This document shows, in pieces, positions 1 to 64,000 of a stretch of DNA of 64,000 nucleotides; within the stretch, counting starts at the first letter, position 1, and each line of letters starts with the position of its first letter. Origin of the DNA: Candidatus Gottesmanbacteria bacterium. GTDB taxonomy: Bacteria; Patescibacteriota; Microgenomatia; UBA10105; UBA927. The notes beneath the pieces are model-generated. The model was not told the origin of the DNA. It worked only from the letters and a program-made list of their open reading frames with translations, and ran no database searches. The translations under genes were made by a program, and so were the position numbers. The DNA is taken from the NCBI GenBank assembly GCA_030679255.1, contig JAUXTO010000022.1, positions 128,915 through 192,914 of the forward strand, given 5' to 3'.

Positions 1-46
1 AATAAGTCCTACAGAATGGCAAAGGATCAGCGAGGACGGAAGAAGA

Positions 47-544
47 ATGTTTTGGATGACTGAAACCGACCCTGACTTCACCATGGCGGGGCTGTATACT
101 CGCTTTGATGATAAAAAAGGTCCTGCTCTATTTGTCCTAGAGCACTATCGAGAATCGTTACTGCTGGATTCTGCCCGTCGACTGTTGTCTTTTCATGGAG
201 GTCCTACGACCACCGTCCAGACCATAATACGCTTTGAGGCTTTACCGAGGCACACTGTACCCGCTGTACCTGGTGACTTAGAATATCAGATAGGTGAACA
301 GGTAGAGTATAGATCAGATGGGTATTTGCACATCACCGGCTGGACCGGACGACCATTCGAGTGGTCTGTTGATGATTCAACAGATAAATTTCTCTATTCC
401 CATCAAGATTTGCAGGCGCAAGGAATTGTTAACGTTGATGATCTTCCCAAAAGAATAGACTTCATGAGAACAATGAGGCAGTTCCAAGAACAACTCATGC
501 AAGGAAACTTTAGGAATCCTCAACTTTTTTCCTCAGAGGATTGA
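47..544 (+). CDS. hypothetical protein
   Basis: Intact 165-aa ORF with no recognisable motif. Confidence 0.3.
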   Translation: MFWMTETDPDFTMAGLYTRFDDKKGPALFVLEHYRESLLLDSARRLLSFHGGPTTTVQTIIRFEALPRHTVPAVPGDLEYQIGEQVEYRSDGYLHITGWTGRPFEWSVDDSTDKFLYSHQDLQAQGIVNVDDLPKRIDFMRTMRQFQEQLMQGNFRNPQLFSSED

Positions 545-681
545 CAAAAACTGCTATATCAAAGAAAAACCATAATGCACATCACGCTGGAGTTCTAGAG
601 ATGATATACGAAGAGAATATATAATTTGATTTTTTCGTATATAATCACCCCATCTCCCCCGCCGGAAAAACATCAAAGAGA

Positions 682-1092
682 TTACCAGATAGTCCGGACG
701 AGCTTGGAGCGGCGGATTTTCTCGTCTTTGGTGACGATAGGCACGCCCAAACGAAGCGCAGTTGCGACGATGATGCGGTCGGCAGGATCTTTGTGGGACC
801 AGTTCGGAAGAAATACCGCCGACTTGGCAATGTGGACATCCACGGGAATAAACCTAAAATACGGCAGAATTTCCAAATCGCGAAGCCATGTCTCAATATC
901 CGTAGCAAGTGTCACCCGTCCTGCTTTCACGAGTAGACAAATCTCCCAGGCGCTCATCGCTGAAGAGGCGACCGCGCCGTTTTTGATTTCACCGTCGATA
1001 GCGAGGCGGGAACGAGAGGAAAGCAGTGCGGTTTCATTTGCCCACCAGACGAGGGCGTGCGTATCCAAAAGGATCATTTCAGTGCCTCCCAA
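682..1092 (-). CDS. vapC: PIN-domain toxin VapC (type II TA)
   Basis: N-terminus ILLDTHALVWW is typical of a PIN domain, with acidic residues spaced as in PIN. It overlaps the upstream antitoxin ORF by 19 nt. Confidence 0.75.
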   Translation of the reverse strand: MGGTEMILLDTHALVWWANETALLSSRSRLAIDGEIKNGAVASSAMSAWEICLLVKAGRVTLATDIETWLRDLEILPYFRFIPVDVHIAKSAVFLPNWSHKDPADRIIVATALRLGVPIVTKDEKIRRSKLVRTIW

Positions 1093-1367
1093 TCCTCTAA
1101 GCCTACAGGCTCAAAAGGATTGATATACTTAATGACGCTCCCTTTCAGCCGCGCTCTTGCCTCTGCTACCGTGCGCGCATCAGGCGCGTCTCTCATGAGT
1201 TTGGCATTTGCATGGACAATAGGGACAACTTTAGCGATTGCCTTCCCTTTACGCTCAATGATGGTAGAAACACCATGGTAAAACGCACTATTGAGTAGTT
1301 CTCCGAATCGCTTCCGCGCTTCCATAGCTGTCACTGTTGTTTGTAACATATATGTCAATTCTATCAA
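1074..1367 (-). CDS. Phd/YefM-family antitoxin
   Basis: The motif MEARKRFGELLN is characteristic of Phd/YefM. It lies upstream of VapC and overlaps it. Confidence 0.7.
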   Translation of the reverse strand: MIELTYMLQTTVTAMEARKRFGELLNSAFYHGVSTIIERKGKAIAKVVPIVHANAKLMRDAPDARTVAEARARLKGSVIKYINPFEPVGLEDWEALK

Positions 1368-1445
1368 TTGATAGAGATCATGTCAATACCACTAATCTCT
1401 ATCATTTTCCCGCCTCTCCCCCACCGGACAAAAAACTATACCATT

Positions 1446-2729
1446 CTAAACGAGCCATTCGATCACCGGTCGGGCGGGACGTTTTGAAGAACTGGTCGTG
1501 AGGGCATTATCCAGATAGAGCACGGTTCCATCCCCACCAAGATAGTTTTTAGCAAGTTCCAAATTGCCAAATTCCCGTTTTGAATTTTCATCCGTCAGGC
1601 GATAGCAAACTTGAAAGCATGAATAGTTACCCCCTTTATTCACGACAAAATCAATTTCATACCCGTTTTCATCCTGACCAAAAAAAACTTGCTCTCGTCC
1701 GTATTTCCTGATAAGTTCGTTGTAAACCAAATTTTCCAATCTTTTTTCGTCCGCCTCGTCGCGTCCGCTGATAAATGAATTATCCACCAAATAATATTTG
1801 GCAGTCCTGGAAAAGACCCGACTAAGTTTATAATCAAATTTTGTCAATTTTTCTATAGCGTAGGCGCTCATCCAGTAGCGAAGATAGTTTTCGATAGTCG
1901 CCACCGAGACCTTCATGCCCTGCTCTTCCAGACGGCCAACGATTTTCCTCAAAGACAGAGGGGAAGTGACGTTGCCACGGACAAATTCAAATGTTTCTTT
2001 TAACACATTGACGTTGTCCACTTGGTAGCGCTTGATGATGTCATCAAGTATTATTTTCTGGACAAGACCTTCATGATAATTGCGCGCCAACAGATCAGGG
2101 AGTTTGAATTGTTCACACAGACCGCCTCGACGAAGATAAAAAGTGAACGCCTTATCAATTTTTTGTTTTTGGGAATAATAGTCTTTGAAATTAATTGATA
2201 AAAAATCTAAATACTCTCTAAAACTAAAGGGGGTAATTTCGAGAGAAAGACTTCGTCCGGAGAGAGCAGAGCCAAGTTCGCCGGACAAAAGCTTGCTGTT
2301 ACTTCCACTGATAAAAATATTATATTTTCCCTGTTCGTACAGTGAGCGTACTAATTTTTCCCAGCTTTGCACTAACTGAATTTCGTCCCAAAAAATATAT
2401 ATTGGCTTGGTTATATCTCCCACTTCTCTTTGATACATTTCCCAGATTTGACGAAGCTCGCGGACCGTCTTTACTTCTTTCAAAAGATCGTTTTCAAAAT
2501 TTAAATAAAAAATATTCGTTTGGGGGATGCCCTTATGGATAAATGACTGGGAGAGCATTTTAAGTAGATATGATTTACCGGACCGACGAAATCCTACAAT
2601 AGCCTTGATTAAACGACTGGACGCAGCCTGCTGTAGCCAGGAAAAATAATCGTTCCTTTCTACCGGGATATCCGTGCTCAGCGTTTGGGATTCCGCTATA
2701 ACCTGACGTAATTCATGTACGGAAATCAT
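1446..2729 (-). CDS. AAA+ superfamily ATPase (COG1373, DUF4143 C-terminal domain)
   Basis: Walker A GFRRSGKSYLL, Walker B IFWDEIQ, 427 aa, architecture typical of the DUF4143 family. Confidence 0.7.
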   Translation of the reverse strand: MISVHELRQVIAESQTLSTDIPVERNDYFSWLQQAASSRLIKAIVGFRRSGKSYLLKMLSQSFIHKGIPQTNIFYLNFENDLLKEVKTVRELRQIWEMYQREVGDITKPIYIFWDEIQLVQSWEKLVRSLYEQGKYNIFISGSNSKLLSGELGSALSGRSLSLEITPFSFREYLDFLSINFKDYYSQKQKIDKAFTFYLRRGGLCEQFKLPDLLARNYHEGLVQKIILDDIIKRYQVDNVNVLKETFEFVRGNVTSPLSLRKIVGRLEEQGMKVSVATIENYLRYWMSAYAIEKLTKFDYKLSRVFSRTAKYYLVDNSFISGRDEADEKRLENLVYNELIRKYGREQVFFGQDENGYEIDFVVNKGGNYSCFQVCYRLTDENSKREFGNLELAKNYLGGDGTVLYLDNALTTSSSKRPARPVIEWLV

Positions 2730-2829
2730 AACTTCACATTATCATTTCCGTATGATTTTGTCAACTCGTGAACGCGCACCCAGAATCTATTCCCTACAAC
2801 CCCCGCCCTAACAAGCTATAATACGGTGT

Positions 2830-4035
2830 ATGAAAAACTTATCCCCCGACGAACGGAAGCTCCTGATTATCCAGGGGTTGGATATCCTGGCGGCAAGCCT
2901 CGCCGGGATATTTACCACGGTTTTCTTCTTTTCCCATGGGGATTTGAAAGTAACGACTCTCTACAACATCGCGGCGTTTGCCTCCATGACGTTTTTTTAC
3001 GGTTCCTCGGGATTTCTCCTCCGGTATTTTTCCTCGGGTACCCTCATGAAAATCAGTTTGTTGGCGTTTTCACTCTTTTATCTTCTGCTGTTTTTTCTCA
3101 AAGACCAAAGCATCGCGTACGTCGTTCCCCTTGGTATCCTCTCCGGCTTCTCCGGAGGAATATACTGGGCGACGTACAACCTGAATCAATACATTCTTGC
3201 ACATGAACGAAGACGGGTCTCATACTTTGGCTGGGCTGGCGCTATATTTAATTTGGCAAGCGCCGTAGGCCCGGGCGTGGGGGGCCTCATCATCATGTTC
3301 GTAGGCCGGACTTCGCTCGGACTTACGAATGGATATCTCGCATTATTTCTGATTGTCGCCCTGATCAATATCATCACGGTGTTTGTGATCGGCAAACTCC
3401 CCGCCCATGGATCGCTGGATTTTTCTTACCGTCATATCTGGGAACACCGACGATCGATGCGCTGGAAACTCATTCTCGGACAAAACGCGGTACTAGGTTT
3501 ATTTGATATCGCGCTCGGCACCGTGACGGGCGTATTATTTTTCGTCATAGTAAAAAATGAAGCAGATTTGGGTTTCGTTCTCACTGTGGCTTCCACGATC
3601 GCAATCGCTTCCAATCTTTATGCTATCCCGCTTCTCACGAGATACCCATCCGCGTTTTGGATCGGTGTCGTCGGGTCTGCTCTCTCGATCATTGTGTTTG
3701 CGCTCTATCAATCGCCACTGGGCGTCTGGGCGTATATTATTATCTCCGGACTCACTGTTCCGATATTTAACAACAGAATATCTACAGTTTACTTTGGTAC
3801 GCTGGATAAAGAGGAGGGAGGATGGCAGCAAAAGTATCATCTCCTTCTCGAACGCGATATTGTGTTGGGAATATTCCGGACAATAAGTTTCGTCGGGCTT
3901 TTTATTTTTCTTCAATTCGGGAATGAAATTCAACTGGCAAAATCCTGGCTGTATCTCCTCCCCGTCCTACCCCTTGCCCTCGCCTTGTTGCTCCAAAAAA
4001 CGATTGCACTAGCTACTCCAAAAATAAAAAGTTAA
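2830..4035 (+). CDS. MFS-type transporter
   Basis: About 12 predicted TM helices with two 6-helix halves. The G/A-rich loop motifs are MFS-like. Confidence 0.55.
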   Translation: MKNLSPDERKLLIIQGLDILAASLAGIFTTVFFFSHGDLKVTTLYNIAAFASMTFFYGSSGFLLRYFSSGTLMKISLLAFSLFYLLLFFLKDQSIAYVVPLGILSGFSGGIYWATYNLNQYILAHERRRVSYFGWAGAIFNLASAVGPGVGGLIIMFVGRTSLGLTNGYLALFLIVALINIITVFVIGKLPAHGSLDFSYRHIWEHRRSMRWKLILGQNAVLGLFDIALGTVTGVLFFVIVKNEADLGFVLTVASTIAIASNLYAIPLLTRYPSAFWIGVVGSALSIIVFALYQSPLGVWAYIIISGLTVPIFNNRISTVYFGTLDKEEGGWQQKYHLLLERDIVLGIFRTISFVGLFIFLQFGNEIQLAKSWLYLLPVLPLALALLLQKTIALATPKIKS

Positions 4036-4051
4036 GATTTTAGGATTCTCC

Positions 4052-5086
4052 TCAACCGTTCTCACCTGCTGGAAAAAACAGCGTGTCGGCGATATCGCGG
4101 GCATCGGCAAACAACATAATCAACCGGTCGACGCCAATGGCAATTCCGCTGCACTTGGGTAACCCAACCTTTAACGCGTTAATGAAGTCGTGATCATAAT
4201 CATAGGACGTTTTTCCCAGCCGTTGGATCTCATGTAATTCTTTCTTAAATCTCTCCTCCTGTTCTTTGGCGTCGGTGAGTTCGCTGTAGCAATCTCCGAG
4301 CTCAAGCCCTGCGATATAAAACTCAAACCGTTCTGCAAGCCTGGGGTCGCTCGTTTTTTTCTTAGATAATGCTGCCATCGATGATGGGAAATCATACAGA
4401 ATAGTCGGTTTACCCCGGCCAAGCCGGGGTTCAATTTCATTGAGTAAAATCTGATTATAAAGTTGTTCCCAGGTCGTACTCGCTTCGATTGTATATCCCT
4501 TTTTTTGTGCAATTGCCCGGGCTTTTTTTTCATCCAAAAATTCATCGAAATGCACATGAGCATACTTTTTAAATGCTTGAGCGACAGAAAGCCGCTCCCA
4601 TGGAGGTGTGAGGTCAATTGGTTTCCCTTGATAGGAAACAATCAATGAACCGCGATTGACGAACCGTGCAATCGAAACGATGAGTTGCTCCGTGTCCTCC
4701 ATTATTCTCATGTAATCCGCCCCCACGCGGTAAAATTCAAGAATTGTAAATTCCGGATTATGGAGATTCCCCTGGGTTTCCATGTTCCGGAAACTTTTGG
4801 TTATTGCGTAGCAGTTGCCGATGCCTGCCACCATGAGTTTTTTTAAGGGGACTTCCGGAGAGGTGGAAAGGTAAGCGGGAGTAGCCTGACCGTTGCGGTC
4901 CAGAAGTTGCGTTTCAAAAACTTCGAGGTGCGATTCAGCAGGAGGATGGGCTATGAGGATCGGCGTTTCGACCTCATGAAATTGTTGATCGTCAAGATAT
5001 CGGCGTATCGCTTTGATGATCTTCTCACGGATAAAATATCTATCCCAAAGCTCAGGATGTTCTTTTAATAATTTCCAAGTCTTCAT
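4052..5086 (-). CDS. epmA: class II lysyl-tRNA synthetase-like catalytic core (EpmA/PoxA-like)
   Basis: Class II motifs are present: motif 2 FRNMETQGNLHNPEFTILEFY and motif 3 GIAIGVDRLIML. At 344 aa there is no N-terminal anticodon-binding domain, as in EF-P lysine ligase EpmA. Confidence 0.55.
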   Translation of the reverse strand: MKTWKLLKEHPELWDRYFIREKIIKAIRRYLDDQQFHEVETPILIAHPPAESHLEVFETQLLDRNGQATPAYLSTSPEVPLKKLMVAGIGNCYAITKSFRNMETQGNLHNPEFTILEFYRVGADYMRIMEDTEQLIVSIARFVNRGSLIVSYQGKPIDLTPPWERLSVAQAFKKYAHVHFDEFLDEKKARAIAQKKGYTIEASTTWEQLYNQILLNEIEPRLGRGKPTILYDFPSSMAALSKKKTSDPRLAERFEFYIAGLELGDCYSELTDAKEQEERFKKELHEIQRLGKTSYDYDHDFINALKVGLPKCSGIAIGVDRLIMLFADARDIADTLFFPAGENG

Positions 5087-5115
5087 CCACCTGATTATAC
5101 TCCATTATTACCGCC

Positions 5116-5203
5116 CTTTTTGGTAGTATTGGCCTGCCCGCAATGCTTCGCAAAGCGATGCAGGCGGGTAGTATTTGATGATTGAATTATTGGTAGTATT
5201 TCC
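5116..5203. repeat. intergenic composite repeat: TTGGTAGTATT motifs flanking a GC-rich imperfect dyad (cctgcccgcaatgc...gcaggcggg)
   Basis: The same GC-rich core recurs at 23098-23255 and 24521-24596. The TTGGTAGTATT motif recurs at 20157-20206 and 63770-63806. Confidence 0.6.
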
Positions 5204-5932
5204 TTAAAGGAATCGAAGTACTTTCGCCTTTGCCTTGAGCTCATTAAACCACGGCTGGAGCTTATCGCCGATATGGGCGTCAAGGATAGCTTGTTTGGCT
5301 TCACTTCGCAGCGCCGCCTCTTCGGTAGCGACCAATGTCGCCCGATTCGTCGCGATAAAATTATTGACGTCTGCGTCGGTGATCGTTAACCCTTTTCCTA
5401 ATATCTTTTGGACCGTAAGCTGTAACGTGATTTGCCGGTCAAATTCTGATTTGGTCAGTCCCTGGATCTTGAGAATCTCCTCAAGTTTCATCCCCCCGCC
5501 CAACCCTTTGACGATTTCCTCTTCCCGGGCACTTACTTCCGCGGGCGACATGACGATGCCCTGCTTTCGGGCTTCGCTTTCGATCAATTTCTCACTGATC
5601 ATACCCTCAAGTGTTTGCTTACCATACCGGTCCGCCATCACACCATTGAGTTCCCAACTCCACACCGGCCTGCCGTCAACGACTGCCGCCACGAGCATGC
5701 TTTTGTTCGCCAAAAGTAATGCAGATAATGCCAGGAGTCCAAGAACGAGATACAGAACTTTTGTATTAAACTTTGGCTTGGCGGTCATCGGGGGTGTTTC
5801 ATTATTGAAACTCGAAGTCATCGCCATATCCGCTACTGCTTCTTTTTTCACTGAAGTTTTCTTCTTTGCAATTTTTCGTGTTGCCATACCAGGTAGTAGA
5901 ACTTCGATAATTTTCTTGCTCTTAAGTGTCAA
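5204..5932 (-). CDS. SurA N-terminal domain-like periplasmic chaperone, membrane-anchored
   Basis: A TM anchor (VLYLVLGLLALSALLLA) is followed by a SurA_N/PpiD-like helical region. The start codon is uncertain. Confidence 0.5.
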   Translation of the reverse strand: MTLKSKKIIEVLLPGMATRKIAKKKTSVKKEAVADMAMTSSFNNETPPMTAKPKFNTKVLYLVLGLLALSALLLANKSMLVAAVVDGRPVWSWELNGVMADRYGKQTLEGMISEKLIESEARKQGIVMSPAEVSAREEEIVKGLGGGMKLEEILKIQGLTKSEFDRQITLQLTVQKILGKGLTITDADVNNFIATNRATLVATEEAALRSEAKQAILDAHIGDKLQPWFNELKAKAKVLRFL

Positions 5933-6097
5933 GAAAATCTTTTGTCCTAATCCTCCATAAATGAACTATCAATATTATCAGTAACCAAGCATGGTCTCTC
6001 TCACCTTATAGCAAGATCGAAGTTTCACTACCTGGCTTTCTGTCAATCGCCAAAGCATACCACAGTCATGTGGGAAGCACAACCCACGATATACAAC

Positions 6098-6871
6098 TTA
6101 TGACGTACGGGATGCAGGACACAATATTCGCAACATACAATGAGCGCAGTCAGGATTTTGTGCTTTACAGACCGCGCGGCCGTGATCGATGAGGAGATAG
6201 GTTAACTTGAACCAGTCAGACTTTGGTATGACATCCATAAGTTCCCGCTCAATCTTCACCGGATCGGCATCTTTTTTGTAATCAACGACAACCTGTTCGT
6301 TTTTCAAGAGATGGTCTTGCGGTTTTGCAAGACCATCTCTTTTGAACACCATACTCTTTTTCCCACCAATTTTATCCAGGTCCACAATTCGCAATCGTTG
6401 GCTCAGTCGGAGAACATGAGTATCCACCGCGATCCCCTCGACAACTCCATACGCATTACCCAACACCACGTTTGCCGTTTTCCGGGCTACCCCGGGGATC
6501 GTCAACATCTCATCCATCGTCCGTGGGATTATTCCACTAAATTTTTCTCTAATGAGCTTGGCCGCCGCAAGAATATTTTTCGCTTTATTATGATAAAAGC
6601 CTGTTGACTTAATATCCTGCTCAAACACTTTGATATCAGCATGTACATAATCCTCAAGTGTTGGATATTTTGTAAATAATTTCTCTGTCACCTTATTGAC
6701 CATTACATCAGTGCACTGCGCCGAAAGAATGACGGAAACCAACAGTTCCCATGAATTACTATAGTGAAGGACTATCCTCGCTTGCGGATACGCGGCTTTC
6801 AACAGAGTTACTACGTGGGCAACTGTCTCTTTTCTCCGCTCTGAGGACTCCCCCCTTGTGATCACGGTCAT
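6098..6871 (-). CDS. nth: endonuclease III (DNA glycosylase/AP lyase)
   Basis: HhH-GPD motif LVSVILSAQCTD...IPGVARKTANVVL and the 4Fe-4S cysteine cluster CKAQNPDCAHCML. Confidence 0.85.
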   Translation of the reverse strand: MTVITRGESSERRKETVAHVVTLLKAAYPQARIVLHYSNSWELLVSVILSAQCTDVMVNKVTEKLFTKYPTLEDYVHADIKVFEQDIKSTGFYHNKAKNILAAAKLIREKFSGIIPRTMDEMLTIPGVARKTANVVLGNAYGVVEGIAVDTHVLRLSQRLRIVDLDKIGGKKSMVFKRDGLAKPQDHLLKNEQVVVDYKKDADPVKIERELMDVIPKSDWFKLTYLLIDHGRAVCKAQNPDCAHCMLRILCPASRTS

Positions 6872-6923
6872 AGATACTTACAATGATACCATTCTTGCTT
6901 TTATACGTTCTGCCCCGCAAACT

Positions 6924-7478
6924 ATGACGTTCAAGCTGTCCAAACTATTCCCGCACTTTCACCGAGTAATTTCCTCAAGAATTTTTTCTAGCCTCGAAAT
7001 TGTATTGTTGTGGGGTAGCCTTGCCGCCTTCATTACGATCAATGTCATGACGCTTCAAAAAACCCGTCCGGCTTATTGGAATGAACTCATGAAGTTTTTT
7101 TCCTCCCCTTTTTCTGTTTCCCGGCACATCGACCTCGCCTCCATCTTATGGCAACAAGGCAAAAAGCCTGAAGCGCGCGCGCTTATGATCTCCGCCGCCA
7201 AGGGAAATACGGTTAATGTTTTAGGGAGCACAACGAGTCCACTCGTTACACTCACTCAATGGGAACACGAGATAGACCGATTAAGAGGACGGTATGCGTT
7301 CTGGCAAACGGTTGTCGCCACCAAACCCGACTACCGGGATGCATACATCACGCTTGCCACACTGGCCTATCAACTTGATTCTCTTCAAGAAGCAAAAAAC
7401 TGGCTAACGAAAGCGCTCGCTCTTGACCCCAATAATCAACCATCTCAACAACTGTCCGTATTCCTTCAGGGAAAATAA
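6924..7478 (+). CDS. TPR-repeat membrane-anchored protein
   Basis: One TM helix followed by TPR-like helical repeats. The start is trimmed to an internal Met to avoid overlapping the nth start. Confidence 0.4.
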   Translation: MTFKLSKLFPHFHRVISSRIFSSLEIVLLWGSLAAFITINVMTLQKTRPAYWNELMKFFSSPFSVSRHIDLASILWQQGKKPEARALMISAAKGNTVNVLGSTTSPLVTLTQWEHEIDRLRGRYAFWQTVVATKPDYRDAYITLATLAYQLDSLQEAKNWLTKALALDPNNQPSQQLSVFLQGK

Positions 7479-7490
7479 TACTGCACGAAG

Positions 7491-8195
7491 CTATTCTTTC
7501 TTAGCGCTTTCTTCCTTTGCTTTTTCAGCCGGTGCTGCTCCCTCGGCAGTTGGGGCGGCGGCGGCGCCCTCGGCCGCTACTTCACTAGCCGCTTCAGCAG
7601 CTTTGGCTACGTCAGCAGCCACTTCGCTTGCTGCTTCTTTTGTTATGAGCGATCCAACCTTCACGATAGTCAATTCCGCATCGGTTAAGACAGTGAGTCC
7701 GGCGGGGACTTTCAAATCTTTGACTTTTACCTCCTGCCCGACTTCGGAAAGCGCGGTCACGTCAACCTCGATGTGTTCGACAAGTTCGGTAGGCAACGCT
7801 TCGACTTCCACCCCATCTAATATGCTCAATACGACCCCACGCTTCTCGCTGACGACAGAAGATTGCCCCGTTAACACAATCGGCACCTTTGCGTGGACTT
7901 TTTCCTTGAGGTCTACCTGATGAAATTCAACATGAAGTATAGTTCCTGTGACCGGATGTTTCTGGACATGATGAATGAGAACGTGTCGGACGGCTCCCCC
8001 CACGGATAGCTCAATCAACCCGGTCTCCCCTGCTTCACCATAGGTTTTCGCAAACGCCTCAGACGCGACCGTGAGGGATACGCTCTTCACTTTTTTTCCA
8101 TAAACGGTTGCAGGAAGCTCCCCTGCCTTACGGAGTTTTTTGACTTTTCTTCCAAGAGAATCGCGTTTCGTGGCGGAGAGTGAGTGTTTTTTCAT
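7491..8195 (-). CDS. rplY: 50S ribosomal protein L25 / general stress protein Ctc
   Basis: N-terminus KRDSLGRKVKKLRKAGELPATVYGK is the L25 signature. The A/E-rich C-terminal tail is as in Ctc. Confidence 0.85.
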   Translation of the reverse strand: MKKHSLSATKRDSLGRKVKKLRKAGELPATVYGKKVKSVSLTVASEAFAKTYGEAGETGLIELSVGGAVRHVLIHHVQKHPVTGTILHVEFHQVDLKEKVHAKVPIVLTGQSSVVSEKRGVVLSILDGVEVEALPTELVEHIEVDVTALSEVGQEVKVKDLKVPAGLTVLTDAELTIVKVGSLITKEAASEVAADVAKAAEAASEVAAEGAAAAPTAEGAAPAEKAKEESAKKE

Positions 8196-8204
8196 GCGTA
8201 TCAA

Positions 8205-10760
8205 TTATTTTGAAAAGTGTATGGTGATCTCTTTCGTCTGATCAAGAGTTGTATTGTATCGGACTTCCTTGGCATTTGCAAGGAAGCCATTGTCTTTCGG
8301 TACGCTCATCGATTTTTCAGTTTTTGCCTTCCATCCTGATGGGTACCCAATGGCTACATCCACATCGGTGTCAATGACGCCGGGTTGCTTCCGCAATACA
8401 TGGACAAATACTCCCTCATTGTTCGGAAATGAAAGGACCGTTCCCATCTGGTACCGGATCGTGATAGTCCGACTGGCCATTGGGGGCACGGTGAACGCAA
8501 CCGCAACTACCTGCTGAGTATCCGCGACCGTGTCGGTGTCTCGATAGGGATAGATCCTTTTGGTAGTTTTTACCGGTTTCAGAGGAATCTCCTGACCATC
8601 TGCCGTCACGGATACGACCTGCGCGTCGGCAGGCATATACGCCCGTACATACGAAAGATATACGCCCCCTCCCATTTCTACCGCGTCGTTTGTCGATGAA
8701 TTTTCATACGTGACCGACACTGACCCATCGATGATACCCTGTTCATCGATGTCCACTCGGCTTTTCATATTCCGCTTTATATATGCATTCACCTTATTGA
8801 CTCCCATATTTGCCTCAACAATCGCTATGCGATCCACGACGCATGGATGCTCAGCGATTTGGCAGGACGGTTCTCCCATGAGCTTCCCCGTCCATCCCGC
8901 CTGTTGGGCGATACGCTGAGGCTTGGCGGCGGGAAACCAAAATTGTATATCTCCTGCCAAAAGCGCGTTGGTAATTGCGAGAAACACGCTACTTCCCTCT
9001 TCGGCCTTGGTCGAAGTAAGCCGCCCGATGAGAGCGGATCCCAGACTTCCTAAAAAATCTTTTTTTTGCGTCGACCCGGGAAAAAAATCCGCTTGTGTAT
9101 AAAAAAGAGATTTTCCAAAAAAGTTGTCTTTAGAAATCCGGTCGTTGTAATCCGGCAGCTCTATGGGGCCTGTGGCGCCAAGAAGTTCGGTCAACACCGG
9201 AGTCGATACAGCGATCACGCCGTCGACCTTTATCCCCGTTTCTTTCTCGTAAAACCATGCAGCCTTCTCCCCGCTTATTGCAAAGTCCGGATTCCAATTG
9301 CTGTCCCGGAGGTACCAGTGCTCCTGCTCCAAAAGTTCTTTTATGGGCGTAGGCGGATCGACATGTCCCTTCAGTTGTCCGTCTACCACGTAGACATCCT
9401 GAATTTGAGGCAGCTCCATGATGCCGTTCTCGATACTCACCGTGGCGAGACTTCCGATAAATCCTCCCGTAGGACGAAGCTCCATACTATTCTGAAGAAG
9501 GATGAGATATGTTTTTTTCCCGTCAAACCCTCCCCCTATCCGATACAGGGATAAAAGATTGCGCGCTTGAGATACTTGAGTGATGGCTTTCAATAGAGAG
9601 GATTGGGCACGAGGAATGATTTGTTGCCCGGAAATAAATTGCAAAGGAAACGTTTGTATAGCGCTGAGAACCTCAAGTTGTGCGCTCACTAACTGCAATA
9701 CATTCGATAAATCGTCTAAGTTCGTCCGCATCCGATCGACCGCAACGAGAAGCGGTTCTCTCCCCGGCTCGCTTTCCGCCTGAAAAAAAGTCGGCAATAA
9801 TGTAGCGCTTTCGCCCATGAGCCGGGCAGCACGTGTCTCAACGTCTCCGAGTCCCGCGGCCACACCAAGCAAGCGTTCTTGATTTCGAAAGAGGTCCACG
9901 ATTCCGACACTCCCCGCGGTGGTACTCATGAAACGAAGTGTCCGTTGACCTTGGAGAGCCCAAAAGGTCGTACTGCCTGCGGCGTTTGCAAAACCCGTTG
10001 CATTCCCATTTTTCAGCGCTTGAAACGCCCGCATCTGTGACAGTCCAACGAACCCAATGGAAGAAAAATACCAAACAAGAGGAACAATAAAAAAACTTGC
10101 GAGCAACAAGGCGACACTATATGCCAAGCGCGGGGGCACCGCGGAGAATGGTAACGGAGACCAAAGAACTCTCCGTATTTCGGGATGAACTAGCGGCTCT
10201 TCCACAAACTCACTCATGGCACGGGTAATTCTTTCCTGGTGATTGGCAACGGTATCATTGACGAGCGGATGAACGTGTTGGAGAACATGAATGGTCTCTG
10301 ATTGACGTTCGTCATCATGGGGGATGATCTTCATTCCTTCGTCAGGCGGCGGGTACCCTTCTTCATAATAGGGTCCTCCGCAGCCGGTAATAAAGTAAGC
10401 GAATATCCGCTCTACCTCACGTGTGCCAAGCGACCGAGAAAAAACGCAGGCAATTTTTACGTGAATATGTGGCGAGTCCGAAACGTACTGTTTTTTATTA
10501 CGAAGAAATATTATTGCAAAGATCTCAATATGATTTTTTGGAGAATCCGCAACGCTATCTTTCACAAAATCCTCATCCCCGATGACAATGTGATAAGTGG
10601 GGGCAATAGCCGGATTCCGGTTCACAACGACCGCGCATCCATTGAGTTCTAAGTATTCCCGTACGGGCAGAGCAAGTGTCACGTCCTGCGCCTCTATATG
10701 GGCTATCGGCAAGTCTGACGACTGCGTGTTGATACGACCTGGAGAAGGATGATTATTCAT
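8205..10760 (-). CDS. DUF4012-like membrane protein (cell-envelope associated)
   Basis: 851 aa with a TM segment near residue 210 and the motif ELRPTGGFIGS resembling the DUF4012 signature. It is adjacent to the flippase and ligase genes. Confidence 0.55.
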   Translation of the reverse strand: MNNHPSPGRINTQSSDLPIAHIEAQDVTLALPVREYLELNGCAVVVNRNPAIAPTYHIVIGDEDFVKDSVADSPKNHIEIFAIIFLRNKKQYVSDSPHIHVKIACVFSRSLGTREVERIFAYFITGCGGPYYEEGYPPPDEGMKIIPHDDERQSETIHVLQHVHPLVNDTVANHQERITRAMSEFVEEPLVHPEIRRVLWSPLPFSAVPPRLAYSVALLLASFFIVPLVWYFSSIGFVGLSQMRAFQALKNGNATGFANAAGSTTFWALQGQRTLRFMSTTAGSVGIVDLFRNQERLLGVAAGLGDVETRAARLMGESATLLPTFFQAESEPGREPLLVAVDRMRTNLDDLSNVLQLVSAQLEVLSAIQTFPLQFISGQQIIPRAQSSLLKAITQVSQARNLLSLYRIGGGFDGKKTYLILLQNSMELRPTGGFIGSLATVSIENGIMELPQIQDVYVVDGQLKGHVDPPTPIKELLEQEHWYLRDSNWNPDFAISGEKAAWFYEKETGIKVDGVIAVSTPVLTELLGATGPIELPDYNDRISKDNFFGKSLFYTQADFFPGSTQKKDFLGSLGSALIGRLTSTKAEEGSSVFLAITNALLAGDIQFWFPAAKPQRIAQQAGWTGKLMGEPSCQIAEHPCVVDRIAIVEANMGVNKVNAYIKRNMKSRVDIDEQGIIDGSVSVTYENSSTNDAVEMGGGVYLSYVRAYMPADAQVVSVTADGQEIPLKPVKTTKRIYPYRDTDTVADTQQVVAVAFTVPPMASRTITIRYQMGTVLSFPNNEGVFVHVLRKQPGVIDTDVDVAIGYPSGWKAKTEKSMSVPKDNGFLANAKEVRYNTTLDQTKEITIHFSK

Positions 10761-10861
10761 ATGCGGAGATTACTCTCATTGTATTATGGCAAATCGACTC
10801 CCCGAAAACAACGGAAATATACAAGAATTTTGAAGCTAAATAGAGGAACAACACATGAGGC

Positions 10862-11359
10862 TTAGTCGTCAAGCGCTTGATTGACGAAATAATCCGCCCG
10901 GGTATTCTGTTCCCTGGGTACATACGAATAAGTCACTACTCCCCCAACCTCTTGTTCGAGAATACGAACGTCAAAAAAAAGCTTTTTCAGATGCGGATCT
11001 TTTACCTGAAAGTTTCCATTCAGTTGCTGCACCACGAGATTTGAGTCAAGAAAAAATTGTATTTCAAAATTTCTATCTGCTTGGTCATTGGTCATTGTGA
11101 TTTGTGATTTGAGATTTCGTAGTGCTTCCAGCACCGCGGTGTATTCCGCTACATTATTCGTCGTCTCCCCTATCCTCTTCCCAAACTCTGTAACGAGGAC
11201 TTTTGACTTTCCCGCCTGCAACGCTATGCGTAGCATTGCGGGCAGGTGACTTTCGACTTTCGACTCTTCCTCTCTTTCTATCACCACCCCCACCGCCGCC
11301 GGTCCCGGGTTCCCCCTCGCTCCCCCATCAGTATGTACGATTAGTTTCATAAATTCCAA
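10862..11359 (-). CDS. rnhA: ribonuclease HI
   Basis: HTDGGARGNPGPAAVGVVI (DEDD Asp/Glu), TNNVAEYTAVLEAL and C-terminal REQNTRADYFVNQAL. Confidence 0.8.
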   Translation of the reverse strand: MEFMKLIVHTDGGARGNPGPAAVGVVIEREEESKVESHLPAMLRIALQAGKSKVLVTEFGKRIGETTNNVAEYTAVLEALRNLKSQITMTNDQADRNFEIQFFLDSNLVVQQLNGNFQVKDPHLKKLFFDVRILEQEVGGVVTYSYVPREQNTRADYFVNQALDD

Positions 11360-11417
11360 GCATCAAGCACCAAATTCCAAACAAACTAATACAAGCACTA
11401 CTGTACAAAACAATTAA

Positions 11418-12788
11418 TTATTGTTTGCCTTCCTTTGGAGCTTTGAATTTGTTTGGTGTTTGGTGCTTGTTATTTGGCGCTTGAACATTGTGCCTATCGG
11501 TATCTATGGTACGAAATAACGACCAGAGATAACCAGCGGATAGTAATAGCACCAACCCTTCACTCCCGACCGTAATCCATGCCGCTCCGATAGCCCCGAA
11601 TGTTGGAATGACCAAGATATCTAATAGTACCGTGACTATCATCAAACTTCCATAGATCACTGCTAAAACGATTTGTTTTCCAAGGGCGATAAGCGCCCAC
11701 ATCATGAGACTCGAAAGAAAAAAGAACGGCAATCCCAGGGTCAGCACGCGCAAGAGGGGAATACTCTCAGTAAACTCCGGACGGATGACAGCGAGGAGGG
11801 GAGCAGCTAACCAAAATGTGAGACATAAGACGACGGACATAAGACATAAGATGATACAGGATTTTTTCAATAGTTTCTTCGTTTCATAGGTCCTACGTCC
11901 TACGTCCTGCGTCATTTGTTTAACGAGGAGTAGGGGATACACCGCGTTCATAAAAAACGTCGGGAGCACGATGGGCAACTCAAACACTTTATACGCGAGT
12001 CCATAGAGTCCTACTTCGGCAGTGGACCGGGTCAGCGCCAGGACAAAACTGTCAATCCGAAAGTACACTTGATTAAAGAGTAACGTGATTCCCAAAGGAA
12101 GGGATGCCATAAAAAGTATTTTCGCGGTTTTTCGATCAAAGGAGATTTGAGCATGGCGTTCAAGGTGGCGAACAAATATGAACGAAACCATTCCGGTCAC
12201 ACTCAACCCAACGAGCAGTGACGTCGTCACGCCGAGGATTCCAATGCGGGATGATAATCCGTAGATAGTAAACGCAACGAGGGCCACCGTCACGATGTTG
12301 CCGGCGGCGATGGCCAAACTTGCCAAGTCATACCGCAAATGTTTCTGAAATATCGCATTTGCCGATACAATCAATCCTTGGATGAGAATAGTAGGGGAGA
12401 AGAGAATAATGCCCAAGCGGACCAGTCCTGTAAATCCTTGGGTGTCGCGTTGGGGGAGAAACGACAAGATTGCGATTGCAACAAACATGAGGACGATACC
12501 ACCCGCGACCCGCATCCCCAAGAGCGTCGCCCAATCCGCCTTCCCGTTTACTGTTTTTTGTTTATTGTTTCCTGTCTGCCTTCGCAGATACACGGCATTG
12601 AGTCCAAAATCAACGAGGAGATAAAAAAATGCGATAAACGTCGTGATCTTCGTAAAGTCCCCATACCCCTGTGCTCCAAATTCCCGAGCAATGAGGATAC
12701 TCACGAAAAACATCGCCCCACTCCCCACGACTTTTCCCACGAGCTGACTGCCGGTATTCCATGCAACATTCCATCTCATCGAAGACAT
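11418..12788 (-). CDS. polysaccharide flippase (Wzx/MOP superfamily)
   Basis: About 12-14 TM helices; N-terminal region typical of oligosaccharide flippases. Confidence 0.65.
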   Translation of the reverse strand: MSSMRWNVAWNTGSQLVGKVVGSGAMFFVSILIAREFGAQGYGDFTKITTFIAFFYLLVDFGLNAVYLRRQTGNNKQKTVNGKADWATLLGMRVAGGIVLMFVAIAILSFLPQRDTQGFTGLVRLGIILFSPTILIQGLIVSANAIFQKHLRYDLASLAIAAGNIVTVALVAFTIYGLSSRIGILGVTTSLLVGLSVTGMVSFIFVRHLERHAQISFDRKTAKILFMASLPLGITLLFNQVYFRIDSFVLALTRSTAEVGLYGLAYKVFELPIVLPTFFMNAVYPLLLVKQMTQDVGRRTYETKKLLKKSCIILCLMSVVLCLTFWLAAPLLAVIRPEFTESIPLLRVLTLGLPFFFLSSLMMWALIALGKQIVLAVIYGSLMIVTVLLDILVIPTFGAIGAAWITVGSEGLVLLLSAGYLWSLFRTIDTDRHNVQAPNNKHQTPNKFKAPKEGKQ

Positions 12789-12793
12789 ACTGG

Positions 12794-14224
12794 CTATTGT
12801 ACCTCAATTCGTCGATTTGTTACTTTGTTACTTTGTAAAACTACAATGCTCATCCCCACGAGCACCGTCAATAACAATTGACCCTGCTGGAGGGTGAGGG
12901 GATAGTGGTCGACGAGACCGAGGAGAAGGATACAAAAAAATGGGACAAAGTATATAGTATTTAGGTTAAACAATAATTCCTTTCTATTTTCCTTAATACG
13001 AAATACTAATCCCTTAATACTCTGCCAAATAAATATGACAATAAAAACAAAACCAACGACGCCGGTTTCTGCCAATACAAGAAGATAGATGTTGTGGACC
13101 GGCTGGAGAAAATAGATTGTCCGGGAGGGGAGTGCCTCCGGCAACCGCACGAGAAAATTTCCCAACCCCACACCAAAGAGGGGAGAGGCAGTCCATAATT
13201 TTATAGCTGCATTGTTCAGCTGCTGCCGGACCACAACGCTTTCCTCTTTTGGTGAAAAAGACCAAACCGCTAACACTAGAAAAAGAATAAAGGGGATAGT
13301 ATATAGTATATAGGCAAAAACTCTATTCATTTTCTTCCTAAATACTAAATACAATATACTAATCCCTATCCCAGCCCCTCCCACCACAATCGCGCTCCGG
13401 CTAAATGTCAGGAGAAGCGCAATTGCACCCAACACCAACGCCGTGGCGTGCAAGTATTTTATTCTTTGATTCATTGGACTCATCAGACTCATTGGACGCA
13501 TAAGACTCATACATAATAGCGGCAATACTGCCGCCAAAAACCCGCCCAGCACATTCGGGTGGGGGAATGTGGCATAAGGCCGGAGTCCAAAAAGTCGAAA
13601 GTCAAAAGTCGAAAGTCGAAAGTCGAAATCGTAACGCGCTATCCCCGGTGTGTCCACACCAAATGTCCTCTCACCGAGCCACCAGAGCGGCCCGCCGACG
13701 GAATGCTGGAGAAAAAATTGTGTAATGGCCAATATTGAAGAATAGAGAACGCCGACCGCTAGGGGAGTAATGACAAACGAAAGTTTTGGTTTCGTTCTTA
13801 CGATGTACAGTCCCAGTAAAATATACTCACAAACTTTTATCCATTTATACACGGCAACAGGAATATTTGTTGCAATAAAAATATTAATACCTACGAACGC
13901 CAGCACTGCCGCCAACCATACATGTTTTGTTTGAAGCTTTGGAATTTTGAACCTTGGAATTTGTTTGGGATTTGTCAGCCATAGGCTGATCAGCCTTTGG
14001 CTGAGGATTTGGGATTTGGTATTTCCTTGCGCCCCTTGAAAAAAGACTGACGCCAACCAGCATCCTGTAGTCAAAAACACAAGTAAGTCTGTCAAAAACA
14101 AGGTGGGCGCCAGGTAGTCCACCCTCCTCCCCAACACTCCCGCCCACTCCGGCCAGAAGTGCAGCCCAAGTTGGGTGGGGAGTAATGCTAAAAGAAGCCA
14201 AAAAAACTTTTGGTGCCACTTCAT
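12794..14224 (-). CDS. O-antigen ligase/polymerase-like membrane protein (Wzy_C)
   Basis: Polytopic membrane protein with a Wzy_C-like motif TFSRSAIVVGGAGIG. It contains internal tandem DNA repeats. Confidence 0.6.
   Translation of the reverse strand: MKWHQKFFWLLLALLPTQLGLHFWPEWAGVLGRRVDYLAPTLFLTDLLVFLTTGCWLASVFFQGAQGNTKSQILSQRLISLWLTNPKQIPRFKIPKLQTKHVWLAAVLAFVGINIFIATNIPVAVYKWIKVCEYILLGLYIVRTKPKLSFVITPLAVGVLYSSILAITQFFLQHSVGGPLWWLGERTFGVDTPGIARYDFDFRLSTFDFRLFGLRPYATFPHPNVLGGFLAAVLPLLCMSLMRPMSLMSPMNQRIKYLHATALVLGAIALLLTFSRSAIVVGGAGIGISILYLVFRKKMNRVFAYILYTIPFILFLVLAVWSFSPKEESVVVRQQLNNAAIKLWTASPLFGVGLGNFLVRLPEALPSRTIYFLQPVHNIYLLVLAETGVVGFVFIVIFIWQSIKGLVFRIKENRKELLFNLNTIYFVPFFCILLLGLVDHYPLTLQQGQLLLTVLVGMSIVVLQSNKVTNRRIEVQ
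13592..13626. repeat. heptanucleotide tandem repeat (AAGTCGA x5, one imperfect) inside the Wzy_C-like CDS
   Basis: Read directly from the sequence. It encodes FDFDFRLSTFDFRLF. The unit length is not a multiple of 3. Confidence 0.8.
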
Positions 14225-15006
14225 GAAGGAACGATGGGAAGATGGTGCTTAAAATTATTCTCCTTCATCCGTTTCACCACCTTGCCAACGGTGGTATGAT
14301 CATATCCCTTTGCAACCACTTCATCAATCGACTTTTTCTCGTCCACAATCATTCTTAAAATTGCATCCGCCTCTTTATAGCTAAACCCAAACTCTCCTTC
14401 ATCCGTCTGGCCTTCCCAAAGGCCTGCCGTCGGGGCTTTCGTAATGACCTGATCCGGTAATCGTAACACTCGAGCCAGCTCATACACATCTGTTTTATAT
14501 AAGTTCCGTATGGGTTCGATGTCACTTGCCTCATCGCCAAAGCGCGTAAAGTAACCAAGGAGATGTTCCGTCTTATTTTCTGTACCGACGACTAAGGCAT
14601 CGTGTTTCTTCGCGTGGTCGTAAAGAAGTATCATCCGCACCCGCGCCATCACATTGCCTCGGCGAATGTTGTCCATCAAAGGATCCAGGGCAACAATCGG
14701 ATCAACCAGCGGCTGGATATTAATAATAGATACATTATTCTTTGGAATTTCCAACGTTTGTATGACCAGCTTTGCATCCGCGACCCCCTGATCGTTGAGG
14801 ATTCCATATGGCAGGAGTAGGGGATAAACATTATATTTTCCCAACGCCCGGACTGCTAACGCACAACTCACACTCGAATCAATCCCACCGGAAAACGCAA
14901 TCACCGCCCGCAAAAAACCGGCTGTCTGAAATGATGATCGGAGAAACTGAATCAGATTTTTTGTGACACGATGAGGATTAATGGTTTTCATACTTTGATA
15001 ATTCAC
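14221..15006 (-). CDS. nadE: NH3-dependent NAD+ synthetase
   Basis: PP-loop motif AFSGGIDSSVS; about 260 aa, NadE-like throughout. Confidence 0.9.
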   Translation of the reverse strand: MNYQSMKTINPHRVTKNLIQFLRSSFQTAGFLRAVIAFSGGIDSSVSCALAVRALGKYNVYPLLLPYGILNDQGVADAKLVIQTLEIPKNNVSIINIQPLVDPIVALDPLMDNIRRGNVMARVRMILLYDHAKKHDALVVGTENKTEHLLGYFTRFGDEASDIEPIRNLYKTDVYELARVLRLPDQVITKAPTAGLWEGQTDEGEFGFSYKEADAILRMIVDEKKSIDEVVAKGYDHTTVGKVVKRMKENNFKHHLPIVPS

Positions 15007-15511
15007 TCAAATTATCAGGCAAGTGATCAATCCCACCAAACTCTTTGATAGCAATTGATTTTATTCGTCTTTTTATCTCTGGCTTTATGAAGGTTATCGT
15101 CATTTCTTTTTCTCCGCCGATACTCTCACAATCGTCTTCAATTAAAATATCCGGTGCAATCTTTTCGGCTATTTGGGCGTAACTTTCTCCTTTTTTGCGA
15201 TGATAAATTTTCCCTTTTGGGAAAGCGTATCTATCCAAAATTTCTAAATCAGCTTTCACACCTTCTTTGCCGGCTACTTCATCACCTCTCGCTTTTATAT
15301 TCTCGGTTAACGCACTGAGATAAAAAATCTCTGCGCCTTGTTCAGCCCACCTTTTTAACTTCCCTACAGCATGACCGATAGGAACATACGCATGAAAATC
15401 ACGAACGGATTCTCCCTGATCCTTTACTTGTCTGATAATTTGTTCACGGGTTTTGCCAATAGCACTTTTGTGCATCAGCAGTGTGCCTTGGAGAAACAGT
15501 AAAATCTTCAT
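14978..15511 (-). CDS. HAD-fold-like hypothetical protein with degenerate motif I
   Basis: FLQGTLL sits where HAD motif I (DxDGT) is expected, and ILIEDD resembles motif IV. It overlaps the nadE start by 29 nt. Confidence 0.3.
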   Translation of the reverse strand: MKILLFLQGTLLMHKSAIGKTREQIIRQVKDQGESVRDFHAYVPIGHAVGKLKRWAEQGAEIFYLSALTENIKARGDEVAGKEGVKADLEILDRYAFPKGKIYHRKKGESYAQIAEKIAPDILIEDDCESIGGEKEMTITFIKPEIKRRIKSIAIKEFGGIDHLPDNLSELSKYENH

Positions 15512-15731
15512 ATACAAAGCTCTATGAAAATGGAAAATGCAATTATCGAAGACTCACTCTCTGCAATAGAGAGCTTTTTAGTCGAAGCTCGGAGTCATAC
15601 GGCAGATTTTTTTTCACAAACTCTATCGCCCTTTTCTCGGCTTTATCTACTAATTTTACCAATCTATGATATTCCTTGCCTTCCTCTCGTCTGGATTTCA
15701 TATCTATATGTAGAGTAGCACGTAGTATGCG

Positions 15732-16373
15732 TTAGTCAATACGGCAATGGTACGTAGCAGTGAGAATGCGTTTTAATTCTGGCAACGCAAATGCTCCGAT
15801 TATCTGCGAGTTTGCTTGCATCGCTCTCATAATCTGTGCCACTTGATCTTTAGAAAACTGATGACTACATTTGGATACGATACGAATAATTGTATTTGTT
15901 GTTTCAAATGAGCTGCTCTCGCAAAGAGCATGAACAAGTGACTGTAAAGATTTTTTGTAGTATACAGTCTTCGGCTGGTAGTGTAGACCAATATGCGCAA
16001 CGGTAACGGCCAGCTCAAACAAATTATCCGTTGGCTCATTTCTGTATTGCAGCGCCTGATACTTATTGATAAATCCGTATGGATTTATGGTCTCAAGTTT
16101 GATTGGAATTATTTTCTTTTTCAAACACACGGCGTAACCTGTTTCCTGGTCAGTATACGAAGAATTCTTAAAACGTTCCGAAACAAGAGGGATAAAGAAG
16201 TCTGCGTTTCGTATGGCGTGAAGTATTTCTTTTTCCCAAATTTCAGACCCAAGAATGTCATCATGGGCGATAAATGTATCGTAACCGCAGTAACGAATCA
16301 ACAACTGTTTTAATCTTCCACCGATTTGCTTTTCCTCCGAGGAATAGCTGATAAACGCACGAGTTCGATCCAT
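15732..16373 (-). CDS. TIR domain protein (predicted NAD+ glycohydrolase) with unknown C-terminal domain
   Basis: Bacterial TIR signature RAFISYSSEEK..., ADFFIPLVSERF, and a conserved Glu in SSYTDQETGYAV. The C-terminal 100 aa or so has no recognisable motif. Confidence 0.8.
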   Translation of the reverse strand: MDRTRAFISYSSEEKQIGGRLKQLLIRYCGYDTFIAHDDILGSEIWEKEILHAIRNADFFIPLVSERFKNSSYTDQETGYAVCLKKKIIPIKLETINPYGFINKYQALQYRNEPTDNLFELAVTVAHIGLHYQPKTVYYKKSLQSLVHALCESSSFETTNTIIRIVSKCSHQFSKDQVAQIMRAMQANSQIIGAFALPELKRILTATYHCRID

Positions 16374-16482
16374 ATATAATTTCTTAGTCTTTCCTAAAAC
16401 TTAACAATCTTACCAGCCCAGACTCGCGTATTGGACATTTAGACCTGACCCACTTACTCCTCATTGATAGACTTCATAATGA

Positions 16483-17022
16483 TTACTTCAAAAGCTTCTT
16501 TACAGTCGTGGTTGTCGCCCCGTAGCACATTTTTAGATAGCTCAGGCCCTCCCGATGATCCTTATCGCTAAACGATTCAACACAATCCTCCAACACCACA
16601 ACCGTATAATTCTTCGCAAATGCATCGGCGCTGGTATGTCTCACACAAATATGGGTATGCTGCCCCACGAGAATCACCGTTTTGATTTCGTGTTGACGAA
16701 GCAACAAATCAAGACCGGTCTCATAAAATGCACTATAGGTGCGCTTACCAAGCACGATGTCTCCCTGTTTTGGATCGAGTTCTTTTATCACTTGAGCACC
16801 GGGACTACCGGCAAGCGCATGGGTGCCCCACACCTTTTCCTCCGGATCGCCTGGTAAATGTGCATCATTGGCATATACCACAAGCCAGTCCTTTGCCCTT
16901 GCAAACTCAAGAAGCTTGGCAATGTTGGGAATAATTCGTTTGGCCCGGTCATTTTTCAGCGCTCCATAAACGAAATCTTCAAGCATGTCTATGACAACCA
17001 CTGCATATTTATTTCTTACCAT
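16483..17022 (-). CDS. pncA: nicotinamidase (isochorismatase family)
   Basis: VVIDMLEDF (catalytic Asp), YANDAHLPGD...GTHA (metal ligands), and the Cys in GQHTHICV. Confidence 0.75.
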   Translation of the reverse strand: MVRNKYAVVVIDMLEDFVYGALKNDRAKRIIPNIAKLLEFARAKDWLVVYANDAHLPGDPEEKVWGTHALAGSPGAQVIKELDPKQGDIVLGKRTYSAFYETGLDLLLRQHEIKTVILVGQHTHICVRHTSADAFAKNYTVVVLEDCVESFSDKDHREGLSYLKMCYGATTTTVKKLLK

Positions 17023-17028
17023 AGTTTT

Positions 17029-18093
17029 TCAGCTAAAATTATTTACTTTCATGCGGCTGTTTACCTGATAACTTCTCCCAGCCTTGGCAATCCTTTTTCC
17101 ATTAACTTTGACAATGTCCGCCGTAAAATCGTTGTTCCCATGCACAAGTGCCGACCCCACGCCATATCCATCCACCGGCGTCTTTTCTTTCTCAAACATC
17201 CGTACCTTCTCCTCGGTAAATCCTCCGGACACGAGTATTTTAACATGGCCGTATCCATTGTCGTTGAGTGCTTTCCGAACGAGCATAACCAACGTCGGAT
17301 TAACCCCAAACATATTTTTTGTATTTTTACTCAATGATTTATCAACCATATTGCCCGCAGTATCCAGTCGTACGCCCCACAACTTTTTCCCAAGGGCTTT
17401 GGCCACCGCCAGCGAGGAACCCACGCAATCGTTATCAAAATCAACAAGGGCAACAATGTTCACACCACGAATATGTTTAGCAAACAATTCTGCTGCCTTC
17501 ACCGTACTACCATCATTGACTGCAATGAGTGCATGGGGGATAGTGCCGACGGGAATTCCGTTCCACCGTGATGCGTGGGCAACCGTGCACACGCCCGCCG
17601 CACCCCCGATGTGCGCCGCGTACCCATCACCTTCCTGATTATGGAAATCATCAAACCGGTCGGCAAAGAAAAACACCGGTTTGCCGTTCGCGGCTTCTAT
17701 AACGCAGCGCGTGTTGGTCGCCACCATCGTGCGCCGTGCGAGGATGCCCAAGTATAATGATTCAAGATGAGCAAAATACAAATATGAACCGGTAACGTGC
17801 ATTATCGGCTCTCGATTACCAATGGTATCGCCATCGGAAAGCGCGGATACAGTAAGTGTTTGGTTTTTTGAAACCCATCGGGCTCCCCGCCACATCCCCG
17901 CTCCTACACGAAGAAGCTCTCCTACCTCATCCACACCACATAAAACACTGTTCTCGTTTCTCTGAAATATCTGCATTGTCACAACGGTCGTATCGCCTTC
18001 CCGCTCGAGGATATATTTGGTCCGGTTGAAGTACGTGGCACTATAGAATCCGCGCCGAATCCGCTCAATAGTTAGCTTATCCCAATACGTCAT
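17029..18093 (-). CDS. pncB: nicotinate phosphoribosyltransferase (short archaeal-type)
   Basis: YFNRTKYILE N-terminal motif and NAPRTase-family core at 354 aa. Only a 6-nt gap separates it from pncA. Confidence 0.7.
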   Translation of the reverse strand: MTYWDKLTIERIRRGFYSATYFNRTKYILEREGDTTVVTMQIFQRNENSVLCGVDEVGELLRVGAGMWRGARWVSKNQTLTVSALSDGDTIGNREPIMHVTGSYLYFAHLESLYLGILARRTMVATNTRCVIEAANGKPVFFFADRFDDFHNQEGDGYAAHIGGAAGVCTVAHASRWNGIPVGTIPHALIAVNDGSTVKAAELFAKHIRGVNIVALVDFDNDCVGSSLAVAKALGKKLWGVRLDTAGNMVDKSLSKNTKNMFGVNPTLVMLVRKALNDNGYGHVKILVSGGFTEEKVRMFEKEKTPVDGYGVGSALVHGNNDFTADIVKVNGKRIAKAGRSYQVNSRMKVNNFS

Positions 18094-18449
18094 ACTTTTA
18101 TGGCAAATCCCGCATAGTCATCAGGGTTTTTCATCGAGAAAAAATGACATAACAATTGATCTATTTCTTGATTAGAAAGTTCGGAAGGTATCGCGATAAT
18201 TCCCGGCTTTCCCTTTTTGACGAGCTTCTTGAAGTCCTGATAATTGATGGTAACGACAAATCTGTCTGTTTCGATTGCTTTTTGATAGATTTCCCGATCT
18301 TCTGCTTGTGGAGACAAGCCACAATCGGCAACAGCATGGGCAAGGTTAGCCTTCTTGCTCAAACGTGGAAAGGATTGAGGTTTGGCAAAAGCTGAATCAA
18401 GCAATAATCTAAATTTTCGTTTAATTTTTGAAGTTTTATTTTTAGACAA
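18090..18449 (-). CDS. DUF5615-like (PIN-like) protein, putative toxin partner of DUF433
   Basis: A small protein immediately downstream of the DUF433 gene and overlapping it, with a 4-nt overlap onto the pncB start. Confidence 0.45.
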   Translation of the reverse strand: MSKNKTSKIKRKFRLLLDSAFAKPQSFPRLSKKANLAHAVADCGLSPQAEDREIYQKAIETDRFVVTINYQDFKKLVKKGKPGIIAIPSELSNQEIDQLLCHFFSMKNPDDYAGFAIKV

Positions 18450-18645
18450 GTTGCTGTTGATAGTAGGTAAATATCTGAAGTAAATCCTGTCTGGTTATAT
18501 CCAAATACGGATAGTCTTTTTTAAAGTCTTTTATTCCATACCCTTGAACATAAAGAGCCACAACACGAGCTACAGGAATTCTTGTTCCTGAAATTACGGG
18601 TTGTCCTCCTAATACATTGGGATTTGATTCAATAATCTTTGGCAT
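18442..18645 (-). CDS. DUF433 domain protein
   Basis: VLGGQPVISGTRIPVARV is the DUF433 signature. Confidence 0.7.
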   Translation of the reverse strand: MPKIIESNPNVLGGQPVISGTRIPVARVVALYVQGYGIKDFKKDYPYLDITRQDLLQIFTYYQQQLV

Positions 18646-18679
18646 ACTGCGCGTAGTATAAAAAGCTTTTATTTATATG

Positions 18680-19243
18680 TCAACTTCTATACAGCCCATG
18701 CTTCTTTATATATGTGGCAACAGCAGGAGGGACAAATGCGTCGATGGACAGTCCCTGCCGCGCGCGTTCCCGTATCTTGGTCGAAGATATATTGGAAATC
18801 ATGAGGGATGTGTGCTCAAGAAGGGTCATATTTTTGTACAACGGGGCATTGGCATACCCGCCCCGGGGGAATATAAGAAACGGAATCTGATTGAGAAGTT
18901 CTTCCCAGTGGCTCCACTTAGTGGTAAATCCCGGCAGCCAGTCCGCGCCCATGATAAAGGTATAGGAGTGTTTGGGTGGAAGATGGGGGAGCAGGTTAAT
19001 GGTATTGCCGTCAAGTTTGCGATCTATCTCCAGAGTAGATACAACCGTCCCGGACATCTTCAAATATTTCGTCATTGCGAGCCGGTCGGCGACTGGAGCC
19101 ACATGGGGTTTTGGGGGGTGCTGCCCGTAGTTGGGGAGAAACCAAATTTCTTCAATGTCTGTAAAGTCCAGTACCTGCCGGGCAATCATGAGGTGCCCGA
19201 GATGGGGGGGATTAAACACGCCGCCGAAGATACCAATTCTCAT
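18680..19243 (-). CDS. nadD: nicotinate-nucleotide adenylyltransferase
   Basis: GIFGGVFNPPHLGHL (the HxGH nucleotidyltransferase motif) in a protein of about 190 aa. The start is trimmed to the Met of MRIGIFGG. Confidence 0.85.
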   Translation of the reverse strand: MRIGIFGGVFNPPHLGHLMIARQVLDFTDIEEIWFLPNYGQHPPKPHVAPVADRLAMTKYLKMSGTVVSTLEIDRKLDGNTINLLPHLPPKHSYTFIMGADWLPGFTTKWSHWEELLNQIPFLIFPRGGYANAPLYKNMTLLEHTSLMISNISSTKIRERARQGLSIDAFVPPAVATYIKKHGLYRS

Positions 19244-19254
19244 ACATACCAATA

Positions 19255-19400
19255 CACAATATCCAATCCACAATTTCCAACAAGGTGGAGAAAGCTTTTT
19301 ATAAAATGCCTTTTTTCCATGTTGGACATTGGATATTGGACATTGGATATTAACTGTGATCTCTCCGCGTTGGTCATTGGGATTTGGTCATTGGACATTT
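19255..19400. repeat. intergenic long imperfect palindrome with tandem TTGGACATTGGATATT / TTGGTCATTGG repeats
   Basis: tccaatatccaatccacaatttccaaca is mirrored by tgttggacattggatattggacattggatatt. It lies between nadD and jag. Confidence 0.6.
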
Positions 19401-19402
19401 AT

Positions 19403-19855
19403 TTAAGCTCGTGGCTTCACGACCAACGTCCTATTCATTCCTTCGCCCACAGACTCGGTCGCGACCCGCTCATCGCCGCCCAACGTCATGTGGATGACGC
19501 GCCGCTCGCTGGGCGAGAGGTTCGGGAGCTCGACGGGTTTGCCAAAAGAGATTGCCCGCTCGGCAGCGCGTTGGGCCATAAGCATGAGCGTCTCTTCGCG
19601 CTTCTGCCGGTAGTCTCCGACGTTGACATACACTTTCACCCACGCTTCCAACTTTTTGGACACAATGATCGAGAGCAGGATCTGAAAACTTTCAAGTGTC
19701 CGCCCATGAAATCCAATGAGGAGTCCGGTTTCGTCCGTATCGATCTGCACCTGGTAGGCGCCGGTTTCATCCATGTCTACGCCGACGGTTCCCAGGACTT
19801 CCAGCCGCTTGAGTAAATCTTCCGCAATTGCTTTAACGTGATCGATAGGTTCCAT
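19403..19855 (-). CDS. jag: Jag/SpoIIIJ-associated RNA-binding protein (KH + R3H)
   Basis: C-terminal R3H motif LSPSERRVIHMTL. It is in the conserved position downstream of yidC. Confidence 0.8.
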   Translation of the reverse strand: MEPIDHVKAIAEDLLKRLEVLGTVGVDMDETGAYQVQIDTDETGLLIGFHGRTLESFQILLSIIVSKKLEAWVKVYVNVGDYRQKREETLMLMAQRAAERAISFGKPVELPNLSPSERRVIHMTLGGDERVATESVGEGMNRTLVVKPRA

Positions 19856-19934
19856 GTGATTTCAGTATTTAGGAATTAGTATAAAGTATTCAGGAGTATA
19901 TTTTTGTATTTCCTATATACTAGATACTCTATAC

Positions 19935-20792
19935 TCACCCCTTGTTTTCCTTATTTACCGCGAGTTGCTGCATGATACCAAAAAGCCCGAATACGTTCCA
20001 GTAGAGCGATAATCCGAGTGGGAACTGAAAGGCAAAAAATCCAAACATGATCGGCGTAATCATCATCATCTGCTTTTGCATATCTCCCATCATATCCTCC
20101 TTCTTCTCTTCCGGCTTGCCCGCCGAAGCTTTAGCGGAGGAGGGTTTCATTTTTTCATTGGTAGTATTGGAAATTGGTAGTATTTGTTTATTGGTAGTAT
20201 TCGCCACCGTGGGCATCATCAATTTACTCTGCCAAAACTGTAGGAGTCCGGTGATCACCGGCACAGAAAGGAGCCACCACCCCTGTGTTTGCCATGCCTC
20301 GGGTTTAAGGCCTAAATTGATGCCAAAAAACGTGAGGTCGAGAGACGTGAGTTTCATGGCCGGCACATAGAGGACTTGGTTAAGCTGCGTGACGAGCGTC
20401 TCCAGATTTCCATTCCCCAACACTTGGTAAAACACGTTGTAGAGCGCGATGAGGATCGGCATTTGGACGAGAAGAGGAAGACACCCGGCCGCCGGATTGA
20501 CGCCGTGTTCTTTATAGAGAGCAAGCTGCGCCTGTTGAAGCTTCGGCTTATCATCTTTATGTTTGGCGTTGAGCGCATCCAGGTGAGGTTTGAGGTTACT
20601 CATCTTCTTGGCGCTTTTCATCTGCGCCTGCATCAGGGGGTAGAGGAGTAGCCGGATAAATGCCGTCATCCCGATGATGGCAAATCCCATGACCCCCGGC
20701 ACGCGGAGCCACTCAAACAATTTGTAGAATGCCACCAGAATATTTACTATAGGCCAGATCAATAATTGATTCCAAAGATTCGGATCAGTCAT
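19935..20792 (-). CDS. yidC: membrane protein insertase YidC (short form)
   Basis: YidC core YPLMQAQMKS...LYKEHGVNPAAGCLPLLVQMPILIALY. The C-terminal tail carries an in-frame TTGGTAGTATT x3 insertion. Confidence 0.9.
   Translation of the reverse strand: MTDPNLWNQLLIWPIVNILVAFYKLFEWLRVPGVMGFAIIGMTAFIRLLLYPLMQAQMKSAKKMSNLKPHLDALNAKHKDDKPKLQQAQLALYKEHGVNPAAGCLPLLVQMPILIALYNVFYQVLGNGNLETLVTQLNQVLYVPAMKLTSLDLTFFGINLGLKPEAWQTQGWWLLSVPVITGLLQFWQSKLMMPTVANTTNKQILPISNTTNEKMKPSSAKASAGKPEEKKEDMMGDMQKQMMMITPIMFGFFAFQFPLGLSLYWNVFGLFGIMQQLAVNKENKG
20157..20206. repeat. three tandem ATTGGTAGTATTNG units inside yidC
   Basis: Read directly. It encodes ANTTNKQILPISNTTN in the YidC tail. Confidence 0.8.
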
Positions 20793-20809
20793 AATATTCT
20801 CTTATTCCA

Positions 20810-21067
20810 TTATTTTGTTATTCTATTATTTCTCGGCACCGGGTCCCTGCCTCCCGCGCTCCACGGGTGGCATCGGACAATGCGTTTGACCCCAAGCCAC
20901 AACCCATGGATTATACCATAGCCATCGACGGCCTGATACATGTACTCACTGCACGTCGGCTGAAATCGACATGCGCGATCGGTGAGAAACAGAAATTTGA
21001 GGATCCCCGTATCAAACGATAGGTACCGTTGATAGAAACGAATGGCAACAAGAAAAATAGGTTTCAT
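20810..21067 (-). CDS. yidD: membrane protein insertion efficiency factor YidD
   Basis: RFYQRYLS...CRFQPTCSEY...HPWSAGGRDPVP. Confidence 0.9.
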   Translation of the reverse strand: MKPIFLVAIRFYQRYLSFDTGILKFLFLTDRACRFQPTCSEYMYQAVDGYGIIHGLWLGVKRIVRCHPWSAGGRDPVPRNNRITK

Positions 21068-21093
21068 AGTATATAGGGGATAGTATATAGGGT

Positions 21094-21474
21094 TTAGGGT
21101 TTAGCGATTTCTGATTGAGATTTTTTGATAAGTCCCCGGATAAGTTTGCTCACAAAAGTAGATTGTTCTGCGATTCTCCTGAATGCGTCCAAAGAGATAT
21201 ATCCCACATCGCGGCTCACCAACAACTGATTCTGTAATTCCGTAAGTGATCCAAGAGATATTGAATAAAATTGCAGCTTCTCTTTCCATGAATTTCTGCT
21301 AAATCCTTCTGCAATATTGGATGTTATAGAAACAGCACATCGGCGTATCTGGCTTGTTAGACCAAATAATTCCTCTCTTGGAAATCCTTTTGTTATACGA
21401 TAAATATCCAATACCAACACATGTCCCTCTTTCCATGCAACAAGATCAGTAAACGACAATATTTTTTCATTCAT
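21094..21474 (-). CDS. four-helix-bundle protein (TIGR02436; 23S rRNA IVS-protein family)
   Basis: 126 aa with the family motifs KEGHVLVLDIYRITKGFP and ITSNIAEGFSR. It is inserted between rnpA and yidD. Confidence 0.7.
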   Translation of the reverse strand: MNEKILSFTDLVAWKEGHVLVLDIYRITKGFPREELFGLTSQIRRCAVSITSNIAEGFSRNSWKEKLQFYSISLGSLTELQNQLLVSRDVGYISLDAFRRIAEQSTFVSKLIRGLIKKSQSEIAKP

Positions 21475-21520
21475 ACACTCGTTAATCTTTTGGTTTCCCT
21501 ATATACTAAATACTAGTACC

Positions 21521-21913
21521 TTACCCCTTAAAGATTCCTGTTTTCCTCAACACCTCCCTCACCCTCCCATCAACCACCCTAAACTCATCCCCCAATCCCT
21601 TCCGCACTATAAACACCCCGTCCCATCCGGGGCTGAGAGAGGGAAGAGCTAGCCGCACCGATTCTCGGACCAACCGCTTCAACCGATTTCTTCCCACTGC
21701 GCGTTTGTCCACGCTTACCGGCACCACAAATGCAAACCGTGTGTTTTCTCTTATGTCATCCCGGCCTTTGAGCCGGGATCCAGCGTTCAAAAAAGCAGAT
21801 GTAGATTCTCTCTTCCTATATATAAGGGAGATTCCGTCTCCGTTTAGGCGTTTGCCCCCGCGCATGACGGATTTGATTTCAGGTGAGGGGAGGCGGTGGT
21901 GTTTGGGAAGCAT
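21521..21913 (-). CDS. rnpA: RNase P protein component
   Basis: Basic 130-aa protein with RLKRLVRESVR, in the canonical position after rpmH. Confidence 0.85.
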   Translation of the reverse strand: MLPKHHRLPSPEIKSVMRGGKRLNGDGISLIYRKRESTSAFLNAGSRLKGRDDIRENTRFAFVVPVSVDKRAVGRNRLKRLVRESVRLALPSLSPGWDGVFIVRKGLGDEFRVVDGRVREVLRKTGIFKG

Positions 21914-21987
21914 GAGACAATCTTCATTTAGATTATTTTGCTATTTACTCATTCATTTGCAGATTTGTAGATTTGAATATTTGTAGA

Positions 21988-22125
21988 TTAAACAGTGAGC
22001 TTCTTCCGTCCCGTCAGTCTTCGTCTTTTGAGAACCTTGCGTCCGACCCGGGTCGCCATCCGGGCGCGGAACCCGTGCTTACGCGCACGCTTTCCCTTCT
22101 TCGGCTGATAGACTCTCTTTGGCAT
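21988..22125 (-). CDS. rpmH: 50S ribosomal protein L34
   Basis: This gene is absent from the ORF track because it is under 60 aa. Manual minus-strand translation gives [45 protein letters not shown], a canonical L34. Confidence 0.9.
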
Positions 22126-22244
22126 GACCCTAAGTATACCTGATCCGGCATCCCCGCAGCAACACCCACCATGTCTGATGGTTTATAGTTCACTATTAAC
22201 TATAAACAAACATTTGATATGTAAAAAAACTCTCCCAGCCGTTG

Positions 22245-22592
22245 TTATTTTTGTTGAGCTTTGATCATCAAATCAATCTCACGCTTCAAAACTGGCAGGT
22301 CGTCTTGTATCGTTTTCCAAATCACTTCTAGATCGATACCAAAGTACTCATGGACTACCTTGTCGCGCGCACCGACGACTTGTTTCCATGGGACAGTGGG
22401 ATACGCAAGACGCAGCGGCTCTGGTATGTGTCGCGCGGCTTCACCGATCACTTCGATGTTTCGAACCACCGCATCTATCGTCCGGGCGTCCCGGGAAAAC
22501 GCCTCAAAAGACATAGACGACACAAACTCGTTTATCTTTTCTATCGCCTCACGGATATCGGACAAGTAGAGAAGCGTGTTGTGTTCAGACAT
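22245..22592 (-). CDS. hepT: HepT-like toxin (DUF86/HEPN)
   Basis: HEPN-type Rx4HxY motif region in RDKVVHEYFGID. It overlaps the upstream MNT gene by 8 nt. Confidence 0.8.
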   Translation of the reverse strand: MSEHNTLLYLSDIREAIEKINEFVSSMSFEAFSRDARTIDAVVRNIEVIGEAARHIPEPLRLAYPTVPWKQVVGARDKVVHEYFGIDLEVIWKTIQDDLPVLKREIDLMIKAQQK

Positions 22593-22881
22593 AAACCGTC
22601 TCCCGTAAGACCACGTCTTTTATAAATGGTTTGAGTGCATTTACCGTAACGACATCCACATTCCGCTTCAAGAGTGTTTTTAAACGATCCTCAAGCTCAA
22701 TGAGCTTAAATAGCCCAATCGGTTGTGTGAGTTCTACGAGGATATCCACGTCGCTTGTTCGCTTGGTGTCGCCGCGCGCCACAGAGCCGAACACGCCCAA
22801 TCGTCTCACTGAGTATGATTCTCTAAAATGGGGAATGCTCTGCTTGAGTATCTTCTTTGCGGTTGCCAAATCTATCATCAT
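22585..22881 (-). CDS. mntA: MNT nucleotidyltransferase antitoxin
   Basis: GVFGSVARGDTKRTSDVDILV, the minimal NTase GSx9-13DxD motif. Confidence 0.8.
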   Translation of the reverse strand: MMIDLATAKKILKQSIPHFRESYSVRRLGVFGSVARGDTKRTSDVDILVELTQPIGLFKLIELEDRLKTLLKRNVDVVTVNALKPFIKDVVLRETVYV

Positions 22882-23048
22882 ATCTGTTTATTATACTGTT
22901 TTCTTGGAGAATTATCAGAAACAACTCTTACGGCACGGTTCTGCTGGTAGTATGTGTTTTTGGACTACCCCGCATAATGTAATAGGCGAGTGCCTCCCGT
23001 ACTTTTTTACGGTGTTTACCCCGTATGTCGCGCTCCTCGGGAGTGCGA

Positions 23049-23350
23049 GGCTGTAAGCCTCCAGACCGAGGGAAGCGTACTACGGGGCAACTTCCTCCCT
23101 GCCCGCAATGCCCTGCCCGAAGCTGCTGCATCGCTGCAGGCGGGTGCGCATAGCGTTGCAGGCGGGCCACGTGATGGGCACGTCTCTCATACTATCCGGC
23201 ATGGAGATGAGAAGACGGGCCTGCCCGCAATGCAAGCAACGCGTTGCAGGCGGGGATTATAGAGGAAAAGTTCCGCCGAAGTTGAATTGTTTTGCGAGAT
23301 GCTTACCAAGTCCCGCTGCAAGAGGAAGCTTCCGGCGACAAAAATGCCTT
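23049..23350. repeat. GC-rich composite repeat, copy A (about 300 bp)
   Basis: A core of about 83 nt (ctgcccgcaatgccctgcccgaagctgctgcatcgctgcaggcgggtgcgcatagcgttgcaggcgggccacgtgat) is identical to 24521-24596. A distal segment, gctgcaagaggaagct.ccggcgacaaaaatgccttg, is also shared. Confidence 0.85.
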
Positions 23351-23369
23351 GTCCAACCAACCGTTCTTT

Positions 23370-24026
23370 CTATGCGAGACGAGCGCTCGTATCTCCAAGA
23401 CATACCTGATGGATGAGATTCCAGCGTAAATAGGGGATCAGTTCTTTCTCCTCTTTTGGAGTTTCGCTGGTCATGAGAGTCTGTATGGTGTGTTTTATCA
23501 TGTCTTTCGATTGTCCGTTTGCCTCACCCACAGAATGTCCTTTGAGTATTGCCATAGCAACCTGATTAGACGGTTCGAGAAACAATTGCGCAGTTTTATC
23601 ATTGAGTGGCCGGGTCATATACTCGTCTTCAATAAAAAACACAAAATCGTCTGTGTATCCAAGGTACGCCATCGCACCCTTTGCGACACTCGCAGGTCCG
23701 AGTACTGCCGCAGAACTACAGGATCGGGCATACACGACGGTACCGAAAAATATGTCATCATTTTCACCGACCTCGACAAGCACTTCATTGTTTTGTCCAC
23801 CAACCTTATCCGCGCTGCCATGGCCATTGAGAAATATAAACGCCTGGCCGCCACGCTTACACAATACGCTCTCGAATTCTTTTCGCGTCGCCCGAGGGCC
23901 GCGAAGGTCTATCACATGCAAGGACCGTTTATCGGCGTAATCAATGACCGATTGACTCCAAAAAGAGAGGTAGTTCGTAGTGACGTCGTGATTGGGACGG
24001 GTGATAACCATGGGATTACTCTTCAA
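23370..24026 (-). CDS. hypothetical protein (possible His/Cys-dyad peptidase-like)
   Basis: 218 aa. FIFLNGHGSADK and VVYARSCSSAAV resemble the caspase/gingipain-type GHG...AC arrangement. Weak. Confidence 0.35.
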   Translation of the reverse strand: MKSNPMVITRPNHDVTTNYLSFWSQSVIDYADKRSLHVIDLRGPRATRKEFESVLCKRGGQAFIFLNGHGSADKVGGQNNEVLVEVGENDDIFFGTVVYARSCSSAAVLGPASVAKGAMAYLGYTDDFVFFIEDEYMTRPLNDKTAQLFLEPSNQVAMAILKGHSVGEANGQSKDMIKHTIQTLMTSETPKEEKELIPYLRWNLIHQVCLGDTSARLA

Positions 24027-24252
24027 ACGTGAGGCCTTCTTTTAACGATTGAAGGTAGGAAAGCTGTATCTGGATAATTTTATTTCCCACCGGATCGTTT
24101 TTGCCCACGCGGTCAATAAGCTCCTCTTTAGAAAACTCCCCGTCGGAACCGATAGACAACTTCTTACTCGAAGGAAATGATCGGAGGCGTGCAATGACTA
24201 ATTGGCGGACTTCTTCATCCGTCACTTTCTTTTTATTATATATATCGCTCAT
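24016..24252 (-). CDS. hypothetical small protein
   Basis: 78 aa; translationally coupled by overlaps to both neighbours. Confidence 0.35.
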   Translation of the reverse strand: MSDIYNKKKVTDEEVRQLVIARLRSFPSSKKLSIGSDGEFSKEELIDRVGKNDPVGNKIIQIQLSYLQSLKEGLTFEE

Positions 24253-24437
24253 AGCACGCCAAGTCCTTCGAGTTTTTCCAGAATAATACGAGAAAGCTTT
24301 GTGTCCTGATCGACTTCCAGCTTTGCCACTTTCCAGGTGATCGGCTCGTTATCCAATACCACTATCACTTCTTCTCTCAGATTGAGCGGTAAATTATTAT
24401 AGACCTTGTAAAATCGTTCTTGAAGGGTCATATCCAT
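24249..24437 (-). CDS. hypothetical small protein
   Basis: Start set at MDMTLQERF, because the longer ORF extends into repeat copy B. Confidence 0.3.
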   Translation of the reverse strand: MDMTLQERFYKVYNNLPLNLREEVIVVLDNEPITWKVAKLEVDQDTKLSRIILEKLEGLGVL

Positions 24438-24484
24438 TGCATTGTATCTCCCCACAGAACAAATCTCAATCAGGGTGCGGTTAT

Positions 24485-24790
24485 CTGAAGCGCGAAGCGG
24501 TTCAGGGAGCAACCTCTTCCCTGCCCGCAATGCCCTGCCCGAAGCTGCTGCATCGCTGCAGGCGGGTGCGCATAGCGTTGCAGGCGGGCCACGTGATCAG
24601 GGAGCAACCTCTTCCCACGTAATCGGCACATCTCGCATACTATCCGGCATGGAGATGAGGAGCCGGGGATTGTAGAGGAAGAGTTCCGCGGCGGTCGTGG
24701 TATTTTGAGATATACCCTCGAGGTCGCGCTGCAAGAGGAAGCTCCCGGCGACAAAAATGCCTTGACCCACAAGTCTTTCTTTCCCCACGA
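24485..24790. repeat. GC-rich composite repeat, copy B, with internal 17-18-bp duplication (cagggagcaacctcttcc)
   Basis: See copy A. The short direct repeat cagggagcaacctcttcc flanks the identical core at 24503-24520 and 24597-24614. Confidence 0.85.
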
Positions 24791-26321
24791 CCGTACTCGT
24801 TCCGGTCTGGAAGGTCCCCGTGGGGCTCGTCACATAAACGCCTTCGATTGCTGGAGTGTTCGACGAATACAATCCACCGACGGAGGAGGCAACGGTGATA
24901 TTGCCGTTGACGATGAAGGCAGCAAAGCCCGATCCCGTCAGCGTCACTTTCCCACCAAGGGTGAGATTTCCATTAACAATAACTATAACCGTTTCTCCGT
25001 CGGCGACCGCCCAATCTCCGCTGGTCGTCATATTTCCCACCACATAGTAAGGGGTGGCGCGCGACGCGGGTTTGGCAACGGCTGTGAGATCTGCGAATGC
25101 ATCAGCCGTCGTCCCTCCCCCGAACCGGCGGTAAAAAAGATCATAATAATTTATATTTGCGTAGGCCGCATTGGCAAGTTGATTGGTCGAGGAGACATAG
25201 CTTTCTCCAACCAGGAGCGGACTGGCGTCAAAATCATAGCTTGTGCCGTAGGTGACCAGTCCCGGCGTCCCGCCGGATCCATCGAGCGCAAACGTCCGCG
25301 GACTGACCGACGCCGAAACCGGAGATGTCACGGCCCCCGATCCATACACATTACCGCCTCCGCCGGTTTGCACCCAAGGGCCGGAGAAGGTGTAGCCCAA
25401 TTGCCAGGTGATGGTATCCCCATCCACGGGCACGGAAAGCGTCGTCGAGAGTCCTTCGCCGGAAAGGGCAGCGTTGAGCACCCGACTCCAACACGCACGG
25501 GCCAAGGTGTAATCACTAGCGGCCGTGGGGGAGATCGTGTAGCTCCCGCCGACGATGGGGGAGAAGGATACATAATTATTGCCTGACTGGATTTGCGCCG
25601 TGGGTTGACTCGCCGATCCGGGGGTGAAGGCGTGGCTCGTGCCGGTTAAACCCGTGGTTGATGCCGCGACCGCTGTGCAGGACGTATCAGCAGCCGTAAC
25701 CTGCACGGCTTTGGCCTGGATCGCCCCCACACAATCGATGGTCTGGGTGTAGCCGGTATAGCAATCATACCCCACGGTCCTACTTTTCTTGGCCGGGCTT
25801 GCCGAGCAGACCGACCACGCGCTCACGTACGGCCCACCTTCCGTGCATCCCGGCGCGGGCGTACCGGACGGTGGAGGGGGCGCACTCCCGCCGGTCGGAA
25901 CCGGCGGGGGAGTCGATCCCGGCGGGGGAGTCGTCGTCACCGTTGGCGCCGTAGTCGGCGTCGGCAGCGCCGTCCCGCAATCCCCGGGATTACAATACGT
26001 ACAACAAATTTGTTGGATACAAGGGGCAGGATTCTGAATACAATCTGGTGGATCAGCTACGTATTCCAGTCGATATCCCGGAGTACAGTTTGGCGTGAGA
26101 TAAGGGGCTGTTCCACAATTTAGCCATACTTGTTCTAACTTTTGTCCACAATAATTTTGATTTACACTTGTACAAGATGTGGAGGTTCCTCCGCAGTTTG
26201 CCGAACAAAAATTTTGAGCAGATACGCTTGTCACCAAAAAAACCGAGGCAAAAAAGAAACCGACAATTATCGTGGCAAGCGTTTTAATAAATTTATTTAC
26301 ATCCATAGACAAGTAAAACAT
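24597..26321 (-). CDS. secreted/surface protein with Cys-rich domain, Pro/Thr-rich linker and large C-terminal domain
   Basis: N-terminal TM or signal segment, many paired Cys residues, and the linker PTPTTAPTVTTTPPPGSTPPPVP. The last 60 codons or so are encoded by repeat copy B. Confidence 0.5.
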   Translation of the reverse strand: MFYLSMDVNKFIKTLATIIVGFFFASVFLVTSVSAQNFCSANCGGTSTSCTSVNQNYCGQKLEQVWLNCGTAPYLTPNCTPGYRLEYVADPPDCIQNPAPCIQQICCTYCNPGDCGTALPTPTTAPTVTTTPPPGSTPPPVPTGGSAPPPPSGTPAPGCTEGGPYVSAWSVCSASPAKKSRTVGYDCYTGYTQTIDCVGAIQAKAVQVTAADTSCTAVAASTTGLTGTSHAFTPGSASQPTAQIQSGNNYVSFSPIVGGSYTISPTAASDYTLARACWSRVLNAALSGEGLSTTLSVPVDGDTITWQLGYTFSGPWVQTGGGGNVYGSGAVTSPVSASVSPRTFALDGSGGTPGLVTYGTSYDFDASPLLVGESYVSSTNQLANAAYANINYYDLFYRRFGGGTTADAFADLTAVAKPASRATPYYVVGNMTTSGDWAVADGETVIVIVNGNLTLGGKVTLTGSGFAAFIVNGNITVASSVGGLYSSNTPAIEGVYVTSPTGTFQTGTSTVVGKERLVGQGIFVAGSFLLQRDLEGISQNTTTAAELFLYNPRLLISMPDSMRDVPITWEEVAP

Positions 26322-26853
26322 CCAATAAATACTTCTTATCTCGGCCTTCCTGTTCCTGAAAAACTCCGGTCACCCAGGTGTCCGGCTCTATCCTTTTATA
26401 TGTCTCTTTATATAAAAAGAGCTTGCCTTGTTTCAGAAACGTATCTCTATTGGTTTGGAGCGTTGCTACATATTTGGAAAGATCCAGGTACGTAGAATAT
26501 GCCAGGGCTAAACTTCCATCAGCAAGTTTTATAAATTTATCCCTACACTCAATTACGCTTGTATCAGTCGCAGATACAACATAGGTCTTCTGTGACCAAA
26601 GGCTGAATGTTTCGCGGTTTACGCTGCTTATCACCCCCTGAATCTGGAGCATCTTAGGAGAATTGGAAAGCGTGGTTACGTAATTCCTATCCTGTTTTTT
26701 GTCGAGAAGATTGGTCGGGGTATTTCGATCTGCCTCTGTAACATAGATGGGTCGGGGCGGTGGAGGAAAACTAAACTTACGTATACCGATAATAACAAAT
26801 ACAAAGGCGCTTACAATAAGTAATCCAAACAAAAGAAAGACTAATTTTTTCAT
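26293..26853 (-). CDS. membrane-anchored hypothetical protein
   Basis: N-terminal TM helix LVFLLFGLLIVSAFVFVIIGI; no recognisable motif. Confidence 0.4.
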   Translation of the reverse strand: MKKLVFLLFGLLIVSAFVFVIIGIRKFSFPPPPRPIYVTEADRNTPTNLLDKKQDRNYVTTLSNSPKMLQIQGVISSVNRETFSLWSQKTYVVSATDTSVIECRDKFIKLADGSLALAYSTYLDLSKYVATLQTNRDTFLKQGKLFLYKETYKRIEPDTWVTGVFQEQEGRDKKYLLDVLLVYGCK

Positions 26854-26940
26854 GGGCATTGCTATACCCATTTGACCATAAATTAGCAATTAATACAAGA
26901 GGATTTTAAATCAACTGTGGAATATTTACGCAGTATTCTA

Positions 26941-29085
26941 CTACTCATACAACCTTGCCCTAACAAGCAAGTGAAATTTCTGACTATCATAAAGTGTTTT
27001 CATCAGGGCACGACGAGCATCTTGATCAGACAACGCAAGAATCTGTTTTCCTATACTATTGGCACCTTTCATTCCAATATTATCTTCAAGAAACTTTCCT
27101 TGATAAGCAAAGCTTGGATTATATTGTGAGGATGTCTTTGATGCATCATTCACATCAACTAATCCCATGCCAGTTGCCAGAAATATTTGGAACATCTGCC
27201 CAGGCGTTGGCTCCTTACCCACTTGCGCTTCCCAGAACGGTTGTCCATTTGGCAGCGTTGCATTTTTATGAAAATCTCTTGTACCCAACACCGAATCAGT
27301 ACTACCGATAGTATCGGTTATTCTCCCAATGGTAATAATATACGTATTCGGTTTCTCGATGGGGATATAAACGTGCATTTTAACTTTTATATCAACGCTT
27401 TTTCCAATACTCCAATCCATCTTCGGCAACGTCACATCATGTCCTCCGGCATAAATAGCCATTTGATAATATGCTGTATATTGGTATGGGATATCTTTAC
27501 CTAGTGGATCTAGCGTCGGCTGCAAATTAAAGCTTGGCTTTTGATAGGCGGGGTCCGCCTTTATTTTTTTAATCTTTTCTTGTAAGCTAGGTGTATTTAT
27601 CGCGTCAAATTTTTCTTTTGCTAAACGTGTTGCATATTCAGAATTTATTGCACAACATTCCGCAAAATTCACCGGTGGATTTAAGACCCAATTCCGTGCC
27701 TCCGGCGTCGAGGTCGGGGCAAAAGTAGGAGTAACCGTCGGGACGGCAGGCTTTGTCGGGGACACCTGTTGTTCAGCTAATTTAAAAGCACTGAGCAGGA
27801 TGTTTCCCATCATCGTTCTAAACCCGTCCGGGGTCTTTGACGCGCCACTTCCCGAGTCGGTTAATTGGGTTGATTTTCCTAACTCCTTGTCTACTAGCCA
27901 TAACGACTCCCCATCAAACACCATGCTCCACTTTCCTATCACTATTTTTCCATTCCTGGCTTCTCCAAGCTGGAATACCTTCTTACCAACTGTAGAGGAA
28001 GCTTCGTCTGTAACCAATGCGTATCCCTCACATGGATTGCCTTGCGCGTCACAGCGTACAAAAAATGGTACCGATCGTGTTGATTTGTCTTTTCCGAGAA
28101 ATACGGCCTGACCAACAGCCCATCGATCGCTAGAATTAAATGAGGCATCTGAACTGACGGGGCGTAAAACCACTAACTCATCAACGCCTTCCTGTGTTAG
28201 AAATTGTACGGGTCGATCGAATTGGTATTGCTCCGATCCGAATGCAACGCTGTACCACGGTTTCGTCGATGCGTTGACAAGATCTTTAAAAGATGTTGCC
28301 CTATTATCTATTTTTGCCGGGTTTTCTACCCGAACAGGTTGGACTGACGATATTGGCGTACATGCACTTAAAACTAAACTTGACGCTACAACACCATTGA
28401 CTCCCCATCGAAACGCTTTTATTTTTTTAAACCTTCTCCCAAGAGAATCTTTCTTGGGCGTTTTAATGGGTATTCCGGTTTCTGCCATTAAACCAGCGGC
28501 TAGCCCGATGCCAAACAAGGGGCCTAGTCCACCATTCGCTTCAGTGGGAGCATCAGAAGTAAACAATGTTCCTGCGGACGAATTTGGCCCAGTTTGTCGC
28601 AATTTTGCGTTCCTTAATTTTGTTAGATCCCAGTCGTTTGCTTCTGCGAGTAGTGCTGCGTCTGGAGAAGCGCCGCCTGCTTGCCTCACTGCAGCTTCAC
28701 GCGTAATCAAACCGGAATCTTCTGCTCCACGAATTGCACTCAAAAATTCTATTCTCTGTGCATGCTGCATCGCCAATTGCACCTCAAGGGAAACTGGCTG
28801 TCCAAAGCGTGTCCTCGGTTTTTCCGGCATCACACTAAATACTTCAAACCCGCTTGGAGTCAAACCAACATAATGAGTGGCGTTATGTCGAACAAGGGAG
28901 ATAACTTGTGTAGGAGTTAAAAGATCGCCTTTTTGATCGTCAACGAAAAATTTGTCGTGGACATTTTCCCAATCTGTTGAAATACTACTTGGATTAATAT
29001 GGGCTTCAGATTCACCAAGCAAATATCCTTCGTGCCTCACAAAAAAATCTGGATGTGTCGCGTAGGCCTCTGTAGAGTTAATCAT
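26941..29085 (-). CDS. large hypothetical protein with internal lipoprotein-type signal (possible lipoprotein if translation starts internally)
   Basis: Around residue 205-250 the sequence MAETGIPIKTPKKDSLGRRFKKIKAFRW-GVNGVVASSLVLSAC has the n-region, h-region and LSAC lipobox of a lipoprotein signal. Confidence 0.45.
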   Translation of the reverse strand: MINSTEAYATHPDFFVRHEGYLLGESEAHINPSSISTDWENVHDKFFVDDQKGDLLTPTQVISLVRHNATHYVGLTPSGFEVFSVMPEKPRTRFGQPVSLEVQLAMQHAQRIEFLSAIRGAEDSGLITREAAVRQAGGASPDAALLAEANDWDLTKLRNAKLRQTGPNSSAGTLFTSDAPTEANGGLGPLFGIGLAAGLMAETGIPIKTPKKDSLGRRFKKIKAFRWGVNGVVASSLVLSACTPISSVQPVRVENPAKIDNRATSFKDLVNASTKPWYSVAFGSEQYQFDRPVQFLTQEGVDELVVLRPVSSDASFNSSDRWAVGQAVFLGKDKSTRSVPFFVRCDAQGNPCEGYALVTDEASSTVGKKVFQLGEARNGKIVIGKWSMVFDGESLWLVDKELGKSTQLTDSGSGASKTPDGFRTMMGNILLSAFKLAEQQVSPTKPAVPTVTPTFAPTSTPEARNWVLNPPVNFAECCAINSEYATRLAKEKFDAINTPSLQEKIKKIKADPAYQKPSFNLQPTLDPLGKDIPYQYTAYYQMAIYAGGHDVTLPKMDWSIGKSVDIKVKMHVYIPIEKPNTYIITIGRITDTIGSTDSVLGTRDFHKNATLPNGQPFWEAQVGKEPTPGQMFQIFLATGMGLVDVNDASKTSSQYNPSFAYQGKFLEDNIGMKGANSIGKQILALSDQDARRALMKTLYDSQKFHLLVRARLYE

Positions 29086-29110
29086 AAAAACCTATAGTAT
29101 CATTTTAAGT

Positions 29111-29232
29111 GCTCTCCGTCAACCCAGCTCCGGTTTTTTTTGCTTACATAAACTGGTGCTCGGATCAACCCAAAAAAATACCCCGCCGGGGCGGGGGTTA
29201 TTCTGCCGTTTTATCTGTGACAATAAATTTGT
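29111..29232. repeat. cassette-boundary repeat X1 (contains hairpin CCCCGCC-GG-GGCGGGG flanked by A-run/T-run)
   Basis: It shares gctctccgtcaaccc...ggtgctcggatcaacccaaaaaaataccccgccggggcggggg...ttattctgccgttttatc modules with 30606-30668, 31015-31102 and 32626-32700. Confidence 0.8.
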
Positions 29233-29329
29233 CTAAAAACTTTTTCATAGATTTCTTCTTCTGTATGCTACTATACAAAACTCCCTCTTCCCTGTCAATT
29301 TTTGACCACTTTCCCTGCTCACCGTCAAT

Positions 29330-29584
29330 TCAATTTCGACCACTGTCCAATAATCGAAAAAACTGATCAATGGTCACGAGGTGAACGTCATCGTATTGAC
29401 GCAAACGAAGGAGGTGTGCGTCTCCGGTCACGATATAGCCCGCGTTCCCAACAAGAGCAGTTTCAACGATGGGGTTATCTTCGAGGTAAGCACCAAACAG
29501 ACCTTCGTTCACGATTGCTGCTGGTCTTCCACCAAAAAGAATACCGGAAAGGTACACGTTTGTATCAAGAACTGAGCGTAGCAT
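29330..29584 (-). CDS. short PIN-family protein (TIGR00305-like, middle region missing)
   Basis: N-terminal motif VLDTNVYLSGILFGG and C-terminal motif YIVTGDAHLL...VTIDQFFRLL. Confidence 0.45.
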   Translation of the reverse strand: MLRSVLDTNVYLSGILFGGRPAAIVNEGLFGAYLEDNPIVETALVGNAGYIVTGDAHLLRLRQYDDVHLVTIDQFFRLLDSGRN

Positions 29585-29774
29585 TCGGGTATCGCGTGTC
29601 ATACAGTGTTCGCATCACGTCACGTATTGATAACGAAGCCTTCTTTGATCGCGCCACGCCTCGCTTTACTGCTTTTTGCCAGGAGATCACCGCCTTCAAT
29701 CCATCAATTTCTGATTGCAGGCGTGCGACTCTGGTCGTCATGGTGTTTGGTGAAAAACGAATAATCGGTTCCAT
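29565..29774 (-). CDS. putative antitoxin partner of the PIN-like protein
   Basis: A small basic protein directly upstream of the PIN gene and overlapping it; no confident family assignment. Confidence 0.3.
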   Translation of the reverse strand: MEPIIRFSPNTMTTRVARLQSEIDGLKAVISWQKAVKRGVARSKKASLSIRDVMRTLYDTRYPNATLSS

Positions 29775-29828
29775 ACTCAGAGTATACAAAAATACGACTA
29801 CTATTACAAATTTGGTGTCACTTTCTCT

Positions 29829-29925
29829 GCTCTCCGTCAACTCTACTTTTTCGTCAAAAAAGGACCCCTCATCGGGGTCTCTGGTGATCCTTGATGGAAA
29901 AAGTGATAAAATCATCGACCAAATA
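29829..29925. repeat. cassette-boundary repeat Y1 (hairpin GACCCC-TCAT-GGGGTC after A-run)
   Basis: gctctccgtcaactc...caaaaaaggacccctcatcggggtctctggtgatccttgatgg...tgataaaat is nearly identical to 31521-31600. Confidence 0.8.
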
Positions 29926-29930
29926 CTCTT

Positions 29931-30284
29931 TCATGGATAGTTGTGTTGCAATTTTTTTTGCAGTACTACCAGCTGCTTTTTAAGGATTGGAAGTTCTTGC
30001 TCCACTATCTCCCACACCCTACCCATGCTCATTCCAGCATACTCATGAATGGCCACATTGCGAAATCCTACAATAGACCGCCACTGAGTTTCGGGTGAAA
30101 GAACGCGAATATCATCAGGGATGCGGGTAGATGCTTCCCCGATTATCATCAGCCTACGAATTACGGAATCCTGTTTTTCCTTATCTCTGGAAAAATCCAC
30201 CTCCGTGACACCTGATACATACTCTTCAATAAGCGCTATCGCCTCGAGCATATCACTCACAAACACAAGAATATTTTTATTCAT
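29931..30284 (-). CDS. hepT: HepT-like toxin (DUF86/HEPN)
   Basis: FRNVAIHEYAGMSM carries the HEPN motif. It overlaps the upstream MNT gene by 4 nt. Confidence 0.8.
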   Translation of the reverse strand: MNKNILVFVSDMLEAIALIEEYVSGVTEVDFSRDKEKQDSVIRRLMIIGEASTRIPDDIRVLSPETQWRSIVGFRNVAIHEYAGMSMGRVWEIVEQELPILKKQLVVLQKKLQHNYP

Positions 30285-30574
30285 AATTTCGCCTCGTACA
30301 TCGTCACTGCATCAGCTAATATGCCGTCCTTAAACTCAGGGCGCAATGCAACATATTCAACGAGGTCTACGTGGCGGCCAAACCGTTCTGAAAGCTCTTC
30401 TTGTAGTCCAAAAAAGTCGAGTGCTCTTCCTTCTCCCATTTCCACAAGGATATCGATATCGCTACTCGCGCTTCCTGCTTCGCCGCGGGCAATAGATCCA
30501 AAAAGTGCAGCTTTTCGAACCTTATACTGTTTAAACAGCTCGGTTGTCTTTTGTTTTATCGCTTGTATATCCAT
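30281..30574 (-). CDS. mntA: MNT nucleotidyltransferase antitoxin
   Basis: LFGSIARGEAGSASSDIDILV. The start is trimmed to MDIQAIK. Confidence 0.8.
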   Translation of the reverse strand: MDIQAIKQKTTELFKQYKVRKAALFGSIARGEAGSASSDIDILVEMGEGRALDFFGLQEELSERFGRHVDLVEYVALRPEFKDGILADAVTMYEAKL

Positions 30575-30605
30575 AACAAGAGTATAGCATGATAACTCAC
30601 GAATT

Positions 30606-30668
30606 TCCAAAAAAAATACCCCGCCTGGACGGAGTTTATTCTGCCGTTTTATCAAGTGCAATAAAAAT
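30606..30668. repeat. cassette-boundary repeat X2 (partial; hairpin + ttattctgccgttttatc tail)
   Basis: aatttccaaaaaaaataccccgcctggacggagtttattctgccgttttatcaagtgcaataaa matches the 3' half of X1. Confidence 0.75.
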
Positions 30669-30692
30669 ATCCGGATAGATGATCATGCGTTT

Positions 30693-30902
30693 TTATGCGT
30701 ATACCGCAGGAATGCTTAATGTAAGCGACGTGATATCTTTCTTAGCAACCTTGCTCGAGACATCCAAGACCTCTATACCTACCATATCCTCTCCTGCATA
30801 ATCCACGAGAAGATCGTCACGAAGCTCAAGCGTTTTCGTGCTTTTCTTATCGGAAAAGTAAATATACATGGCATTGGCTTTTGGATCAAAGGTGACATTC
30901 AT
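30693..30902 (-). CDS. DUF2283 domain protein
   Basis: 69 aa; the N-terminus VTFDPKANAMYIYFSD...VDYAGEDMVGIEVL is typical of DUF2283. Confidence 0.6.
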   Translation of the reverse strand: MNVTFDPKANAMYIYFSDKKSTKTLELRDDLLVDYAGEDMVGIEVLDVSSKVAKKDITSLTLSIPAVYA

Positions 30903-31014
30903 ATGAACATATCTTACTGTTTTATCCGATTCTTTATTCGACTAACCTCTTATCTATGCCGCGCGCAGCAAGCACTTCTTCCGCGTGTTTCGTGTAGATG
31001 ATTCGCTTCATATT

Positions 31015-31102
31015 CGCTCTGCCGTCAACCCAGCGCCTGTCTCCTGGTGCTCGGGTCAACCCAAAAAAATACCCCGTCGCTGGGGCCTGATCATTTTTTT
31101 CC
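31015..31102. repeat. cassette-boundary repeat X3
   Basis: ctgccgtcaacccagcgcctg...ggtgctcgggtcaacccaaaaaaataccccgtcgctgggg. Confidence 0.8.
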
Positions 31103-31237
31103 TAAGCCCGCATCATGCGGACCAAGCGCATCAATGGTCAGCGTGTCACCGTCTTTACGAAAAGACGCGCGGTGATGCCGGTCTAAAGGAAGCTTCAAAA
31201 ATGCCTTTTCTGCGTCATGCGAAAAGATAATGTTCAT
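31091..31237 (-). pseudogene. truncated RelE/ParE-family toxin remnant (48 codons)
   Basis: Manual translation gives MNIIFSHDAEKAFLKLPLDRHHRASFRKDGDTLTIDALGPHDAGLGKK. The N-terminus matches the RelE/ParE start and the C-terminus the IGHRKD-like end, with the middle missing. Its start overlaps the antitoxin stop (ATGA). The 3' half is made of repeat X3. Confidence 0.35.
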
Positions 31238-31515
31238 GGGGCAATCGAGTCAAGATGCCGTACGAAATCATTTGCTGAATCAAACGATTTATACTTTCCG
31301 GCAGCGACATCTTTTTTTGATCGCTCAATGCTTTGCTCCCACCAGGCATCACTGCCGTACTGAGCGGGAAGGATCTGGCTAAGCCTTTTGCGCATAGCAA
31401 GAGCCGCACGGGAAAACGTCTCCAGATCGTCCAGGAGTCCCGAGAGCGCCTTTGTGTCAATTTCTGTAGATAGCGTTTTTCCATTTGCCATATGGTTTCC
31501 TTGTATCATGTTCAT
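31234..31515 (-). CDS. ParD/RelB-like antitoxin
   Basis: The C-terminal region SIERSKKDVAAGKYKSFDSANDFVRHLD resembles ParD-family antitoxins. It is coupled to the downstream toxin remnant. Confidence 0.45.
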   Translation of the reverse strand: MNMIQGNHMANGKTLSTEIDTKALSGLLDDLETFSRAALAMRKRLSQILPAQYGSDAWWEQSIERSKKDVAAGKYKSFDSANDFVRHLDSIAP

Positions 31516-31520
31516 GGCGA

Positions 31521-31600
31521 ACTGTCAAAACAATTTCCAAAAAAAGACCCCTCATCGGGGTCTCTGGTGATCCTTGATGGCCATTGATAAAATGTTCAAC
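31521..31600. repeat. cassette-boundary repeat Y2
   Basis: caatttccaaaaaaagacccctcatcggggtctctggtgatccttgatgg...ttgataaaat. Confidence 0.8.
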
Positions 31601-31610
31601 TATTTTTTCG

Positions 31611-31922
31611 TCATAGTATTTGAATACCATGGGTTTTTACTTCATGAACCAATAAATTATATTTATCATCAAAATCGGCAGGATTAAATGCTACTGGTTC
31701 AATTCTGCTGTCCACTTTTAATGTTTCGAGGCGCAAATCCATTTCCTCGTCAAAATAGTCTTTCCCAAACGCGGGGGATATGATGCATACATCGATATCG
31801 CTTCCATCATGGATAAACCCTCTTGCAAACGAACCAAACAGATAAGCAGACTGCACCGGATATTTATGGGATATGAGTGCTAAATACTTTTTCAATAATA
31901 TTGTTACGTCGGCTTTACTCAT
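31611..31922 (-). CDS. MNT-type nucleotidyltransferase (antitoxin-like)
   Basis: LFGSFARGFIHDGSDIDVCI, a GSx10DxD NTase motif. It overlaps the upstream HEPN gene by 4 nt. Confidence 0.75.
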   Translation of the reverse strand: MSKADVTILLKKYLALISHKYPVQSAYLFGSFARGFIHDGSDIDVCIISPAFGKDYFDEEMDLRLETLKVDSRIEPVAFNPADFDDKYNLLVHEVKTHGIQIL

Positions 31923-32344
31923 AAAGAAAAATGTGAAATAAGCACTATTCTAATTTCTGTCGCTTTTTGAAACCACAAGTCTGCGTATTCTTTATTGGCT
32001 TTTTTATAAAAATTTTTCTTGTAATCATCGTAACGCGCAGAGAGATTAAAGGAAGATAGTTCTTTTAGATCAGATACCTGGGACTGGGACATCTCAATTT
32101 CTGCTCTCTTGGCCAACTCCACCAGATCATGAATAGCCAACGGATGACTGTCCTTACGATGATAATGGAGACCTTTGAGTAATTTCTCAAGCGATAGGTG
32201 GATAAAAAATAATGCATAATCATATCTCTTCCCCCCAGCGTAAATTTCCTGAGAAAACTCCCAGTCCTTATCCGATGTTTGCTTCCAAAAAGCTACCACT
32301 TCTTCTTGCGTCATGGTTACATTATATACTAATGTTTTCGTCAA
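31919..32344 (-). CDS. HEPN domain protein (toxin-like)
   Basis: Alpha-helical protein of 141 aa paired with the MNT gene. The partner order HEPN then MNT is inverted relative to the two HepT/MNT pairs. Confidence 0.65.
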   Translation of the reverse strand: MTKTLVYNVTMTQEEVVAFWKQTSDKDWEFSQEIYAGGKRYDYALFFIHLSLEKLLKGLHYHRKDSHPLAIHDLVELAKRAEIEMSQSQVSDLKELSSFNLSARYDDYKKNFYKKANKEYADLWFQKATEIRIVLISHFSL

Positions 32345-32595
32345 GCAAAAACGTATGGCTGAGGTTGGGGCGAGAAGGGGACATACTCTATAGATTTCAC
32401 CCGCTCTGCGGCATAATGCAGTGCCACCTCCACCGCCCCCTTCGGGACGGTCGGATATGCACTATACACCTCACCCGCCGTCGAGCCGGATTCCAAAAGT
32501 TCCGGGATTTGCCACACCATCACCCGAGTGCCGGCGATCACCGGCTTTCCGTGGCAAATATGAGGGTCAATGCTAATAGTTATTGTTCGTTTCAT
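32341..32595 (-). CDS. DUF433 domain protein
   Basis: HICHGKPVIAGTRVMV is the DUF433 signature. A 4-nt overlap couples it to the HEPN gene. Confidence 0.7.
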   Translation of the reverse strand: MKRTITISIDPHICHGKPVIAGTRVMVWQIPELLESGSTAGEVYSAYPTVPKGAVEVALHYAAERVKSIEYVPFSPQPQPYVFA

Positions 32596-32625
32596 TACGA
32601 GTGATTATACGTTTTTGTCTCTATC

Positions 32626-32700
32626 AGCGTCAATCCAGCACCTGCCCGCTGGTGCTCGGATCAACCCAAAAAATACCCCGCCGGGGCGGGGCTTGATTAT
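32626..32700. repeat. cassette-boundary repeat X4
   Basis: cgtcaatccagcacctgcccgctggtgctcggatcaacccaaaaaataccccgccggggcggggcttgatt. Confidence 0.8.
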
Positions 32701-33299
32701 CCAATGAGTTCTCTCTTCAATAATGTTCCTACAAACATCACAGCTTTACCGAGAAGTTTGAGGTCAAACCGTACTGATTTTTGCTTCGTGTAGGCAATGT
32801 CGCTTCGCATCCACTCGTCAAACGGCCTGGAGTGGTAGCCTTCAAATATCCAGGGAGAGATGATGCCGGGCAAGATCGCGTGGCGCTTCCGCATCCAAGG
32901 CTTAAGGAGTTTGGCTTCCACGCTCGGCAACGGCCGCGGACCGAAGAGGGCCATCTCGCCGCGCACCACGTTGACCAGTTGTGGCAATTCATCGAGTCCC
33001 ACGTGGCTCAAAAACTTGCCCAACCGCGTAAACCGCGGGTCGTCATACATTTTAAATACCGGCCCACGCGCTTGATTGCGACGGAGATAATAGCGTTTAA
33101 GTTGCTCCGCCCCCAGCTTCATCGTCCGGAATTTCACCATCGTAAACGGTTTTCCGCCCAGTCCCACCCGCCGCTGCCGGTAGAGGACGGGGGAGCCGTC
33201 GATAAGCCGGATAAGGATAGCCACCACCCCCATGACGGGCAATGCGCCAAGAAACAAAAGGGAAATAAATATCCGATACGCCCACTTCTTCATATGCAT
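32697..33299 (-). CDS. sugar phosphotransferase (bacterial sugar transferase family, WbaP/WcaJ C-terminal-type)
   Basis: KFRTM...GPRP motif region FGPRPLPSVEAKL, 200 aa with one TM helix. Confidence 0.8.
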   Translation of the reverse strand: MHMKKWAYRIFISLLFLGALPVMGVVAILIRLIDGSPVLYRQRRVGLGGKPFTMVKFRTMKLGAEQLKRYYLRRNQARGPVFKMYDDPRFTRLGKFLSHVGLDELPQLVNVVRGEMALFGPRPLPSVEAKLLKPWMRKRHAILPGIISPWIFEGYHSRPFDEWMRSDIAYTKQKSVRFDLKLLGKAVMFVGTLLKRELIG

Positions 33300-33428
33300 T
33301 TTTCGTTTCGATCATACCATACCTCCCGTATCCTCCCGTATCCTCCCATAATTTCCCGTACCTTCTCGTACGATCTCCTCTATTCTCCTCATCTCTCCTA
33401 ACTTCTCCTAAATGCTACTATATACAAT
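33300..33428. promoter_or_regulatory. divergent intergenic region with tandem CCTCCCGTAT / TCTCCT repeats
   Basis: acctcccgtatcctcccgtatcctcccataatttcccgtaccttctcgtacg, then several further tctcct tandem units, between divergently transcribed genes. Confidence 0.4.
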
Positions 33429-33968
33429 ATGAAGCGCATCCATGCTGCCGGCCTCTTCCTTCTCTTGGCCGCCTTCCTTTTTGGTCTCTCTGTTGGTAAA
33501 ACGACTTCCTCTTCGTCTACCCAATTACCAAAGACTTCATCATCGCCAGCCCCCACACCGCGGGATGCAATCGTTCCCACCCCGCAACCCGGCTACTACA
33601 AGGTCGCTCGGGTGTTAGATGGGGATACCATAGAAATTTCTTCCGGAGAACGCGTCCGCTATCATGGGATTGACGCCCCGGAAAATAACGAGAAGTGGGG
33701 GACGGTCGCGTATAAAACCAACCGTGACTTGGTCGAGGGAAAAACAGTACGGATCGAGATCGACCGGCCAACACGCGATCAATATGGACGGATACTGGCG
33801 TATGTTTGGGTAGGGAACACCATGGTGAATGAGCGCTTGGTCGACGACGGACTTGCGAAAATTCTTATTATCAAAGGTGAGGTCAAATTGAAATATCTCT
33901 CCATTCTCCAAGCCGCCGAAGCGCGGGCCAGGGGCGCTACTCGCGGCCTCTGGACCCCCCAGCCATAG
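33429..33968 (+). CDS. secreted thermonuclease (SNase-like)
   Basis: Signal or TM segment, then VLDGDTIEI...RYHGIDAPE, the staphylococcal-nuclease catalytic core. Confidence 0.85.
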   Translation: MKRIHAAGLFLLLAAFLFGLSVGKTTSSSSTQLPKTSSSPAPTPRDAIVPTPQPGYYKVARVLDGDTIEISSGERVRYHGIDAPENNEKWGTVAYKTNRDLVEGKTVRIEIDRPTRDQYGRILAYVWVGNTMVNERLVDDGLAKILIIKGEVKLKYLSILQAAEARARGATRGLWTPQP

Positions 33969-33993
33969 CGGGACGTGGTCACACTCACATCAG

Positions 33994-35037
33994 TCACGCG
34001 CTCCACAGCTCCTCGATGATCTTCTCTGTGGTGTGCGTGAGCCGCCACTGAGGATAATGGCGTTGAAATTTTTTTACGTCAGATACATACCATTGATGAT
34101 CGCCGATACGGGGCGTATCGACAAAAGTTATATCTATTGTTGTTTTTCCCAAACGCTCAATCATCGCGATTGCTTCAATGAGAGAAATGTTTGAGGCGCG
34201 CGATCCGCCCATGTTATACACTTCCCCCGGCCGCGGTTTCTCGTAAAACGCGTCAAATGCGGCAACAAGGTTAGATACGTGCAGATTGTCCCGGACCTGT
34301 TTACCTTTATACCCATAGACGGTATACGGACGATTCTCTTTAGCAGAGCGCACGAGGAAGGATAAAAATCCATGCTGCCGTGCTCCGCGGTGCGCCGGAC
34401 CCGTGAGACACCCGCAACGGAATACGCCGGTCCGCAGCCCAAAATATCGTCCATATTCCTGGACCATAAGATCGGCGGCCGTCTTTGATACACCAAATAC
34501 TGTGTGTGTCGTCTTATCGATAGTCATCGATTCATTGATGCCATCATAGGACGGATGGGTTGTGGGCAAATCATAACGAGTAGGAAGCTCGACAAACGGA
34601 AGCGCGTTGGGGGAGTCGCCATACACTTTGTTCGTAGACGTAAAAATATACACCGCATCTGGACTATACTTCCTCGCGTTTTCCAATAACGATAGCGTCG
34701 CGGTCGCATTGATGGCAAAGTCACCAATTGGGTCAGTCGCCGACCAATCATGGGACGGTTGACCGGCCGCGTGAATGATGAGGTCAAACCGGACGCTTTT
34801 AAACAAATCCTGTAATGCCAGTTCATCTCGAATGTCAAAATCGTGATGATGATATTTTTTATGTGAACTAACTAGGGACTCGCGCACGCCGCTCGTGTCC
34901 CCATCGGATCCGAAAAAATACTTTCGCATATTATTATCGATTCCGTGGACGACGTACCCTTTTTGACTATAAAACCGCACGGCTTCCGATCCAACGAGGC
35001 CCGCAGAACCAGTGATGAGTATGTGTTTCGTTTTCAT
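33994..35037 (-). CDS. NAD-dependent epimerase/dehydratase family (CDP-paratose 2-epimerase-like)
   Basis: Rossmann motif ITGSAGLVGS and the YxxxK region STNKVYG...SKTAADL. Confidence 0.7.
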   Translation of the reverse strand: MKTKHILITGSAGLVGSEAVRFYSQKGYVVHGIDNNMRKYFFGSDGDTSGVRESLVSSHKKYHHHDFDIRDELALQDLFKSVRFDLIIHAAGQPSHDWSATDPIGDFAINATATLSLLENARKYSPDAVYIFTSTNKVYGDSPNALPFVELPTRYDLPTTHPSYDGINESMTIDKTTHTVFGVSKTAADLMVQEYGRYFGLRTGVFRCGCLTGPAHRGARQHGFLSFLVRSAKENRPYTVYGYKGKQVRDNLHVSNLVAAFDAFYEKPRPGEVYNMGGSRASNISLIEAIAMIERLGKTTIDITFVDTPRIGDHQWYVSDVKKFQRHYPQWRLTHTTEKIIEELWSA

Positions 35038-35067
35038 AGATTGCCGTCATAGTATAATACTCCCGCT

Positions 35068-35853
35068 ATGAAAAACACGGAGTTGTTTCCACTCACCCAA
35101 ACGCTGAGTGTCGCGTTGCTTTTTGCCAAGCGCGATATTTCCTCGCGGTACCTAGGATCCATCCTGGGTCCTCTTTGGGTCATCATCTCGCCCCTAGCCA
35201 CCGCAAGCATTACGACGATGGTATTTTCCGTGGTTTTTCGCCATGCATCAGAAGGAGTTCCTTATTTTTTTGTCGTACTCTCCGGATTACTTTCCTGGGG
35301 ATTTTTTAGCGCGTCTATTTCCCATGCTACCCGTTCGCTGGTCATCAATCGCCATATCATCTTAGCCCACAAATTTCCCCTTGCAGCACCAGTAATCGGA
35401 TCAATTGTTGGACGAATTGCAGATTACGTCATCGTGCTTTTGTTTCTTTTCGCTCTCCTGGTTTTTTTCGGTCATTCAGTCTCCCTCACAACGTTTTTTT
35501 TCCTTCCTCTTGTGCTCATCTTACAGCTTGCTCTTCAAATCGGGTTCGGGCTTATGCTCGCTGCTCTTAACTCCTATTACCGTGATGTTCAAAACGTCGT
35601 CGACGTTGCGCTCCAACTCGTGTTTTATACAACCCCCATCCTGTATCCACCTTCTGCCATACCACAACCCTATCGAATGTTCATACAATTTCACCCTATG
35701 TCCCTTGCCGTTGAAGCCACGCGGGCAATCCTCCTCACCTCCCGCGTTCCCGTCTATGAATTATTAGCGTTCACCGTCTGGTCATCCGTCATTATTACTG
35801 TGGGAATATATGTATTTCATAAGCTCGCCCGCCGTATGCCTGACGTCATATAA
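35068..35853 (+). CDS. wzm: ABC-2 type polysaccharide export permease (Wzm/TagG-like)
   Basis: Six TM helices; the N-terminus KRDISSRYLGSILGPLWVII is typical of ABC-2 permeases. Confidence 0.85.
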   Translation: MKNTELFPLTQTLSVALLFAKRDISSRYLGSILGPLWVIISPLATASITTMVFSVVFRHASEGVPYFFVVLSGLLSWGFFSASISHATRSLVINRHIILAHKFPLAAPVIGSIVGRIADYVIVLLFLFALLVFFGHSVSLTTFFFLPLVLILQLALQIGFGLMLAALNSYYRDVQNVVDVALQLVFYTTPILYPPSAIPQPYRMFIQFHPMSLAVEATRAILLTSRVPVYELLAFTVWSSVIITVGIYVFHKLARRMPDVI

Positions 35854-35859
35854 CAACGT

Positions 35860-36867
35860 ATGGGTAAACCACCCGCTATCACCGTCACGCATATTTCTAA
35901 ATCCTTTGATACCAAAAGAATCCGGAGTCTCAAGGACCGTTTGATACGAAAAAATAACGGGGAAAATTTGGTAAAAGCAATCGATGACATATCTTTTGTC
36001 GTGCCCGAGCGATCCATCATCGGACTCTACGGCCCTAATGGGTCAGGAAAATCGACGCTTCTGCGGCTCCTTGCCGGCATCATGACTCCGGACACCGGGA
36101 CAATTGCGACGCGCGGCTCGACCGCTGCGGTTCTGGATCTAGGCGCGGGGCTCTATGAAGAAGCGACCGGACGCGACAATGTATTTTTCGTCGGATCCCT
36201 CATGGGGATGACCTCAAAAAAAATCCACAAGGCTTTCCCGGATATCACCACATTTGCGGACATCGGTTCCTTTATAGACTCACCGGTCAAAATGTACTCC
36301 ACCGGCATGCGCGCACGACTGGCTTTTGCAATCGCCATCCACGCAAGCCGCGCTGATATACTCCTCTTAGACGAGATATTGGCGGTAGGTGACGCTGACT
36401 TTCAACTAAAATGTTTATCTGCCATGCGCGCGCGGGCAAAAACCAAAACCGTCATCCTTGCTAGCCACAACCTTGCGATACTCCAAAGGCTTTGCTCGCG
36501 CGTCCTTCTGTTGTCCGGCGGCCGTCTCCTCAACGAAAGCCAACAAAAAGTCATCGACCTTCTCAAGTCTCTTCCTGCGGGAGAATCGTTTACCGCCGAG
36601 GCCCTCTCCAACAGCATGCTTCCAATCATTCGCAAAGGCGACGCTCTTGCCGTTCACCGGTCGCCCTGGGAAAAAGTGAGCGTAGGAGATATCATCGCAT
36701 TCGCTTTCCCCAATCTCCCGCAAATCATCGTCCACCGCGTCACGGATGTGATAATCAAAAACAAAGAAAAAATCTGCTCAACCCAAGGAGATAGCGTTCT
36801 ATTTGAAGATTCCTGGCTCGTAAAAAAGTCAGACTATTTGGGAACCGTTAGGCGGTCTCCTCGATAA
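35860..36867 (+). CDS. wzt: polysaccharide ABC exporter ATP-binding protein with C-terminal extension (Wzt/TagH-like)
   Basis: Walker A GPNGSGKST, signature YSTGM, Walker B ILLLDE. A C-terminal domain of about 110 aa follows. Confidence 0.85.
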   Translation: MGKPPAITVTHISKSFDTKRIRSLKDRLIRKNNGENLVKAIDDISFVVPERSIIGLYGPNGSGKSTLLRLLAGIMTPDTGTIATRGSTAAVLDLGAGLYEEATGRDNVFFVGSLMGMTSKKIHKAFPDITTFADIGSFIDSPVKMYSTGMRARLAFAIAIHASRADILLLDEILAVGDADFQLKCLSAMRARAKTKTVILASHNLAILQRLCSRVLLLSGGRLLNESQQKVIDLLKSLPAGESFTAEALSNSMLPIIRKGDALAVHRSPWEKVSVGDIIAFAFPNLPQIIVHRVTDVIIKNKEKICSTQGDSVLFEDSWLVKKSDYLGTVRRSPR

Positions 36868-37114
36868 GGCCAAGTTTTTTGTATTCCCTGAGAAATCGGG
36901 CAACATCCTCCTCGACCTCGCTTTTGGGAGCGTCATATTCCTGACACATTTTTTTCACTATTACGTCGGGCGTTGTGGGTTTTTTGAGAAGTGACCAGAT
37001 GAACCCGGCAGTCTCATTGAGTTCACGGATGTGTTTTTTGTTGGGTTCGAGGAGAATCCAAGTGTTTCCGGTCTTTTTCGTTGTAATAGTATTATTTCGG
37101 ACGATCATTACCAT
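36848..37114 (-). CDS. PqqD-family protein (RiPP recognition element-like)
   Basis: About 88 aa; AGFIWSLL...TPDVIVKKMCQEYDAPKSEVEEDVARFLREYKKLGLIE matches the PqqD/RRE fold pattern. Confidence 0.6.
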   Translation of the reverse strand: MVMIVRNNTITTKKTGNTWILLEPNKKHIRELNETAGFIWSLLKKPTTPDVIVKKMCQEYDAPKSEVEEDVARFLREYKKLGLIEETA

Positions 37115-37165
37115 CAATCTATCAATAAAAGCGCAACTTGCACGATAATACGCGTATCGTGAGGC

Positions 37166-37273
37166 TTACAATACTGTTTTTTTACTTTCATGGTTCAAGT
37201 CGGAGCCAGCAACACGGTTATCGCGCGTCGGAAATCTTTCGGCTTTCTGTACATTTTTTTCTTTCTCATGCAT
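37166..37273 (-). CDS. unannotated 35-aa peptide ORF with strong Shine-Dalgarno (candidate precursor peptide)
   Basis: Manual translation: AGGAGGTG, a 0-nt gap, then ATG and MHEKEKNVQKAERFPTRDNRVAGSDLNHESKKTVL. It sits between the QueC-like stop and the PqqD-like start. Confidence 0.3.
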   Translation of the reverse strand: MHEKEKNVQKAERFPTRDNRVAGSDLNHESKKTVL

Positions 37274-37293
37274 CACCTCCTGATGAACTCATG

Positions 37294-38232
37294 CTATCGC
37301 CCGGACAATAGACCTGTCAAGCGCTGGGAGAAAACCTTGCCTCTGGATCGAATCCATCCCTCTGTTTCATAAATCGTTTTATCCACAACTCCCGCTTGTT
37401 TAAACTCCCACCGCCTGGTGTCGCACCCACCACATCTTCCGCAATGCACAGAGCCGCTCCGATAACAACTAAACGTGCGCTCAAGCGGCAACATTGCTTC
37501 GACTCCGATACGAATAATGTCTGCTTTGCGCGCAAACCATCCGGTTTCTTTTTCGATATAGAGAGATGCGTACTGAAGTGTGGGATCGGCAAGAAAGGTC
37601 ATCATATAGAGGAGGCTTGTACGCAGAAAGGTCAATGTTTGGCTTTTCACCCCCATCCCGTCCATGGCTGTCACCCCACAAAATATCGTCGTAAACGCGT
37701 GAGGGAGCCTGGACCGGAGTGATCCCATATAAAGCGCCGCCTGACCAGCTTCAAGCATAACGGATCCAGCACCGGGTCGCCAATTAAATGTTTTATGCTG
37801 CGGATCATACGAGTCCAATATTGCACGGGGTGTAAGCTCACTGCTTTTTTTCATATCAAAAATTTCTCTTGCTGCCGTCACCTCCGGTACAACAAGCGGC
37901 GCATGATACAAGTCTACAAATTTCTTCCGGTACATCTTGCTAAAAAAACTCAATGAAGAAACTTGAGCGTGATGATTATCATTGGTAACCATAAACGGGT
38001 AGACGTGAAGCCCAAACTCCTTCATCAGAATATACCACGCAACTGTTGAATCTATTCCACCCGACGCCATGAGTACGACGCGGGATCCTGGGCGCGGCAT
38101 GCGGAACACAAATCCACGTTTTTTCGAGACATATCGCTCAATCATGGCAACAAGATCGAGGTCTTCGTATTTTCGTTTACTCAATCGAGCAACAAATTGG
38201 TCTCTACTGATAGTAGGAATTGAGCTGAACAT
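37294..38232 (-). CDS. QueC-like PP-loop ATPase
   Basis: PP-loop VLMASGGIDSTVAW and a C-terminal zinc motif SCYRSGSVHCGRCGGCDTRRWEF, as in QueC. There is an N-terminal extension of about 50 aa. Confidence 0.6.
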   Translation of the reverse strand: MFSSIPTISRDQFVARLSKRKYEDLDLVAMIERYVSKKRGFVFRMPRPGSRVVLMASGGIDSTVAWYILMKEFGLHVYPFMVTNDNHHAQVSSLSFFSKMYRKKFVDLYHAPLVVPEVTAAREIFDMKKSSELTPRAILDSYDPQHKTFNWRPGAGSVMLEAGQAALYMGSLRSRLPHAFTTIFCGVTAMDGMGVKSQTLTFLRTSLLYMMTFLADPTLQYASLYIEKETGWFARKADIIRIGVEAMLPLERTFSCYRSGSVHCGRCGGCDTRRWEFKQAGVVDKTIYETEGWIRSRGKVFSQRLTGLLSGR

Positions 38233-38242
38233 ATTGGTAGAT

Positions 38243-38986
38243 CTATTTTTGCAGTACCCCTAAAGCATTCACCCCATCTATAAACTCCAACATATGGTGA
38301 CCTTTTAGCTCCTTCCAAAATTTCCATACCCCAAACTCACTGTCGTTATATGCGCCCTTGGTGTTGATGTCGTGAAGCGCCATCATTCCTCCATCGGTAA
38401 GTCGCGGCCAAAACAAATTAAAGTCCTTTTTCACCCCCGCATAACTATGGTCTCCGTCTACATATATATAGGTATATTTGCGGTTCGGGTATTTCCTCGC
38501 ATAGTCCACCGACGTCATGACGTAGGTCGTGAGATGGTCTCCTATTCCGAGTACAGAAAAATGTTCCTGTGGATTATTTTTTTTCCAAAACCCGGTACCT
38601 CCCCAATTGCCCGGCTCGCCCGCGTCATACCCCGCGTCCACAAAATCGACGTGGCCGTGGCGGTTGTATTTACACGCCAGCGCACATACCGCAGGGATAA
38701 ATCCCTGCCGGGATCCAATACAGAGCACGCGTTCGGGATTGAGTGTGTTGATAAACCCGGCATGCAAAAATCCAAATCCTAAATTTCCGGTTTTCGTGAT
38801 CGCCCCATGGCCCATGGAGCCGTTAAAATATTTTATGAGATAGGATGTGTTCCCAAAGCGGTATAAATCCGATGTCATTTTTTTCCGCAACATTCCCTTT
38901 TCGACGAACGCATGGTAAGCATCGTATAATCCGAATAGATTTGCCAATCGCTCAATCCGTGAAAATCCTATCTTTCGCAGTTTCAT
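38243..38986 (-). CDS. class I SAM-dependent methyltransferase (TylF/CmcI, Methyltransf_24-like)
   Basis: IYVDGDHSYAGVKKDFNLFWPRLTDGGMMALHD is the signature of the macrocin/CmcI O-methyltransferase family. Confidence 0.65.
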   Translation of the reverse strand: MKLRKIGFSRIERLANLFGLYDAYHAFVEKGMLRKKMTSDLYRFGNTSYLIKYFNGSMGHGAITKTGNLGFGFLHAGFINTLNPERVLCIGSRQGFIPAVCALACKYNRHGHVDFVDAGYDAGEPGNWGGTGFWKKNNPQEHFSVLGIGDHLTTYVMTSVDYARKYPNRKYTYIYVDGDHSYAGVKKDFNLFWPRLTDGGMMALHDINTKGAYNDSEFGVWKFWKELKGHHMLEFIDGVNALGVLQK

Positions 38987-39117
38987 ATTGGAAATGGTTG
39001 CGGTCAGTTGTTCCTGACGAACTCCTGATCTTTGCCGTGTTTGTCCTCTCCCACCTAATCGTTGCCAATTATAAACCATATTCGATAGTAATTATTATCT
39101 ATATCTTGTTTCTGGTA

Positions 39118-40437
39118 ATGGTAACGAAAAGCATAACTTCATCATTGTGGTACGCGACTCTCGGTACCCTATTTTTTTTTAAAGCAAAATATTTCTCCAT
39201 TCCGTTTATTTCTGAGATGGCCGCGGGTGAGGGGCTTACCACGGAAACGCCGTTCGTATACTACATTTCGTTCTCCATGATACTCCTTATCCTCCTCATT
39301 TTTTCTATTCTCCGCGCACGCAAAGGCGCCTCCGTTGTCATGCCGGTATTTGGAGAGTCCGTCCTGCTTGCTGTCTTTCTTGTCATCGGCTCCGTCTCAT
39401 CGGTGCTATCGGCATTTGGCACCATAAGTTGGTTTTCTCTTTTTATCATGTTTGAATATGTACTACTGTTTTACGTCAGCATTATCATGTGTTCAGATAA
39501 AAAAGTTTTCCGGTTGACGATCCGGATGATTATAGCGTTTGTCGCCCTGAACGCGCTTCTTATCGTCCTCCAAAAATTGCGTGGTGGACCAATCGGCATT
39601 ATCCTCGAAGATATCTCATCTGGGGCATTTGGACGATTTCCCACGGAAACGCCCGGGTTCTATCGACCCGGAGGTATCTATTTTGAACCGAATCTTCCCG
39701 CGTCACTTATCAATCTCATACTCCCGGCAGCGTTATATTTTGTTCTGACGCACATAAAGGGATTGGTGGGCGTTGTGCTAAGAATGTCTTTACTAACGTT
39801 ACTCGCCGCGCTTATCGCTACGGGAAGTCGTGCAAATTGGGCAATTGGCGTTATCGCAATGTCGACAACCGCATGGTATTACCGGCAGAAAAATACATTA
39901 TCAACAATATTCACAAACCCACGGTTCATCGTTATGATAGCTATCGTTCTGCTCATGCTCCTTCCCACAATTTTTTCTAGAATCTCTTCAATCCCAATAT
40001 CGTTTACTGGTGATACCGGGGGGTGGCAGTTTCGCTTGCGGCACATAACTATTGCCAAAGATATCATGAGCACAAATATTTTTGGCGTGGGTTTGGATGT
40101 GTTCCAATATCATATTCTTGATCATTATTCGCCTACCTATTATTTCTCCCACTTCACCGCTCCACACAATGTCTTGGCAGAGGCAGGAAGCGCGACGGGC
40201 TTCATCGGGCTTGGAGTATTTATTTCTTTTTTCGTAGTTGTGTTGTATCGTCTCTTTAAAAATTTCAAAGGAGACAATGCTGCCGCATCTGGCATCAATG
40301 CCGCGTTATTGATAGGATATGCTACGTACCTGCTTTCTGCGCAAGTTTATCCATGGCTCTTTACGCCGCCCTTAAGCGAATTGTCCTGGATTATCCTGGG
40401 ATGTCTCTATGCAAAAACCGCAGCAATCAAAAAATAA
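39118..40437 (+). CDS. O-antigen ligase-like polytopic membrane protein (Wzy_C)
   Basis: Many TM helices and the Wzy_C motif TGSRANWAIGVIAMS. The start is uncertain: the longer ORF from 38845 would overlap the divergent methyltransferase gene. Confidence 0.5.
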   Translation: MVTKSITSSLWYATLGTLFFFKAKYFSIPFISEMAAGEGLTTETPFVYYISFSMILLILLIFSILRARKGASVVMPVFGESVLLAVFLVIGSVSSVLSAFGTISWFSLFIMFEYVLLFYVSIIMCSDKKVFRLTIRMIIAFVALNALLIVLQKLRGGPIGIILEDISSGAFGRFPTETPGFYRPGGIYFEPNLPASLINLILPAALYFVLTHIKGLVGVVLRMSLLTLLAALIATGSRANWAIGVIAMSTTAWYYRQKNTLSTIFTNPRFIVMIAIVLLMLLPTIFSRISSIPISFTGDTGGWQFRLRHITIAKDIMSTNIFGVGLDVFQYHILDHYSPTYYFSHFTAPHNVLAEAGSATGFIGLGVFISFFVVVLYRLFKNFKGDNAAASGINAALLIGYATYLLSAQVYPWLFTPPLSELSWIILGCLYAKTAAIKK

Positions 40438-41272
40438 CATCCAGATCCTCATCACCAACAAGCTCAAGCGTCTCACGCTTTTTGATTATTTCATGGGTAT
40501 TCTCCTCGTGGGTATTGCTGTGTTTTTCATATTTACATTCAGCAGAACGGAACAAACCGTGCTCGTCGACCTCACGTTTGAACGGGTGGGACAGGGGAAC
40601 AACTTCTTCCCTCCGGAGTATTGGGCCGCGGAAGATATTACCGTTGGAGCCGTAGTGTACAACGCGCTCGGTAATAAAATCGCGTCGGTCAAAAAAGTAT
40701 CCCGTGTCCCGTGGCGCGGGGGATCGCGGCTCTACACATACCTGACGATTGAGCTGAAGGCGCTCTACCATAAGGCAAACCGGACATACTCCTATGAAGG
40801 GTCTGCCTTGGCTGTAGGCCAAAAACTCACGTTCCTCATCCGCAACACTAACTACACCGGTATTGTAAAAAATATATATGTAAATGATCTGCCAACGCCT
40901 CCGGACGCCATCAAAAGCGCGCAGGTTTCCTTATACTGCAGAGAGTACGAACCGTGGCATGCCGACGCTATAAAAAATCTCACAGTCAAAGATCAAAATG
41001 GAAAAATAAAGGCAAAAATTCTGTCGGCACAAATCTCCCCGGCTCAAATCGCCGTAGAAACATCAGATGGCAGAATTGTCGAGGCGCGCCATCCGTATAA
41101 AAAAGATCTCGATCTCACCGTTGCGCTCTATGATCTGAGATGCACGGATAATACTATGTGTTTATATAATGAAACTCAATCGTTTTTTATCGGCTCAGAG
41201 CTCTGGTTGGATTCTGGCACAACGTGGGTGGGGGCGCGCTGTTCAGTGAAAGACTTTACGCTTCTCAAGTAA
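40409..41272 (+). CDS. membrane-anchored hypothetical protein
   Basis: One N-terminal TM helix; no recognisable motif. It sits within the glycan locus. Confidence 0.4.
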   Translation: MQKPQQSKNNIQILITNKLKRLTLFDYFMGILLVGIAVFFIFTFSRTEQTVLVDLTFERVGQGNNFFPPEYWAAEDITVGAVVYNALGNKIASVKKVSRVPWRGGSRLYTYLTIELKALYHKANRTYSYEGSALAVGQKLTFLIRNTNYTGIVKNIYVNDLPTPPDAIKSAQVSLYCREYEPWHADAIKNLTVKDQNGKIKAKILSAQISPAQIAVETSDGRIVEARHPYKKDLDLTVALYDLRCTDNTMCLYNETQSFFIGSELWLDSGTTWVGARCSVKDFTLLK

Positions 41273-42046
41273 TAATTTTCCAATCGTCCGTATTTTTTCG
41301 GATAACGGTGCCGACCGGAGCATCTCGGGGTACCGCTGAGCCACCAACCGGAACGCGCCACTGAGGCGCGCCCTGTGAGCAATAAACGCAAGCGTTCGGG
41401 GTCGTTCTTCGTGGTGCACGGTCCACGAACGATGCAGCGCAATGCTTTTGTCGCCAAGCCGGATCCGTAATCTACATCCCAAATCAATGTCGCTTCCATA
41501 ACGCAACGATTCGTCAAACGTCAACCCGTCCGAGGCTTGAGGCAACAAGCGGAGGGCACAGCATTTCGTATCCAGAATGTTACTGTAATCACCGGTAATG
41601 TTATATAAAAACCACAGACGATACAGCGCCAACGAAATTCTGGTAAATAAACCCGTATCCGGATCAACGCCCGTCATCCCCTGGACCGCATTGATTGTCA
41701 TTGCTTTTTTACTTCGGAAAAATTCTGTGATCGTGACTATCCACGCCTCTGACGGCAAACAGTCATCATCAATAAATATCATCCACTTAGCCCGGCTCCT
41801 TGCCGCACGAAGAAGTGTGTTTCGTGCTTTTGAAATGTTTGCTTCCTGTTGCCTGAACACTATAATACGTAAACGTGTAAATATGGAAAAGTCTCTTTGT
41901 AGTAATTCATTACTCCCATTTTCGTTTATGTAAACATCTATTATGGCATCGCATTGACTCTGAAGCACGCTCAATAACCGAAGAAGTTTGTTGCGCCTGC
42001 CGGAAGTGACTATGCCGATGATAAATAATTTCTTTTTAATTTTCAT
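41243..42046 (-). CDS. family 2 glycosyltransferase
   Basis: IIGIVTSGRRNKL...IFIDDDCLPSEAW, the GT-A DXD region. The start is set at MKIKKK, so that it abuts the divergent gene at 42047. Confidence 0.7.
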   Translation of the reverse strand: MKIKKKLFIIGIVTSGRRNKLLRLLSVLQSQCDAIIDVYINENGSNELLQRDFSIFTRLRIIVFRQQEANISKARNTLLRAARSRAKWMIFIDDDCLPSEAWIVTITEFFRSKKAMTINAVQGMTGVDPDTGLFTRISLALYRLWFLYNITGDYSNILDTKCCALRLLPQASDGLTFDESLRYGSDIDLGCRLRIRLGDKSIALHRSWTVHHEERPRTLAFIAHRARLSGAFRLVAQRYPEMLRSAPLSEKIRTIGKLLLEKRKVFH

Positions 42047-42637
42047 ATGAACCAACATCTCGCCATCATATTCTGGGACCTTGGCATTGGCGGCGTCCAA
42101 ACGCGCATCAGTGCGGTCGTAGAAAAGATTCTTACCACCCATCCCAAAGCATTTATAACAATCATGCTTTATGAACGGAAAACGAACGAGGTTGTGATTT
42201 CGAACAATCCGCGTGTTTCCATTGTGTCGTTTCCTGGTTCCTATACTATCAAATCCCGGTTCTTCACAAAAAAAATCTGGCGGTTTACAACCCTCCAGTT
42301 TGCTCTATGGATGTATTATCAACTCTTCACTGTCCGTCCAACCCACGTGCTGGTGTTTCTCAACCGTCTTTCGTTTTCAGTCGCGTGGTATATTCTCTTG
42401 CTAAAAATTCTCCGGTCTGCCCCACACTTCGTTATCAACGAACCGGTTGTGCTGTCTGACTATCTCCAGCGCAGGGATCCTCATTGGCAACCATTCATGA
42501 TTACTTTTTCACACGCCGTTGCCGATACAGTAATCGTTGCGACTCGATCAGTGAAGGGAGATCTCATTAAGAATTTTCAGACAAATCCGAAAAAAATAAT
42601 CGTCATCCCCAGTTGGACAAAACACCATGAAAACTGA
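42047..42637 (+). CDS. GT4 N-terminal-domain-only paralogue (truncated duplicate of downstream gene)
   Basis: 196 aa that align with the N-terminal half of the 42627 GT4 gene (IIFWDLGIGGVQTR vs ILYWSTKIGGVATI; VLVFLNRLSF vs ILVFLNRFTL). It lacks the C-terminal nucleotide-binding domain. Confidence 0.5.
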   Translation: MNQHLAIIFWDLGIGGVQTRISAVVEKILTTHPKAFITIMLYERKTNEVVISNNPRVSIVSFPGSYTIKSRFFTKKIWRFTTLQFALWMYYQLFTVRPTHVLVFLNRLSFSVAWYILLLKILRSAPHFVINEPVVLSDYLQRRDPHWQPFMITFSHAVADTVIVATRSVKGDLIKNFQTNPKKIIVIPSWTKHHEN

Positions 42638-43727
42638 TGTGTCTGTGGCCATCCTCTATTGGAGCACAAAAATCGGTGGAGTCGCAACGATTATTCCATC
42701 GATTGCGGCTCGTCTCCGACAACGCCATGCAACGAGTGTTTCCGTCTTTCTCAAGCGGCGGGACGGAATAATCACACGTGCTGCAGAGAGAGCGCGTTTT
42801 CATTACTTTTCAAAAAACACGTATTCCGGGGCCAAAATTGCATTCATGTCTTGGCTTTTGCATAACCTGTTCATCGCGAAACCGGATTATATCCTCGTCT
42901 TTCTCAACCGATTCACGCTTGTAGCCGTTCTCTATAAATTGTCAGCGGCCCTACTTGGACGTAAAACGGTTATCGTCATAGACCAGGCTGCGGTTCTCGA
43001 TTCCTATCTTTATCAGTATGAATCGTGGTACTGGAAGCCCATGATGCGCGCGTGCTTCACATTCGTTGACCGCATCATCGTCAATAGCCGTGCGATTGAA
43101 AAGGATCTCAATCATAATTTCTCGGTTTCTTCTGCTAAAATACGACTCGTCAGGAGTTGGGTTGTCCCAGCAAAACGTGCGCGCACTATGAAAAAAAGAT
43201 ATGATTGCATTTTCGTCGGCCGTCTGTCTCCCGAAAAGGGGATTGAGACCCTTCTGGATACGGCTGTTTATTGTCAAACTAAAATACCCGGTTTTTCGCT
43301 TGCAATCATCGGTGACGGAGCGTTGAAAGGGTGGATGATAGAAGATATCCGAAAAAGGGGATTGGCCCCAAATATTTCATATTTAGGTTATCAAATAAAT
43401 CCCCGGAAATTTATGCGGCAGGCAAGTCTCCTTCTTCTTCCTTCTTATAATGAGGGGTTGCCCATGGTTATTCTTGAGGCATATTCCGTCGGGATTCCTG
43501 TTGCAGTAACACCGTTTTTGGGGGCCGGCGAGGCGGTGGAAAATGGTAAAACAGGAATTATTACCGGTCGCGACGAGTATCCGGCAGCAGTCTGCCGCCT
43601 GCTTGGCGACACAAAAAAACTAGCAGACATGGGAAGGGCTGCACATATAAAAGCAAAAAATGATTTCGGGATGCAGAATCTGGATCGTTTTGTCGAAACG
43701 ATCTTTGCTACCCGGCGTGCATCTTAA
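42627..43727 (+). CDS. family 4 glycosyltransferase (GT-B)
   Basis: The C-terminal GT4 region FVGRLSPEKG...EGLPMVILEAYSVGIPVAV is intact. Confidence 0.85.
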   Translation: MKTDVSVAILYWSTKIGGVATIIPSIAARLRQRHATSVSVFLKRRDGIITRAAERARFHYFSKNTYSGAKIAFMSWLLHNLFIAKPDYILVFLNRFTLVAVLYKLSAALLGRKTVIVIDQAAVLDSYLYQYESWYWKPMMRACFTFVDRIIVNSRAIEKDLNHNFSVSSAKIRLVRSWVVPAKRARTMKKRYDCIFVGRLSPEKGIETLLDTAVYCQTKIPGFSLAIIGDGALKGWMIEDIRKRGLAPNISYLGYQINPRKFMRQASLLLLPSYNEGLPMVILEAYSVGIPVAVTPFLGAGEAVENGKTGIITGRDEYPAAVCRLLGDTKKLADMGRAAHIKAKNDFGMQNLDRFVETIFATRRAS

Positions 43728-45513
43728 GCCATGCGTCTGCAATCACGATGTTCCAGACGGCAAGCGCATCGTTGTGTTGTTGAGACAAAAATCCATTAAT
43801 AATATTGCCTGTTGTTTCTTTTGACAGTACCTCCTGTAATCGATCATGGGGATCAAGCGTCCGCTCGACGATGTCCCGCATTTCACCGCGAAGCCACTGC
43901 TCAAGAGGAAGGGAAAATCCGTGTTTTTCTCTGTTCGTTATTTCCGCAGGTAAATAGTTTTGAGCCACGGACCGCAATAAATATTTATCTTGATACCCCG
44001 ATCTCAAAAGGTCCGCTGACAATTCCACGAATTGCATCAGCCGTTCATCCAAATATGGAGCCCGGGATTCGATGGAGTGAAGCATTGTCATTTTATCTAT
44101 TTTCATGCAAAGTTGTTCTCCCACATAGTACCGGAGGTCATACTGCATGAGCCGAAGGGGAGGGAGGGCGCTCGACAACTGGTGATTATTTTCAAGTTCG
44201 CTCCAGGCTTGATGAAGAAGGTGGAGGTGATGACGACGAAATCGGACCCCTGCATGCAAATCAATATTGTATCGCGCGGATGTATAAAGCATGTCCGGCC
44301 ATCCGATGAGACTCGCGAGCCTCGTAGATGGCCTTATACTCATTGCTATCTCCGCCAACCATCGTGGTACCCTTATTCTTCCCTCCTGATGCAAAGCGTT
44401 CCTGTAATGCGGGTACCCTCCGAATAGTTCGTCTGCTCCTTCGCCGCTGAGAATCACTTTTACGTGTTTTTGAGCTTCTTGTGATAATAGATATGTTGGA
44501 AAAATCGCAGGATCAGCAAACGGTTCATCGAGCTTTTTCATCACCTCGTCCCACACTCCGCGGATTGATCCCCCGGTCATCACTATTTCCGTGTGATGCG
44601 TCTGCAGGCACCGAGCCACAACTTGGGATGAGAATGATTCATCATAACCGGGATGGTCAAACGCAACGGAAAACGTTTGAACGGGTTGGCGGGTATGTCT
44701 CTTTACGAGAGCAGTAAGGAGGGCCGAGTCAACACCGCCACTTAAAAACACCCCAAGCGGCGCATCGGATACGACTTTCTCTTTAACTATTGTATTGAGC
44801 GTCTTGTCTAAAGATCGTATCGCGTCGTCACTGCACCCCACATGGTCGTCACGTGTCCCACAGTAGCTAACGAACGCTTTTTTTCCATACAACTGCCTAT
44901 CAACGCTTCGATTGGAGAGGTTTATGGACACCGCCTCTCCGGGTAGCACTTTATAGACATTTTTATAGATCGTCGTACGCAGCGGCTGGTATCCGAATGA
45001 TAGATAGGTTCGTATTGCGTCCGGAGTCACACTGCTGTCGATAAAAATTTTCAGTTCGGATCCAAAAAACACTTCATCCTCTGTGACGCTGTAGTACAGC
45101 GGTTTTTCGCCAAATTTGTCCCGCGCAAGCACCAATGTGTTGGATGCAGAATCATATATTGCCATCGCGAACATTCCCACAAATTGATCTAGGCAGGAAG
45201 CTCCATATTGAAAAAATGCAGGTAAAATTATTTCTCCGTCGCAATGTGTTTTCGGCCTATATCCCGTGCTCTTCACGATTTCCTGTACGTTATAGAGCTC
45301 ACCGTTATAAATTAAAGACAGCCCTTTATACGAAAACGGGTAGAGACCTCGATGCAGATCCCGGATCGCCAGGCGGTTCTCCCCAACGCTAAACTGTTTA
45401 CCGGGAAATGTCTGAATCGTTGTTTCATCCGGACCACGATGGCGCATAAGCGCTAAGGCGTCTTTGGTCCACTTTCGATGTTGATTTCCGTAACGTCCTG
45501 CAATCGCGCACAT
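43708..45513 (-). CDS. asnB: asparagine synthetase (glutamine-hydrolysing)
   Basis: N-terminal MCAIAG with Cys2 (Ntn amidotransferase) and the PP-loop FLSGGVDSALL; 601 aa. Confidence 0.9.
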   Translation of the reverse strand: MCAIAGRYGNQHRKWTKDALALMRHRGPDETTIQTFPGKQFSVGENRLAIRDLHRGLYPFSYKGLSLIYNGELYNVQEIVKSTGYRPKTHCDGEIILPAFFQYGASCLDQFVGMFAMAIYDSASNTLVLARDKFGEKPLYYSVTEDEVFFGSELKIFIDSSVTPDAIRTYLSFGYQPLRTTIYKNVYKVLPGEAVSINLSNRSVDRQLYGKKAFVSYCGTRDDHVGCSDDAIRSLDKTLNTIVKEKVVSDAPLGVFLSGGVDSALLTALVKRHTRQPVQTFSVAFDHPGYDESFSSQVVARCLQTHHTEIVMTGGSIRGVWDEVMKKLDEPFADPAIFPTYLLSQEAQKHVKVILSGEGADELFGGYPHYRNALHQEGRIRVPRWLAEIAMSIRPSTRLASLIGWPDMLYTSARYNIDLHAGVRFRRHHLHLLHQAWSELENNHQLSSALPPLRLMQYDLRYYVGEQLCMKIDKMTMLHSIESRAPYLDERLMQFVELSADLLRSGYQDKYLLRSVAQNYLPAEITNREKHGFSLPLEQWLRGEMRDIVERTLDPHDRLQEVLSKETTGNIINGFLSQQHNDALAVWNIVIADAWLKMHAG

Positions 45514-45556
45514 AATTTATTTTTTGATCAAAATATATTCATGTTATTATACCCTC

Positions 45557-46216
45557 ATGGGAAACATTAGGTTGGTGGTCGTTCTTTTAATCCTTGTTGC
45601 AGCCGCCATGGTTGTAGGGAATAAACCTTCACTTCTTGCCCTCGCGGGCGCGGAAAAGGGGCCGTCCATAAAAACTTTGACACAGTCATCTCAACCTAGC
45701 CCGTCGGTCACCCCCGCCATAAGGAGGGTTAGACAAAGCACCTTCGTCATTGAAAAAATTTCAGTCAAAAAAAGAGATGATGACAAAAAGGCCGGCGACG
45801 TTCACTCGAGACTCGTCAATCATTCATTCTCCATTGCTGGTCTAACATCGGGCGTTAGCCCCAACGCGATCCATCTTATTTTCGACAATAAGGTTGAAAT
45901 TGTGGGCATATTAGTGAGCGTCGATCATTCTGATCGGGATGTTACCCTATCTGAATTTTCAGCAACGATAAATGCTGAAAATTCCGGTTATATCGGTAAT
46001 ACAAAAAACGATACGCTTATACACACGTCTTATTCGTGCGCGCGAAACACATCGTGTCCGGGAAAAACCGATGAACACCTGTGGTTTGGTAAAAATAGCG
46101 GAATAGAGTTGAAGGCTGGAGATTGGATTAGTTTTGGAGCATACCAAATCAACGCAGGGTCATCCATATCACAAACAGAGCCTGAATTTATCGTTTGGTA
46201 TCGCTGGCTTGAATAA
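45557..46216 (+). CDS. membrane-anchored hypothetical protein
   Basis: TM helix RLVVVLLILVAAAMVV; no other motifs. Confidence 0.35.
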   Translation: MGNIRLVVVLLILVAAAMVVGNKPSLLALAGAEKGPSIKTLTQSSQPSPSVTPAIRRVRQSTFVIEKISVKKRDDDKKAGDVHSRLVNHSFSIAGLTSGVSPNAIHLIFDNKVEIVGILVSVDHSDRDVTLSEFSATINAENSGYIGNTKNDTLIHTSYSCARNTSCPGKTDEHLWFGKNSGIELKAGDWISFGAYQINAGSSISQTEPEFIVWYRWLE

Positions 46217-46221
46217 AAAGG

Positions 46222-47202
46222 ATGAATATATTAATTACCGGAGCGCTGGGGTTTATCGGCTCTCACATAGCCCAACACTATCTTCAAAAAGGTGATCACG
46301 TAATAGGAATTGACAATCGTTCCGGTTGGTATCCTTTACGGGTTTACAACTACACCGAATCACTGCTAATGAAGCATACATTTTTTTCTTTTCACCCACT
46401 GGACATTCGAAGGCACACAGAATTGTCATCGTTTGTACAAAAGGTAAATCCTGATATTGTAATACACGCGGCCGCCCTTACCGGCATCCGGGATTGCGCT
46501 CAAAGACCATACGAATGCATGGAGACCAACGCGCTCGCAACACAGGGTCTTCTTGAAGCGTGTAAGACAATTGGTGACGTTCGTTTAGTTTTACTGTCTT
46601 CCTCTTCTGTTTATGGTGATCAACCGGGTGTTCCGTTTGAAGAAAACGCTCTGTTAAATCCAAAATCTATTTACGCCATAAGCAAGCAAACTGTCGAGAC
46701 CATGGCGGTATATTATTCGCGTCACTATAGATTACCCATTCTGATGATCAGGCCATTTTCTGTCTATGGACCCCGGGGAAGAATGAACATGTTGCCGCAC
46801 ATGCTTCTTGCGTCTGTTATAACCGCAACACCATTTCTTCAGTTTGGCACAAATACACAGAACAAAAGGGACTGGACCCATGTTGATGACTTTATCTACG
46901 CGCTTGGGCGCATCATCAATACTCATAAAACAGGCTATGATGTGTTTAATATTGGGTCGGGAAATCCGGTTGGTATCGTTGATTTTATCAAAACGTTTCG
47001 AAAACACCTTTCGTTGATGACAAGCGCGCCTCTTCGTATTATTCACAAACCAAAGCCGTTGTACGAAATGGAGATTACGCACGCAGATACAACAAAATTA
47101 ATCGACCACATAGGGGTCATCCCCAAAACGTCACTCGATAAAGGGTTGGGGAATCTTCTAACATATTATCGCGCAAACCGGAATATATATTTCCCTAAAT
47201 AA
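46222..47202 (+). CDS. NAD-dependent nucleotide-sugar epimerase/dehydratase (GalE-like)
   Basis: ITGALGFIGSH and YAISK (the YxxxK motif). Confidence 0.85.
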   Translation: MNILITGALGFIGSHIAQHYLQKGDHVIGIDNRSGWYPLRVYNYTESLLMKHTFFSFHPLDIRRHTELSSFVQKVNPDIVIHAAALTGIRDCAQRPYECMETNALATQGLLEACKTIGDVRLVLLSSSSVYGDQPGVPFEENALLNPKSIYAISKQTVETMAVYYSRHYRLPILMIRPFSVYGPRGRMNMLPHMLLASVITATPFLQFGTNTQNKRDWTHVDDFIYALGRIINTHKTGYDVFNIGSGNPVGIVDFIKTFRKHLSLMTSAPLRIIHKPKPLYEMEITHADTTKLIDHIGVIPKTSLDKGLGNLLTYYRANRNIYFPK

Positions 47203-47919
47203 AATAAGAATTGTATATTTGTGATGGTGTAGCGCTTCCACAATCTCTGGGGCTCCTGTGACAAACGAAACAACCACTCAAGACCCGCGTGTTGCATCCA
47301 TGCCGGCGCCTGACGAACCCGGCCGGAAAGAAAATCAAACGCTGCCCCGACCCCGATCAATACAGAGGGTATCAATGTATTTCTATTTTTCATCATCCAT
47401 CTCTCCTGCTCGGGACACCCCATCCCAACAAACACGATGTCTGCCCGGCTTTTGTTTATCTCTTCAATAATCTTCCTGTTTTGTTTTTCTGGAATTGGCC
47501 GTACCGGCGTGTCGCGGGCGCCAACGACGCGAAGCGATGAATAGTGTCTTTGCAAATTGTGCGCTAGCTCATCTGATTGACCGTTTCTTCCTCCAAGGAG
47601 GTATACCCGCCACCCATGATGCGTCGCTTCCTTACACAATGTTTTCATGAGTCCCGGCCCGTAAACCCGTTGAGCGTTTTTGTATCCCGCCAGGCGCAGC
47701 AACCATACAAGCGGCATCCCGTCGGGCACCACAAGGTCGGCTCTGTTCACTCCATCGAGAAGCCAGTTATCATGTTGACATTCCACAGTCAGGTGAACCG
47801 CCGCAACACAGATATAAACCTTCTGGTTTGTTGTCAATGCCGCACGGATAAATTGGACAACATCTGAATTGTTTACCGGAGATACCCCAACGTGCAAAAT
47901 TTGGTATTTATGCATCATG
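47166..47919 (-). CDS. WecB/TagA/CpsF-family glycosyltransferase (GT26)
   Basis: A family core spanning the region from ADLVVPDGMPLVW through YLLGGRNG to ADIVFVGMGCPEQE. The start is trimmed to the ATGATG at 47919/47916, directly after the stop of the upstream gene. Confidence 0.7.
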
Positions 47920-47922
47920 ATG

Positions 47923-50697
47923 TTAAAAATCTGTCCACTGCGCTTTTCCTTGAATGATTTGCGATATTTGTCCATATCTATCTTTCTTGTATGGTGTCCG
48001 CCCTTTAGCATCCTGTAGCCCAAGCGCACAATCCTTGTGACCGGCCGTTCTAACGACAACACATTTTTCAAATGAATCGAGTGCTTTTTTTCCGTTGCCG
48101 GTCGCAAGATAAAAAAACCCTTCCTGTGCCTGCACCCAATAATCGTCCGGCAATAAATACTTCATAGACAAAATAAGGTATTCGGCATCCGTTACCTTGA
48201 TTGCCGCCAACAAATCATCTGCTTTTTTTTGAATCCTCGTCACCAAATCCTTCCTCGTTTCAAAATTAATTTCATCTGGAATTATTATTTTTTTGGCGTA
48301 AACAAAAACTTCCTCCGGTTTCCCGTCTTCAATAAGCCTGTCATTCAACAATACCGCAGCATAGCTCCTGCTCCGGTTTTTCCACGGGCCAGGTTTGGCG
48401 TCCTCTTGGAGAAGGTAGGCGATGAGCGTTGACGTAGGTATGTTTCCCACTCCAGGCGTTTTATACCACGCGGAGATACTCTTCCCAATCCATGGATTCA
48501 TGCTCTCAGCCGAATCCTGAAGTTTTTCCGTCATGGCAAGGTCGTATGAGCTCAATTCGTTTCCGAGCCGCATAATGTGGCGGGAAGCCTTCTCCCTCAG
48601 CCCCCAATCAAGCTCGGGCTGGTCCATGGATAAACCTCTATAAACATCGAGAAGCATCAGCGCCTTTACTTTTGCCTTGTTGGCGTTTCCTTCTTTAAGG
48701 GCCTTCCTTGATTGTTCTAAAAGCATTAATCCTAAACTCATCCAAAATTCATTTCTCCTCCACGGTGCGATCGATCCCAACGAACGAATGTTTTTTTCCA
48801 CCGGTACATAGTTGTCAACATTTACAACATCTACAATCGCGCTATACCAAGCATGAACATACTCCTCTCTGTTTTTACCCAAATAACTACCCGGAACAAC
48901 GCTCAGGGCTTCAAAAAAATTGATCTTCTCTTTAATTGTCGCATGAAAACGTAAAAAAATCGGCTCGTAGCGGTCAAGCGCCCAAGCGTCCTCTTTTTGC
49001 GCCTGTTTATACCACTGTCCTGATTCGGAAAATTTATTTCCCTTGTAATACTCATCACCCAGACGCACCATCGTTTCAGATAACCCCCTTCGCTCTTCAG
49101 CGTCCTTCTCGTGCGCTTGTTTCAGGATAATTATTTGAGCTGCTCTTTCTGTAAGTTTCTTCTCCAATAAATATTGGACCGCAGCAAAAGCCGAGTTCCC
49201 CCACGGATCAATTACGGCCAACGTTTCGCGCGCTTGCTGCTTGGCGGCTTCATCTGTACCGATGGATACGATCCAGGAAAGAATTTCAGGATTTTTGTTA
49301 TGAAAAAACCGTACGACATTTTCCTGTCCAATAATTTCCCTTGCGGTTTTAGCGTCGTAAGGAGCAAGATAAAAAGCGGCGTTTTTATTGTTCAGTGACG
49401 TTGCAATCAATCCCCCGAATGACGATGTATAAAACATCCCCAGCACGATGAGCGCGCCATAGATCATTATGTTTTGCCTTGGGTTTCTATTGCGATCTTT
49501 GTGGCGAGCCAACGTTCCGAGCGTTGCACACAACAAAATCCAAATCGAAGAGTAATCCAAAGAAAATTCATAACTTCCATAGAGAAGCACAAGCAGCGCC
49601 CCGTTCCACAGAACGTTTTTTTGCAACCCGGCCTTAACAATAAAAAATATAAGAATGGAAAAAAGAAACAGGCCTACAAGCCCTGTCTCCGCCGCGGCCT
49701 GCAAAGGAAAACTGTGAGCGAACCACGACCAATTGTCCGGACGCGACTGGAGTCTCCGGGACTCGAGATAAAAAGTCCCGGGACCGCTACCAAACAAGGG
49801 TCGCTCTTTGATCGCCGCCACCGCCTGGCGCCAATACTCCCAACGATTGTCCTCAAATAGTGTTGTTTTTTGTGCTTGACGAGCGAGTTGACCAATCAAC
49901 CCGACGCCGTGCGTTTGCCCCTTTAAAGAGGTTAGTGAGATAACGAGGAGTGCCGTTGCTATTACCACCGCAATAGACAACCCAACTCTTCTCACGATAA
50001 TGGTTTTACTTCGTAGCACAACATAAAAAAGATAAAGAACAAGAAGGACCCACGCCCCGCGGGCAAGGGTAAGTATCATGCCAACGCTAAATAATCCAAG
50101 CTCCCCAATTGCCCAGCTATTTTTTTTCTTTTCAACCAATCCAATCGCCACAGGAAAAACAAAAAGCAACAAGTCCGCTAAATGATTGTGACCATAATTG
50201 GCATACAACAAATTCATGGGCGGCAGCATCCGCGCGAGCGCAGGGAAAAGCAAAAAAACAAAAGATGCAAGCGTGGCGACAACACCAATAAAGAGAAGGC
50301 CCTTAATAAAAAATTCAACAATTTGATTCCCGGAATCTGGGGGCTCTTGATTCCGGGAATCTCGGGCCAAGGTTAAAAACAACACATATACCAAATATCC
50401 CTCAATAAGCCTGATGGTGGCACTTATCGAGTATCCGGCGCTATCGGAAAAGGGGATGAGAATAATGTAGTAAAGGATTAAGGCCATCCATCCAAATCCA
50501 ATCGGGCGGGGGAGGGGGGCAAAATCAAGTTTGCCCCGCTGATAATACCTGGCCCCATACATCGTCAGAATCCCCAGCGCCCACCACACATCGACAAACG
50601 GCTGCTTCCCGTCGCCCAAAAAAAGCGATGTGGTGAGAAAAACAAAAAACACAATCTCCGGACGGGTAATCCAGTGTATCAGGGTTTTTATTGACAT
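47923..50697 (-). CDS. large O-antigen ligase-like membrane protein with C-terminal helical-repeat (TPR-like) domain
   Basis: 924 aa. The N-terminal half is polytopic, with a Wzy_C-like LTLARGAWVLLVLY. The C-terminal half of about 450 aa is soluble and helical. Confidence 0.5.
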   Translation of the reverse strand: MSIKTLIHWITRPEIVFFVFLTTSLFLGDGKQPFVDVWWALGILTMYGARYYQRGKLDFAPLPRPIGFGWMALILYYIILIPFSDSAGYSISATIRLIEGYLVYVLFLTLARDSRNQEPPDSGNQIVEFFIKGLLFIGVVATLASFVFLLFPALARMLPPMNLLYANYGHNHLADLLLFVFPVAIGLVEKKKNSWAIGELGLFSVGMILTLARGAWVLLVLYLFYVVLRSKTIIVRRVGLSIAVVIATALLVISLTSLKGQTHGVGLIGQLARQAQKTTLFEDNRWEYWRQAVAAIKERPLFGSGPGTFYLESRRLQSRPDNWSWFAHSFPLQAAAETGLVGLFLFSILIFFIVKAGLQKNVLWNGALLVLLYGSYEFSLDYSSIWILLCATLGTLARHKDRNRNPRQNIMIYGALIVLGMFYTSSFGGLIATSLNNKNAAFYLAPYDAKTAREIIGQENVVRFFHNKNPEILSWIVSIGTDEAAKQQARETLAVIDPWGNSAFAAVQYLLEKKLTERAAQIIILKQAHEKDAEERRGLSETMVRLGDEYYKGNKFSESGQWYKQAQKEDAWALDRYEPIFLRFHATIKEKINFFEALSVVPGSYLGKNREEYVHAWYSAIVDVVNVDNYVPVEKNIRSLGSIAPWRRNEFWMSLGLMLLEQSRKALKEGNANKAKVKALMLLDVYRGLSMDQPELDWGLREKASRHIMRLGNELSSYDLAMTEKLQDSAESMNPWIGKSISAWYKTPGVGNIPTSTLIAYLLQEDAKPGPWKNRSRSYAAVLLNDRLIEDGKPEEVFVYAKKIIIPDEINFETRKDLVTRIQKKADDLLAAIKVTDAEYLILSMKYLLPDDYWVQAQEGFFYLATGNGKKALDSFEKCVVVRTAGHKDCALGLQDAKGRTPYKKDRYGQISQIIQGKAQWTDF

Positions 50698-50740
50698 ACG
50701 GTTCGGTTGGTGTAGTATGCAATAAGTTTACTACAGAACA

Positions 50741-52738
50741 ATGGTGAAAAAATTCATTATCCTTCTCGTTCTTCTTCTCGTTAGTTTTGGTGTTTTTGCT
50801 GGAATCAAAAAAAGGGGGGCTGCGTCAAAATCTCTTCGTCTCTATTGGTTTATCCCCGACGGTATGCGCGCAGATCCGAACCTCTTTACTGTCTTTCAGT
50901 GGGCCAAAGAAGGCAAACTCCCTAACATCAAAAAACTCATGGACCGGGGTTCTTATGGTTACTCGTATCCCAATTTTCCCAGCCATACGCCCACCAACTT
51001 TGCGACCCTTCTGACCGGCGCGTACCCCGAGGTTCACGGCGTCAACGATGGACCTATGCATGCTCTCGGAAAACCCCTAGATAGTGTCGCCGTCGGCGGG
51101 TTTCGTTCGGTTGCTAAAAAAGTATCTCCAATATGGAAAACCCTCGAAGAAGCGGGCATGAAGGTTTCACTCATTTCCATCCCGGGATCAACGCCACCGG
51201 AAATTAACAAGGGGGTTGTCGTCCGTGGCCGATGGGGAGGATGGGGACCTGACTTTGCCGCAATTAATTTTGAAACGAAAGGTAACATTGCTCAACGCAT
51301 TAAACAGGGGAGAGGGTCGAGGCTTTTCTATTTTGGCCCACAACTCACCGAATATCAGGACGCCACGAAACCCGCGGGTTGGAAAAACGCACCAACAAGT
51401 TATTCGCCGGGGATGGAAGCGTCTCTCGTCGGATGGAGTGCGACAGTCTATGCGTATATTTATGATTCAACCGACGACGGTATAACAAATTATAATCGCG
51501 TTACTTTTTCGTTGGACAAAAATTCCATTGTTGCCGATCTTTCCCAAGGAGAGTGGAGTGAATGGAGTCCAATCACCCTGAAATGGAAGTCTGAAAACCA
51601 ATCGGTGGATATAAAAACTTCTGCAAAAATTGCCGTCATCAAATTGGGACCAGGCGATTTTTATCGTTTCCGCGTTTTTTATGACAATCTCAATGAACAG
51701 GTGATTTTCCCGGAAAACGCATTTCTTCCTCTCCACAATGCAACGGGTCCCATGGTCGACTTTGTTGATAATTATCCGGCACAACTCGTGTACTACGACG
51801 AAGACAAAAAAATATTTCAGGATGAGGCCGCAATGTCATTTGATTGGCACAAAAAAGTGGTATCCGCCATAAAAACCAACTTTTCCCCGGATGTCATCAT
51901 TCATGACATCTATACTCCCAATCAAATGCTTACGAGCCGATGGTGGATGGGTTCAGTTGACCCTAAAAGCACTCGTTTCTCTGCTGTGTCCGAACAAGAC
52001 CGCACGAGACTTTGGGGAGAAGTCCAGGATATGTACAAAAAACTGGATGATATTATCGGCGAGATAATTTCTGTCGCAGACCCCAACACCTACATCGTCT
52101 TGAGCTCTGATCATGGTGCGGTGCCGCTCGACCGGTTTGTAAACCTCAACAATCTCTTTGCCAAAAAAGGCTGGCTTGTCTTTGCCCTCGACCCGAAGAC
52201 GGGCGAGCCCATCATTGATTGGAAAAAAACCAAGGTTATATATCTTAAAATGGCGCATGTATATATAAACCCCGAAGGATTATCAGGAAACTACACTCGT
52301 GCATCCGGCCCTGAGTATGACGCGCTTCGAAACGAAGTAATAAAAGAACTTCAATCTCTATCCGACGAAAACGGCATGAAACCACTTGTGGAAGTTGTAA
52401 AGTGGGAACAGGCAAAAGAGTTCATGCGTCTTGACCCTGACCGCGTTGGGGACCTCGTCATCGCCAATGCCCCGGGATATGGATGGAACGAAGAAATGAC
52501 CATGGACCTAAAAGTGTTCACGGAGCCCCTGATATCCGGATACAAACAAGCCATTAAGTCTCAGGACGTACCAGGAATGTGGACGCCGTTTATCATGGCC
52601 GGTCCGGGAGTAAAACAAAATAATTTTATCGGGAATGCCCCTTTCTCTCTCATCAACCAATACCCAACAATTATGAAAGCCCTTGGAATCCCGTCCCCCA
52701 ACTTTGTGCAAGGAAAGCCACTACAAATATTTAAGTAA
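50741..52738 (+). CDS. alkaline-phosphatase superfamily ectoenzyme (type I phosphodiesterase/nucleotide pyrophosphatase-like)
   Basis: N-terminal TM helix; PNFPSHTPTNFATLLTGAYPEVHG with the catalytic Thr; later SSDHGA. Confidence 0.65.
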   Translation: MVKKFIILLVLLLVSFGVFAGIKKRGAASKSLRLYWFIPDGMRADPNLFTVFQWAKEGKLPNIKKLMDRGSYGYSYPNFPSHTPTNFATLLTGAYPEVHGVNDGPMHALGKPLDSVAVGGFRSVAKKVSPIWKTLEEAGMKVSLISIPGSTPPEINKGVVVRGRWGGWGPDFAAINFETKGNIAQRIKQGRGSRLFYFGPQLTEYQDATKPAGWKNAPTSYSPGMEASLVGWSATVYAYIYDSTDDGITNYNRVTFSLDKNSIVADLSQGEWSEWSPITLKWKSENQSVDIKTSAKIAVIKLGPGDFYRFRVFYDNLNEQVIFPENAFLPLHNATGPMVDFVDNYPAQLVYYDEDKKIFQDEAAMSFDWHKKVVSAIKTNFSPDVIIHDIYTPNQMLTSRWWMGSVDPKSTRFSAVSEQDRTRLWGEVQDMYKKLDDIIGEIISVADPNTYIVLSSDHGAVPLDRFVNLNNLFAKKGWLVFALDPKTGEPIIDWKKTKVIYLKMAHVYINPEGLSGNYTRASGPEYDALRNEVIKELQSLSDENGMKPLVEVVKWEQAKEFMRLDPDRVGDLVIANAPGYGWNEEMTMDLKVFTEPLISGYKQAIKSQDVPGMWTPFIMAGPGVKQNNFIGNAPFSLINQYPTIMKALGIPSPNFVQGKPLQIFK

Positions 52739-52740
52739 CC

Positions 52741-53322
52741 CTATTCACACGGCATGGTTTTTAACCTGTTTGTTTCTTTGTTAAATTCTTCGATGGAGTT
52801 TTTTACCGGAAAAAACAACTCAAACTTATAAAGTCTTTTTTGCGAATCGCAATAAAACATGACCGCCGCCGCGCGCTTGGTAATGATGTCATCAGAGCAC
52901 GCCCCAAACACCAGTCGTTCACTTGCATACCCGACAAAAACATGTGTCTCTCTTCCATTGTTCTTTTCTGTCGAGTATTTCGGACGATACTGCCGGTCGC
53001 AAGAGATGGCGTTACTCACTTCTCCGGGGTAGGGCGACACAGATTTCTCATACAGCGTGTCCATCCTAATAATGTGGTTCCTTATGGTGGATGCAGCTTC
53101 ATTTTGGTCAATGTTCGTCCATGTGTCTGCCCGGAGCCTGGTATCTTTTTGTTTTAACAAAGCTCCATATAACCTGTCCGTGTTCTGATAGACTGTTTCA
53201 TTTTTGTATTCGGTTAAATGCCGCCGGAGATAGCATTCCGGACCATTGCATGGCCGAGCCGCATAAAGAGCGGCCGCCGCCGCGATTATTGCGACCGTAA
53301 AAAATAAAGCGATTTTTTTCAT
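52741..53322 (-). CDS. membrane-anchored hypothetical protein
   Basis: TM helix IALFFTVAIIAAAAALYAA; no motifs. Confidence 0.35.
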   Translation of the reverse strand: MKKIALFFTVAIIAAAAALYAARPCNGPECYLRRHLTEYKNETVYQNTDRLYGALLKQKDTRLRADTWTNIDQNEAASTIRNHIIRMDTLYEKSVSPYPGEVSNAISCDRQYRPKYSTEKNNGRETHVFVGYASERLVFGACSDDIITKRAAAVMFYCDSQKRLYKFELFFPVKNSIEEFNKETNRLKTMPCE

Positions 53323-53335
53323 ACGTTTTCTGTTC

Positions 53336-54841
53336 ATGAAGAGTGTATATACTATAAGAAACCGACTCGCCATGAAAAAAGTGAAAAAAAATCTTGTTGC
53401 CCGTACGGTAATTATTATACTCCTTGTTTTTATAGCCGCGGTCTCCGTCTATTGGACCAAAACCCAAAAAGAAAAGCCTGCGTGCTCGCGCTGCAACGTC
53501 GTGCTCATCGACATAGACATCCTGCGCGCGGACGCCCTGCCGTGTTATGGATATAAAAGAAACACGACTCCCAACATCTGTGCGCTTGCCCAAAAGAGCC
53601 AGGTCTTTACAGACAACTACGCACAAGCCAACTGGACCCTTCCCAGCATGATGTCAACCATTACATCGCTGTATCCGTTTTCTCATGGCGTATCCAAAAC
53701 ATACAGTGACGCACTCAATCCCGACACGCCAACCCTTGCGGCGGAACTTAAAAAAATTGGCTACAATACGATATTTTTTGGATCTATCAGCTCTTCCACA
53801 ATCGATGACACAAATGGCGGGACAAAAGGTTATAGCGCTCTTCATGGTTTTGGCCCAAGACGATGGCTTGAGGAGGTGCGCGAAGTTTTAAACCAAAAAG
53901 GCCCCTTTTTTATTCATTTATATACCGGCAACCTTCATATGCCGTACCTCGTGGAAAACGAGTCTCAAATACTTGAACAGCTGCCCAGACCAAATAATTT
54001 TCCTGCTACGCTCAAAGACTTCAAGCCTCTCGTTGGTAAGTCTCTTTACCAAAATTACCTCGACGTGTTTACTTCTCTTGCCATATCAGAGAGACCAGAT
54101 CTGTTTGCGTCAATGAGTGCTTCTAAAATTCCCGGCCTTGTTGATTATTTTTGGTCTCGAGCTATTCCCAATGACCCAGAAAGAATAATCAACAACGGGT
54201 GGATAGTTAAATATGAAGCATATATGGAGGCAATTACAAAAAACGAGCCTTTGTCAGACCCGTATACCCGCCTCCTCTATGATTCTGTTCTTTCGGTTTT
54301 AGACAATGACTTGTCCCCGTTGTTGTCATTGATAAACTCTCCGGGATTTGAAAAAAACACCATCGTTATACTTTATTCTGATCACGGGGAAGCTTTCGGC
54401 GAACACGGCATTAATGGTCATCCTGAAAGCTTATATAATGAAATAATTAAAACTCCTCTCATTGTTTATGTTCCGGGCGTCTCCCCTCAAAGATTTACTG
54501 TGTCCTCCCAAAATATTGATATTCTTCCGACCATCCTTGGGCTCGTTGGCGGCACCCCTCTCGGGGGACTGCGCGGCGAGTCTCTTGTTTCTTTAATGAC
54601 GAAGGGAGCCCCTATTCAAAAGAGGCCCATTGTCGCTCAGGCGGGAAAATATAAATTCTCTATTTACAACGGGACATTGAAACTCATAGTAAACAATTAC
54701 AATAATCCGCTTCTTAACGCTGAGCTTTATAACACTCAACAAGATCCTGGAGAAACCACAAATATAATTTCGTTCAACCAAAGGGCCGCTGAGATGTTAT
54801 TGTCTGGCCTAACTGCAACAATCCTCGAAAAAACTCCGTAA
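53336..54841 (+). CDS. sulfatase-family protein (alkaline-phosphatase superfamily, membrane-anchored)
   Basis: VVLIDIDILRADAL...YSDHGEAFGEHG and an N-terminal TM helix. Confidence 0.7.
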   Translation: MKSVYTIRNRLAMKKVKKNLVARTVIIILLVFIAAVSVYWTKTQKEKPACSRCNVVLIDIDILRADALPCYGYKRNTTPNICALAQKSQVFTDNYAQANWTLPSMMSTITSLYPFSHGVSKTYSDALNPDTPTLAAELKKIGYNTIFFGSISSSTIDDTNGGTKGYSALHGFGPRRWLEEVREVLNQKGPFFIHLYTGNLHMPYLVENESQILEQLPRPNNFPATLKDFKPLVGKSLYQNYLDVFTSLAISERPDLFASMSASKIPGLVDYFWSRAIPNDPERIINNGWIVKYEAYMEAITKNEPLSDPYTRLLYDSVLSVLDNDLSPLLSLINSPGFEKNTIVILYSDHGEAFGEHGINGHPESLYNEIIKTPLIVYVPGVSPQRFTVSSQNIDILPTILGLVGGTPLGGLRGESLVSLMTKGAPIQKRPIVAQAGKYKFSIYNGTLKLIVNNYNNPLLNAELYNTQQDPGETTNIISFNQRAAEMLLSGLTATILEKTP

Positions 54842-54885
54842 TTGTGTTTTTTCGCGCTTGACAACTCTCTTATTTCTTTCTAGGA

Positions 54886-54904
54886 TGTGGATAAGTTATC
54901 CACC
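54886..54904. promoter_or_regulatory. pair of inverted DnaA boxes upstream of dnaA (TGTGGATAA g TTATCCACc)
   Basis: Read directly; it matches the TTATCCACA consensus with 0-1 mismatches. Confidence 0.7.
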
Positions 54905-54967
54905 TGCTCCCGCCTCTGCCCGCACCGTGTGCTCGTCACATAATTCTATCACGTGTATATCAAGAAT

Positions 54968-56341
54968 ATGGATTTAGAAAAACTCTGGAAAACAACTCTT
55001 GCGGAGATCGAGGTTTCTGTCTCGCGCGTTGCGTTTCACACGCAGTTTAAGGGCTCATCACTCGTGTCGCTTGCCAGTAATGTCGCAACGGTCGGCATTT
55101 CTAATGCTCCCCTCAGGGCGCTTGTCGAATCTCGTTATTATAGTCTCATCAAAAGCATTCTTGACCACCATACAAACGAAAACATCAGTCTGATCTTTGT
55201 GGTGGCCGCCAAGCACGAACGGATGACCGACGAAGATGCCGGGCCGTTATTTTCTTCCCGTGGGGCAGCCGCCTTATCCTCATATGTCACAGGCCCACAG
55301 GACACCGCCCGGAGACTCCATATCCGCGCAGACGCCTCATTTGACAACTTCGCCGTATCCACGACCAACCAACTCGCGTACGCTGCGGCTACCGCCGTTG
55401 CCAAGAGCCCGGGTGGCGCATATAACCCTCTTTTTCTTTATGGAGGCGTCGGGGTGGGGAAGACCCACCTCATGCATGCGGTAGCCAATGCGATCATTGC
55501 TAAAAAGCCTACCGTTAAGCTTGTCTATTGTATGGGCGAGGAGTTTACCAATGAAATCGTCGAGGCCATCCAAAATAAAACCAACCGGCAATTCCGGCAA
55601 AAATACCGGTCCGCGGAGCTTTTTTTGGTCGACGACGTCCAGTTTATCGCCGGTAAGCAGCAAACCCAGGAAGAGTTTTTTCACACCTTCAACGCGCTGC
55701 ACCGCGAGGGAGTACAAATCATCCTAACCAGCGACCGGCCTCCGCCGGAAATTGCCAAGCTTGATGACCGCCTAAGGAGCCGCTTTGAAGGGGGGATGAC
55801 GGTAGATATCGCTCCTCCCAACTTTGAGCTGCGGGTCGCAATTGTCAACATCAAATCAGCGGCGTTGGGAATTAGCGTTCCTTCGGAGGCCGCCCAGCTC
55901 GTCGCGGCCAACCTCACCGACACGCGGGCAATTGAGGGATTTCTGCGTAAACTCACCGCCCCCGGCGTGGGACCGGCGACCCCAGAGTTGGTCGCGTCTC
56001 TCTTAGGATCCAAGGCGGTGGTGGGAAGCGGAGGGATAGCCAAGCACGACAAGCGCGTGCCGGCGGCTGAGGTGCTCGAGGTGGTTGCCGCCTACTACAG
56101 CATTAAATCCACAACCATCAAAAGCCCCAAACGCGACCGCCCCATCTCCCGGCCGAGGCAAATCATTATGTATCTTTGTAAAACCGAGCTGGGCCTCACT
56201 CTTGAGGACATCGGCGGTCTCCTGGGGGGCCGCGATCATACGACCATTATGCACGGCGTCGAAACGATTACCCAAGAGCTCTCGGTCAACGAACGCCTGC
56301 GCTCGGATGTAGAGGGGATAAAAAAGAAACTCTGGGCATAA
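54968..56341 (+). CDS. dnaA: chromosomal replication initiator DnaA
   Basis: AAA+ Walker A GGVGVGKTHL, the sensor and box VII regions, and a C-terminal DNA-binding domain (the HTIMHGV helix). The start is set at MDLEKLWK. Confidence 0.95.
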   Translation: MDLEKLWKTTLAEIEVSVSRVAFHTQFKGSSLVSLASNVATVGISNAPLRALVESRYYSLIKSILDHHTNENISLIFVVAAKHERMTDEDAGPLFSSRGAAALSSYVTGPQDTARRLHIRADASFDNFAVSTTNQLAYAAATAVAKSPGGAYNPLFLYGGVGVGKTHLMHAVANAIIAKKPTVKLVYCMGEEFTNEIVEAIQNKTNRQFRQKYRSAELFLVDDVQFIAGKQQTQEEFFHTFNALHREGVQIILTSDRPPPEIAKLDDRLRSRFEGGMTVDIAPPNFELRVAIVNIKSAALGISVPSEAAQLVAANLTDTRAIEGFLRKLTAPGVGPATPELVASLLGSKAVVGSGGIAKHDKRVPAAEVLEVVAAYYSIKSTTIKSPKRDRPISRPRQIIMYLCKTELGLTLEDIGGLLGGRDHTTIMHGVETITQELSVNERLRSDVEGIKKKLWA

Positions 56342-56360
56342 CTAGGGGGCCCCCGGCCCA

Positions 56361-56499
56361 GATATCCACTTTTCCACAATTTGCCCTTTCTTATCCACAA
56401 CGTTATCCACACTTCGCCGTGCTCATTGTTAACAATAAAAGCCCCTCTCTTCTTCTTGTTGTTGACTCCTAAACTAAAAAAACGTACACTTTTCCACGC
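56361..56499. promoter_or_regulatory. DnaA-box cluster in dnaA-dnaN intergenic region (candidate oriC)
   Basis: Five or more 9-mers: atatccact, ttttccaca, ttatccaca (x2, perfect) and ttttccacg. The GGGGGCCCCC palindrome sits directly after the dnaA stop. Confidence 0.6.
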
Positions 56500-56531
56500 T
56501 CCTTACTTACTACTACGACGAATAACAACAT

Positions 56532-57644
56532 ATGAAAGTCTCCGTTCTTCAAGAAAACCTTACACAGGCAGTGACGAGGACAAGTAGGGTGATTTCTACG
56601 AAGCCGCCTCTCCCAATTCTTTCTACTATTTTACTACTCGCCACAAAGGATGGTCTCTTGTTGACCGCGTCAACCCTAGAGACAACAGAGTCCGTTTCTG
56701 TGGGGGCAAAGATAGACCGCGAGGGGGGCCTTTGTGTGCCGGCGAAGGTATTTTCAGAGCTTGTTTCCTCTCTTCCTCAAGACACGGTGTTCCTTGAAGA
56801 AAAAGAGGGGTCCTTACGTATATCTTGTGGAGGGATTCGCGCTTCCATCGCAGGAGTCGCAGCGGGAGAGTTTCCCCCCTTAAACAAGAATGAAGGAAAA
56901 AAGGAAACATCGCTTGATAAAGACGCGTTTGTTTCTGTTTTATCTCTTGTGTTATTTGCCGCGTCTACAGACGAAGGAAGACCCCTGTTGACGGGGGTCA
57001 AAATTGTACAAAAGCAAGAAGGCGCCCTTTTTGCTGCGACAGACGGCTACAGACTGTCGGTTTATCGGTCCGGGCTCGCGCTTCCTGCCTCCACCGACGT
57101 CGTGATTCCCGGACGGGCACTTGGGGAAATACTTCGCGTGTGTCAGGAAGAAAAGGAAGTGAAAAAGGTAGTCATTTCGGACGCAGGAGAAGGACAATTG
57201 GTGGCGCGGGTAGGGGACACAACCATCGTGACGCGTAGGATTGAAGGAGAGTACCCTAATTTTGAAAAAATAATACCCGCGAAGCACACCACGGTGGCGA
57301 CAATTGACGTGCAGCAGTTTACAAGGGCGGTCAAGTCTGCATCAATATTTGCCCGCGACAGCGCCAACATTGTCCGTCTTCACGTTGGCAAAAACTCGCT
57401 CACGATTTCCGCCAACGCCCCCCAGGTGGGCGAAAATACCGTAGAGCTGGACGCAAAAACGGAAGGCGAAGAGGGAGACATTGCGTTTAACAGCCGTTTT
57501 TTAGCCGAGCTCCTCAGTAATTTTCCCGGAGAAGAAGTGGTGTTTGAAATGACCGGGTCACTGAACCCCGGCGCGTTCCGAAGTCCCAAAGACTCCTCAT
57601 TTCTCCACATCATCATGCCGGTGAGGGTGTCTGCCGAAGGATAA
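56532..57644 (+). CDS. dnaN: DNA polymerase III beta subunit (sliding clamp)
   Basis: 370 aa with three-domain clamp topology; the N-terminus MKVSVLQENLTQAVTRTSRVIS is typical of DnaN. Confidence 0.9.
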   Translation: MKVSVLQENLTQAVTRTSRVISTKPPLPILSTILLLATKDGLLLTASTLETTESVSVGAKIDREGGLCVPAKVFSELVSSLPQDTVFLEEKEGSLRISCGGIRASIAGVAAGEFPPLNKNEGKKETSLDKDAFVSVLSLVLFAASTDEGRPLLTGVKIVQKQEGALFAATDGYRLSVYRSGLALPASTDVVIPGRALGEILRVCQEEKEVKKVVISDAGEGQLVARVGDTTIVTRRIEGEYPNFEKIIPAKHTTVATIDVQQFTRAVKSASIFARDSANIVRLHVGKNSLTISANAPQVGENTVELDAKTEGEEGDIAFNSRFLAELLSNFPGEEVVFEMTGSLNPGAFRSPKDSSFLHIIMPVRVSAEG

Positions 57645-57651
57645 TGTCCGT

Positions 57652-60036
57652 TTATAAAGAACCACACGCAAGCGTTTCTTTGTACCCGCCGCACCCCGAA
57701 GGTAAAACAAAGGGGGGCTTGGTTCCATCTGCGTTGCGCAGTTCATAATGGAGATGGGGGCCCGAGGAGGCCCCCGTGTTGTCAGAGGCCCCCAAAATCG
57801 TCCGGGCCGGAACAGGACGCGCAGACGTTGACCCCGAACACCGGGGGGCCCCGCCGCAAAGACTTTTTATTGTTGTGCTTACATCGAGAAGGTGGCCATA
57901 TATAGTGAAGTAGAGTTTTCCTGATGAGGGATCAGTGCCGGCAAGAACGACGTAATTTCCATAGTCAGCCCCCCCGTTTTGAGGAATATCAGATACATAT
58001 TCAACGAGGTACCCATAGTGGGTTGAATATATATCCGTTGACATTGGTAAACCAATATCAAACGCGTTGGACCAAGCGTGTGTAAAATAATGAGAATAGT
58101 CGGGCCTATTGTCGTTGGGACACTGTGTAATTGAAGCAAACAAGGTTCGACCTACGGGGCACCCACTTACCGCAGATGCGGGACTGGGGGGGGGACCATT
58201 ATAGATAATTTCATTTTTCCCTTCGATCCCCACACCTCGCCCGGAGAGGTTTTGTCCGGCAGACATAAGGACTGCCGTGATATTGTTTGATTTTATAAAA
58301 CCAAAATTTATAAACGTCGGGAGCACAAAAAGAAGGACAATGGCAACCCCGATAAACACCGCGATCATGAGGGGCGTGTCATCCCAAAAACTGGTTTTTT
58401 GGGTTCTTCTCCCAAACGGCGAAAAGGGAACGCCGCCAAACAAGAGGCCCACGAGACCTCCTCCTGCGCGGCCAGCAACGCCAGCGAGCCCCAACCCCGC
58501 CCATGACAATGCCCCACCGATTGCGCCCCCCAAGCCACCCCCGGAAACGCCAATGTGGGGGATTGCCCCTGATTGCCCCACGAGTTGCGTGGCGGCTGCC
58601 TCCGGCGACACCAAAGAGATGACCATTGTATAAAAGGTTTGCCACGACGGGATTTGTTTGGAAAAAGAAGCGGCTGCGGCGGCCACATTGGCCCCTCCCG
58701 CGGCGCCCGCCCCCGGCCCGCCAGCAAGAGACAGTAATAGCAGTGCAACATTCTCCGCCCGTCCCAGAGCAAGCGCCGGTTGGCCTCCGGGAGTCCTCGC
58801 GTGTATGGCGAGAAGTTCAAAGTAAGCAAGTATCGCCTCCCGTGGATTAGTCAAGAGAGGAGCGGTCACCGGTCCCACGAGGATAGCGCCAATAATATCA
58901 TCAAGGGCGCCCTTAGCCTGTGTTATCCCCGACCCCCCTCTTGGCGCACGGGTAAATTCTTTTTTTGTGCCTTCCATGACGAGTCGAAAGAGCTCACTGT
59001 CAACAAACTCTTTCCCCAGCCTGGTCGTCAGATCGTCGGTTTTGGTAAGCGCCTGTTCAAGAGCCCTGGAAAACGTAGCACGGATGACGTCTTGCCGGGC
59101 CAGAGGAGAAAGTTGGGAAAACAACGCATCGGCGGCCCCCGCGATAAATTTTTGTGCCGGCCCCTCGGCAACGGTGGTAAAAAACTTACCCGACCCACCC
59201 CCGATGTTCCCACGGTCCGCGCGCGGGTCCACGGCGGCTTCGGCCACCCGCGCTAGCACGTCTGCGTGGTCAATTGCGCTGCCCGTGGGAAGGTCAGAGC
59301 GGGTGATAATGTCAGTAACAATCGCCGCAAACCGCTCGATGTTTGGGTTTCCCATCCGGGAGTAGATGGCTTTTGGAATTTCATGCACGGCGGAAAGGGC
59401 GCGCGTGCCGCGGGAAAGCTCTTGTTTTATGTTACCTTCTTCACCGATTGCGTCCCGTATAACGCGTGGCGCGGAGGGTCCCGCGTTGAGTATTGTTTCA
59501 ATAACGCGGCTTGCGTCCGGCCCCGACAACTCCTGGGCCGAAATCCCCTCAAGCTTTTGACGGACAACAACCTCGCTTAAGGACCCCGCACTAATTTCCT
59601 CGCGCGATCGTGCAATCCAGTTGGCCACAAGCCGCTCGATGAATGTTTTACGCAACGCAGCAACGTTTTTTTGTTGCCGCGCCATAGCCCCGGCAACTAT
59701 TTTTTCTGACGCCCGCAAGGAGCTTGCCCGACTGAGGACCTCTTTCGGAGAGAGGGCAGCATCAGGTTTTTCCGCATGAAATTGTGGAGGGGCCCCAGCT
59801 ATTTCCGCCGCCGCACCATGAAGGGCTTGGGTAACCGCATCAACAGAGAGACCACCGTCGTCGCCCGGAGACAGGGTGAGCTTGCCCGCGTTTTGAGTCA
59901 GGGCACGGCGCAACCCCTCATATTGTCCTGCCGCGACTAAAGCCGCCTCGGGCGTAATTCTTCCCGCGCTAAGATCGTCAAGAAGATTATTGATGAATTC
60001 TTTGATTGTTTGTTGTTCCTCTAATTGTTGTGCCAT
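57652..60036 (-). CDS. large membrane protein with C-terminal M23 (LytM-type) peptidase domain
   Basis: About 430 aa of N-terminal helical soluble domain, a Gly/Ala-rich TM cluster, and a C-terminal HLHYE and HxxxD M23 signature (SGPHLHYELR). Confidence 0.6.
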   Translation of the reverse strand: MAQQLEEQQTIKEFINNLLDDLSAGRITPEAALVAAGQYEGLRRALTQNAGKLTLSPGDDGGLSVDAVTQALHGAAAEIAGAPPQFHAEKPDAALSPKEVLSRASSLRASEKIVAGAMARQQKNVAALRKTFIERLVANWIARSREEISAGSLSEVVVRQKLEGISAQELSGPDASRVIETILNAGPSAPRVIRDAIGEEGNIKQELSRGTRALSAVHEIPKAIYSRMGNPNIERFAAIVTDIITRSDLPTGSAIDHADVLARVAEAAVDPRADRGNIGGGSGKFFTTVAEGPAQKFIAGAADALFSQLSPLARQDVIRATFSRALEQALTKTDDLTTRLGKEFVDSELFRLVMEGTKKEFTRAPRGGSGITQAKGALDDIIGAILVGPVTAPLLTNPREAILAYFELLAIHARTPGGQPALALGRAENVALLLLSLAGGPGAGAAGGANVAAAAASFSKQIPSWQTFYTMVISLVSPEAAATQLVGQSGAIPHIGVSGGGLGGAIGGALSWAGLGLAGVAGRAGGGLVGLLFGGVPFSPFGRRTQKTSFWDDTPLMIAVFIGVAIVLLFVLPTFINFGFIKSNNITAVLMSAGQNLSGRGVGIEGKNEIIYNGPPPSPASAVSGCPVGRTLFASITQCPNDNRPDYSHYFTHAWSNAFDIGLPMSTDIYSTHYGYLVEYVSDIPQNGGADYGNYVVLAGTDPSSGKLYFTIYGHLLDVSTTIKSLCGGAPRCSGSTSARPVPARTILGASDNTGASSGPHLHYELRNADGTKPPFVLPSGCGGYKETLACGSL

Positions 60037-60041
60037 GATGG

Positions 60042-63000
60042 TTATTCGCCGTTACCCGCTACGGTTTCGACGGTAAAAAGGGGACGATTAGACGCAGGAA
60101 GTAGCCGTTCCCCATTGATGTTGTGTGGGGAGGTGGGCGCGCTCACCGAGCTTTTGTTTTGTGATTGAGCGATAAGATCTTGGGGCTTCGTGGTGACGAG
60201 CTCGTGCTCTGTGGGGCTTGCGATGATGCGCATGGCCGCGTGAGCAGGTCCGGCAAAAAAGAGCCCTTCCCCGATGTCCGCCGAAAGGAGAAGATGCTTT
60301 TCTCCTTCAGAAAGAAAGAACGCCTCCGCGATGCGGTCGATGGCCGCCGTTGATTGTTTGAGTAACACCTGGAGACTGCTATTTTGGATGATGGCACGGC
60401 CAAGATCCGTGGAGAGAAAATCCTCAACATCTTGAGAGATGGTCGTCACGCCAAGATAATATTTCCGCGCGCGCTTGGCGATAGAGTTCATAAAATATGC
60501 CGAGTCCGGAAACTTCATCATATACCACGCTTCGTCTACAATGAGCAGCCGTCGTTTGAGGTCTCGCCGGACCTTGGTCCAGATGAAGTCTAAAATAAGA
60601 TACATAGCGATGGGGCGGAGCTCCTCTTCGAGGTCCCGAATGGAAAACACCGTGAGGGGATTTCTGATTTCCACATTGGTTTGTTGATCGAATATGCCCA
60701 CGAGGCTTCCTTTGACGAATTTTTCTATCCGGTCAGCCAGGCCGCGCGCCGCAGGCTCTTCCATACCGATGAGAGATTTGTATAAATCTTCCATAAGCGG
60801 AGGCTCCCGGCCTTGTGTTGCCGGGTCAGGGGTAATGCCCCGTTGTTTGTAGGTGAGGATAAGCGCGCGGTCCAAGATTGCATCCTCCGTGGGGGTGAGC
60901 GTTCCCATGACCACCCGGAAGAACCCATGGAGAGAAAGAATTTTTTGGTTAAGCTCGCTTTCGCCGCTTCCGGCGCGAAGAAGCGCGAGATCAAAGGGGT
61001 TAATTTTGGTTTCCGTGCCAAAGTGGAAGCGGATATATTCGCCTCCCAACGCGTGAGTGAGCGCTTGGTATTCGTTTTCCGGATCGATAATGATGACTTC
61101 TGTGTCAAACATGAGGCTCCGCATGGCTTCGAGCTTGACGAAATAACTTTTTCCTCCGCCGGAGTTGTGGACAAACATTCCGCCGTGTCCTGCGAGGAAC
61201 ACGTGGTTGTCTACCGTCAGGTCGTAGACGTAGCGTTCGTTATGTTTGATTTTTTCTTTGCGAACGACCGGATCCCAAAAGAGGTCGGCATCGGCGAGTT
61301 TTTTAAGACCCGCAAGGATTCTTTTTGCGTGCCGAAGTTTAAGTTGGAGCGACCGGTAGCGTTTTTTAAGCACCACGACTGCGTCATAAAGCGTCGCATA
61401 CGAAGCGTCTCCTTGTTTGCGCGCCTCCAGGACCACGCTCGTCCAAAGACTTTTATTATGAGCAAGAAGAGACACGCCCATTTCCTTGAAGCACTCATAG
61501 AGTGTTTGTTTGATGATGTGGGGAGCTACGAAGCGCTCGCCTGTGATGGTTTCGTACGCGCGAAGGACAGTTGTTGTGCGCGGGATTACGGCACCGCGCT
61601 TCATGAGCCGCCAGGTCTGTCCGAGGTTTTTCCACAAGAGCGCATTCAGGCGCTTGTTTGTGTTTCCTCTGCGGATGATTTCTTCAAGCTCTGGAAGCCT
61701 GGAAAGGAGCTGCACGCGTTCTCTAAGTTTTTGTAGATGAGCAATACGTTGTTCTGCGGCGAGAATAATGTTTTTCAATTCCTTGGGAGACGGCTGAAAA
61801 ACGTTTCGGGATAACGGGGAAACATTTATTGGCGCCGCCACACAATCTCCGCAGTACAGCATGTCGTGGAGTTTGCCAATGGTCGGCCCCAGCGTGGGAA
61901 TGGTATTCACGTTCGTGTTTGCGGTTTTCCCCAACAGAGCGTGGAGCGCTTTGGTTTTCCGTTGTGTGAGGAATCCAATTTCGCCTGCAAACGCTTTAAG
62001 CTCGTCCGCGCCTGAGATGGTGAGTTCGTGATATGTGTCACCCGCATGGTTGGAGTTGGTTGCGCGTTTTTGTTTTATGTGCATTCTTCCGATGATGCCA
62101 AAATAAAGAAGTAGGTATGCAATATCAGAGATAAGACGTTTTGATTTTGAGGTACACGATACGACATGCTTTCCAACGGTTCCGTCGCCTTCAAAATATG
62201 CGCATAGATACTGGGCGACACGCACCTTTGGCAAAGTGAATACAATTGGTGGAACTCGCTTCTCCCCCGACTTTCCCCCTGCGCCCATCGCCACGAAAAG
62301 CCGCGCGTATGCGTTGGGCTGGATGTTGTACCCCTTGATTTGGTGATCCTGGTCGTTTCGCGATGCGACAAGGGCGCCAACAGCTGACGCCGCACGCTTT
62401 ATCGTATCAAGTACTACCGGGTCGGTGTTATAAATAGTAAGCACTTTTTCTGTCACAAAGCCTTCCGCCGTGGTTAGCCCCAAAAGCGTGAGGAGCGGCG
62501 TCTCGATGGGTATAGAAGTTGGAAGTGAATCTGGCCATGATGAGGCGAGGAGAGAGCGTGGTTTGATTATGGCTCGGGTGGCACCCCCCCCATGGACGGT
62601 TCGGGGAAGGGGAACGACGTCGCCTCGTCGTATTGTCCGACCGCGCGCCGCTGTCACGCGCCCGTCGCGAAGAGTAATCAAACTATGATCCCCGGTAACC
62701 GTGATCTCTCGACCGCTTCTTGTGGTGAGTTTATAGAGCCTTTCTCGTTTCGAAAACGGTTTTCGAGCTGCTACAGAAACCCGCGTCCATTCGCCGTGAA
62801 GGGCATTATTATACGAGAACACTTCAAGGGCGGGGTCTCTTACGCCCTCAAGGTCTTCGTCCTTATATGTAATGCCGTGTTTTTGGATAAGCGACTCAAC
62901 GATATCCCCGATGATTCCTTTGTGGACGACACCGTTTTCTCGTACAAGCACAGGCTCCCAGCTTGCTACGGACTTCCCAAACACCACCATATTCGCGTTT

Positions 63001-63746
63001 TCTAAGGTAAACCGGTCAAAGATGATGAGACTCCCGTTGTGTTCATTCATGCCATAGAGAACCCCTTCATTTGCGGAAAGTTCAGATGTGGTGAACGGGA
63101 AGGTGGTGGCCAAGGTGGTCGTGTCCATGTTGCGGGTTACCATAATCCGGTCTTGGCCCATAGGGAGGGTGGTTCGGAACCCCTCATCCATGGCAAGCAC
63201 CGCCTTTTTGGTAATGATCAGGAGCGAGCCCAGCGTTGCCTCTACCTGTTTGGTGATTTTATCAAGCTCCGAAAGGGTTTTGGAGGGAATAGTGATATAG
63301 AGTCCAAATTGGAAAAAACGCTCCGCGCCGCGGGCAAGCTCTTGCTGGAGGGAAAGGGCATCTTCGAGGGACACCTGGATGGAGGGCTCGATGACCCTGC
63401 CGCGTTTCATGTCCGATTGTATGGTGGCCTCCATTTCACCGACCTTACGCTTGAGATTCTCGAGAATCTCCTCAGACTTGGTGGGGTAGATATACATGGA
63501 TACATCAAGCGTATGGTTGAAAGAAATGAGCGGCTCAAGCCAGTTGGCGCTGACAAACCGGGGGTAACCCACCACAAAAAGCGTCCGGTGAAATTGGTCG
63601 CCCACCTTGATGTGGTCAAAGTCGACCTCAATCGTTGGTGGGGCAATCATGTCGCGCACCTCAAGCGGGATATTGGGGTCGTGTTCTACGCCCACGTCCT
63701 CCGGCATGGGATTTATGAATTGTTTGATGGCCCTTTGTATGTTCAT
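60042..63746 (-). CDS. VirB4/TrbE-family type IV secretion-like ATPase, intein-containing
   Basis: The Walker A VFGK/SGGGKS is split by an intein, and Walker B LLIVDEAW is present, together with INPFDL and DPENEY regions typical of VirB4. The extein is about 631 aa. Confidence 0.75.
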   Translation of the reverse strand: MNIQRAIKQFINPMPEDVGVEHDPNIPLEVRDMIAPPTIEVDFDHIKVGDQFHRTLFVVGYPRFVSANWLEPLISFNHTLDVSMYIYPTKSEEILENLKRKVGEMEATIQSDMKRGRVIEPSIQVSLEDALSLQQELARGAERFFQFGLYITIPSKTLSELDKITKQVEATLGSLLIITKKAVLAMDEGFRTTLPMGQDRIMVTRNMDTTTLATTFPFTTSELSANEGVLYGMNEHNGSLIIFDRFTLENANMVVFGKSVASWEPVLVRENGVVHKGIIGDIVESLIQKHGITYKDEDLEGVRDPALEVFSYNNALHGEWTRVSVAARKPFSKRERLYKLTTRSGREITVTGDHSLITLRDGRVTAARGRTIRRGDVVPLPRTVHGGGATRAIIKPRSLLASSWPDSLPTSIPIETPLLTLLGLTTAEGFVTEKVLTIYNTDPVVLDTIKRAASAVGALVASRNDQDHQIKGYNIQPNAYARLFVAMGAGGKSGEKRVPPIVFTLPKVRVAQYLCAYFEGDGTVGKHVVSCTSKSKRLISDIAYLLLYFGIIGRMHIKQKRATNSNHAGDTYHELTISGADELKAFAGEIGFLTQRKTKALHALLGKTANTNVNTIPTLGPTIGKLHDMLYCGDCVAAPINVSPLSRNVFQPSPKELKNIILAAEQRIAHLQKLRERVQLLSRLPELEEIIRRGNTNKRLNALLWKNLGQTWRLMKRGAVIPRTTTVLRAYETITGERFVAPHIIKQTLYECFKEMGVSLLAHNKSLWTSVVLEARKQGDASYATLYDAVVVLKKRYRSLQLKLRHAKRILAGLKKLADADLFWDPVVRKEKIKHNERYVYDLTVDNHVFLAGHGGMFVHNSGGGKSYFVKLEAMRSLMFDTEVIIIDPENEYQALTHALGGEYIRFHFGTETKINPFDLALLRAGSGESELNQKILSLHGFFRVVMGTLTPTEDAILDRALILTYKQRGITPDPATQGREPPLMEDLYKSLIGMEEPAARGLADRIEKFVKGSLVGIFDQQTNVEIRNPLTVFSIRDLEEELRPIAMYLILDFIWTKVRRDLKRRLLIVDEAWYMMKFPDSAYFMNSIAKRARKYYLGVTTISQDVEDFLSTDLGRAIIQNSSLQVLLKQSTAAIDRIAEAFFLSEGEKHLLLSADIGEGLFFAGPAHAAMRIIASPTEHELVTTKPQDLIAQSQNKSSVSAPTSPHNINGERLLPASNRPLFTVETVAGNGE
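61164..62972 (-). mobile_element. 603-aa intein with LAGLIDADG homing-endonuclease domain inserted in the VirB4-like P-loop
   Basis: Block A begins with Ser (SVASWEPVLV), block B is TVTGDHSL, the LAGLIDADG motifs are LLGLTTAEGFV and YLCAYFEGDGTV, and the C-terminus is VYDLTVDNHVFLAGHGGMFVHN followed by +1 Ser. Splicing would restore GKSGGGKS. Confidence 0.8.
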
Positions 63747-63946
63747 GGTTGTTCCGGCGTTTTGTTTTCGATTGGTAGTATTTGTTGATTGGTAGTATTT
63801 GTCGGATTGAAGTGCTCCGGCTGCGGTATGCCGGGATTATAGACGGAAAAAAACAATCGCGCGAGTTGATCGCTGGTCAGCTGTTTTCCGCGCAGCCCAA
63901 TGCGCGTCAAGAGCCGCAAAACATGATCCCTTTTTGGTGTAAGCAC
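63743..63946 (-). CDS. small hypothetical ORF upstream of the VirB4-like gene, containing TTGGTAGTATT repeats
   Basis: 67 aa with a 4-nt overlap onto the VirB4-like start. It encodes NTTNQQILPIENKT from two tandem repeat units (63770-63806). Confidence 0.25.
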   Translation of the reverse strand: MLTPKRDHVLRLLTRIGLRGKQLTSDQLARLFFSVYNPGIPQPEHFNPTNTTNQQILPIENKTPEQP

Positions 63947-64000
63947 GGTTAATGCTTTTTCATAAATATATTCTTTATCATAGGGGAGACCGCGTTTTTT

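Follow-up and report, generated by a model that had tools for sequence, protein, structure and literature searches.

Closest described systems

Linear polyphosphorylated peptides (LPPs) are a RiPP family of Bacillota, to which LppA, LppB, and LppS belong (Popov et al., Nat Commun 2026; PMC13381572), and the SipW-like LppS has been experimentally shown to be an RRE-dependent leader peptidase (PMC13381572). Lasso peptide systems combine a B1 RRE, a B2 protease, a C cyclase, and a D exporter, and the proteins LppB, TbiB1, and PbaB1 all bind [Y/W]xxP leaders (PMC13381572). In the fosfazinomycin pathway, FzmA, an RRE-fused PP-loop enzyme of the asparagine-synthetase-like type, acts on a 21/22-mer YxxP peptide (FzmZ), followed by a SAM methyltransferase (PMC13622209), while PesC makes the C-terminal nitrile of nitrilobacillins (PMC13060819). 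QueC itself converts a carboxylate to an amide and then to a nitrile, as PesC does on a peptide (PMC13060819), and its scaffold (PF06508) has been repurposed for protein modification in Cap9 and QatC (PMC13329287, PMC13279940, and bioRxiv 10.1101/2025.04.06.647259).

The locus described here is probably a Patescibacteria gene cluster for RRE-dependent, RiPP-type peptide maturation, with a QueC-family PP-loop ATPase as the enzyme that defines its class. This class-defining enzyme is new, and the cluster is not one of the ten in the 2026 survey of PF06508. What ties the cluster to LPP and lasso systems is its peptide-binding chaperone, its leader motif, and its peptidase; on the best reading of its chemistry, drawn by analogy, it would work like FzmA or PesC, i.e., as a modifier of C-terminal carboxylates. 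The core idea of an earlier sequence-only reading, a RiPP-like module that unites a hidden peptide gene, a PqqD/RRE protein, a non-canonical QueC-like enzyme, and a methyltransferase, found strong comparative support.

Organization and conservation of the locus

The window, i.e., the whole stretch of 64,000 nucleotides that was analyzed, holds the following features of the module.

35068..35853, plus strand: ABC-2 type permease, partner of the ATPase (Pfam ABC2_membrane, 60.7 bits)
35860..36867, plus strand: ABC transporter ATPase, TagH/Wzt-like (Pfam ABC_tran and Peptidase_S24)
~36589-36855, plus strand: archaeal/ER-type signal-peptidase domain (S26B, SipW/SEC11-like) at the C-terminus of the ABC ATPase
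36848..37114, minus strand: discrete PqqD-family RiPP recognition element, 88 aa (MVMIVRNN...; Pfam PqqD, 69.7 bits)
37114..37191, minus strand: pepB, predicted second precursor peptide gene, MKVKKQYCKPHDTRIIVQVALLLID, 25 aa
37195..37269, minus strand: pepA, predicted precursor peptide gene, MRKKKMYRKPKDFRRAITVLLAPT, 24 aa, Shine-Dalgarno sequence 6 nt upstream
37166..37273, minus strand: 35-codon ORF of the sequence-only reading, ATG start; out-of-frame artefact over pepA and pepB
37276..37281, minus strand: Shine-Dalgarno sequence AGGAGG, with a 6-nt spacer to pepA and a 2-nt spacer to the ATG of the 35-codon ORF
37291..37320, minus strand: promoter-like site TTGACA-N18-TAGCAT, 10/12 matches, within the QueC-like gene, over codons RLTG at its 3' end
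37294..38232, minus strand: QueC-family PP-loop ATPase, not canonical QueC (Pfam QueC, PF06508, 47 bits)
38243..39079, minus strand: SAM-dependent methyltransferase, TylF-like (Pfam Methyltransf_24, 58.7 bits)

The genes for the methyltransferase, the QueC-like ATPase, pepA, pepB, and PqqD all lie on the minus strand in that order. The gap of 176 nt between the QueC-like and PqqD ORFs (37118-37293), the Shine-Dalgarno sequence, and the same-strand flanking genes reported earlier are all real, with the Methyltransf_24 gene upstream.

Among 21 loci, a small sample in which the QueC-like family spans 24-100% identity and all named hosts are Patescibacteria, 19 have a Lys-rich YxxP-motif peptide together with a discrete or fused PqqD domain; neither RRE nor peptide was seen in L019 and L020. 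The order QueC-like gene, small ORF(s), PqqD gene is shared by the window, L001-L009, L014, L015, and L018, and L010-L013 and L021 have a divergent arrangement. The parts also decay jointly: the L001/L002 lineage has frameshifts in pepB and PqqD, and Arg in place of the peptidase serine.

Two tandem peptide genes with a YxxP motif

Hidden peptide genes do exist in the gap, as the sequence-only reading had proposed, but there are two of them rather than one, with a different frame and sequence from its 35-aa peptide. The true frame is shifted by 4 nt from the 35-codon ORF and contains two tandem ORFs, intact and homologous in relatives; pepB begins 3 nt past the stop codon of pepA and ends in a TGA that overlaps the PqqD ATG. 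The ATG of the 35-codon ORF stands just 2 nt past the Shine-Dalgarno sequence, its start codon is missing in L001, L002, L008, and L009, and an early stop interrupts it in L003 and L005. Given the 2-nt spacer and a frame absent or broken in every relative, we rejected it as a gene; the suggested AGSDLNHE macrolactam is moot because the proposed peptide sequence and frame are wrong.

As a consensus match, AGGAGG is the candidate ribosome-binding site of pepA rather than of the 35-codon ATG, and GGAGG occurs 5-8 nt upstream of pepA in 8/8 Gottesmanbacteria-group loci. The site at 37291..37320, directly upstream of pepA, is promoter-like by its match to the consensus. All 15 loci examined have TTGACA-N17/18-TAnnAT upstream of the peptide gene, with TTGACA exact in 14 and TTGACC in L018. 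Small ORFs with a Shine-Dalgarno sequence and leader and core features are thus conserved beside PqqD in relatives.

The pepA product has a Lys/Arg-rich N-terminus, the YxxP motif, and a variable, hydrophobic C-terminal half; across four close loci, identity is 100% over residues 1-12 and 47% over residues 13-24, and a conserved N-terminus with a variable C-terminus is likewise found in LPP precursors, which share the YxxP leader motif. Substitutions in close loci, counted by codon position, show a third-position excess in both genes (28/27/55 for pepA and 1/4/11 for pepB). When the whole 64-kb window was scanned in six frames, pepA and pepB were the only matches, and 100 shuffles gave 0.57 on average; the test is partly circular given that the motif was built from these same peptides. 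Homologues of pepB occur in L004-L009 (e.g., ...ITVALWWWDDW), and the gene is frameshifted in L003 as well as in the L001/L002 lineage.

The peptides of the comparison set are 22-36 aa long, all Lys-rich, and start with Met-Arg or Met-Lys with no exposed Gly; their C-terminal residues are hypervariable, the last one included. Between the YxxP proline and the C-terminus there are 12-19 residues in 24/26 peptides, and three peptides contain no Asp or Glu at all. LPP precursors, in contrast, have 35-200 aa and an extended xVLxHQxIxFET motif that is absent here. As with the FzmA and PesC systems, the precursor genes had been overlooked by ORF callers.

A lasso/LPP-type RRE

The PqqD/RRE assignment made from the sequence held up against Pfam and against solved structures: with a family profile, the best solved relatives are the RREs LppB (PDB 9X8Z, E = 3.7e-11) and TbiB1 (1.6e-10), along with PbaB1 (9X90) and TfuB1, and the NCBIfam model lasso_PqqD gives sub-threshold matches only. 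Judged by these relatives, the protein is a lasso/LPP-type RRE, discrete as in LPP clusters. Its identity within the group stays at 73-88% even between members whose QueC-like enzymes share only 55-60%.

A QueC-family ATPase distinct from QueC

The QueC-like enzyme shares with QueC, Cap9, and QatC the fold, the SGGxDS PP-loop (SGGIDS here), and a C-terminal four-Cys zinc motif (C-x7-C-x2-C-x2-C), and ATP-dependent carboxylate activation with amide formation would be expected of it. The AF2 model (pLDDT 88) has a QueC/Cap9 fold. What sets it apart is a conserved N-terminal extension of ~45 aa, internal insertions, and the absence of the QueC substrate motifs YxQxHxxE, VPxRN, and YPDC (PMC13329287), which are lacking in 179-180 of 180 family members. 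The family forms 147 clusters at E<1e-30, and motifs and fusions were counted over these 180 members, ~30 of which are QueC-like::PqqD fusions.

Public databases name the gene "7-cyano-7-deazaguanine synthase", and together with the Pfam PF06508 match this name would place it in ordinary queuosine/preQ0 biosynthesis. That reading we regard as exceedingly improbable, given an NCBIfam equivalog score of 34 bits against a cut-off of 150, the loss of all three substrate motifs, ~90 residues of additional length relative to QueC (query-normalised TM-score ~0.5), and the RRE fusions in relatives. Nor does it have the expected neighbors: no queF was found in the window, and no queD, queE, or tgt among its ORFs of at least 150 aa. 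The earlier reading had likewise held that this is not a standard queuosine gene and that QueD, QueE, and QueF partners are absent from the window.

Sulfur chemistry yielding a peptide thiocarboxylate or thioamide, as in sulfur transfer by the related enzymes TtuA, ThiI, LarE, and YcfA, is suggested by YcfA and TtuA/NcsA among the top Foldseek matches and by a weak Pfam ThiI match on the PP-loop. We consider it very unlikely: the Cys motif is of the QueC zinc type rather than the three-Cys Fe-S type, the neighborhood showed no sulfur-donor genes, and the peptides do not end in Gly-Gly as sulfur carriers do.

The polarity of the reaction could also be reversed, with a small-molecule acid (7-carboxy-7-deazaguanine or another) ligated to a peptide Lys or N-terminal amine, since this is the direction taken by Cap9 and QatC, which attach a small carboxylate to an amine of a protein and are the sole members of the QueC family with a known role in protein modification (PMC13329287, PMC13279940). 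For the zinc-motif region, Cap9 gives the best sequence match among solved proteins, all peptides are Lys-rich, and QatC, too, lacks the canonical motifs and yet is thought to use CDG. Against this, the CDG-binding motifs and the genes queD, queE, and tgt are missing as described above, the N-terminus of the peptides is Met-Arg or Met-Lys and not an exposed Gly, and the Lys residues sit in the conserved leader-like part, normally a region for recognition and not for modification. The partners here are an RRE and small peptides instead of a CD-NTase or QatABD, and PADLOC returned a partial QueC match only, with no defence partners. This direction is accordingly an outside candidate.

Methyltransferase, exporter, and exporter-linked peptidase

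The methyltransferase probably starts at an internal Met (38986 or 38815), since the full-length ORF runs into the divergent Wzy_C gene. No solved relative was found by sequence. Orthologues with 40-48% identity stand beside the module in L003, L004, L007, L010, L013, L015, and L021, across all clades. The enzyme travels with the module and is part of it, as first proposed; it is not obviously the glycan cap that had been offered as its other role.

The ABC ATPase gene converges on the PqqD gene with a 20-nt overlap, and its permease partner, with weak Wzm/KpsM-type NCBIfam matches, adjoins the module in nearly all loci. The statement that no B2 protease is present overlooked a SEC11/SipW-type peptidase domain fused to this neighboring ATPase; a B2-type cysteine protease was not found at the locus. 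The domain's homologues are archaeal-type signal peptidases, human SEC11A is its best solved relative, and Ser (SxSMxP), His (vHR), and Asp (GD) are invariant outside the L001/L002 lineage, matching the cytoplasmic, RRE-dependent Ser-His-Asp (SipW-like) leader peptidase of LPP clusters. The domain is part of the ATPase in L003-5, L009-11, L013, L018, and L021, a free-standing protein in L014, L015, and L018, and joined to NTP_transf_5 in L020; in a single case, P0020, a signal peptidase (S24/S26) is fused to the QueC-like enzyme. The LPP clusters differ in having an HprK-like kinase and an NTP transferase in place of the QueC-family ATPase and methyltransferase, and an MsbA-like pump in place of an ABC-2 (Wzm/Wzt-like) pump with the peptidase on its ATPase; moreover, LPPs are reported to be restricted to Bacillota (PMC13381572).

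An RRE homologous to TbiB1, TfuB1, and PbaB1, a YxxP leader as in lasso B1/leader pairs, and the four-part set of RRE, peptidase, ATP-dependent PP-loop enzyme, and ABC exporter invite a lasso-like logic, a generalized form of the sequence-only reading's idea, in which the peptidase bares a new N-terminal amine and the QueC-like enzyme activates a carboxylate of the core to close a head-to-tail or head-to-side-chain macrolactam; the P0020 fusion suggests that the two act in a coupled way. We hold this to be unlikely. Besides the missing B2 protease there is no asparagine-synthetase-like lasso cyclase: the only Asn-synthase gene in the window (43708-45513) has full GATase domains and sits inside a glycosyltransferase block. 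The peptides have no Gly/Ala...Asp/Glu core pattern, with no conserved Asp/Glu at core positions 7-9, and, with a leader of normal length, they would not leave enough residues for a threaded lasso; cores would be very short. The exporter type differs as well, and a peptidase mostly fused to the exporter suggests that cleavage comes last, not first.

The module is always embedded among glycosyltransferase, Wzy_C, DUF4330, and Bac_transf genes, and the top-scoring models for the ATPase and permease are TagH, Wzt, and Wzm. As the sole ABC-2 pair of the glycan locus, and of a polysaccharide-export type, the transporter may serve the glycan. On a purely glycan reading, the QueC-like protein would be a sugar amidotransferase, a class with PP-loop enzymes of the WbpG/WbuX type (PMC13329287), to which a weak match exists here; the methyltransferase would cap an ABC-exported glycan, the C-terminal domain of the ATPase would bind the cap without being catalytic, and the small ORFs would be incidental or regulatory. 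Taken jointly, these assignments seem most improbable to us. They leave unexplained the conserved peptide genes with promoter and Shine-Dalgarno sequence, the RRE, and the RRE::enzyme and peptidase::enzyme fusions, and the catalytic triad of the peptidase is invariant. LPP and paeninodin RiPP clusters likewise lie in capsule loci (PMC13381572), and the glycan context is therefore no argument against a peptide pathway.

Proposed pathway

Returning to peptide maturation by C-terminal modification, we infer all of its chemical steps as follows. The RRE would bind the YxxP segment and present the peptide. The QueC-like enzyme would then use ATP to adenylate a peptide carboxylate, the likeliest target being the C-terminal alpha-carboxylate, and transfer a nitrogen nucleophile to it, either ammonia, giving an amide and possibly a nitrile, or an amine; a PLP decarboxylase adjoins the enzyme in several loci. 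The methyltransferase would tailor the product, the cytoplasmic SipW-like domain on the ABC ATPase would remove the RRE-presented leader, as in LPP biosynthesis, and the ABC-2 pump would export the product. A cut in the LPP register, 12 residues past the proline, would leave 0-7 residues as "core."

The C-terminal carboxylate is the most likely target by analogy with FzmA and PesC, and the three peptides without Asp or Glu and the distance of 12-19 residues past the YxxP proline point the same way. The non-conserved C-terminal residue fits alpha-carboxylate chemistry and gives no positive signature of it. With FzmA and PesC the cluster shares an ATP-pyrophosphatase of the PP-loop superfamily with an RRE fused or alongside, a presumed target at the end of a very short YxxP peptide, a SAM methyltransferase as the next enzyme, and peptidases that would release the product. 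Those enzymes are asparagine-synthetase-like and have a glutaminase domain, whereas the present one is a QueC-type zinc protein without it; hydrazine and phosphonate genes are absent here, and FzmZ ends in a conserved Val-Arg, unlike these peptides. Altogether, this pathway of the ultra-small Patescibacteria (CPR) looks undescribed.

Two tandem short genes lie between the QueC-like and PqqD genes

The module, on a contig of a Candidatus Gottesmanbacteria (Patescibacteria/CPR) genome, is a set of minus-strand genes on which two plus-strand ABC transporter genes converge, arranged in the window as follows:

35068-35853, plus strand: ABC-2 permease
35860-36867, plus strand: ABC ATPase
about 36589-36855, within the ATPase: C-terminal peptidase domain of about 95 aa (SxSMxP...IVHRV...GD..D)
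36848-37114, minus strand: PqqD-family protein, 88 aa
176-nt gap between the PqqD and QueC-like genes, in the minus-strand set
37191-37114, minus strand: pepB, MKVKKQYCKPHDTRIIVQVALLLID
37269-37195, minus strand: pepA, MRKKKMYRKPKDFRRAITVLLAPT
37294-38232, minus strand: QueC-family protein, 312 aa
38243-39079, minus strand: methyltransferase (Methyltransf_24), its true start probably internal

The sequence-only reading had proposed a 35-codon ORF on the minus strand (37166-37273) as the precursor in a lasso-like RiPP module. Its ATG at 37273, its end at 37166 and an AGGAGG at 37281-37276 are indeed present, but its status as a gene did not hold: the Shine-Dalgarno spacing is 2 nt, and all-frame translation of the gap showed that in every relative the start codon is missing or the frame is interrupted by early stops, so this frame was rejected. 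With the frame shifted by 4 nt, the same translation revealed two tandem ORFs, pepA and pepB, that are kept across relatives. pepB starts 3 nt past the pepA stop and ends in a TGA that overlaps the PqqD start codon; GGAGG is found 5-8 nt 5' of pepA in 8/8 loci of the Gottesmanbacteria group. Between close loci, substitutions are in excess at the third codon position, with counts by position of 28/27/55 in pepA and 1/4/11 in pepB. A near-consensus TTGACA-N17/18-TAnnAT site precedes all 15 peptide genes examined, and in the Gottesmanbacteria group its -35 hexamer is embedded in the invariant C-terminal codons (RLTG) of the enzyme.

A six-frame motif scan of the 64-kb window returned pepA and pepB as the sole matches, against a shuffle expectation of 0.57, and located peptides in other loci at the expected positions only, plus one further in L018 (3813); because the motif was derived from these same peptides, the scan demonstrates positional specificity and is not an independent test. 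Terminator-like hairpins in the module were no commoner than in shuffled sequence, and neither the Rfam nor the tRNA scan gave a hit in the window.

The peptides combine a conserved basic YxxP segment with a variable tail

Loci encoding relatives of the QueC-like protein (L001-L021) were sampled as eight with 55-100% enzyme identity, eight from species-representative genomes and five from a profile search; L016, a short PP-loop match only from the species-representative set, was left out of the counts. An RRE (RiPP recognition element) adjacent to the enzyme, with a YxxP peptide, was found in 19 of 21 loci, the exceptions being L019 and L020. The 26 peptides collected come from the window plus 19 related loci, of which 18 are among those 19 family loci, and include the second YxxP peptide of L018. 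Distant relatives, with 24-36% enzyme identity, carry equivalent small genes (e.g., MKKQAKKYSKPELKKSKIKINFAFAVAK, MKKYVTPSETTVLLEVLAVVPE and MVKKKKYIPPKSKKIKLKAILAT), positioned either between the enzyme and PqqD genes or just 5' of a divergently transcribed PqqD gene.

The peptides are 22-36 aa long, with one of 46 aa. The Y-x-x-P motif is preceded by two to six Lys/Arg residues, the tail that follows it shows an alternating hydrophobic pattern, and the distance from Pro to the C terminus is 12-19 residues in 24/26 peptides; Asp and Glu are wholly absent from three of them. In four loci whose enzymes are 81-88% identical, residues 1-12 of PepA are 100% identical, compared to only 47% for residues 13-24. 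A conserved N-terminal half joined to a variable C-terminal half is the leader/core signature of RiPP precursors.

The PqqD protein resembles YxxP-binding RREs and the peptidase resembles SEC11

The PqqD protein matched Pfam PqqD with 69.7 bits, and in a family-profile search its nearest solved relatives were LppB (9X8Z, E 3.7e-11), TbiB1 (1.6e-10), PbaB1 (9X90) and TfuB1, with E values to 1e-5; all four are RREs that bind [Y/W]xxP leaders (PMC13381572). The PqqD/RRE assignment of the sequence-only reading is thus borne out. The curated lasso_PqqD models were missed (NF033536, 38.7 vs 80; NF033530, 37.7 vs 70), placing the protein by its sequence as homologous to lasso_PqqD yet outside the curated families.

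The best solved relative of the peptidase domain is human SEC11A, and archaeal-type "signal peptidase I" proteins from Patescibacteria, archaea and eukaryotes make up its homologues. Its Ser, His and Asp are invariant except in the L001/L002 lineage, where Ser is replaced by Arg. The peptidase is present in 15/21 loci, and four of the remaining ones are contig ends. It occurs as an ATPase fusion in L003-5, L009-11, L013, L018 and L021 and as an NTP transferase fusion in L020, while a stand-alone form adjoins the enzyme or RRE in L014 and L015, and L018 has a second, stand-alone copy about 2.3 kb upstream. Given its attachment to a nucleotide-binding domain and the lack of a membrane anchor, the peptidase must act in the cytoplasm. 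A cut site was sought by the -3/-1 rule and by the LPP register; neither was consistent, a cut in the LPP register would leave 0-7 residues only, and we claim no site.

The module had earlier been described as having no B2 protease; a SEC11-like peptidase domain is found on the ABC ATPase. Formation of a lasso-like macrolactam would agree with the homologous RRE and leader; however, neither the lasso B2 transglutaminase-like protease nor the asparagine-synthetase-like cyclase had a Pfam match among the window ORFs scanned, and the acidic core pattern is missing, making this chemistry unlikely. The sole Asn_synthase ORF (43708-45513, minus strand; kept in L001 and L002) is a full-length AsnB-type protein with intact, full glutamine amidotransferase (GATase) domains located 6 kb away in a glycosyltransferase block; a role as sugar or uronate amidotransferase is likelier for it than one as lasso-type cyclase.

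The methyltransferase, which had been counted as part of the module, co-occurs in at least 13/21 loci and is orthologous across all clades with 40-48% identity, exceeding the conservation of the enzyme itself; these data support that part of the earlier proposal. A sequence search for its solved relatives found none. Among accessory genes, a PLP decarboxylase adjoins the enzyme in L010, L013, L018 and L021; L021 additionally encodes a FemAB-like protein and an rSAM-SPASM enzyme, and L017 an rSAM enzyme and an ATP-grasp enzyme.

A QueC-superfamily enzyme without the QueC substrate motifs

QueC turns a carboxylate into an amide, and the amide into a nitrile. The enzyme encoded here, publicly annotated as "7-cyano-7-deazaguanine synthase," has an invariant SGGIDS PP-loop and invariant zinc cysteines C256/C264/C267/C270 (C-x7-C-x2-C-x2-C), the two motifs being present in 161/180 and 160/180 family members, respectively. 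The YxQxHxxE, VPxRN and YPDC motifs, which are essential in QueC (PMC13329287), occur in 0, 1 and 0 of the 180 members. Against the curated QueC equivalog TIGR00364 the protein scored 34.1 bits (cut-off, 150.3), with only model positions 159-201 aligned, and no member of the PTPS/QueD, QueE, QueF or TGT families was detected among window ORFs of at least 150 aa that were scanned. The earlier view that this is not a standard queuosine gene therefore stands, and the protein is almost certainly not an ordinary QueC.

An AlphaFold2 (AF2) model built from 34 sequences reached a pLDDT of 88 (an earlier model from an 8-sequence alignment, pLDDT 45, was unusable). It matched QueC, Cap9 and YcfA with TM scores of 0.6-0.77 when target-normalised and about 0.5 when query-normalised, the latter owing to internal insertions and to a conserved stretch of about 45 aa that extends the N terminus. 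NCBIfam QatC gave 17 bits against a cut-off of 280. The enzyme is accordingly a member of the QueC superfamily, but not QueC, Cap9 or QatC. A role in anti-phage defence was also considered and rejected: PADLOC returned a partial QueC match confined to the zinc-motif region, and no CD-NTase/Cap10 or QatA/B/D partner genes.

The family comprises 147 clusters (50% identity) at E<1e-30 and 446 at E<1e-10, and its named members are all Gottesmanbacteria, Microgenomates, Pacebacteria or "Patescibacteria group." A C-terminal PqqD domain is fused to the enzyme in about 30 of the 180 members retrieved, and one member (P0020) has a C-terminal S24/S26 peptidase domain. L017 (1298-5828) encodes two paralogous QueC-like::PqqD fusions, each with its own divergent small ORF of the YxxP type; a radical-SAM enzyme, ScmC, a GT2 glycosyltransferase and an ATP-grasp enzyme of the D-Ala-D-Ala-ligase type are encoded alongside.

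In L001 and L002 (6940-9730), an 87%-identical lineage, pepB and the PqqD gene carry frameshifts, and Arg replaces the peptidase Ser (SNRM). The coincidence of these changes suggests that parts of the module decay together, although the frameshifts may be homopolymer sequencing errors. The QueC-like gene is intact in this lineage, and the interval between the PqqD and ABC ATPase genes has gained an inserted AAA_14/DUF4143 pair.

A proposed pathway for peptide maturation

Taken together, the comparisons make it quite probable that the module matures peptides in an RRE-dependent way and that the QueC-like protein is its tailoring enzyme. We propose that the enzyme, held to the peptide via the RRE (covalently in the fusions), would adenylate a peptide carboxylate and that the activated carboxylate would be passed to a nitrogen nucleophile. 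That the C-terminal alpha-carboxylate specifically is the target is put forward as a tentative refinement; it is favoured because no other carboxylate is common to all the peptides, because its distance to the RRE-binding motif is narrowly constrained and because FzmA and PesC, the two PP-loop enzymes known to act on linear ribosomal peptides, act there. The methyltransferase would tailor the product. Bacteriocin exporters carry a C39 peptidase domain, and by analogy with such peptidase-containing exporters, the peptidase of the ATPase would cut off the leader at export.

Joining of a small acid to an amine of the peptide, in the manner of Cap9/QatC, has a precedent inside the same enzyme family, but the CDG motifs are absent, CDG pathway genes were not found among the window ORFs scanned and the Lys residues lie in the conserved leader; we regard this chemistry as improbable. 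Sulfur transfer by the enzyme is very improbable.

Comparison with known peptide pathways

The proposed maturation system can be compared with LPP (LppA/LppB/LppS), in which an LppB-type RRE binds the YxxP leader and hands it to a SipW-like Ser-His-Asp peptidase that cuts it off (PMC13381572). Both share a SipW-like Ser-His-Asp peptidase, a discrete LppB-like RRE and a YxxP leader, but in this module the peptidase forms part of the ABC ATPase. Only the YxxP part of the LPP motif YxxPxVLxHQxIxFETxxS is retained, in peptides of 22-46 aa as opposed to precursors of 35-200 aa. No HprK-like kinase, NTP transferase or MsbA-like exporter was found among window ORFs of at least 150 aa scanned; ScmC and NTP_transf_5 genes are confined to two loci (L018, 9154-11275 and 3242-3813; L020, 4595-5902), where a second PqqD, a possibly kinase-like ScmC and NTP_transf_5 form a separate, LPP-like set beside the QueC-like module. 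In L018, the further YxxP peptide, MKVKKDNPKKPYKKPEVKVEKIEIYTW, is directly 5' of the stand-alone SipW-like peptidase.

FzmA, which is fused to an RRE, acts on a 21/22-mer YxxP peptide, whose C terminus becomes a hydrazide or amide before a SAM methyltransferase takes over (PMC13622209), and PesC makes a C-terminal nitrile (PMC13060819). Overall, the RRE, leader motif and peptidase put the system beside the LPP/lasso lineage, while the working logic is close to that of FzmA and PesC. In literature searches for links between QueC or QueC-like enzymes and RiPPs or precursor peptides, we found nothing on this family: a 2026 survey of PF06508 does not mention PqqD or peptides, and papers on LPP, fosfazinomycin, nitrilobacillin and RRE mining describe no QueC-type enzyme with an RRE. 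The proposed RRE-dependent peptide pathway would thus be of a known kind, but its class-defining enzyme, exporter-peptidase architecture and phylum would be new.

The module resides in polysaccharide loci

The pathway is always located within polysaccharide loci, as are LPP and paeninodin clusters (PMC13381572). In the window, the peptidase sits on the only Wzm/Wzt-type pump of the locus, with a separate Wzx/Wzy pair at 11.4-14.2 kb. A purely glycan-related role would leave the peptide genes, RRE and fusions unaccounted for and is highly unlikely.

Wzt carbohydrate-binding domains read methyl or phosphate caps. A decidedly unlikely variant is that the peptide or its modified C-terminal stub would be ligated by the QueC-like enzyme to an amine of a lipid-linked glycan or cap, forming a chain-end tag that the signal-peptidase domain of the Wzt-like ATPase would read and clip during export. 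Such a peptide version of the caps read by Wzt would explain both the polysaccharide-locus setting (here and for LPP and paeninodin in Bacilli) and the fusion of the peptidase to the only Wzm/Wzt pump of the locus.

Several other genes neighbour the module. A DUF4330 protein of about 285 aa (window 40409-41272; also L001-L007, L014 and L018) accompanies it in three clades, a 477-494-aa protein without a Pfam match overlaps the start of the QueC-like gene in L004 and L007, and Wzy_C genes are among its neighbours.

Other features of the window

dnaA adjoins dnaN (54953-57644, plus strand), indicating that the region of the chromosomal replication origin probably falls inside the window; yidC, rnpA and yidD map to 19.9-21.9 kb. 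Three candidate nucleotidyltransferase/HEPN (DUF86) toxin-antitoxin pairs are predicted on the minus strand, one (22245-22881) between the rnpA/yidD/yidC block and an unannotated GC-rich stretch and two (29931-30661 and 31611-32344) immediately upstream of the glycan locus. GC content is unusually high at 24-26 kb (0.56 vs about 0.46 for the window), and ORFs of 574, 198 and 714 aa without Pfam matches occupy 24597-29085 (minus strand). A TIR-domain protein (15732-16373) lies among NAD-related genes (14221-18093, minus strand), namely an NAD synthase (14221-15006), an isochorismatase/nicotinamidase-like protein (16483-17022) and a QRPTase_N phosphoribosyltransferase (17029-18093). At 60042-63746 (minus strand), a 1234-aa TraG/VirB4-like P-loop ATPase is split by an intein that bears a LAGLIDADG homing-endonuclease domain (Pfam Intein_splicing, LAGLIDADG_3).

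Implications for the QueC superfamily and Patescibacteria

If the peptide-maturation reading is true, the QueC-type PP-loop/zinc enzymes would constitute a third ATP-dependent peptide-modifying lineage, beside lasso cyclases and the asparagine-synthetase-like enzymes of the FzmA/PesC type, and a fifth functional branch of the QueC superfamily. The reading would also put an annotation right, since these genes now pass as queuosine enzymes, and it singles out a set of five or six genes. The signal-peptidase domain on an ABC-2 ATPase would represent a new leader-cleaving exporter, comparable to the C39-bearing ones of bacteriocins. To our knowledge, specialised peptide chemistry is hardly known in Patescibacteria, and the recently described pathways combining an RRE with a SipW peptidase would be extended from Bacillota to these genome-reduced bacteria.

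Follow-up and report, generated by a model that had tools for sequence, protein, structure and literature searches.

In the 64,000-nt stretch of a Candidatus Gottesmanbacteria genome (CPR/Patescibacteria) analysed here (the window), bases 57652-64000 hold the final genes of an operon that encodes a Gram-positive-type (MPF-FATA) type IV secretion system (T4SS), lies in the chromosome, and converges on dnaN. We consider it likely that this locus forms the promoter-distal part of a chromosomal operon that is inherited vertically and encodes a monoderm, pCF10/CD1110-like T4SS of the MPF-FATA class, in which VirB4 is split by an intein and the neighbouring 794-aa protein serves as a wall hydrolase. 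A T4SS-like apparatus had been suggested in a preliminary description of this DNA, and the search for further T4SS genes nearby that it proposed came out in favour of a T4SS, with PrgI, TraC/TrsD-like, and VirD4 genes being present in relatives.

Position of the operon beside the replication origin

The features of this part of the window are the following:
54886-54904, no strand assigned: second, inverted pair of DnaA boxes just 5' of dnaA (box search)
54953-56341, plus strand: dnaA (Bac_DnaA, 213.7 bits; Bac_DnaA_C)
56370-56411, plus strand: DnaA-box cluster in the dnaA-dnaN spacer (two perfect TTATCCACA boxes and one single-mismatch box)
56532-57644, plus strand: dnaN (three DNA_pol3_beta domains)
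57652-60036, minus strand: 794-aa bitopic T4SS-associated protein, a probable cell-wall hydrolase, in the PrgK/VirB1 slot 5 nt downstream of virB4
60042-63746, minus strand: virB4 precursor gene, 1,234 aa (NF045971; P-loop_TraG, AAA_10, and DUF87 domains)
63743-64000, minus strand: 3' end of a TraC/TrsD-like small T4SS gene (last 85 codons and stop), cut by the window edge

An origin of replication beside the operon is supported by (i) the DnaA boxes, of which four in the window are perfect and three of these flank dnaA, and by (ii) a cumulative GC-skew minimum at ∼56.3-56.9 kb; the cluster in the dnaA-dnaN spacer is the probable oriC core. Together with the DnaA and DnaN domains, these signals bear out the dnaA-dnaN/oriC neighbourhood noted in the preliminary description. 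The stop codons of dnaN and the 794-aa gene lie 7 bp apart, and no terminator-like hairpin was found between these convergent ends. The dnaN-side placement had been called unusual, which proved not to be so: the same position is kept across the clade and was described earlier for Microgenomatia and Paceibacteria (PMC12102498).

With 367.3 bits for NF045971 (cut-off 325), VirB4 is assigned to the CD1110 family, in agreement with the VirB4-like ATPase first read from this open reading frame. Its 120 closest clusters share 74-100% identity with it, and 7,997 proteins match at E ≤ 1e-100; this extreme conservation argues for an essential, vertically inherited machine. The TraC/TrsD-like frame upstream is open up to base 64000, its stop codon and the virB4 start codon share bases (ATGA), and the fragment is 69% identical to the C-termini of full-length, 228-233-aa genes that adjoin virB4 directly upstream in two relatives (L001 and L003). 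The 67-aa open reading frame at 63743-63946, counted earlier as part of the finding, is the 3' end of this third gene. Precomputed matches to the TraC-like Pfam family PF26593 are weak in L001 and L011 and firm in L013; a separate Pfam scan of the relatives did not reproduce them.

Gene order was compared with syntenic relatives, as the preliminary description had advised, and both the dnaN-side position and the virB4-hydrolase pairing are conserved. In these relatives, whose 794-aa homologs are 24-57% identical, TraC/TrsD-like, PrgI/VirB3-like, and VirD4-type genes lie directly upstream; the PrgI/VirB3-like membrane protein matches Pfam PrgI, and the VirD4-type coupling protein matches TrwB_AAD_bind and TraG-D_C, all above gathering scores. 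The full order is VirD4 (divergent), PrgI/VirB3-like, TraC/TrsD-like, VirB4, and the ∼800-aa hydrolase, followed by the oppositely directed dnaN and dnaA; by synteny, the PrgI and VirD4 genes of the present genome and the remainder of its TraC-like gene would lie beyond base 64000. Next to a whole virB4, the virB4-hydrolase order was seen in L001, L003/L004, L007, L009, and L011/L012 (the short locus L010, where a contig end cuts the gene upstream of the hydrolase, was kept outside this set), with 2-5-nt gaps or 4-nt overlaps between the two genes, and it holds down to ∼24% hydrolase identity.

Pfam scans of the genes within ∼10 kb (precomputed matches and our own scan of several) contained no relaxase or integrase domain, and given the missing relaxase the cargo is probably protein or other material rather than conjugated DNA. 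The 10-kb cluster has no polytopic VirB6 candidate, which leaves the channel composition incomplete as currently understood, and no VirB2-like pilin array was found within 10 kb in the relatives examined. The CPR T4SS and its dnaA/dnaN-side position were described in 2025: Quinonero-Coronel et al. (PMC12102498) reported that Patescibacteria carry MPF-FATA-like systems, mostly without a relaxase, near dnaA/dnaN. In Southlakia epibionticum, epibiotic growth depends on the T4SS, which is essential for it (Wang et al. 2023, PMC10633639; PMC12857230). The present locus resembles those systems in its monoderm-type VirB4, adjoining TrsD-like and PrgI/VirB3-like genes, lack of a relaxase, and chromosomal site, as well as in the difficulty of finding VirB6 in Microgenomatia and in a peptidase directly 3' of virB4. 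It departs from them in the absence of such a pilin array within 10 kb in the examined relatives and in that the coupling protein (T4CP) adjoins virB4 there, a minority arrangement in Patescibacteria (148/5,713; PMC12102498), so that what holds in other classes may not apply here. Neither inteins nor the ∼800-aa family are mentioned in that paper ("intein" and "M23" have no word-start match in its main text), and Peptidase_M23 occurs there a single time, as an additional domain in some VirB1 homologues.

The cluster could alternatively be a conjugative element (ICE) that integrated recently or is in decay, and not a chromosomal system that has been domesticated. Its nearest named families are indeed conjugation proteins of Firmicutes elements (CD1110 VirB4, PrgI, and VirD4/TraG), its VirB4 carries a mobile intein with a homing endonuclease, and its GC content (0.51-0.56) is somewhat above the window average of ∼0.46. 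We nevertheless consider such an origin very improbable, given (i) a position on the dnaN-dnaA side that is kept across lineages whose hydrolases have diverged to 24% identity, (ii) the absence of relaxase and integrase domains, (iii) the very strong conservation of VirB4 across thousands of proteins, and (iv) the literature's conclusion that the system was co-opted (PMC12102498). Under the domesticated-operon reading, Microgenomatia-type Patescibacteria would have kept the operon beside oriC, VirD4 would supply substrates to a VirB4-powered channel, and the cargo would probably be proteins or other material passing between epibiont and host, not conjugated DNA.

An intein in the VirB4 Walker A motif

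The unusual length of VirB4 is explained by a 603-aa intein; both the excess length and the intein had been overlooked in the preliminary description. The precursor is organised as follows:
62973-63746, minus strand: N-extein, aa 1-258 (from alignment with intein-free orthologues and the DNA junction)
61164-62972, minus strand: intein, VirB4 aa 259-861 (Pfam Intein_splicing, 61.9 bits; TIGR01445 and TIGR01443)
61974-62216, minus strand: LAGLIDADG homing-endonuclease core within the intein, VirB4 aa 511-591 (LAGLIDADG_3, 59.7 bits against a cut-off of 22.5)
60042-61163, minus strand: C-extein, aa 862-1234 and stop, with the TraG-type P-loop ATPase domain

The intein lies inside the Walker A motif (GK/intein/SGGGKS): the N-extein ends in NMVVFGK, whose GK are the first two Walker A residues, and the C-extein opens with SGGGKSYFV, which supplies the remainder. 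Its motifs comprise Ser1, block B (TGDH), the two LAGLIDADG motifs (LLGLTTAEG and YFEGDG), block F (YVYDLTV), a C-terminal VHN, and Ser+1, with all splicing blocks and both LAGLIDADG motifs being intact. The exteins are 88-92% identical to intein-free orthologues of 617-621 aa; an alignment shows the intein to be precisely missing from the VirB4 of L001 and L003, whereas L007 and L009 carry it at the same site. None was found among the 120 closest VirB4 relatives. The VirB4 of other CPR lineages has a homologous intein placed five codons further downstream.

The PDB relatives of the intein include PI-PkoII (7.8e-21), and Novikova et al. (2016, PMC4760082) listed five VirB4 (COG3451) inteins from Firmicutes and Proteobacteria. 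Like the P-loop LAGLIDADG inteins (such as PI-PkoII and the VMA, CDC21, and DnaB inteins) and those of COG3451, the present intein combines a Hint domain with a two-motif endonuclease, interrupts a conserved ATPase motif, and uses Ser as the +1 nucleophile. It differs from them in that (i) its host is a chromosomal, probably essential CPR T4SS ATPase, (ii) its first residue is Ser instead of Cys, and (iii) homologous inteins occupy two GK/S sites, five codons apart, in one Walker A motif in different CPR lineages, a two-site arrangement for which we found no description in the literature. Given its intact blocks, the intein is expected to splice: VirB4 would be made as a 1,234-aa precursor with a split Walker A (G-K/intein/S-G-G-G-K-S), and intein excision and joining of the halves would be required before the ATPase could bind nucleotide. 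The intact LAGLIDADG endonuclease may spread the intein to empty alleles, and VirB4, once mature, would drive the channel from the membrane, where the PrgI/VirB3-like protein would hold it.

The 794-aa protein and its candidate role at the cell wall

The 794-aa protein belongs to a family of ∼200 cluster representatives, mostly 700-830 aa in length, whose gene is always directly 3' of virB4 in the examined loci; as a putative membrane-anchored, wall-cutting VirB4 partner, this family is uncharacterised. Its predicted parts are, from the N-terminus:
58567-60036, minus strand: all-helical domain, aa 1-∼490, predicted cytoplasmic (AF2 model)
58396-58566, minus strand: Gly/Ala-rich, weakly hydrophobic segment, aa ∼491-547 (GxxxG-type repeats; KD 1.4-1.5)
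58297-58380, minus strand: single strong transmembrane (TM) helix, aa ∼553-580 (KD maximum 2.92; RR..K N-terminal to the helix)
57682-58209, minus strand: extracytoplasmic M23 (LytM-type) metallopeptidase domain, aa ∼610-785 (Pfam, PDB, and Foldseek matches)

The helical domain is modelled with confidence (pLDDT mostly 85-97 over aa 10-490) and has no Pfam, NCBIfam, or PHROG match and no significant Foldseek match in the PDB. The Gly-rich segment is of low confidence (pLDDT <50 over aa 489-547), with Gly and Ala making up 40% of aa 431-550. The helical N-terminal domain and Gly/Ala-rich stretch of the preliminary layout thus stand, but in place of its TM cluster there is one strong helix, with equivalents in the L003 and L011 orthologues. 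No signal peptide was detected in the protein, and Cys is absent from aa 1-585, all six residues falling in the C-terminal domain.

The M23 domain proposed for the C-terminus was confirmed: Peptidase_M23 is marginal in this protein alone (29.9 bits against a gathering score of 28.7), and it is found in 40/49 family members (best E 3.6e-19), with further PDB sequence matches and a Foldseek probability of 1.0 to Csd2, ShyA, and LytM. The motifs H653-x6-D660, H715, and H761-L-H763 contain catalytic residues conserved across the family, with the first zinc motif reading H-x6-D against the canonical HxxxD. The enzymatic domain is an M23 endopeptidase, not the lytic-transglycosylase-like module first suggested. 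In some orthologues it is replaced by an HExxH (DUF2268/M57/M48-like), C39-like, or CHAP domain, an exchange to be expected of a modular wall hydrolase. Catalytically dead LytM domains also exist, the one in PrgK reportedly among them.

A VirB6/TrbL composite had also been proposed, whereby the protein would be a channel subunit and wall hydrolase in one, forming the membrane pore and also breaching the wall. The protein is constantly present in the operon, the conserved cluster has no polytopic VirB6 candidate, VirB6 homologues are reportedly scarce in Microgenomatia (PMC12102498), and the conserved Gly/Ala-rich, GxxxG-type, weakly hydrophobic stretch, which spans ∼100 aa and precedes the TM helix, could oligomerise in the membrane; VirB6/TrbL proteins (PF04610), including PrgH, are likewise membrane proteins of T4SS operons with Gly-rich hydrophobic segments. 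Yet none of 49 members matches Pfam TrbL/VirB6 at E ≤ 1, whereas the VirB6-like PrgH of pCF10, used as a control, matches TrbL at 29.2 bits. Moreover, an hhalign comparison with PrgH was empty, the protein has just one segment above KD 1.6, whereas PrgH has at least five, and a PDB search with the confident model of the protein (pLDDT 80) returned no VirB6 or other T4SS subunit. We therefore judge a VirB6-type identity quite unlikely.

A counterpart in layout is found in Enterococcus faecalis pCF10, where PrgJ, a CD1110-family VirB4, is followed directly by the 871-aa hydrolase PrgK. Both PrgK and the 794-aa protein are bitopic: a cytoplasmic N-terminal part is joined through one TM helix to hydrolase domain(s) on the outside, and CHAP is common to PrgK and one member of the 794-aa family. 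The two families nevertheless show no detectable homology (hhalign probability <1%); the N-terminal domain here is unrelated to and twice the length of that of PrgK (∼245 aa), and a single M23 domain stands in place of lysozyme/SLT and CHAP modules. The proposed VirB1/PrgK role is consequently based on position, architecture, and enzymology. Gram-positive conjugation systems in general have VirB1-class hydrolases, TcpG, CwlT, and TraG of pIP501 among them.

As the dedicated cell-wall hydrolase of the machine, the 794-aa protein would be anchored by its one TM helix, perhaps aided by the Gly-rich segment, with the cytoplasmic helical domain probably docking it onto the ATPase complex, while the external M23 endopeptidase would open peptidoglycan cross-links locally and so let the channel cross the wall. 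That the protein is a housekeeping endopeptidase of cell division or wall remodelling, beside virB4 by coincidence, was the fallback named in the preliminary description and seems highly improbable. The family's NCBIfam matches are MepM, ShyA, DipM, NlpD, and EnvC-type enzymes, there is a weak Foldseek match to EnvC-FtsX (E 0.16-0.27), and the NCBI name is only "M23 family metallopeptidase"; these division-enzyme matches, however, cover the M23 domain only, and no division protein is related to the N-terminal domain of 490 aa. Further, the virB4 adjacency, with 2-5-nt spacing or start/stop overlap, is kept to ∼24% identity, and orthologues in which other hydrolases replace M23 retain the N-terminal domain and the position.

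The M23 domain might instead be aimed at host peptidoglycan at the epibiont-host contact, in the manner of phage tape-measure or ejection proteins. When Foldseek matches over the whole length are ranked, the top ones (E down to 4.8e-7) are 750-1,050-aa proteins annotated as phage tape-measure or "Peptidase M23", together with a cyanophage pre-ejectosome protein; the 794-aa protein evolves fast (24-57% identity, against 74-92% for VirB4), and its enzymatic domain is swapped among orthologues, as would be expected of adaptation to different hosts; the lifestyle is epibiotic (PMC11665869). Phage proteins of this kind (such as the cyanophage A4 pre-ejectosome protein, PDB 9k2v) likewise combine a long helical body with Gly-rich hydrophobic segments and an M23 domain at the C-terminus, a resemblance of layout for which homology is not demonstrated: the TM-scores of the long matches are just 0.10-0.16, and sequence-level phage matches are limited to M23. 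Since the strong TM anchor and large cytoplasmic domain also suggest retention in the producer's membrane, we regard a host-directed function as unlikely. Roles at the host wall and at the cell's own wall are not mutually exclusive.

Arrangement of the secretion genes beside oriC

The preliminary description had placed a VirB4-like ATPase gene, paired with the gene for a large membrane protein, beside dnaA and dnaN, and this observation was confirmed from ORFs, domains, and sequence, with the features listed here.

Features of the dnaA-dnaN and T4SS region (window positions)
54886, 56391, and 56403: perfect DnaA boxes, flanking dnaA
54896 and 56370: near-perfect DnaA boxes
54953-56341, plus strand: dnaA, left of dnaN
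56532-57644, plus strand: dnaN, convergent with the T4SS genes
57652-60036, minus strand: ORF of the 794-aa M23-domain protein, the dedicated cell-wall hydrolase candidate of the operon, 5 nt downstream of virB4
60042-63746, minus strand: ORF of the virB4 precursor, 1,234 aa
61164-62972, minus strand: predicted intein of 603 aa (Ser259-Asn861 of VirB4, then Ser862), delimited by alignment with intein-free orthologues

Only 7 bp separate the stop of dnaN from that of the 794-aa gene, and a terminator scan found no terminator-like hairpin at this convergent junction. At its other end, virB4 has a start that overlaps the stop of a TraC-like gene (ATGA). This is the 67-aa ORF at 63743-63946, whose frame is open up to the window end and whose product shares 69% identity with the C-terminal third encoded by the 228-233-aa gene preceding virB4 in relatives; together, the open frame and this identity mark the ORF, to judge from its sequence, as a gene truncated by the window edge. 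The claimed adjacency to oriC was borne out as well: the 64-kb window contains four perfect DnaA boxes, three of them on the flanks of dnaA, and the cumulative GC skew has its minimum at ~56.3-56.9 kb. Box-like DnaA sites number 29 in the window versus 15 ± 3.7 expected. Because the T4SS operon lies to the right of oriC (~56.4 kb) on the minus strand, it is transcribed in the direction of the origin, so that it meets the rightward replication fork head-on and converges with dnaN. The operon covers >6 kb inside the window and about 9 kb in relatives, and this head-on, dnaN-convergent arrangement is kept in all of the relatives examined.

Relatives' loci were used in place of the sequence of this genome beyond base 64000, its upstream genes being assigned by synteny. 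The loci examined belong to another Gottesmanbacteria MAG (L001), a "Patescibacteria group" MAG (L003, L004, and L008), and a MAG labelled Gammaproteobacteria (L007), with more distant loci (L010 and L011/L012) at ~24% identity. Gene order, compared across these genomes, was constant wherever the contig was long enough, namely a divergent VirD4-like gene followed by PrgI-like, TraC-like, VirB4, hydrolase, dnaN, and dnaA genes, with products of 427-480 aa (PrgI-like), about 215-233 aa (TraC-like), and ~720-800 aa (hydrolase). Pfam PrgI exceeded its gathering threshold in L001, L003, L007, and a further relative's locus, L013 (28.9-33.9 bits vs 27), and synteny with these relatives predicts a PrgI/VirB3-like gene near virB4 in this genome, beyond the window. 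The VirD4-type gene, a divergent neighbour in every long relative and outside the window here, encodes a protein that in L001 and L007 matches both TrwB_AAD_bind (33.8-34.7 bits, cut-off 20.5) and TraG-D_C (30.5-30.8 bits, cut-off 22). With TraC-like, PrgI-like, and VirD4-like genes thus found upstream in relatives, the proposal of a T4SS-like apparatus is supported. The rest of the 64-kb window holds no further secretion genes, encoding surface-polysaccharide functions instead.

Within about 10 kb, no relaxase domain was found among the genes of L001, L003, and L011, and no integrase in the relatives' loci. Two other readings, namely of the locus as an ICE and of the M23 protein as a cell-division endopeptidase, were rejected on the depth of the synteny. 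An attempt to recover the reported remote homology between TrsD and the VirB4 N terminus, by hhalign of the TraC-like and VirB4 alignments, gave a nonsignificant probability of 0.9% with alignments that were too shallow, the sole aligned feature being a common PF[ST][ST]xEL motif.

Three side observations concern these loci. A conserved, acidic, Cys-free protein of ~1,150 aa, which ends in a single hydrophobic tail at its C terminus and has no Pfam match, adjoins virD4 in L003 (5-3448, minus strand) and L001 (1-3149, minus strand) and may be a further unrecognised component or a substrate. In the L010 and L011 lineages, an extra ORF of ~330 aa (2887-3882 and 10407-11396, respectively), absent in the window, separates the hydrolase gene from dnaN; its product begins with a TM or signal segment and has no Pfam match. 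Finally, L007 (CAZLDC010000001.1) is labelled "uncultured Gammaproteobacteria bacterium." The cluster on this contig is of the Gottesmanbacteria type and shares both its intein and its dnaN-dnaA synteny with the window, which makes a binning or labelling error in this MAG probable.

An intein in the Walker A motif of VirB4

VirB4 belongs to the CD1110 family (NF045971, 367.3 bits vs a cut-off of 325), its intein notwithstanding, and contains P-loop_TraG, AAA_10, and DUF87 domains. Its 120 best relatives share 74-100% identity with it, and 7,997 proteins match at E <= 1e-100. The intein-containing protein found no self-match in protein database searches, whereas the neighbouring 794-aa protein is present there; the source annotation may have handled the long virB4 gene otherwise, for example, as a pseudogene or split gene.

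Compared with the 617-621-aa VirB4 orthologues of L001 and L003, the precursor has a single clean insertion of 603 residues, and the exteins (the flanking host-protein parts) are 88-92% identical. The insertion divides the Walker A motif between G257-K258 and S862-G-G-G-K-S867, while the L001 and L003 proteins read ...FGK-SGSGKS..., with no gap or additional residue at the intein point, their empty site being TTTGGAAAAAGCGGATCCGGAAAATCG. All splicing blocks are intact, comprising (i) Ser259 as the first residue, (ii) T-G-D-H of block B at intein positions 93-96, (iii) YVYDLTV as block F, and (iv) V-H-N861 followed by Ser862 at +1. The insertion matched the profiles Intein_splicing (61.9 bits), TIGR01445, and TIGR01443, as well as LAGLIDADG_3 (59.7 bits), and both of its LAGLIDADG motifs, LLGLTTAEG and YFEGDG, are intact. 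These features identify it as a putative class 1 intein with a LAGLIDADG homing endonuclease, for which protein splicing and homing are predicted. Its nearest solved relatives are classical inteins, namely PI-PkoII (7.8e-21) and the TFIIB, CDC21, and VMA inteins.

The intein is sparsely distributed, being found in 0 of the 120 closest VirB4 clusters and having, as a query on its own, six relatives in the whole database. Inteins at the same site in L007 and L009 (another relative's locus) are only 57-58% identical to it, as against 85-88% for the exteins. Two of the six relatives found with the intein alone are VirB4 hosts, P0163 (the protein of L013) and P0164 (from an Andersenbacteria MAG); they carry inteins with 34-38% identity to that of the window at a different point, site b, which reads FAKSGSGK, then S…VHN, then SYFCKLE. 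Site b is the second GK/S of the P-loop (the slash marking the insertion point), five codons downstream of the window's own intein point, site a. The homologous inteins thus occupy two GK/S positions, FGK/SGGGKS and FAKSGSGK/S, in different CPR lineages, which suggests that the intein moved ectopically between adjacent similar sites. The L013 virB4 gene (1136-4938) has a frameshift in a poly-A run inside intein block F (~3815-3850), owing to which it is called as two genes (910 and 343 aa); the frameshift may reflect either an assembly error in the homopolymer or genuine decay of the gene.

Five VirB4 inteins are listed in Firmicutes and Proteobacteria by Novikova et al. (PMC4760082). In the literature, we came across no inteins reported for CPR secretion systems and no description of an intein in the Walker A motif of a T4SS motor or of two neighbouring insertion sites. 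Given this intein, a probably essential secretion ATPase would be made as an inactive precursor, which offers a natural handle on conditional splicing, and the two adjacent insertion sites provide a compact case of inteins reaching new sites.

The 794-aa protein: scaffold, exchangeable enzyme, and the VirB6 question

The 794-aa sequence exactly matches an NCBI entry of a Candidatus Gottesmanbacteria MAG; among 5.8 billion clustered proteins, its other close relatives number only 11. An exhaustive profile search retrieved 196 cluster representatives at E <= 1e-10, of which 68 also pass E <= 1e-30. Their length is mostly 700-830 aa. Compared with this search, a pattern-based scan of GTDB species genomes (three loci) under-reports the family. 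The protein lacks a signal peptide and has one strong TM helix (aa ~553-580) with RR..K before it. Only one segment exceeds a KD hydropathy of 1.6 (aa 548-584, maximum 2.92), and the stretch at aa 431-550, with 40% Gly+Ala, reaches only 1.4-1.5. All six Cys residues belong to the C-terminal domain, the first 585 residues being free of Cys. The most economical topology predicted from these features is N-in/C-out.

An AF2 model from 12 sequences was poor (pLDDT 57), its fold search being informative for M23 only, and was replaced by one from 49 family members (pLDDT 80, pTM 0.63). In the latter, aa 10-490 are confidently all-helical, aa 489-547 are of low confidence, and the C-terminal domain is β-rich. 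Foldseek searches against the PDB matched Csd1/Csd2, ShyA, LytM, lysostaphin, and EnpA, which are M23 enzymes, at probability 1.0; at E <= 0.001, the pLDDT-80 model retrieved M23 enzymes only, plus one weak phage protein, and the fold of the N-terminal domain found nothing significant. Full-length Foldseek matches included a cyanophage pre-ejectosome protein and phage tape-measure or "Peptidase M23" proteins with good E-values. Homology to tape-measure or ejection proteins was rejected, as these matches have TM-scores of 0.10-0.16 and PHROG matches are confined to the M23 region; the resemblance is one of layout only, an analogy.

The C-terminal M23 domain proposed in the preliminary description is borne out by the Foldseek matches and by PF01551, which scored 29.9 bits (vs 28.7) on the 794-aa protein and matched 40 of the 49 members scanned (best E 3.6e-19). 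Asp660, His715, and His761-x-His763 are kept in 41-43 of the 49 members, and His653 in 32. The first zinc motif is H-x6-D as against the canonical HxxxD, with His653 at -7 from the Asp and not at -4. A peptidoglycan endopeptidase activity is predicted, the specificity of which may be for the cell's own wall or for that of a host. In other members, the C-terminal enzyme differs: (i) P0007, P0008, P0012 (L003, 10001-12391), and similar proteins have, in their C-terminal ~150 aa, zinc-protease-like domains with an HExxH motif (LAHELAHNID) and weak similarity to DUF2268, M57, and M48; (ii) two of the 49 have a C39-like domain; and (iii) one has CHAP. The N-terminal domain and gene position remain constant despite this exchange, and the C-terminal enzyme is modular, an outer enzyme swapped on a constant N-terminal scaffold. 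We found no description of an ~800-aa family with a large domain of unknown fold and an exchangeable hydrolase module.

In the Enterococcus faecalis plasmid pCF10, the order is PrgH (VirB6), PrgI (VirB3), PrgJ (VirB4, CD1110 family), and PrgK. In PrgK, a hydrolase of 871 aa encoded directly downstream of VirB4, a single TM helix separates an N-terminal part of ~245 aa from the external lysozyme and CHAP domains. The 794-aa protein has its position, size class, and bitopic layout in common with PrgK but shows no detectable sequence homology to it (hhalign probability 0.8%). No lysozyme domain was found in the 49 members among the best 25 matches listed, and the 794-aa protein also lacks CHAP. 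We therefore liken the protein, by analogy, to a PrgK/VirB1-class hydrolase, as which it may work, and do not file it as a family member.

A further suggestion had been that the protein could be a VirB6/TrbL composite. As homology, this is not supported, profile search, TM count, hhalign, and Foldseek all being negative. In the stronger test, Pfam TrbL (PF04610) matched 0 of the 49 members even at E <= 1, against 29.2 bits for the control, PrgH; the relatives' cluster proteins scanned gave no TrbL match either. While PrgH has five or more hydrophobic segments, the 794-aa protein has one, and no polytopic membrane protein occurs in the L003 cluster (<=1-2 such segments per protein). Hhalign of the family profile with the single PrgK and PrgH sequences, which are weak templates, found nothing, and Foldseek matched no VirB6 fold in the PDB, a test limited by the poorly modelled Gly-rich segment at aa 489-547. 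A VirB6-like role remains a purely functional speculation, prompted by the conservation of the Gly-rich segment and by the lack of any other VirB6 candidate in the cluster.

Relation to described systems and remainder of the window

Patescibacteria VirB4 proteins form a monophyletic clade related to MPF-FATA; TrsD and PrgI homologues adjoin virB4, and a relaxase is mostly absent (Quinonero-Coronel et al. 2025, PMC12102498). In Microgenomatia, VirB6 is scarce and VirB1 rarely lies near virB4, and in both Paceibacteria and Microgenomatia the T4SS is often near dnaA/dnaN, which those authors read as a gene-dosage effect (PMC12102498). In S. epibionticum, essential peptidase and lysozyme genes lie immediately downstream of virB4 (PMC12102498), and the T4SS is essential (PMC10633639); the Patescibacteria T4SS is the first T4SS shown to be essential for its carrier, with a role described as completely unknown (PMC11665869, PMC12857230). 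Given these published features, the locus is a member of the already described Patescibacteria T4SS. The overall published picture is unchanged, so the value of our analysis is incremental. The conserved ~800-aa protein, which fills the hydrolase slot and has a large domain of unknown fold, offers a concrete target for work on structure and interactions.

In the mechanism that we propose, intein excision would restore the VirB4 P-loop, and the mature ATPase, anchored via the PrgI-like protein, would energise the channel, with VirD4 supplying a substrate that is probably not conjugative DNA. The 794-aa protein would be tethered to the machine by docking of its cytoplasmic domain and by its membrane anchor, and its M23 domain would open peptidoglycan locally. 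A bolder reading, which we consider improbable, is that the Gottesmanbacteria-type T4SS of Microgenomatia works without a classical VirB6 and has the ~800-aa family as an undescribed core subunit, in which (i) the new-fold domain would engage VirB4/VirD4, (ii) the glycine-zipper-like segment and TM helix would oligomerise into a conduit, and (iii) an exchangeable M23, HExxH, CHAP, or C39-like enzyme would be matched to the wall, with the motor gated post-translationally by a Walker A intein that moved between two GK/S sites five codons apart.

The tRNA and Rfam scans of the 64-kb window were negative. Left of dnaA are mostly surface-polysaccharide genes (12794-14224, 38845-40437, 47923-50697, and neighbours). 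The window encodes three Wzy_C/O-antigen-ligase-like paralogues, one of which (924 aa) has a long C-terminal extension with a weak TPR hint only, as well as a flippase, glycosyltransferases, and sulfatase- and phosphodiesterase-family enzymes. Pfam gave no match for a 574-aa ORF (24597-26321, minus strand) and the neighbouring 714-aa ORF (26941-29085, minus strand), the former of which overlaps a GC peak at 24000-26000 (0.56 vs about 0.46).
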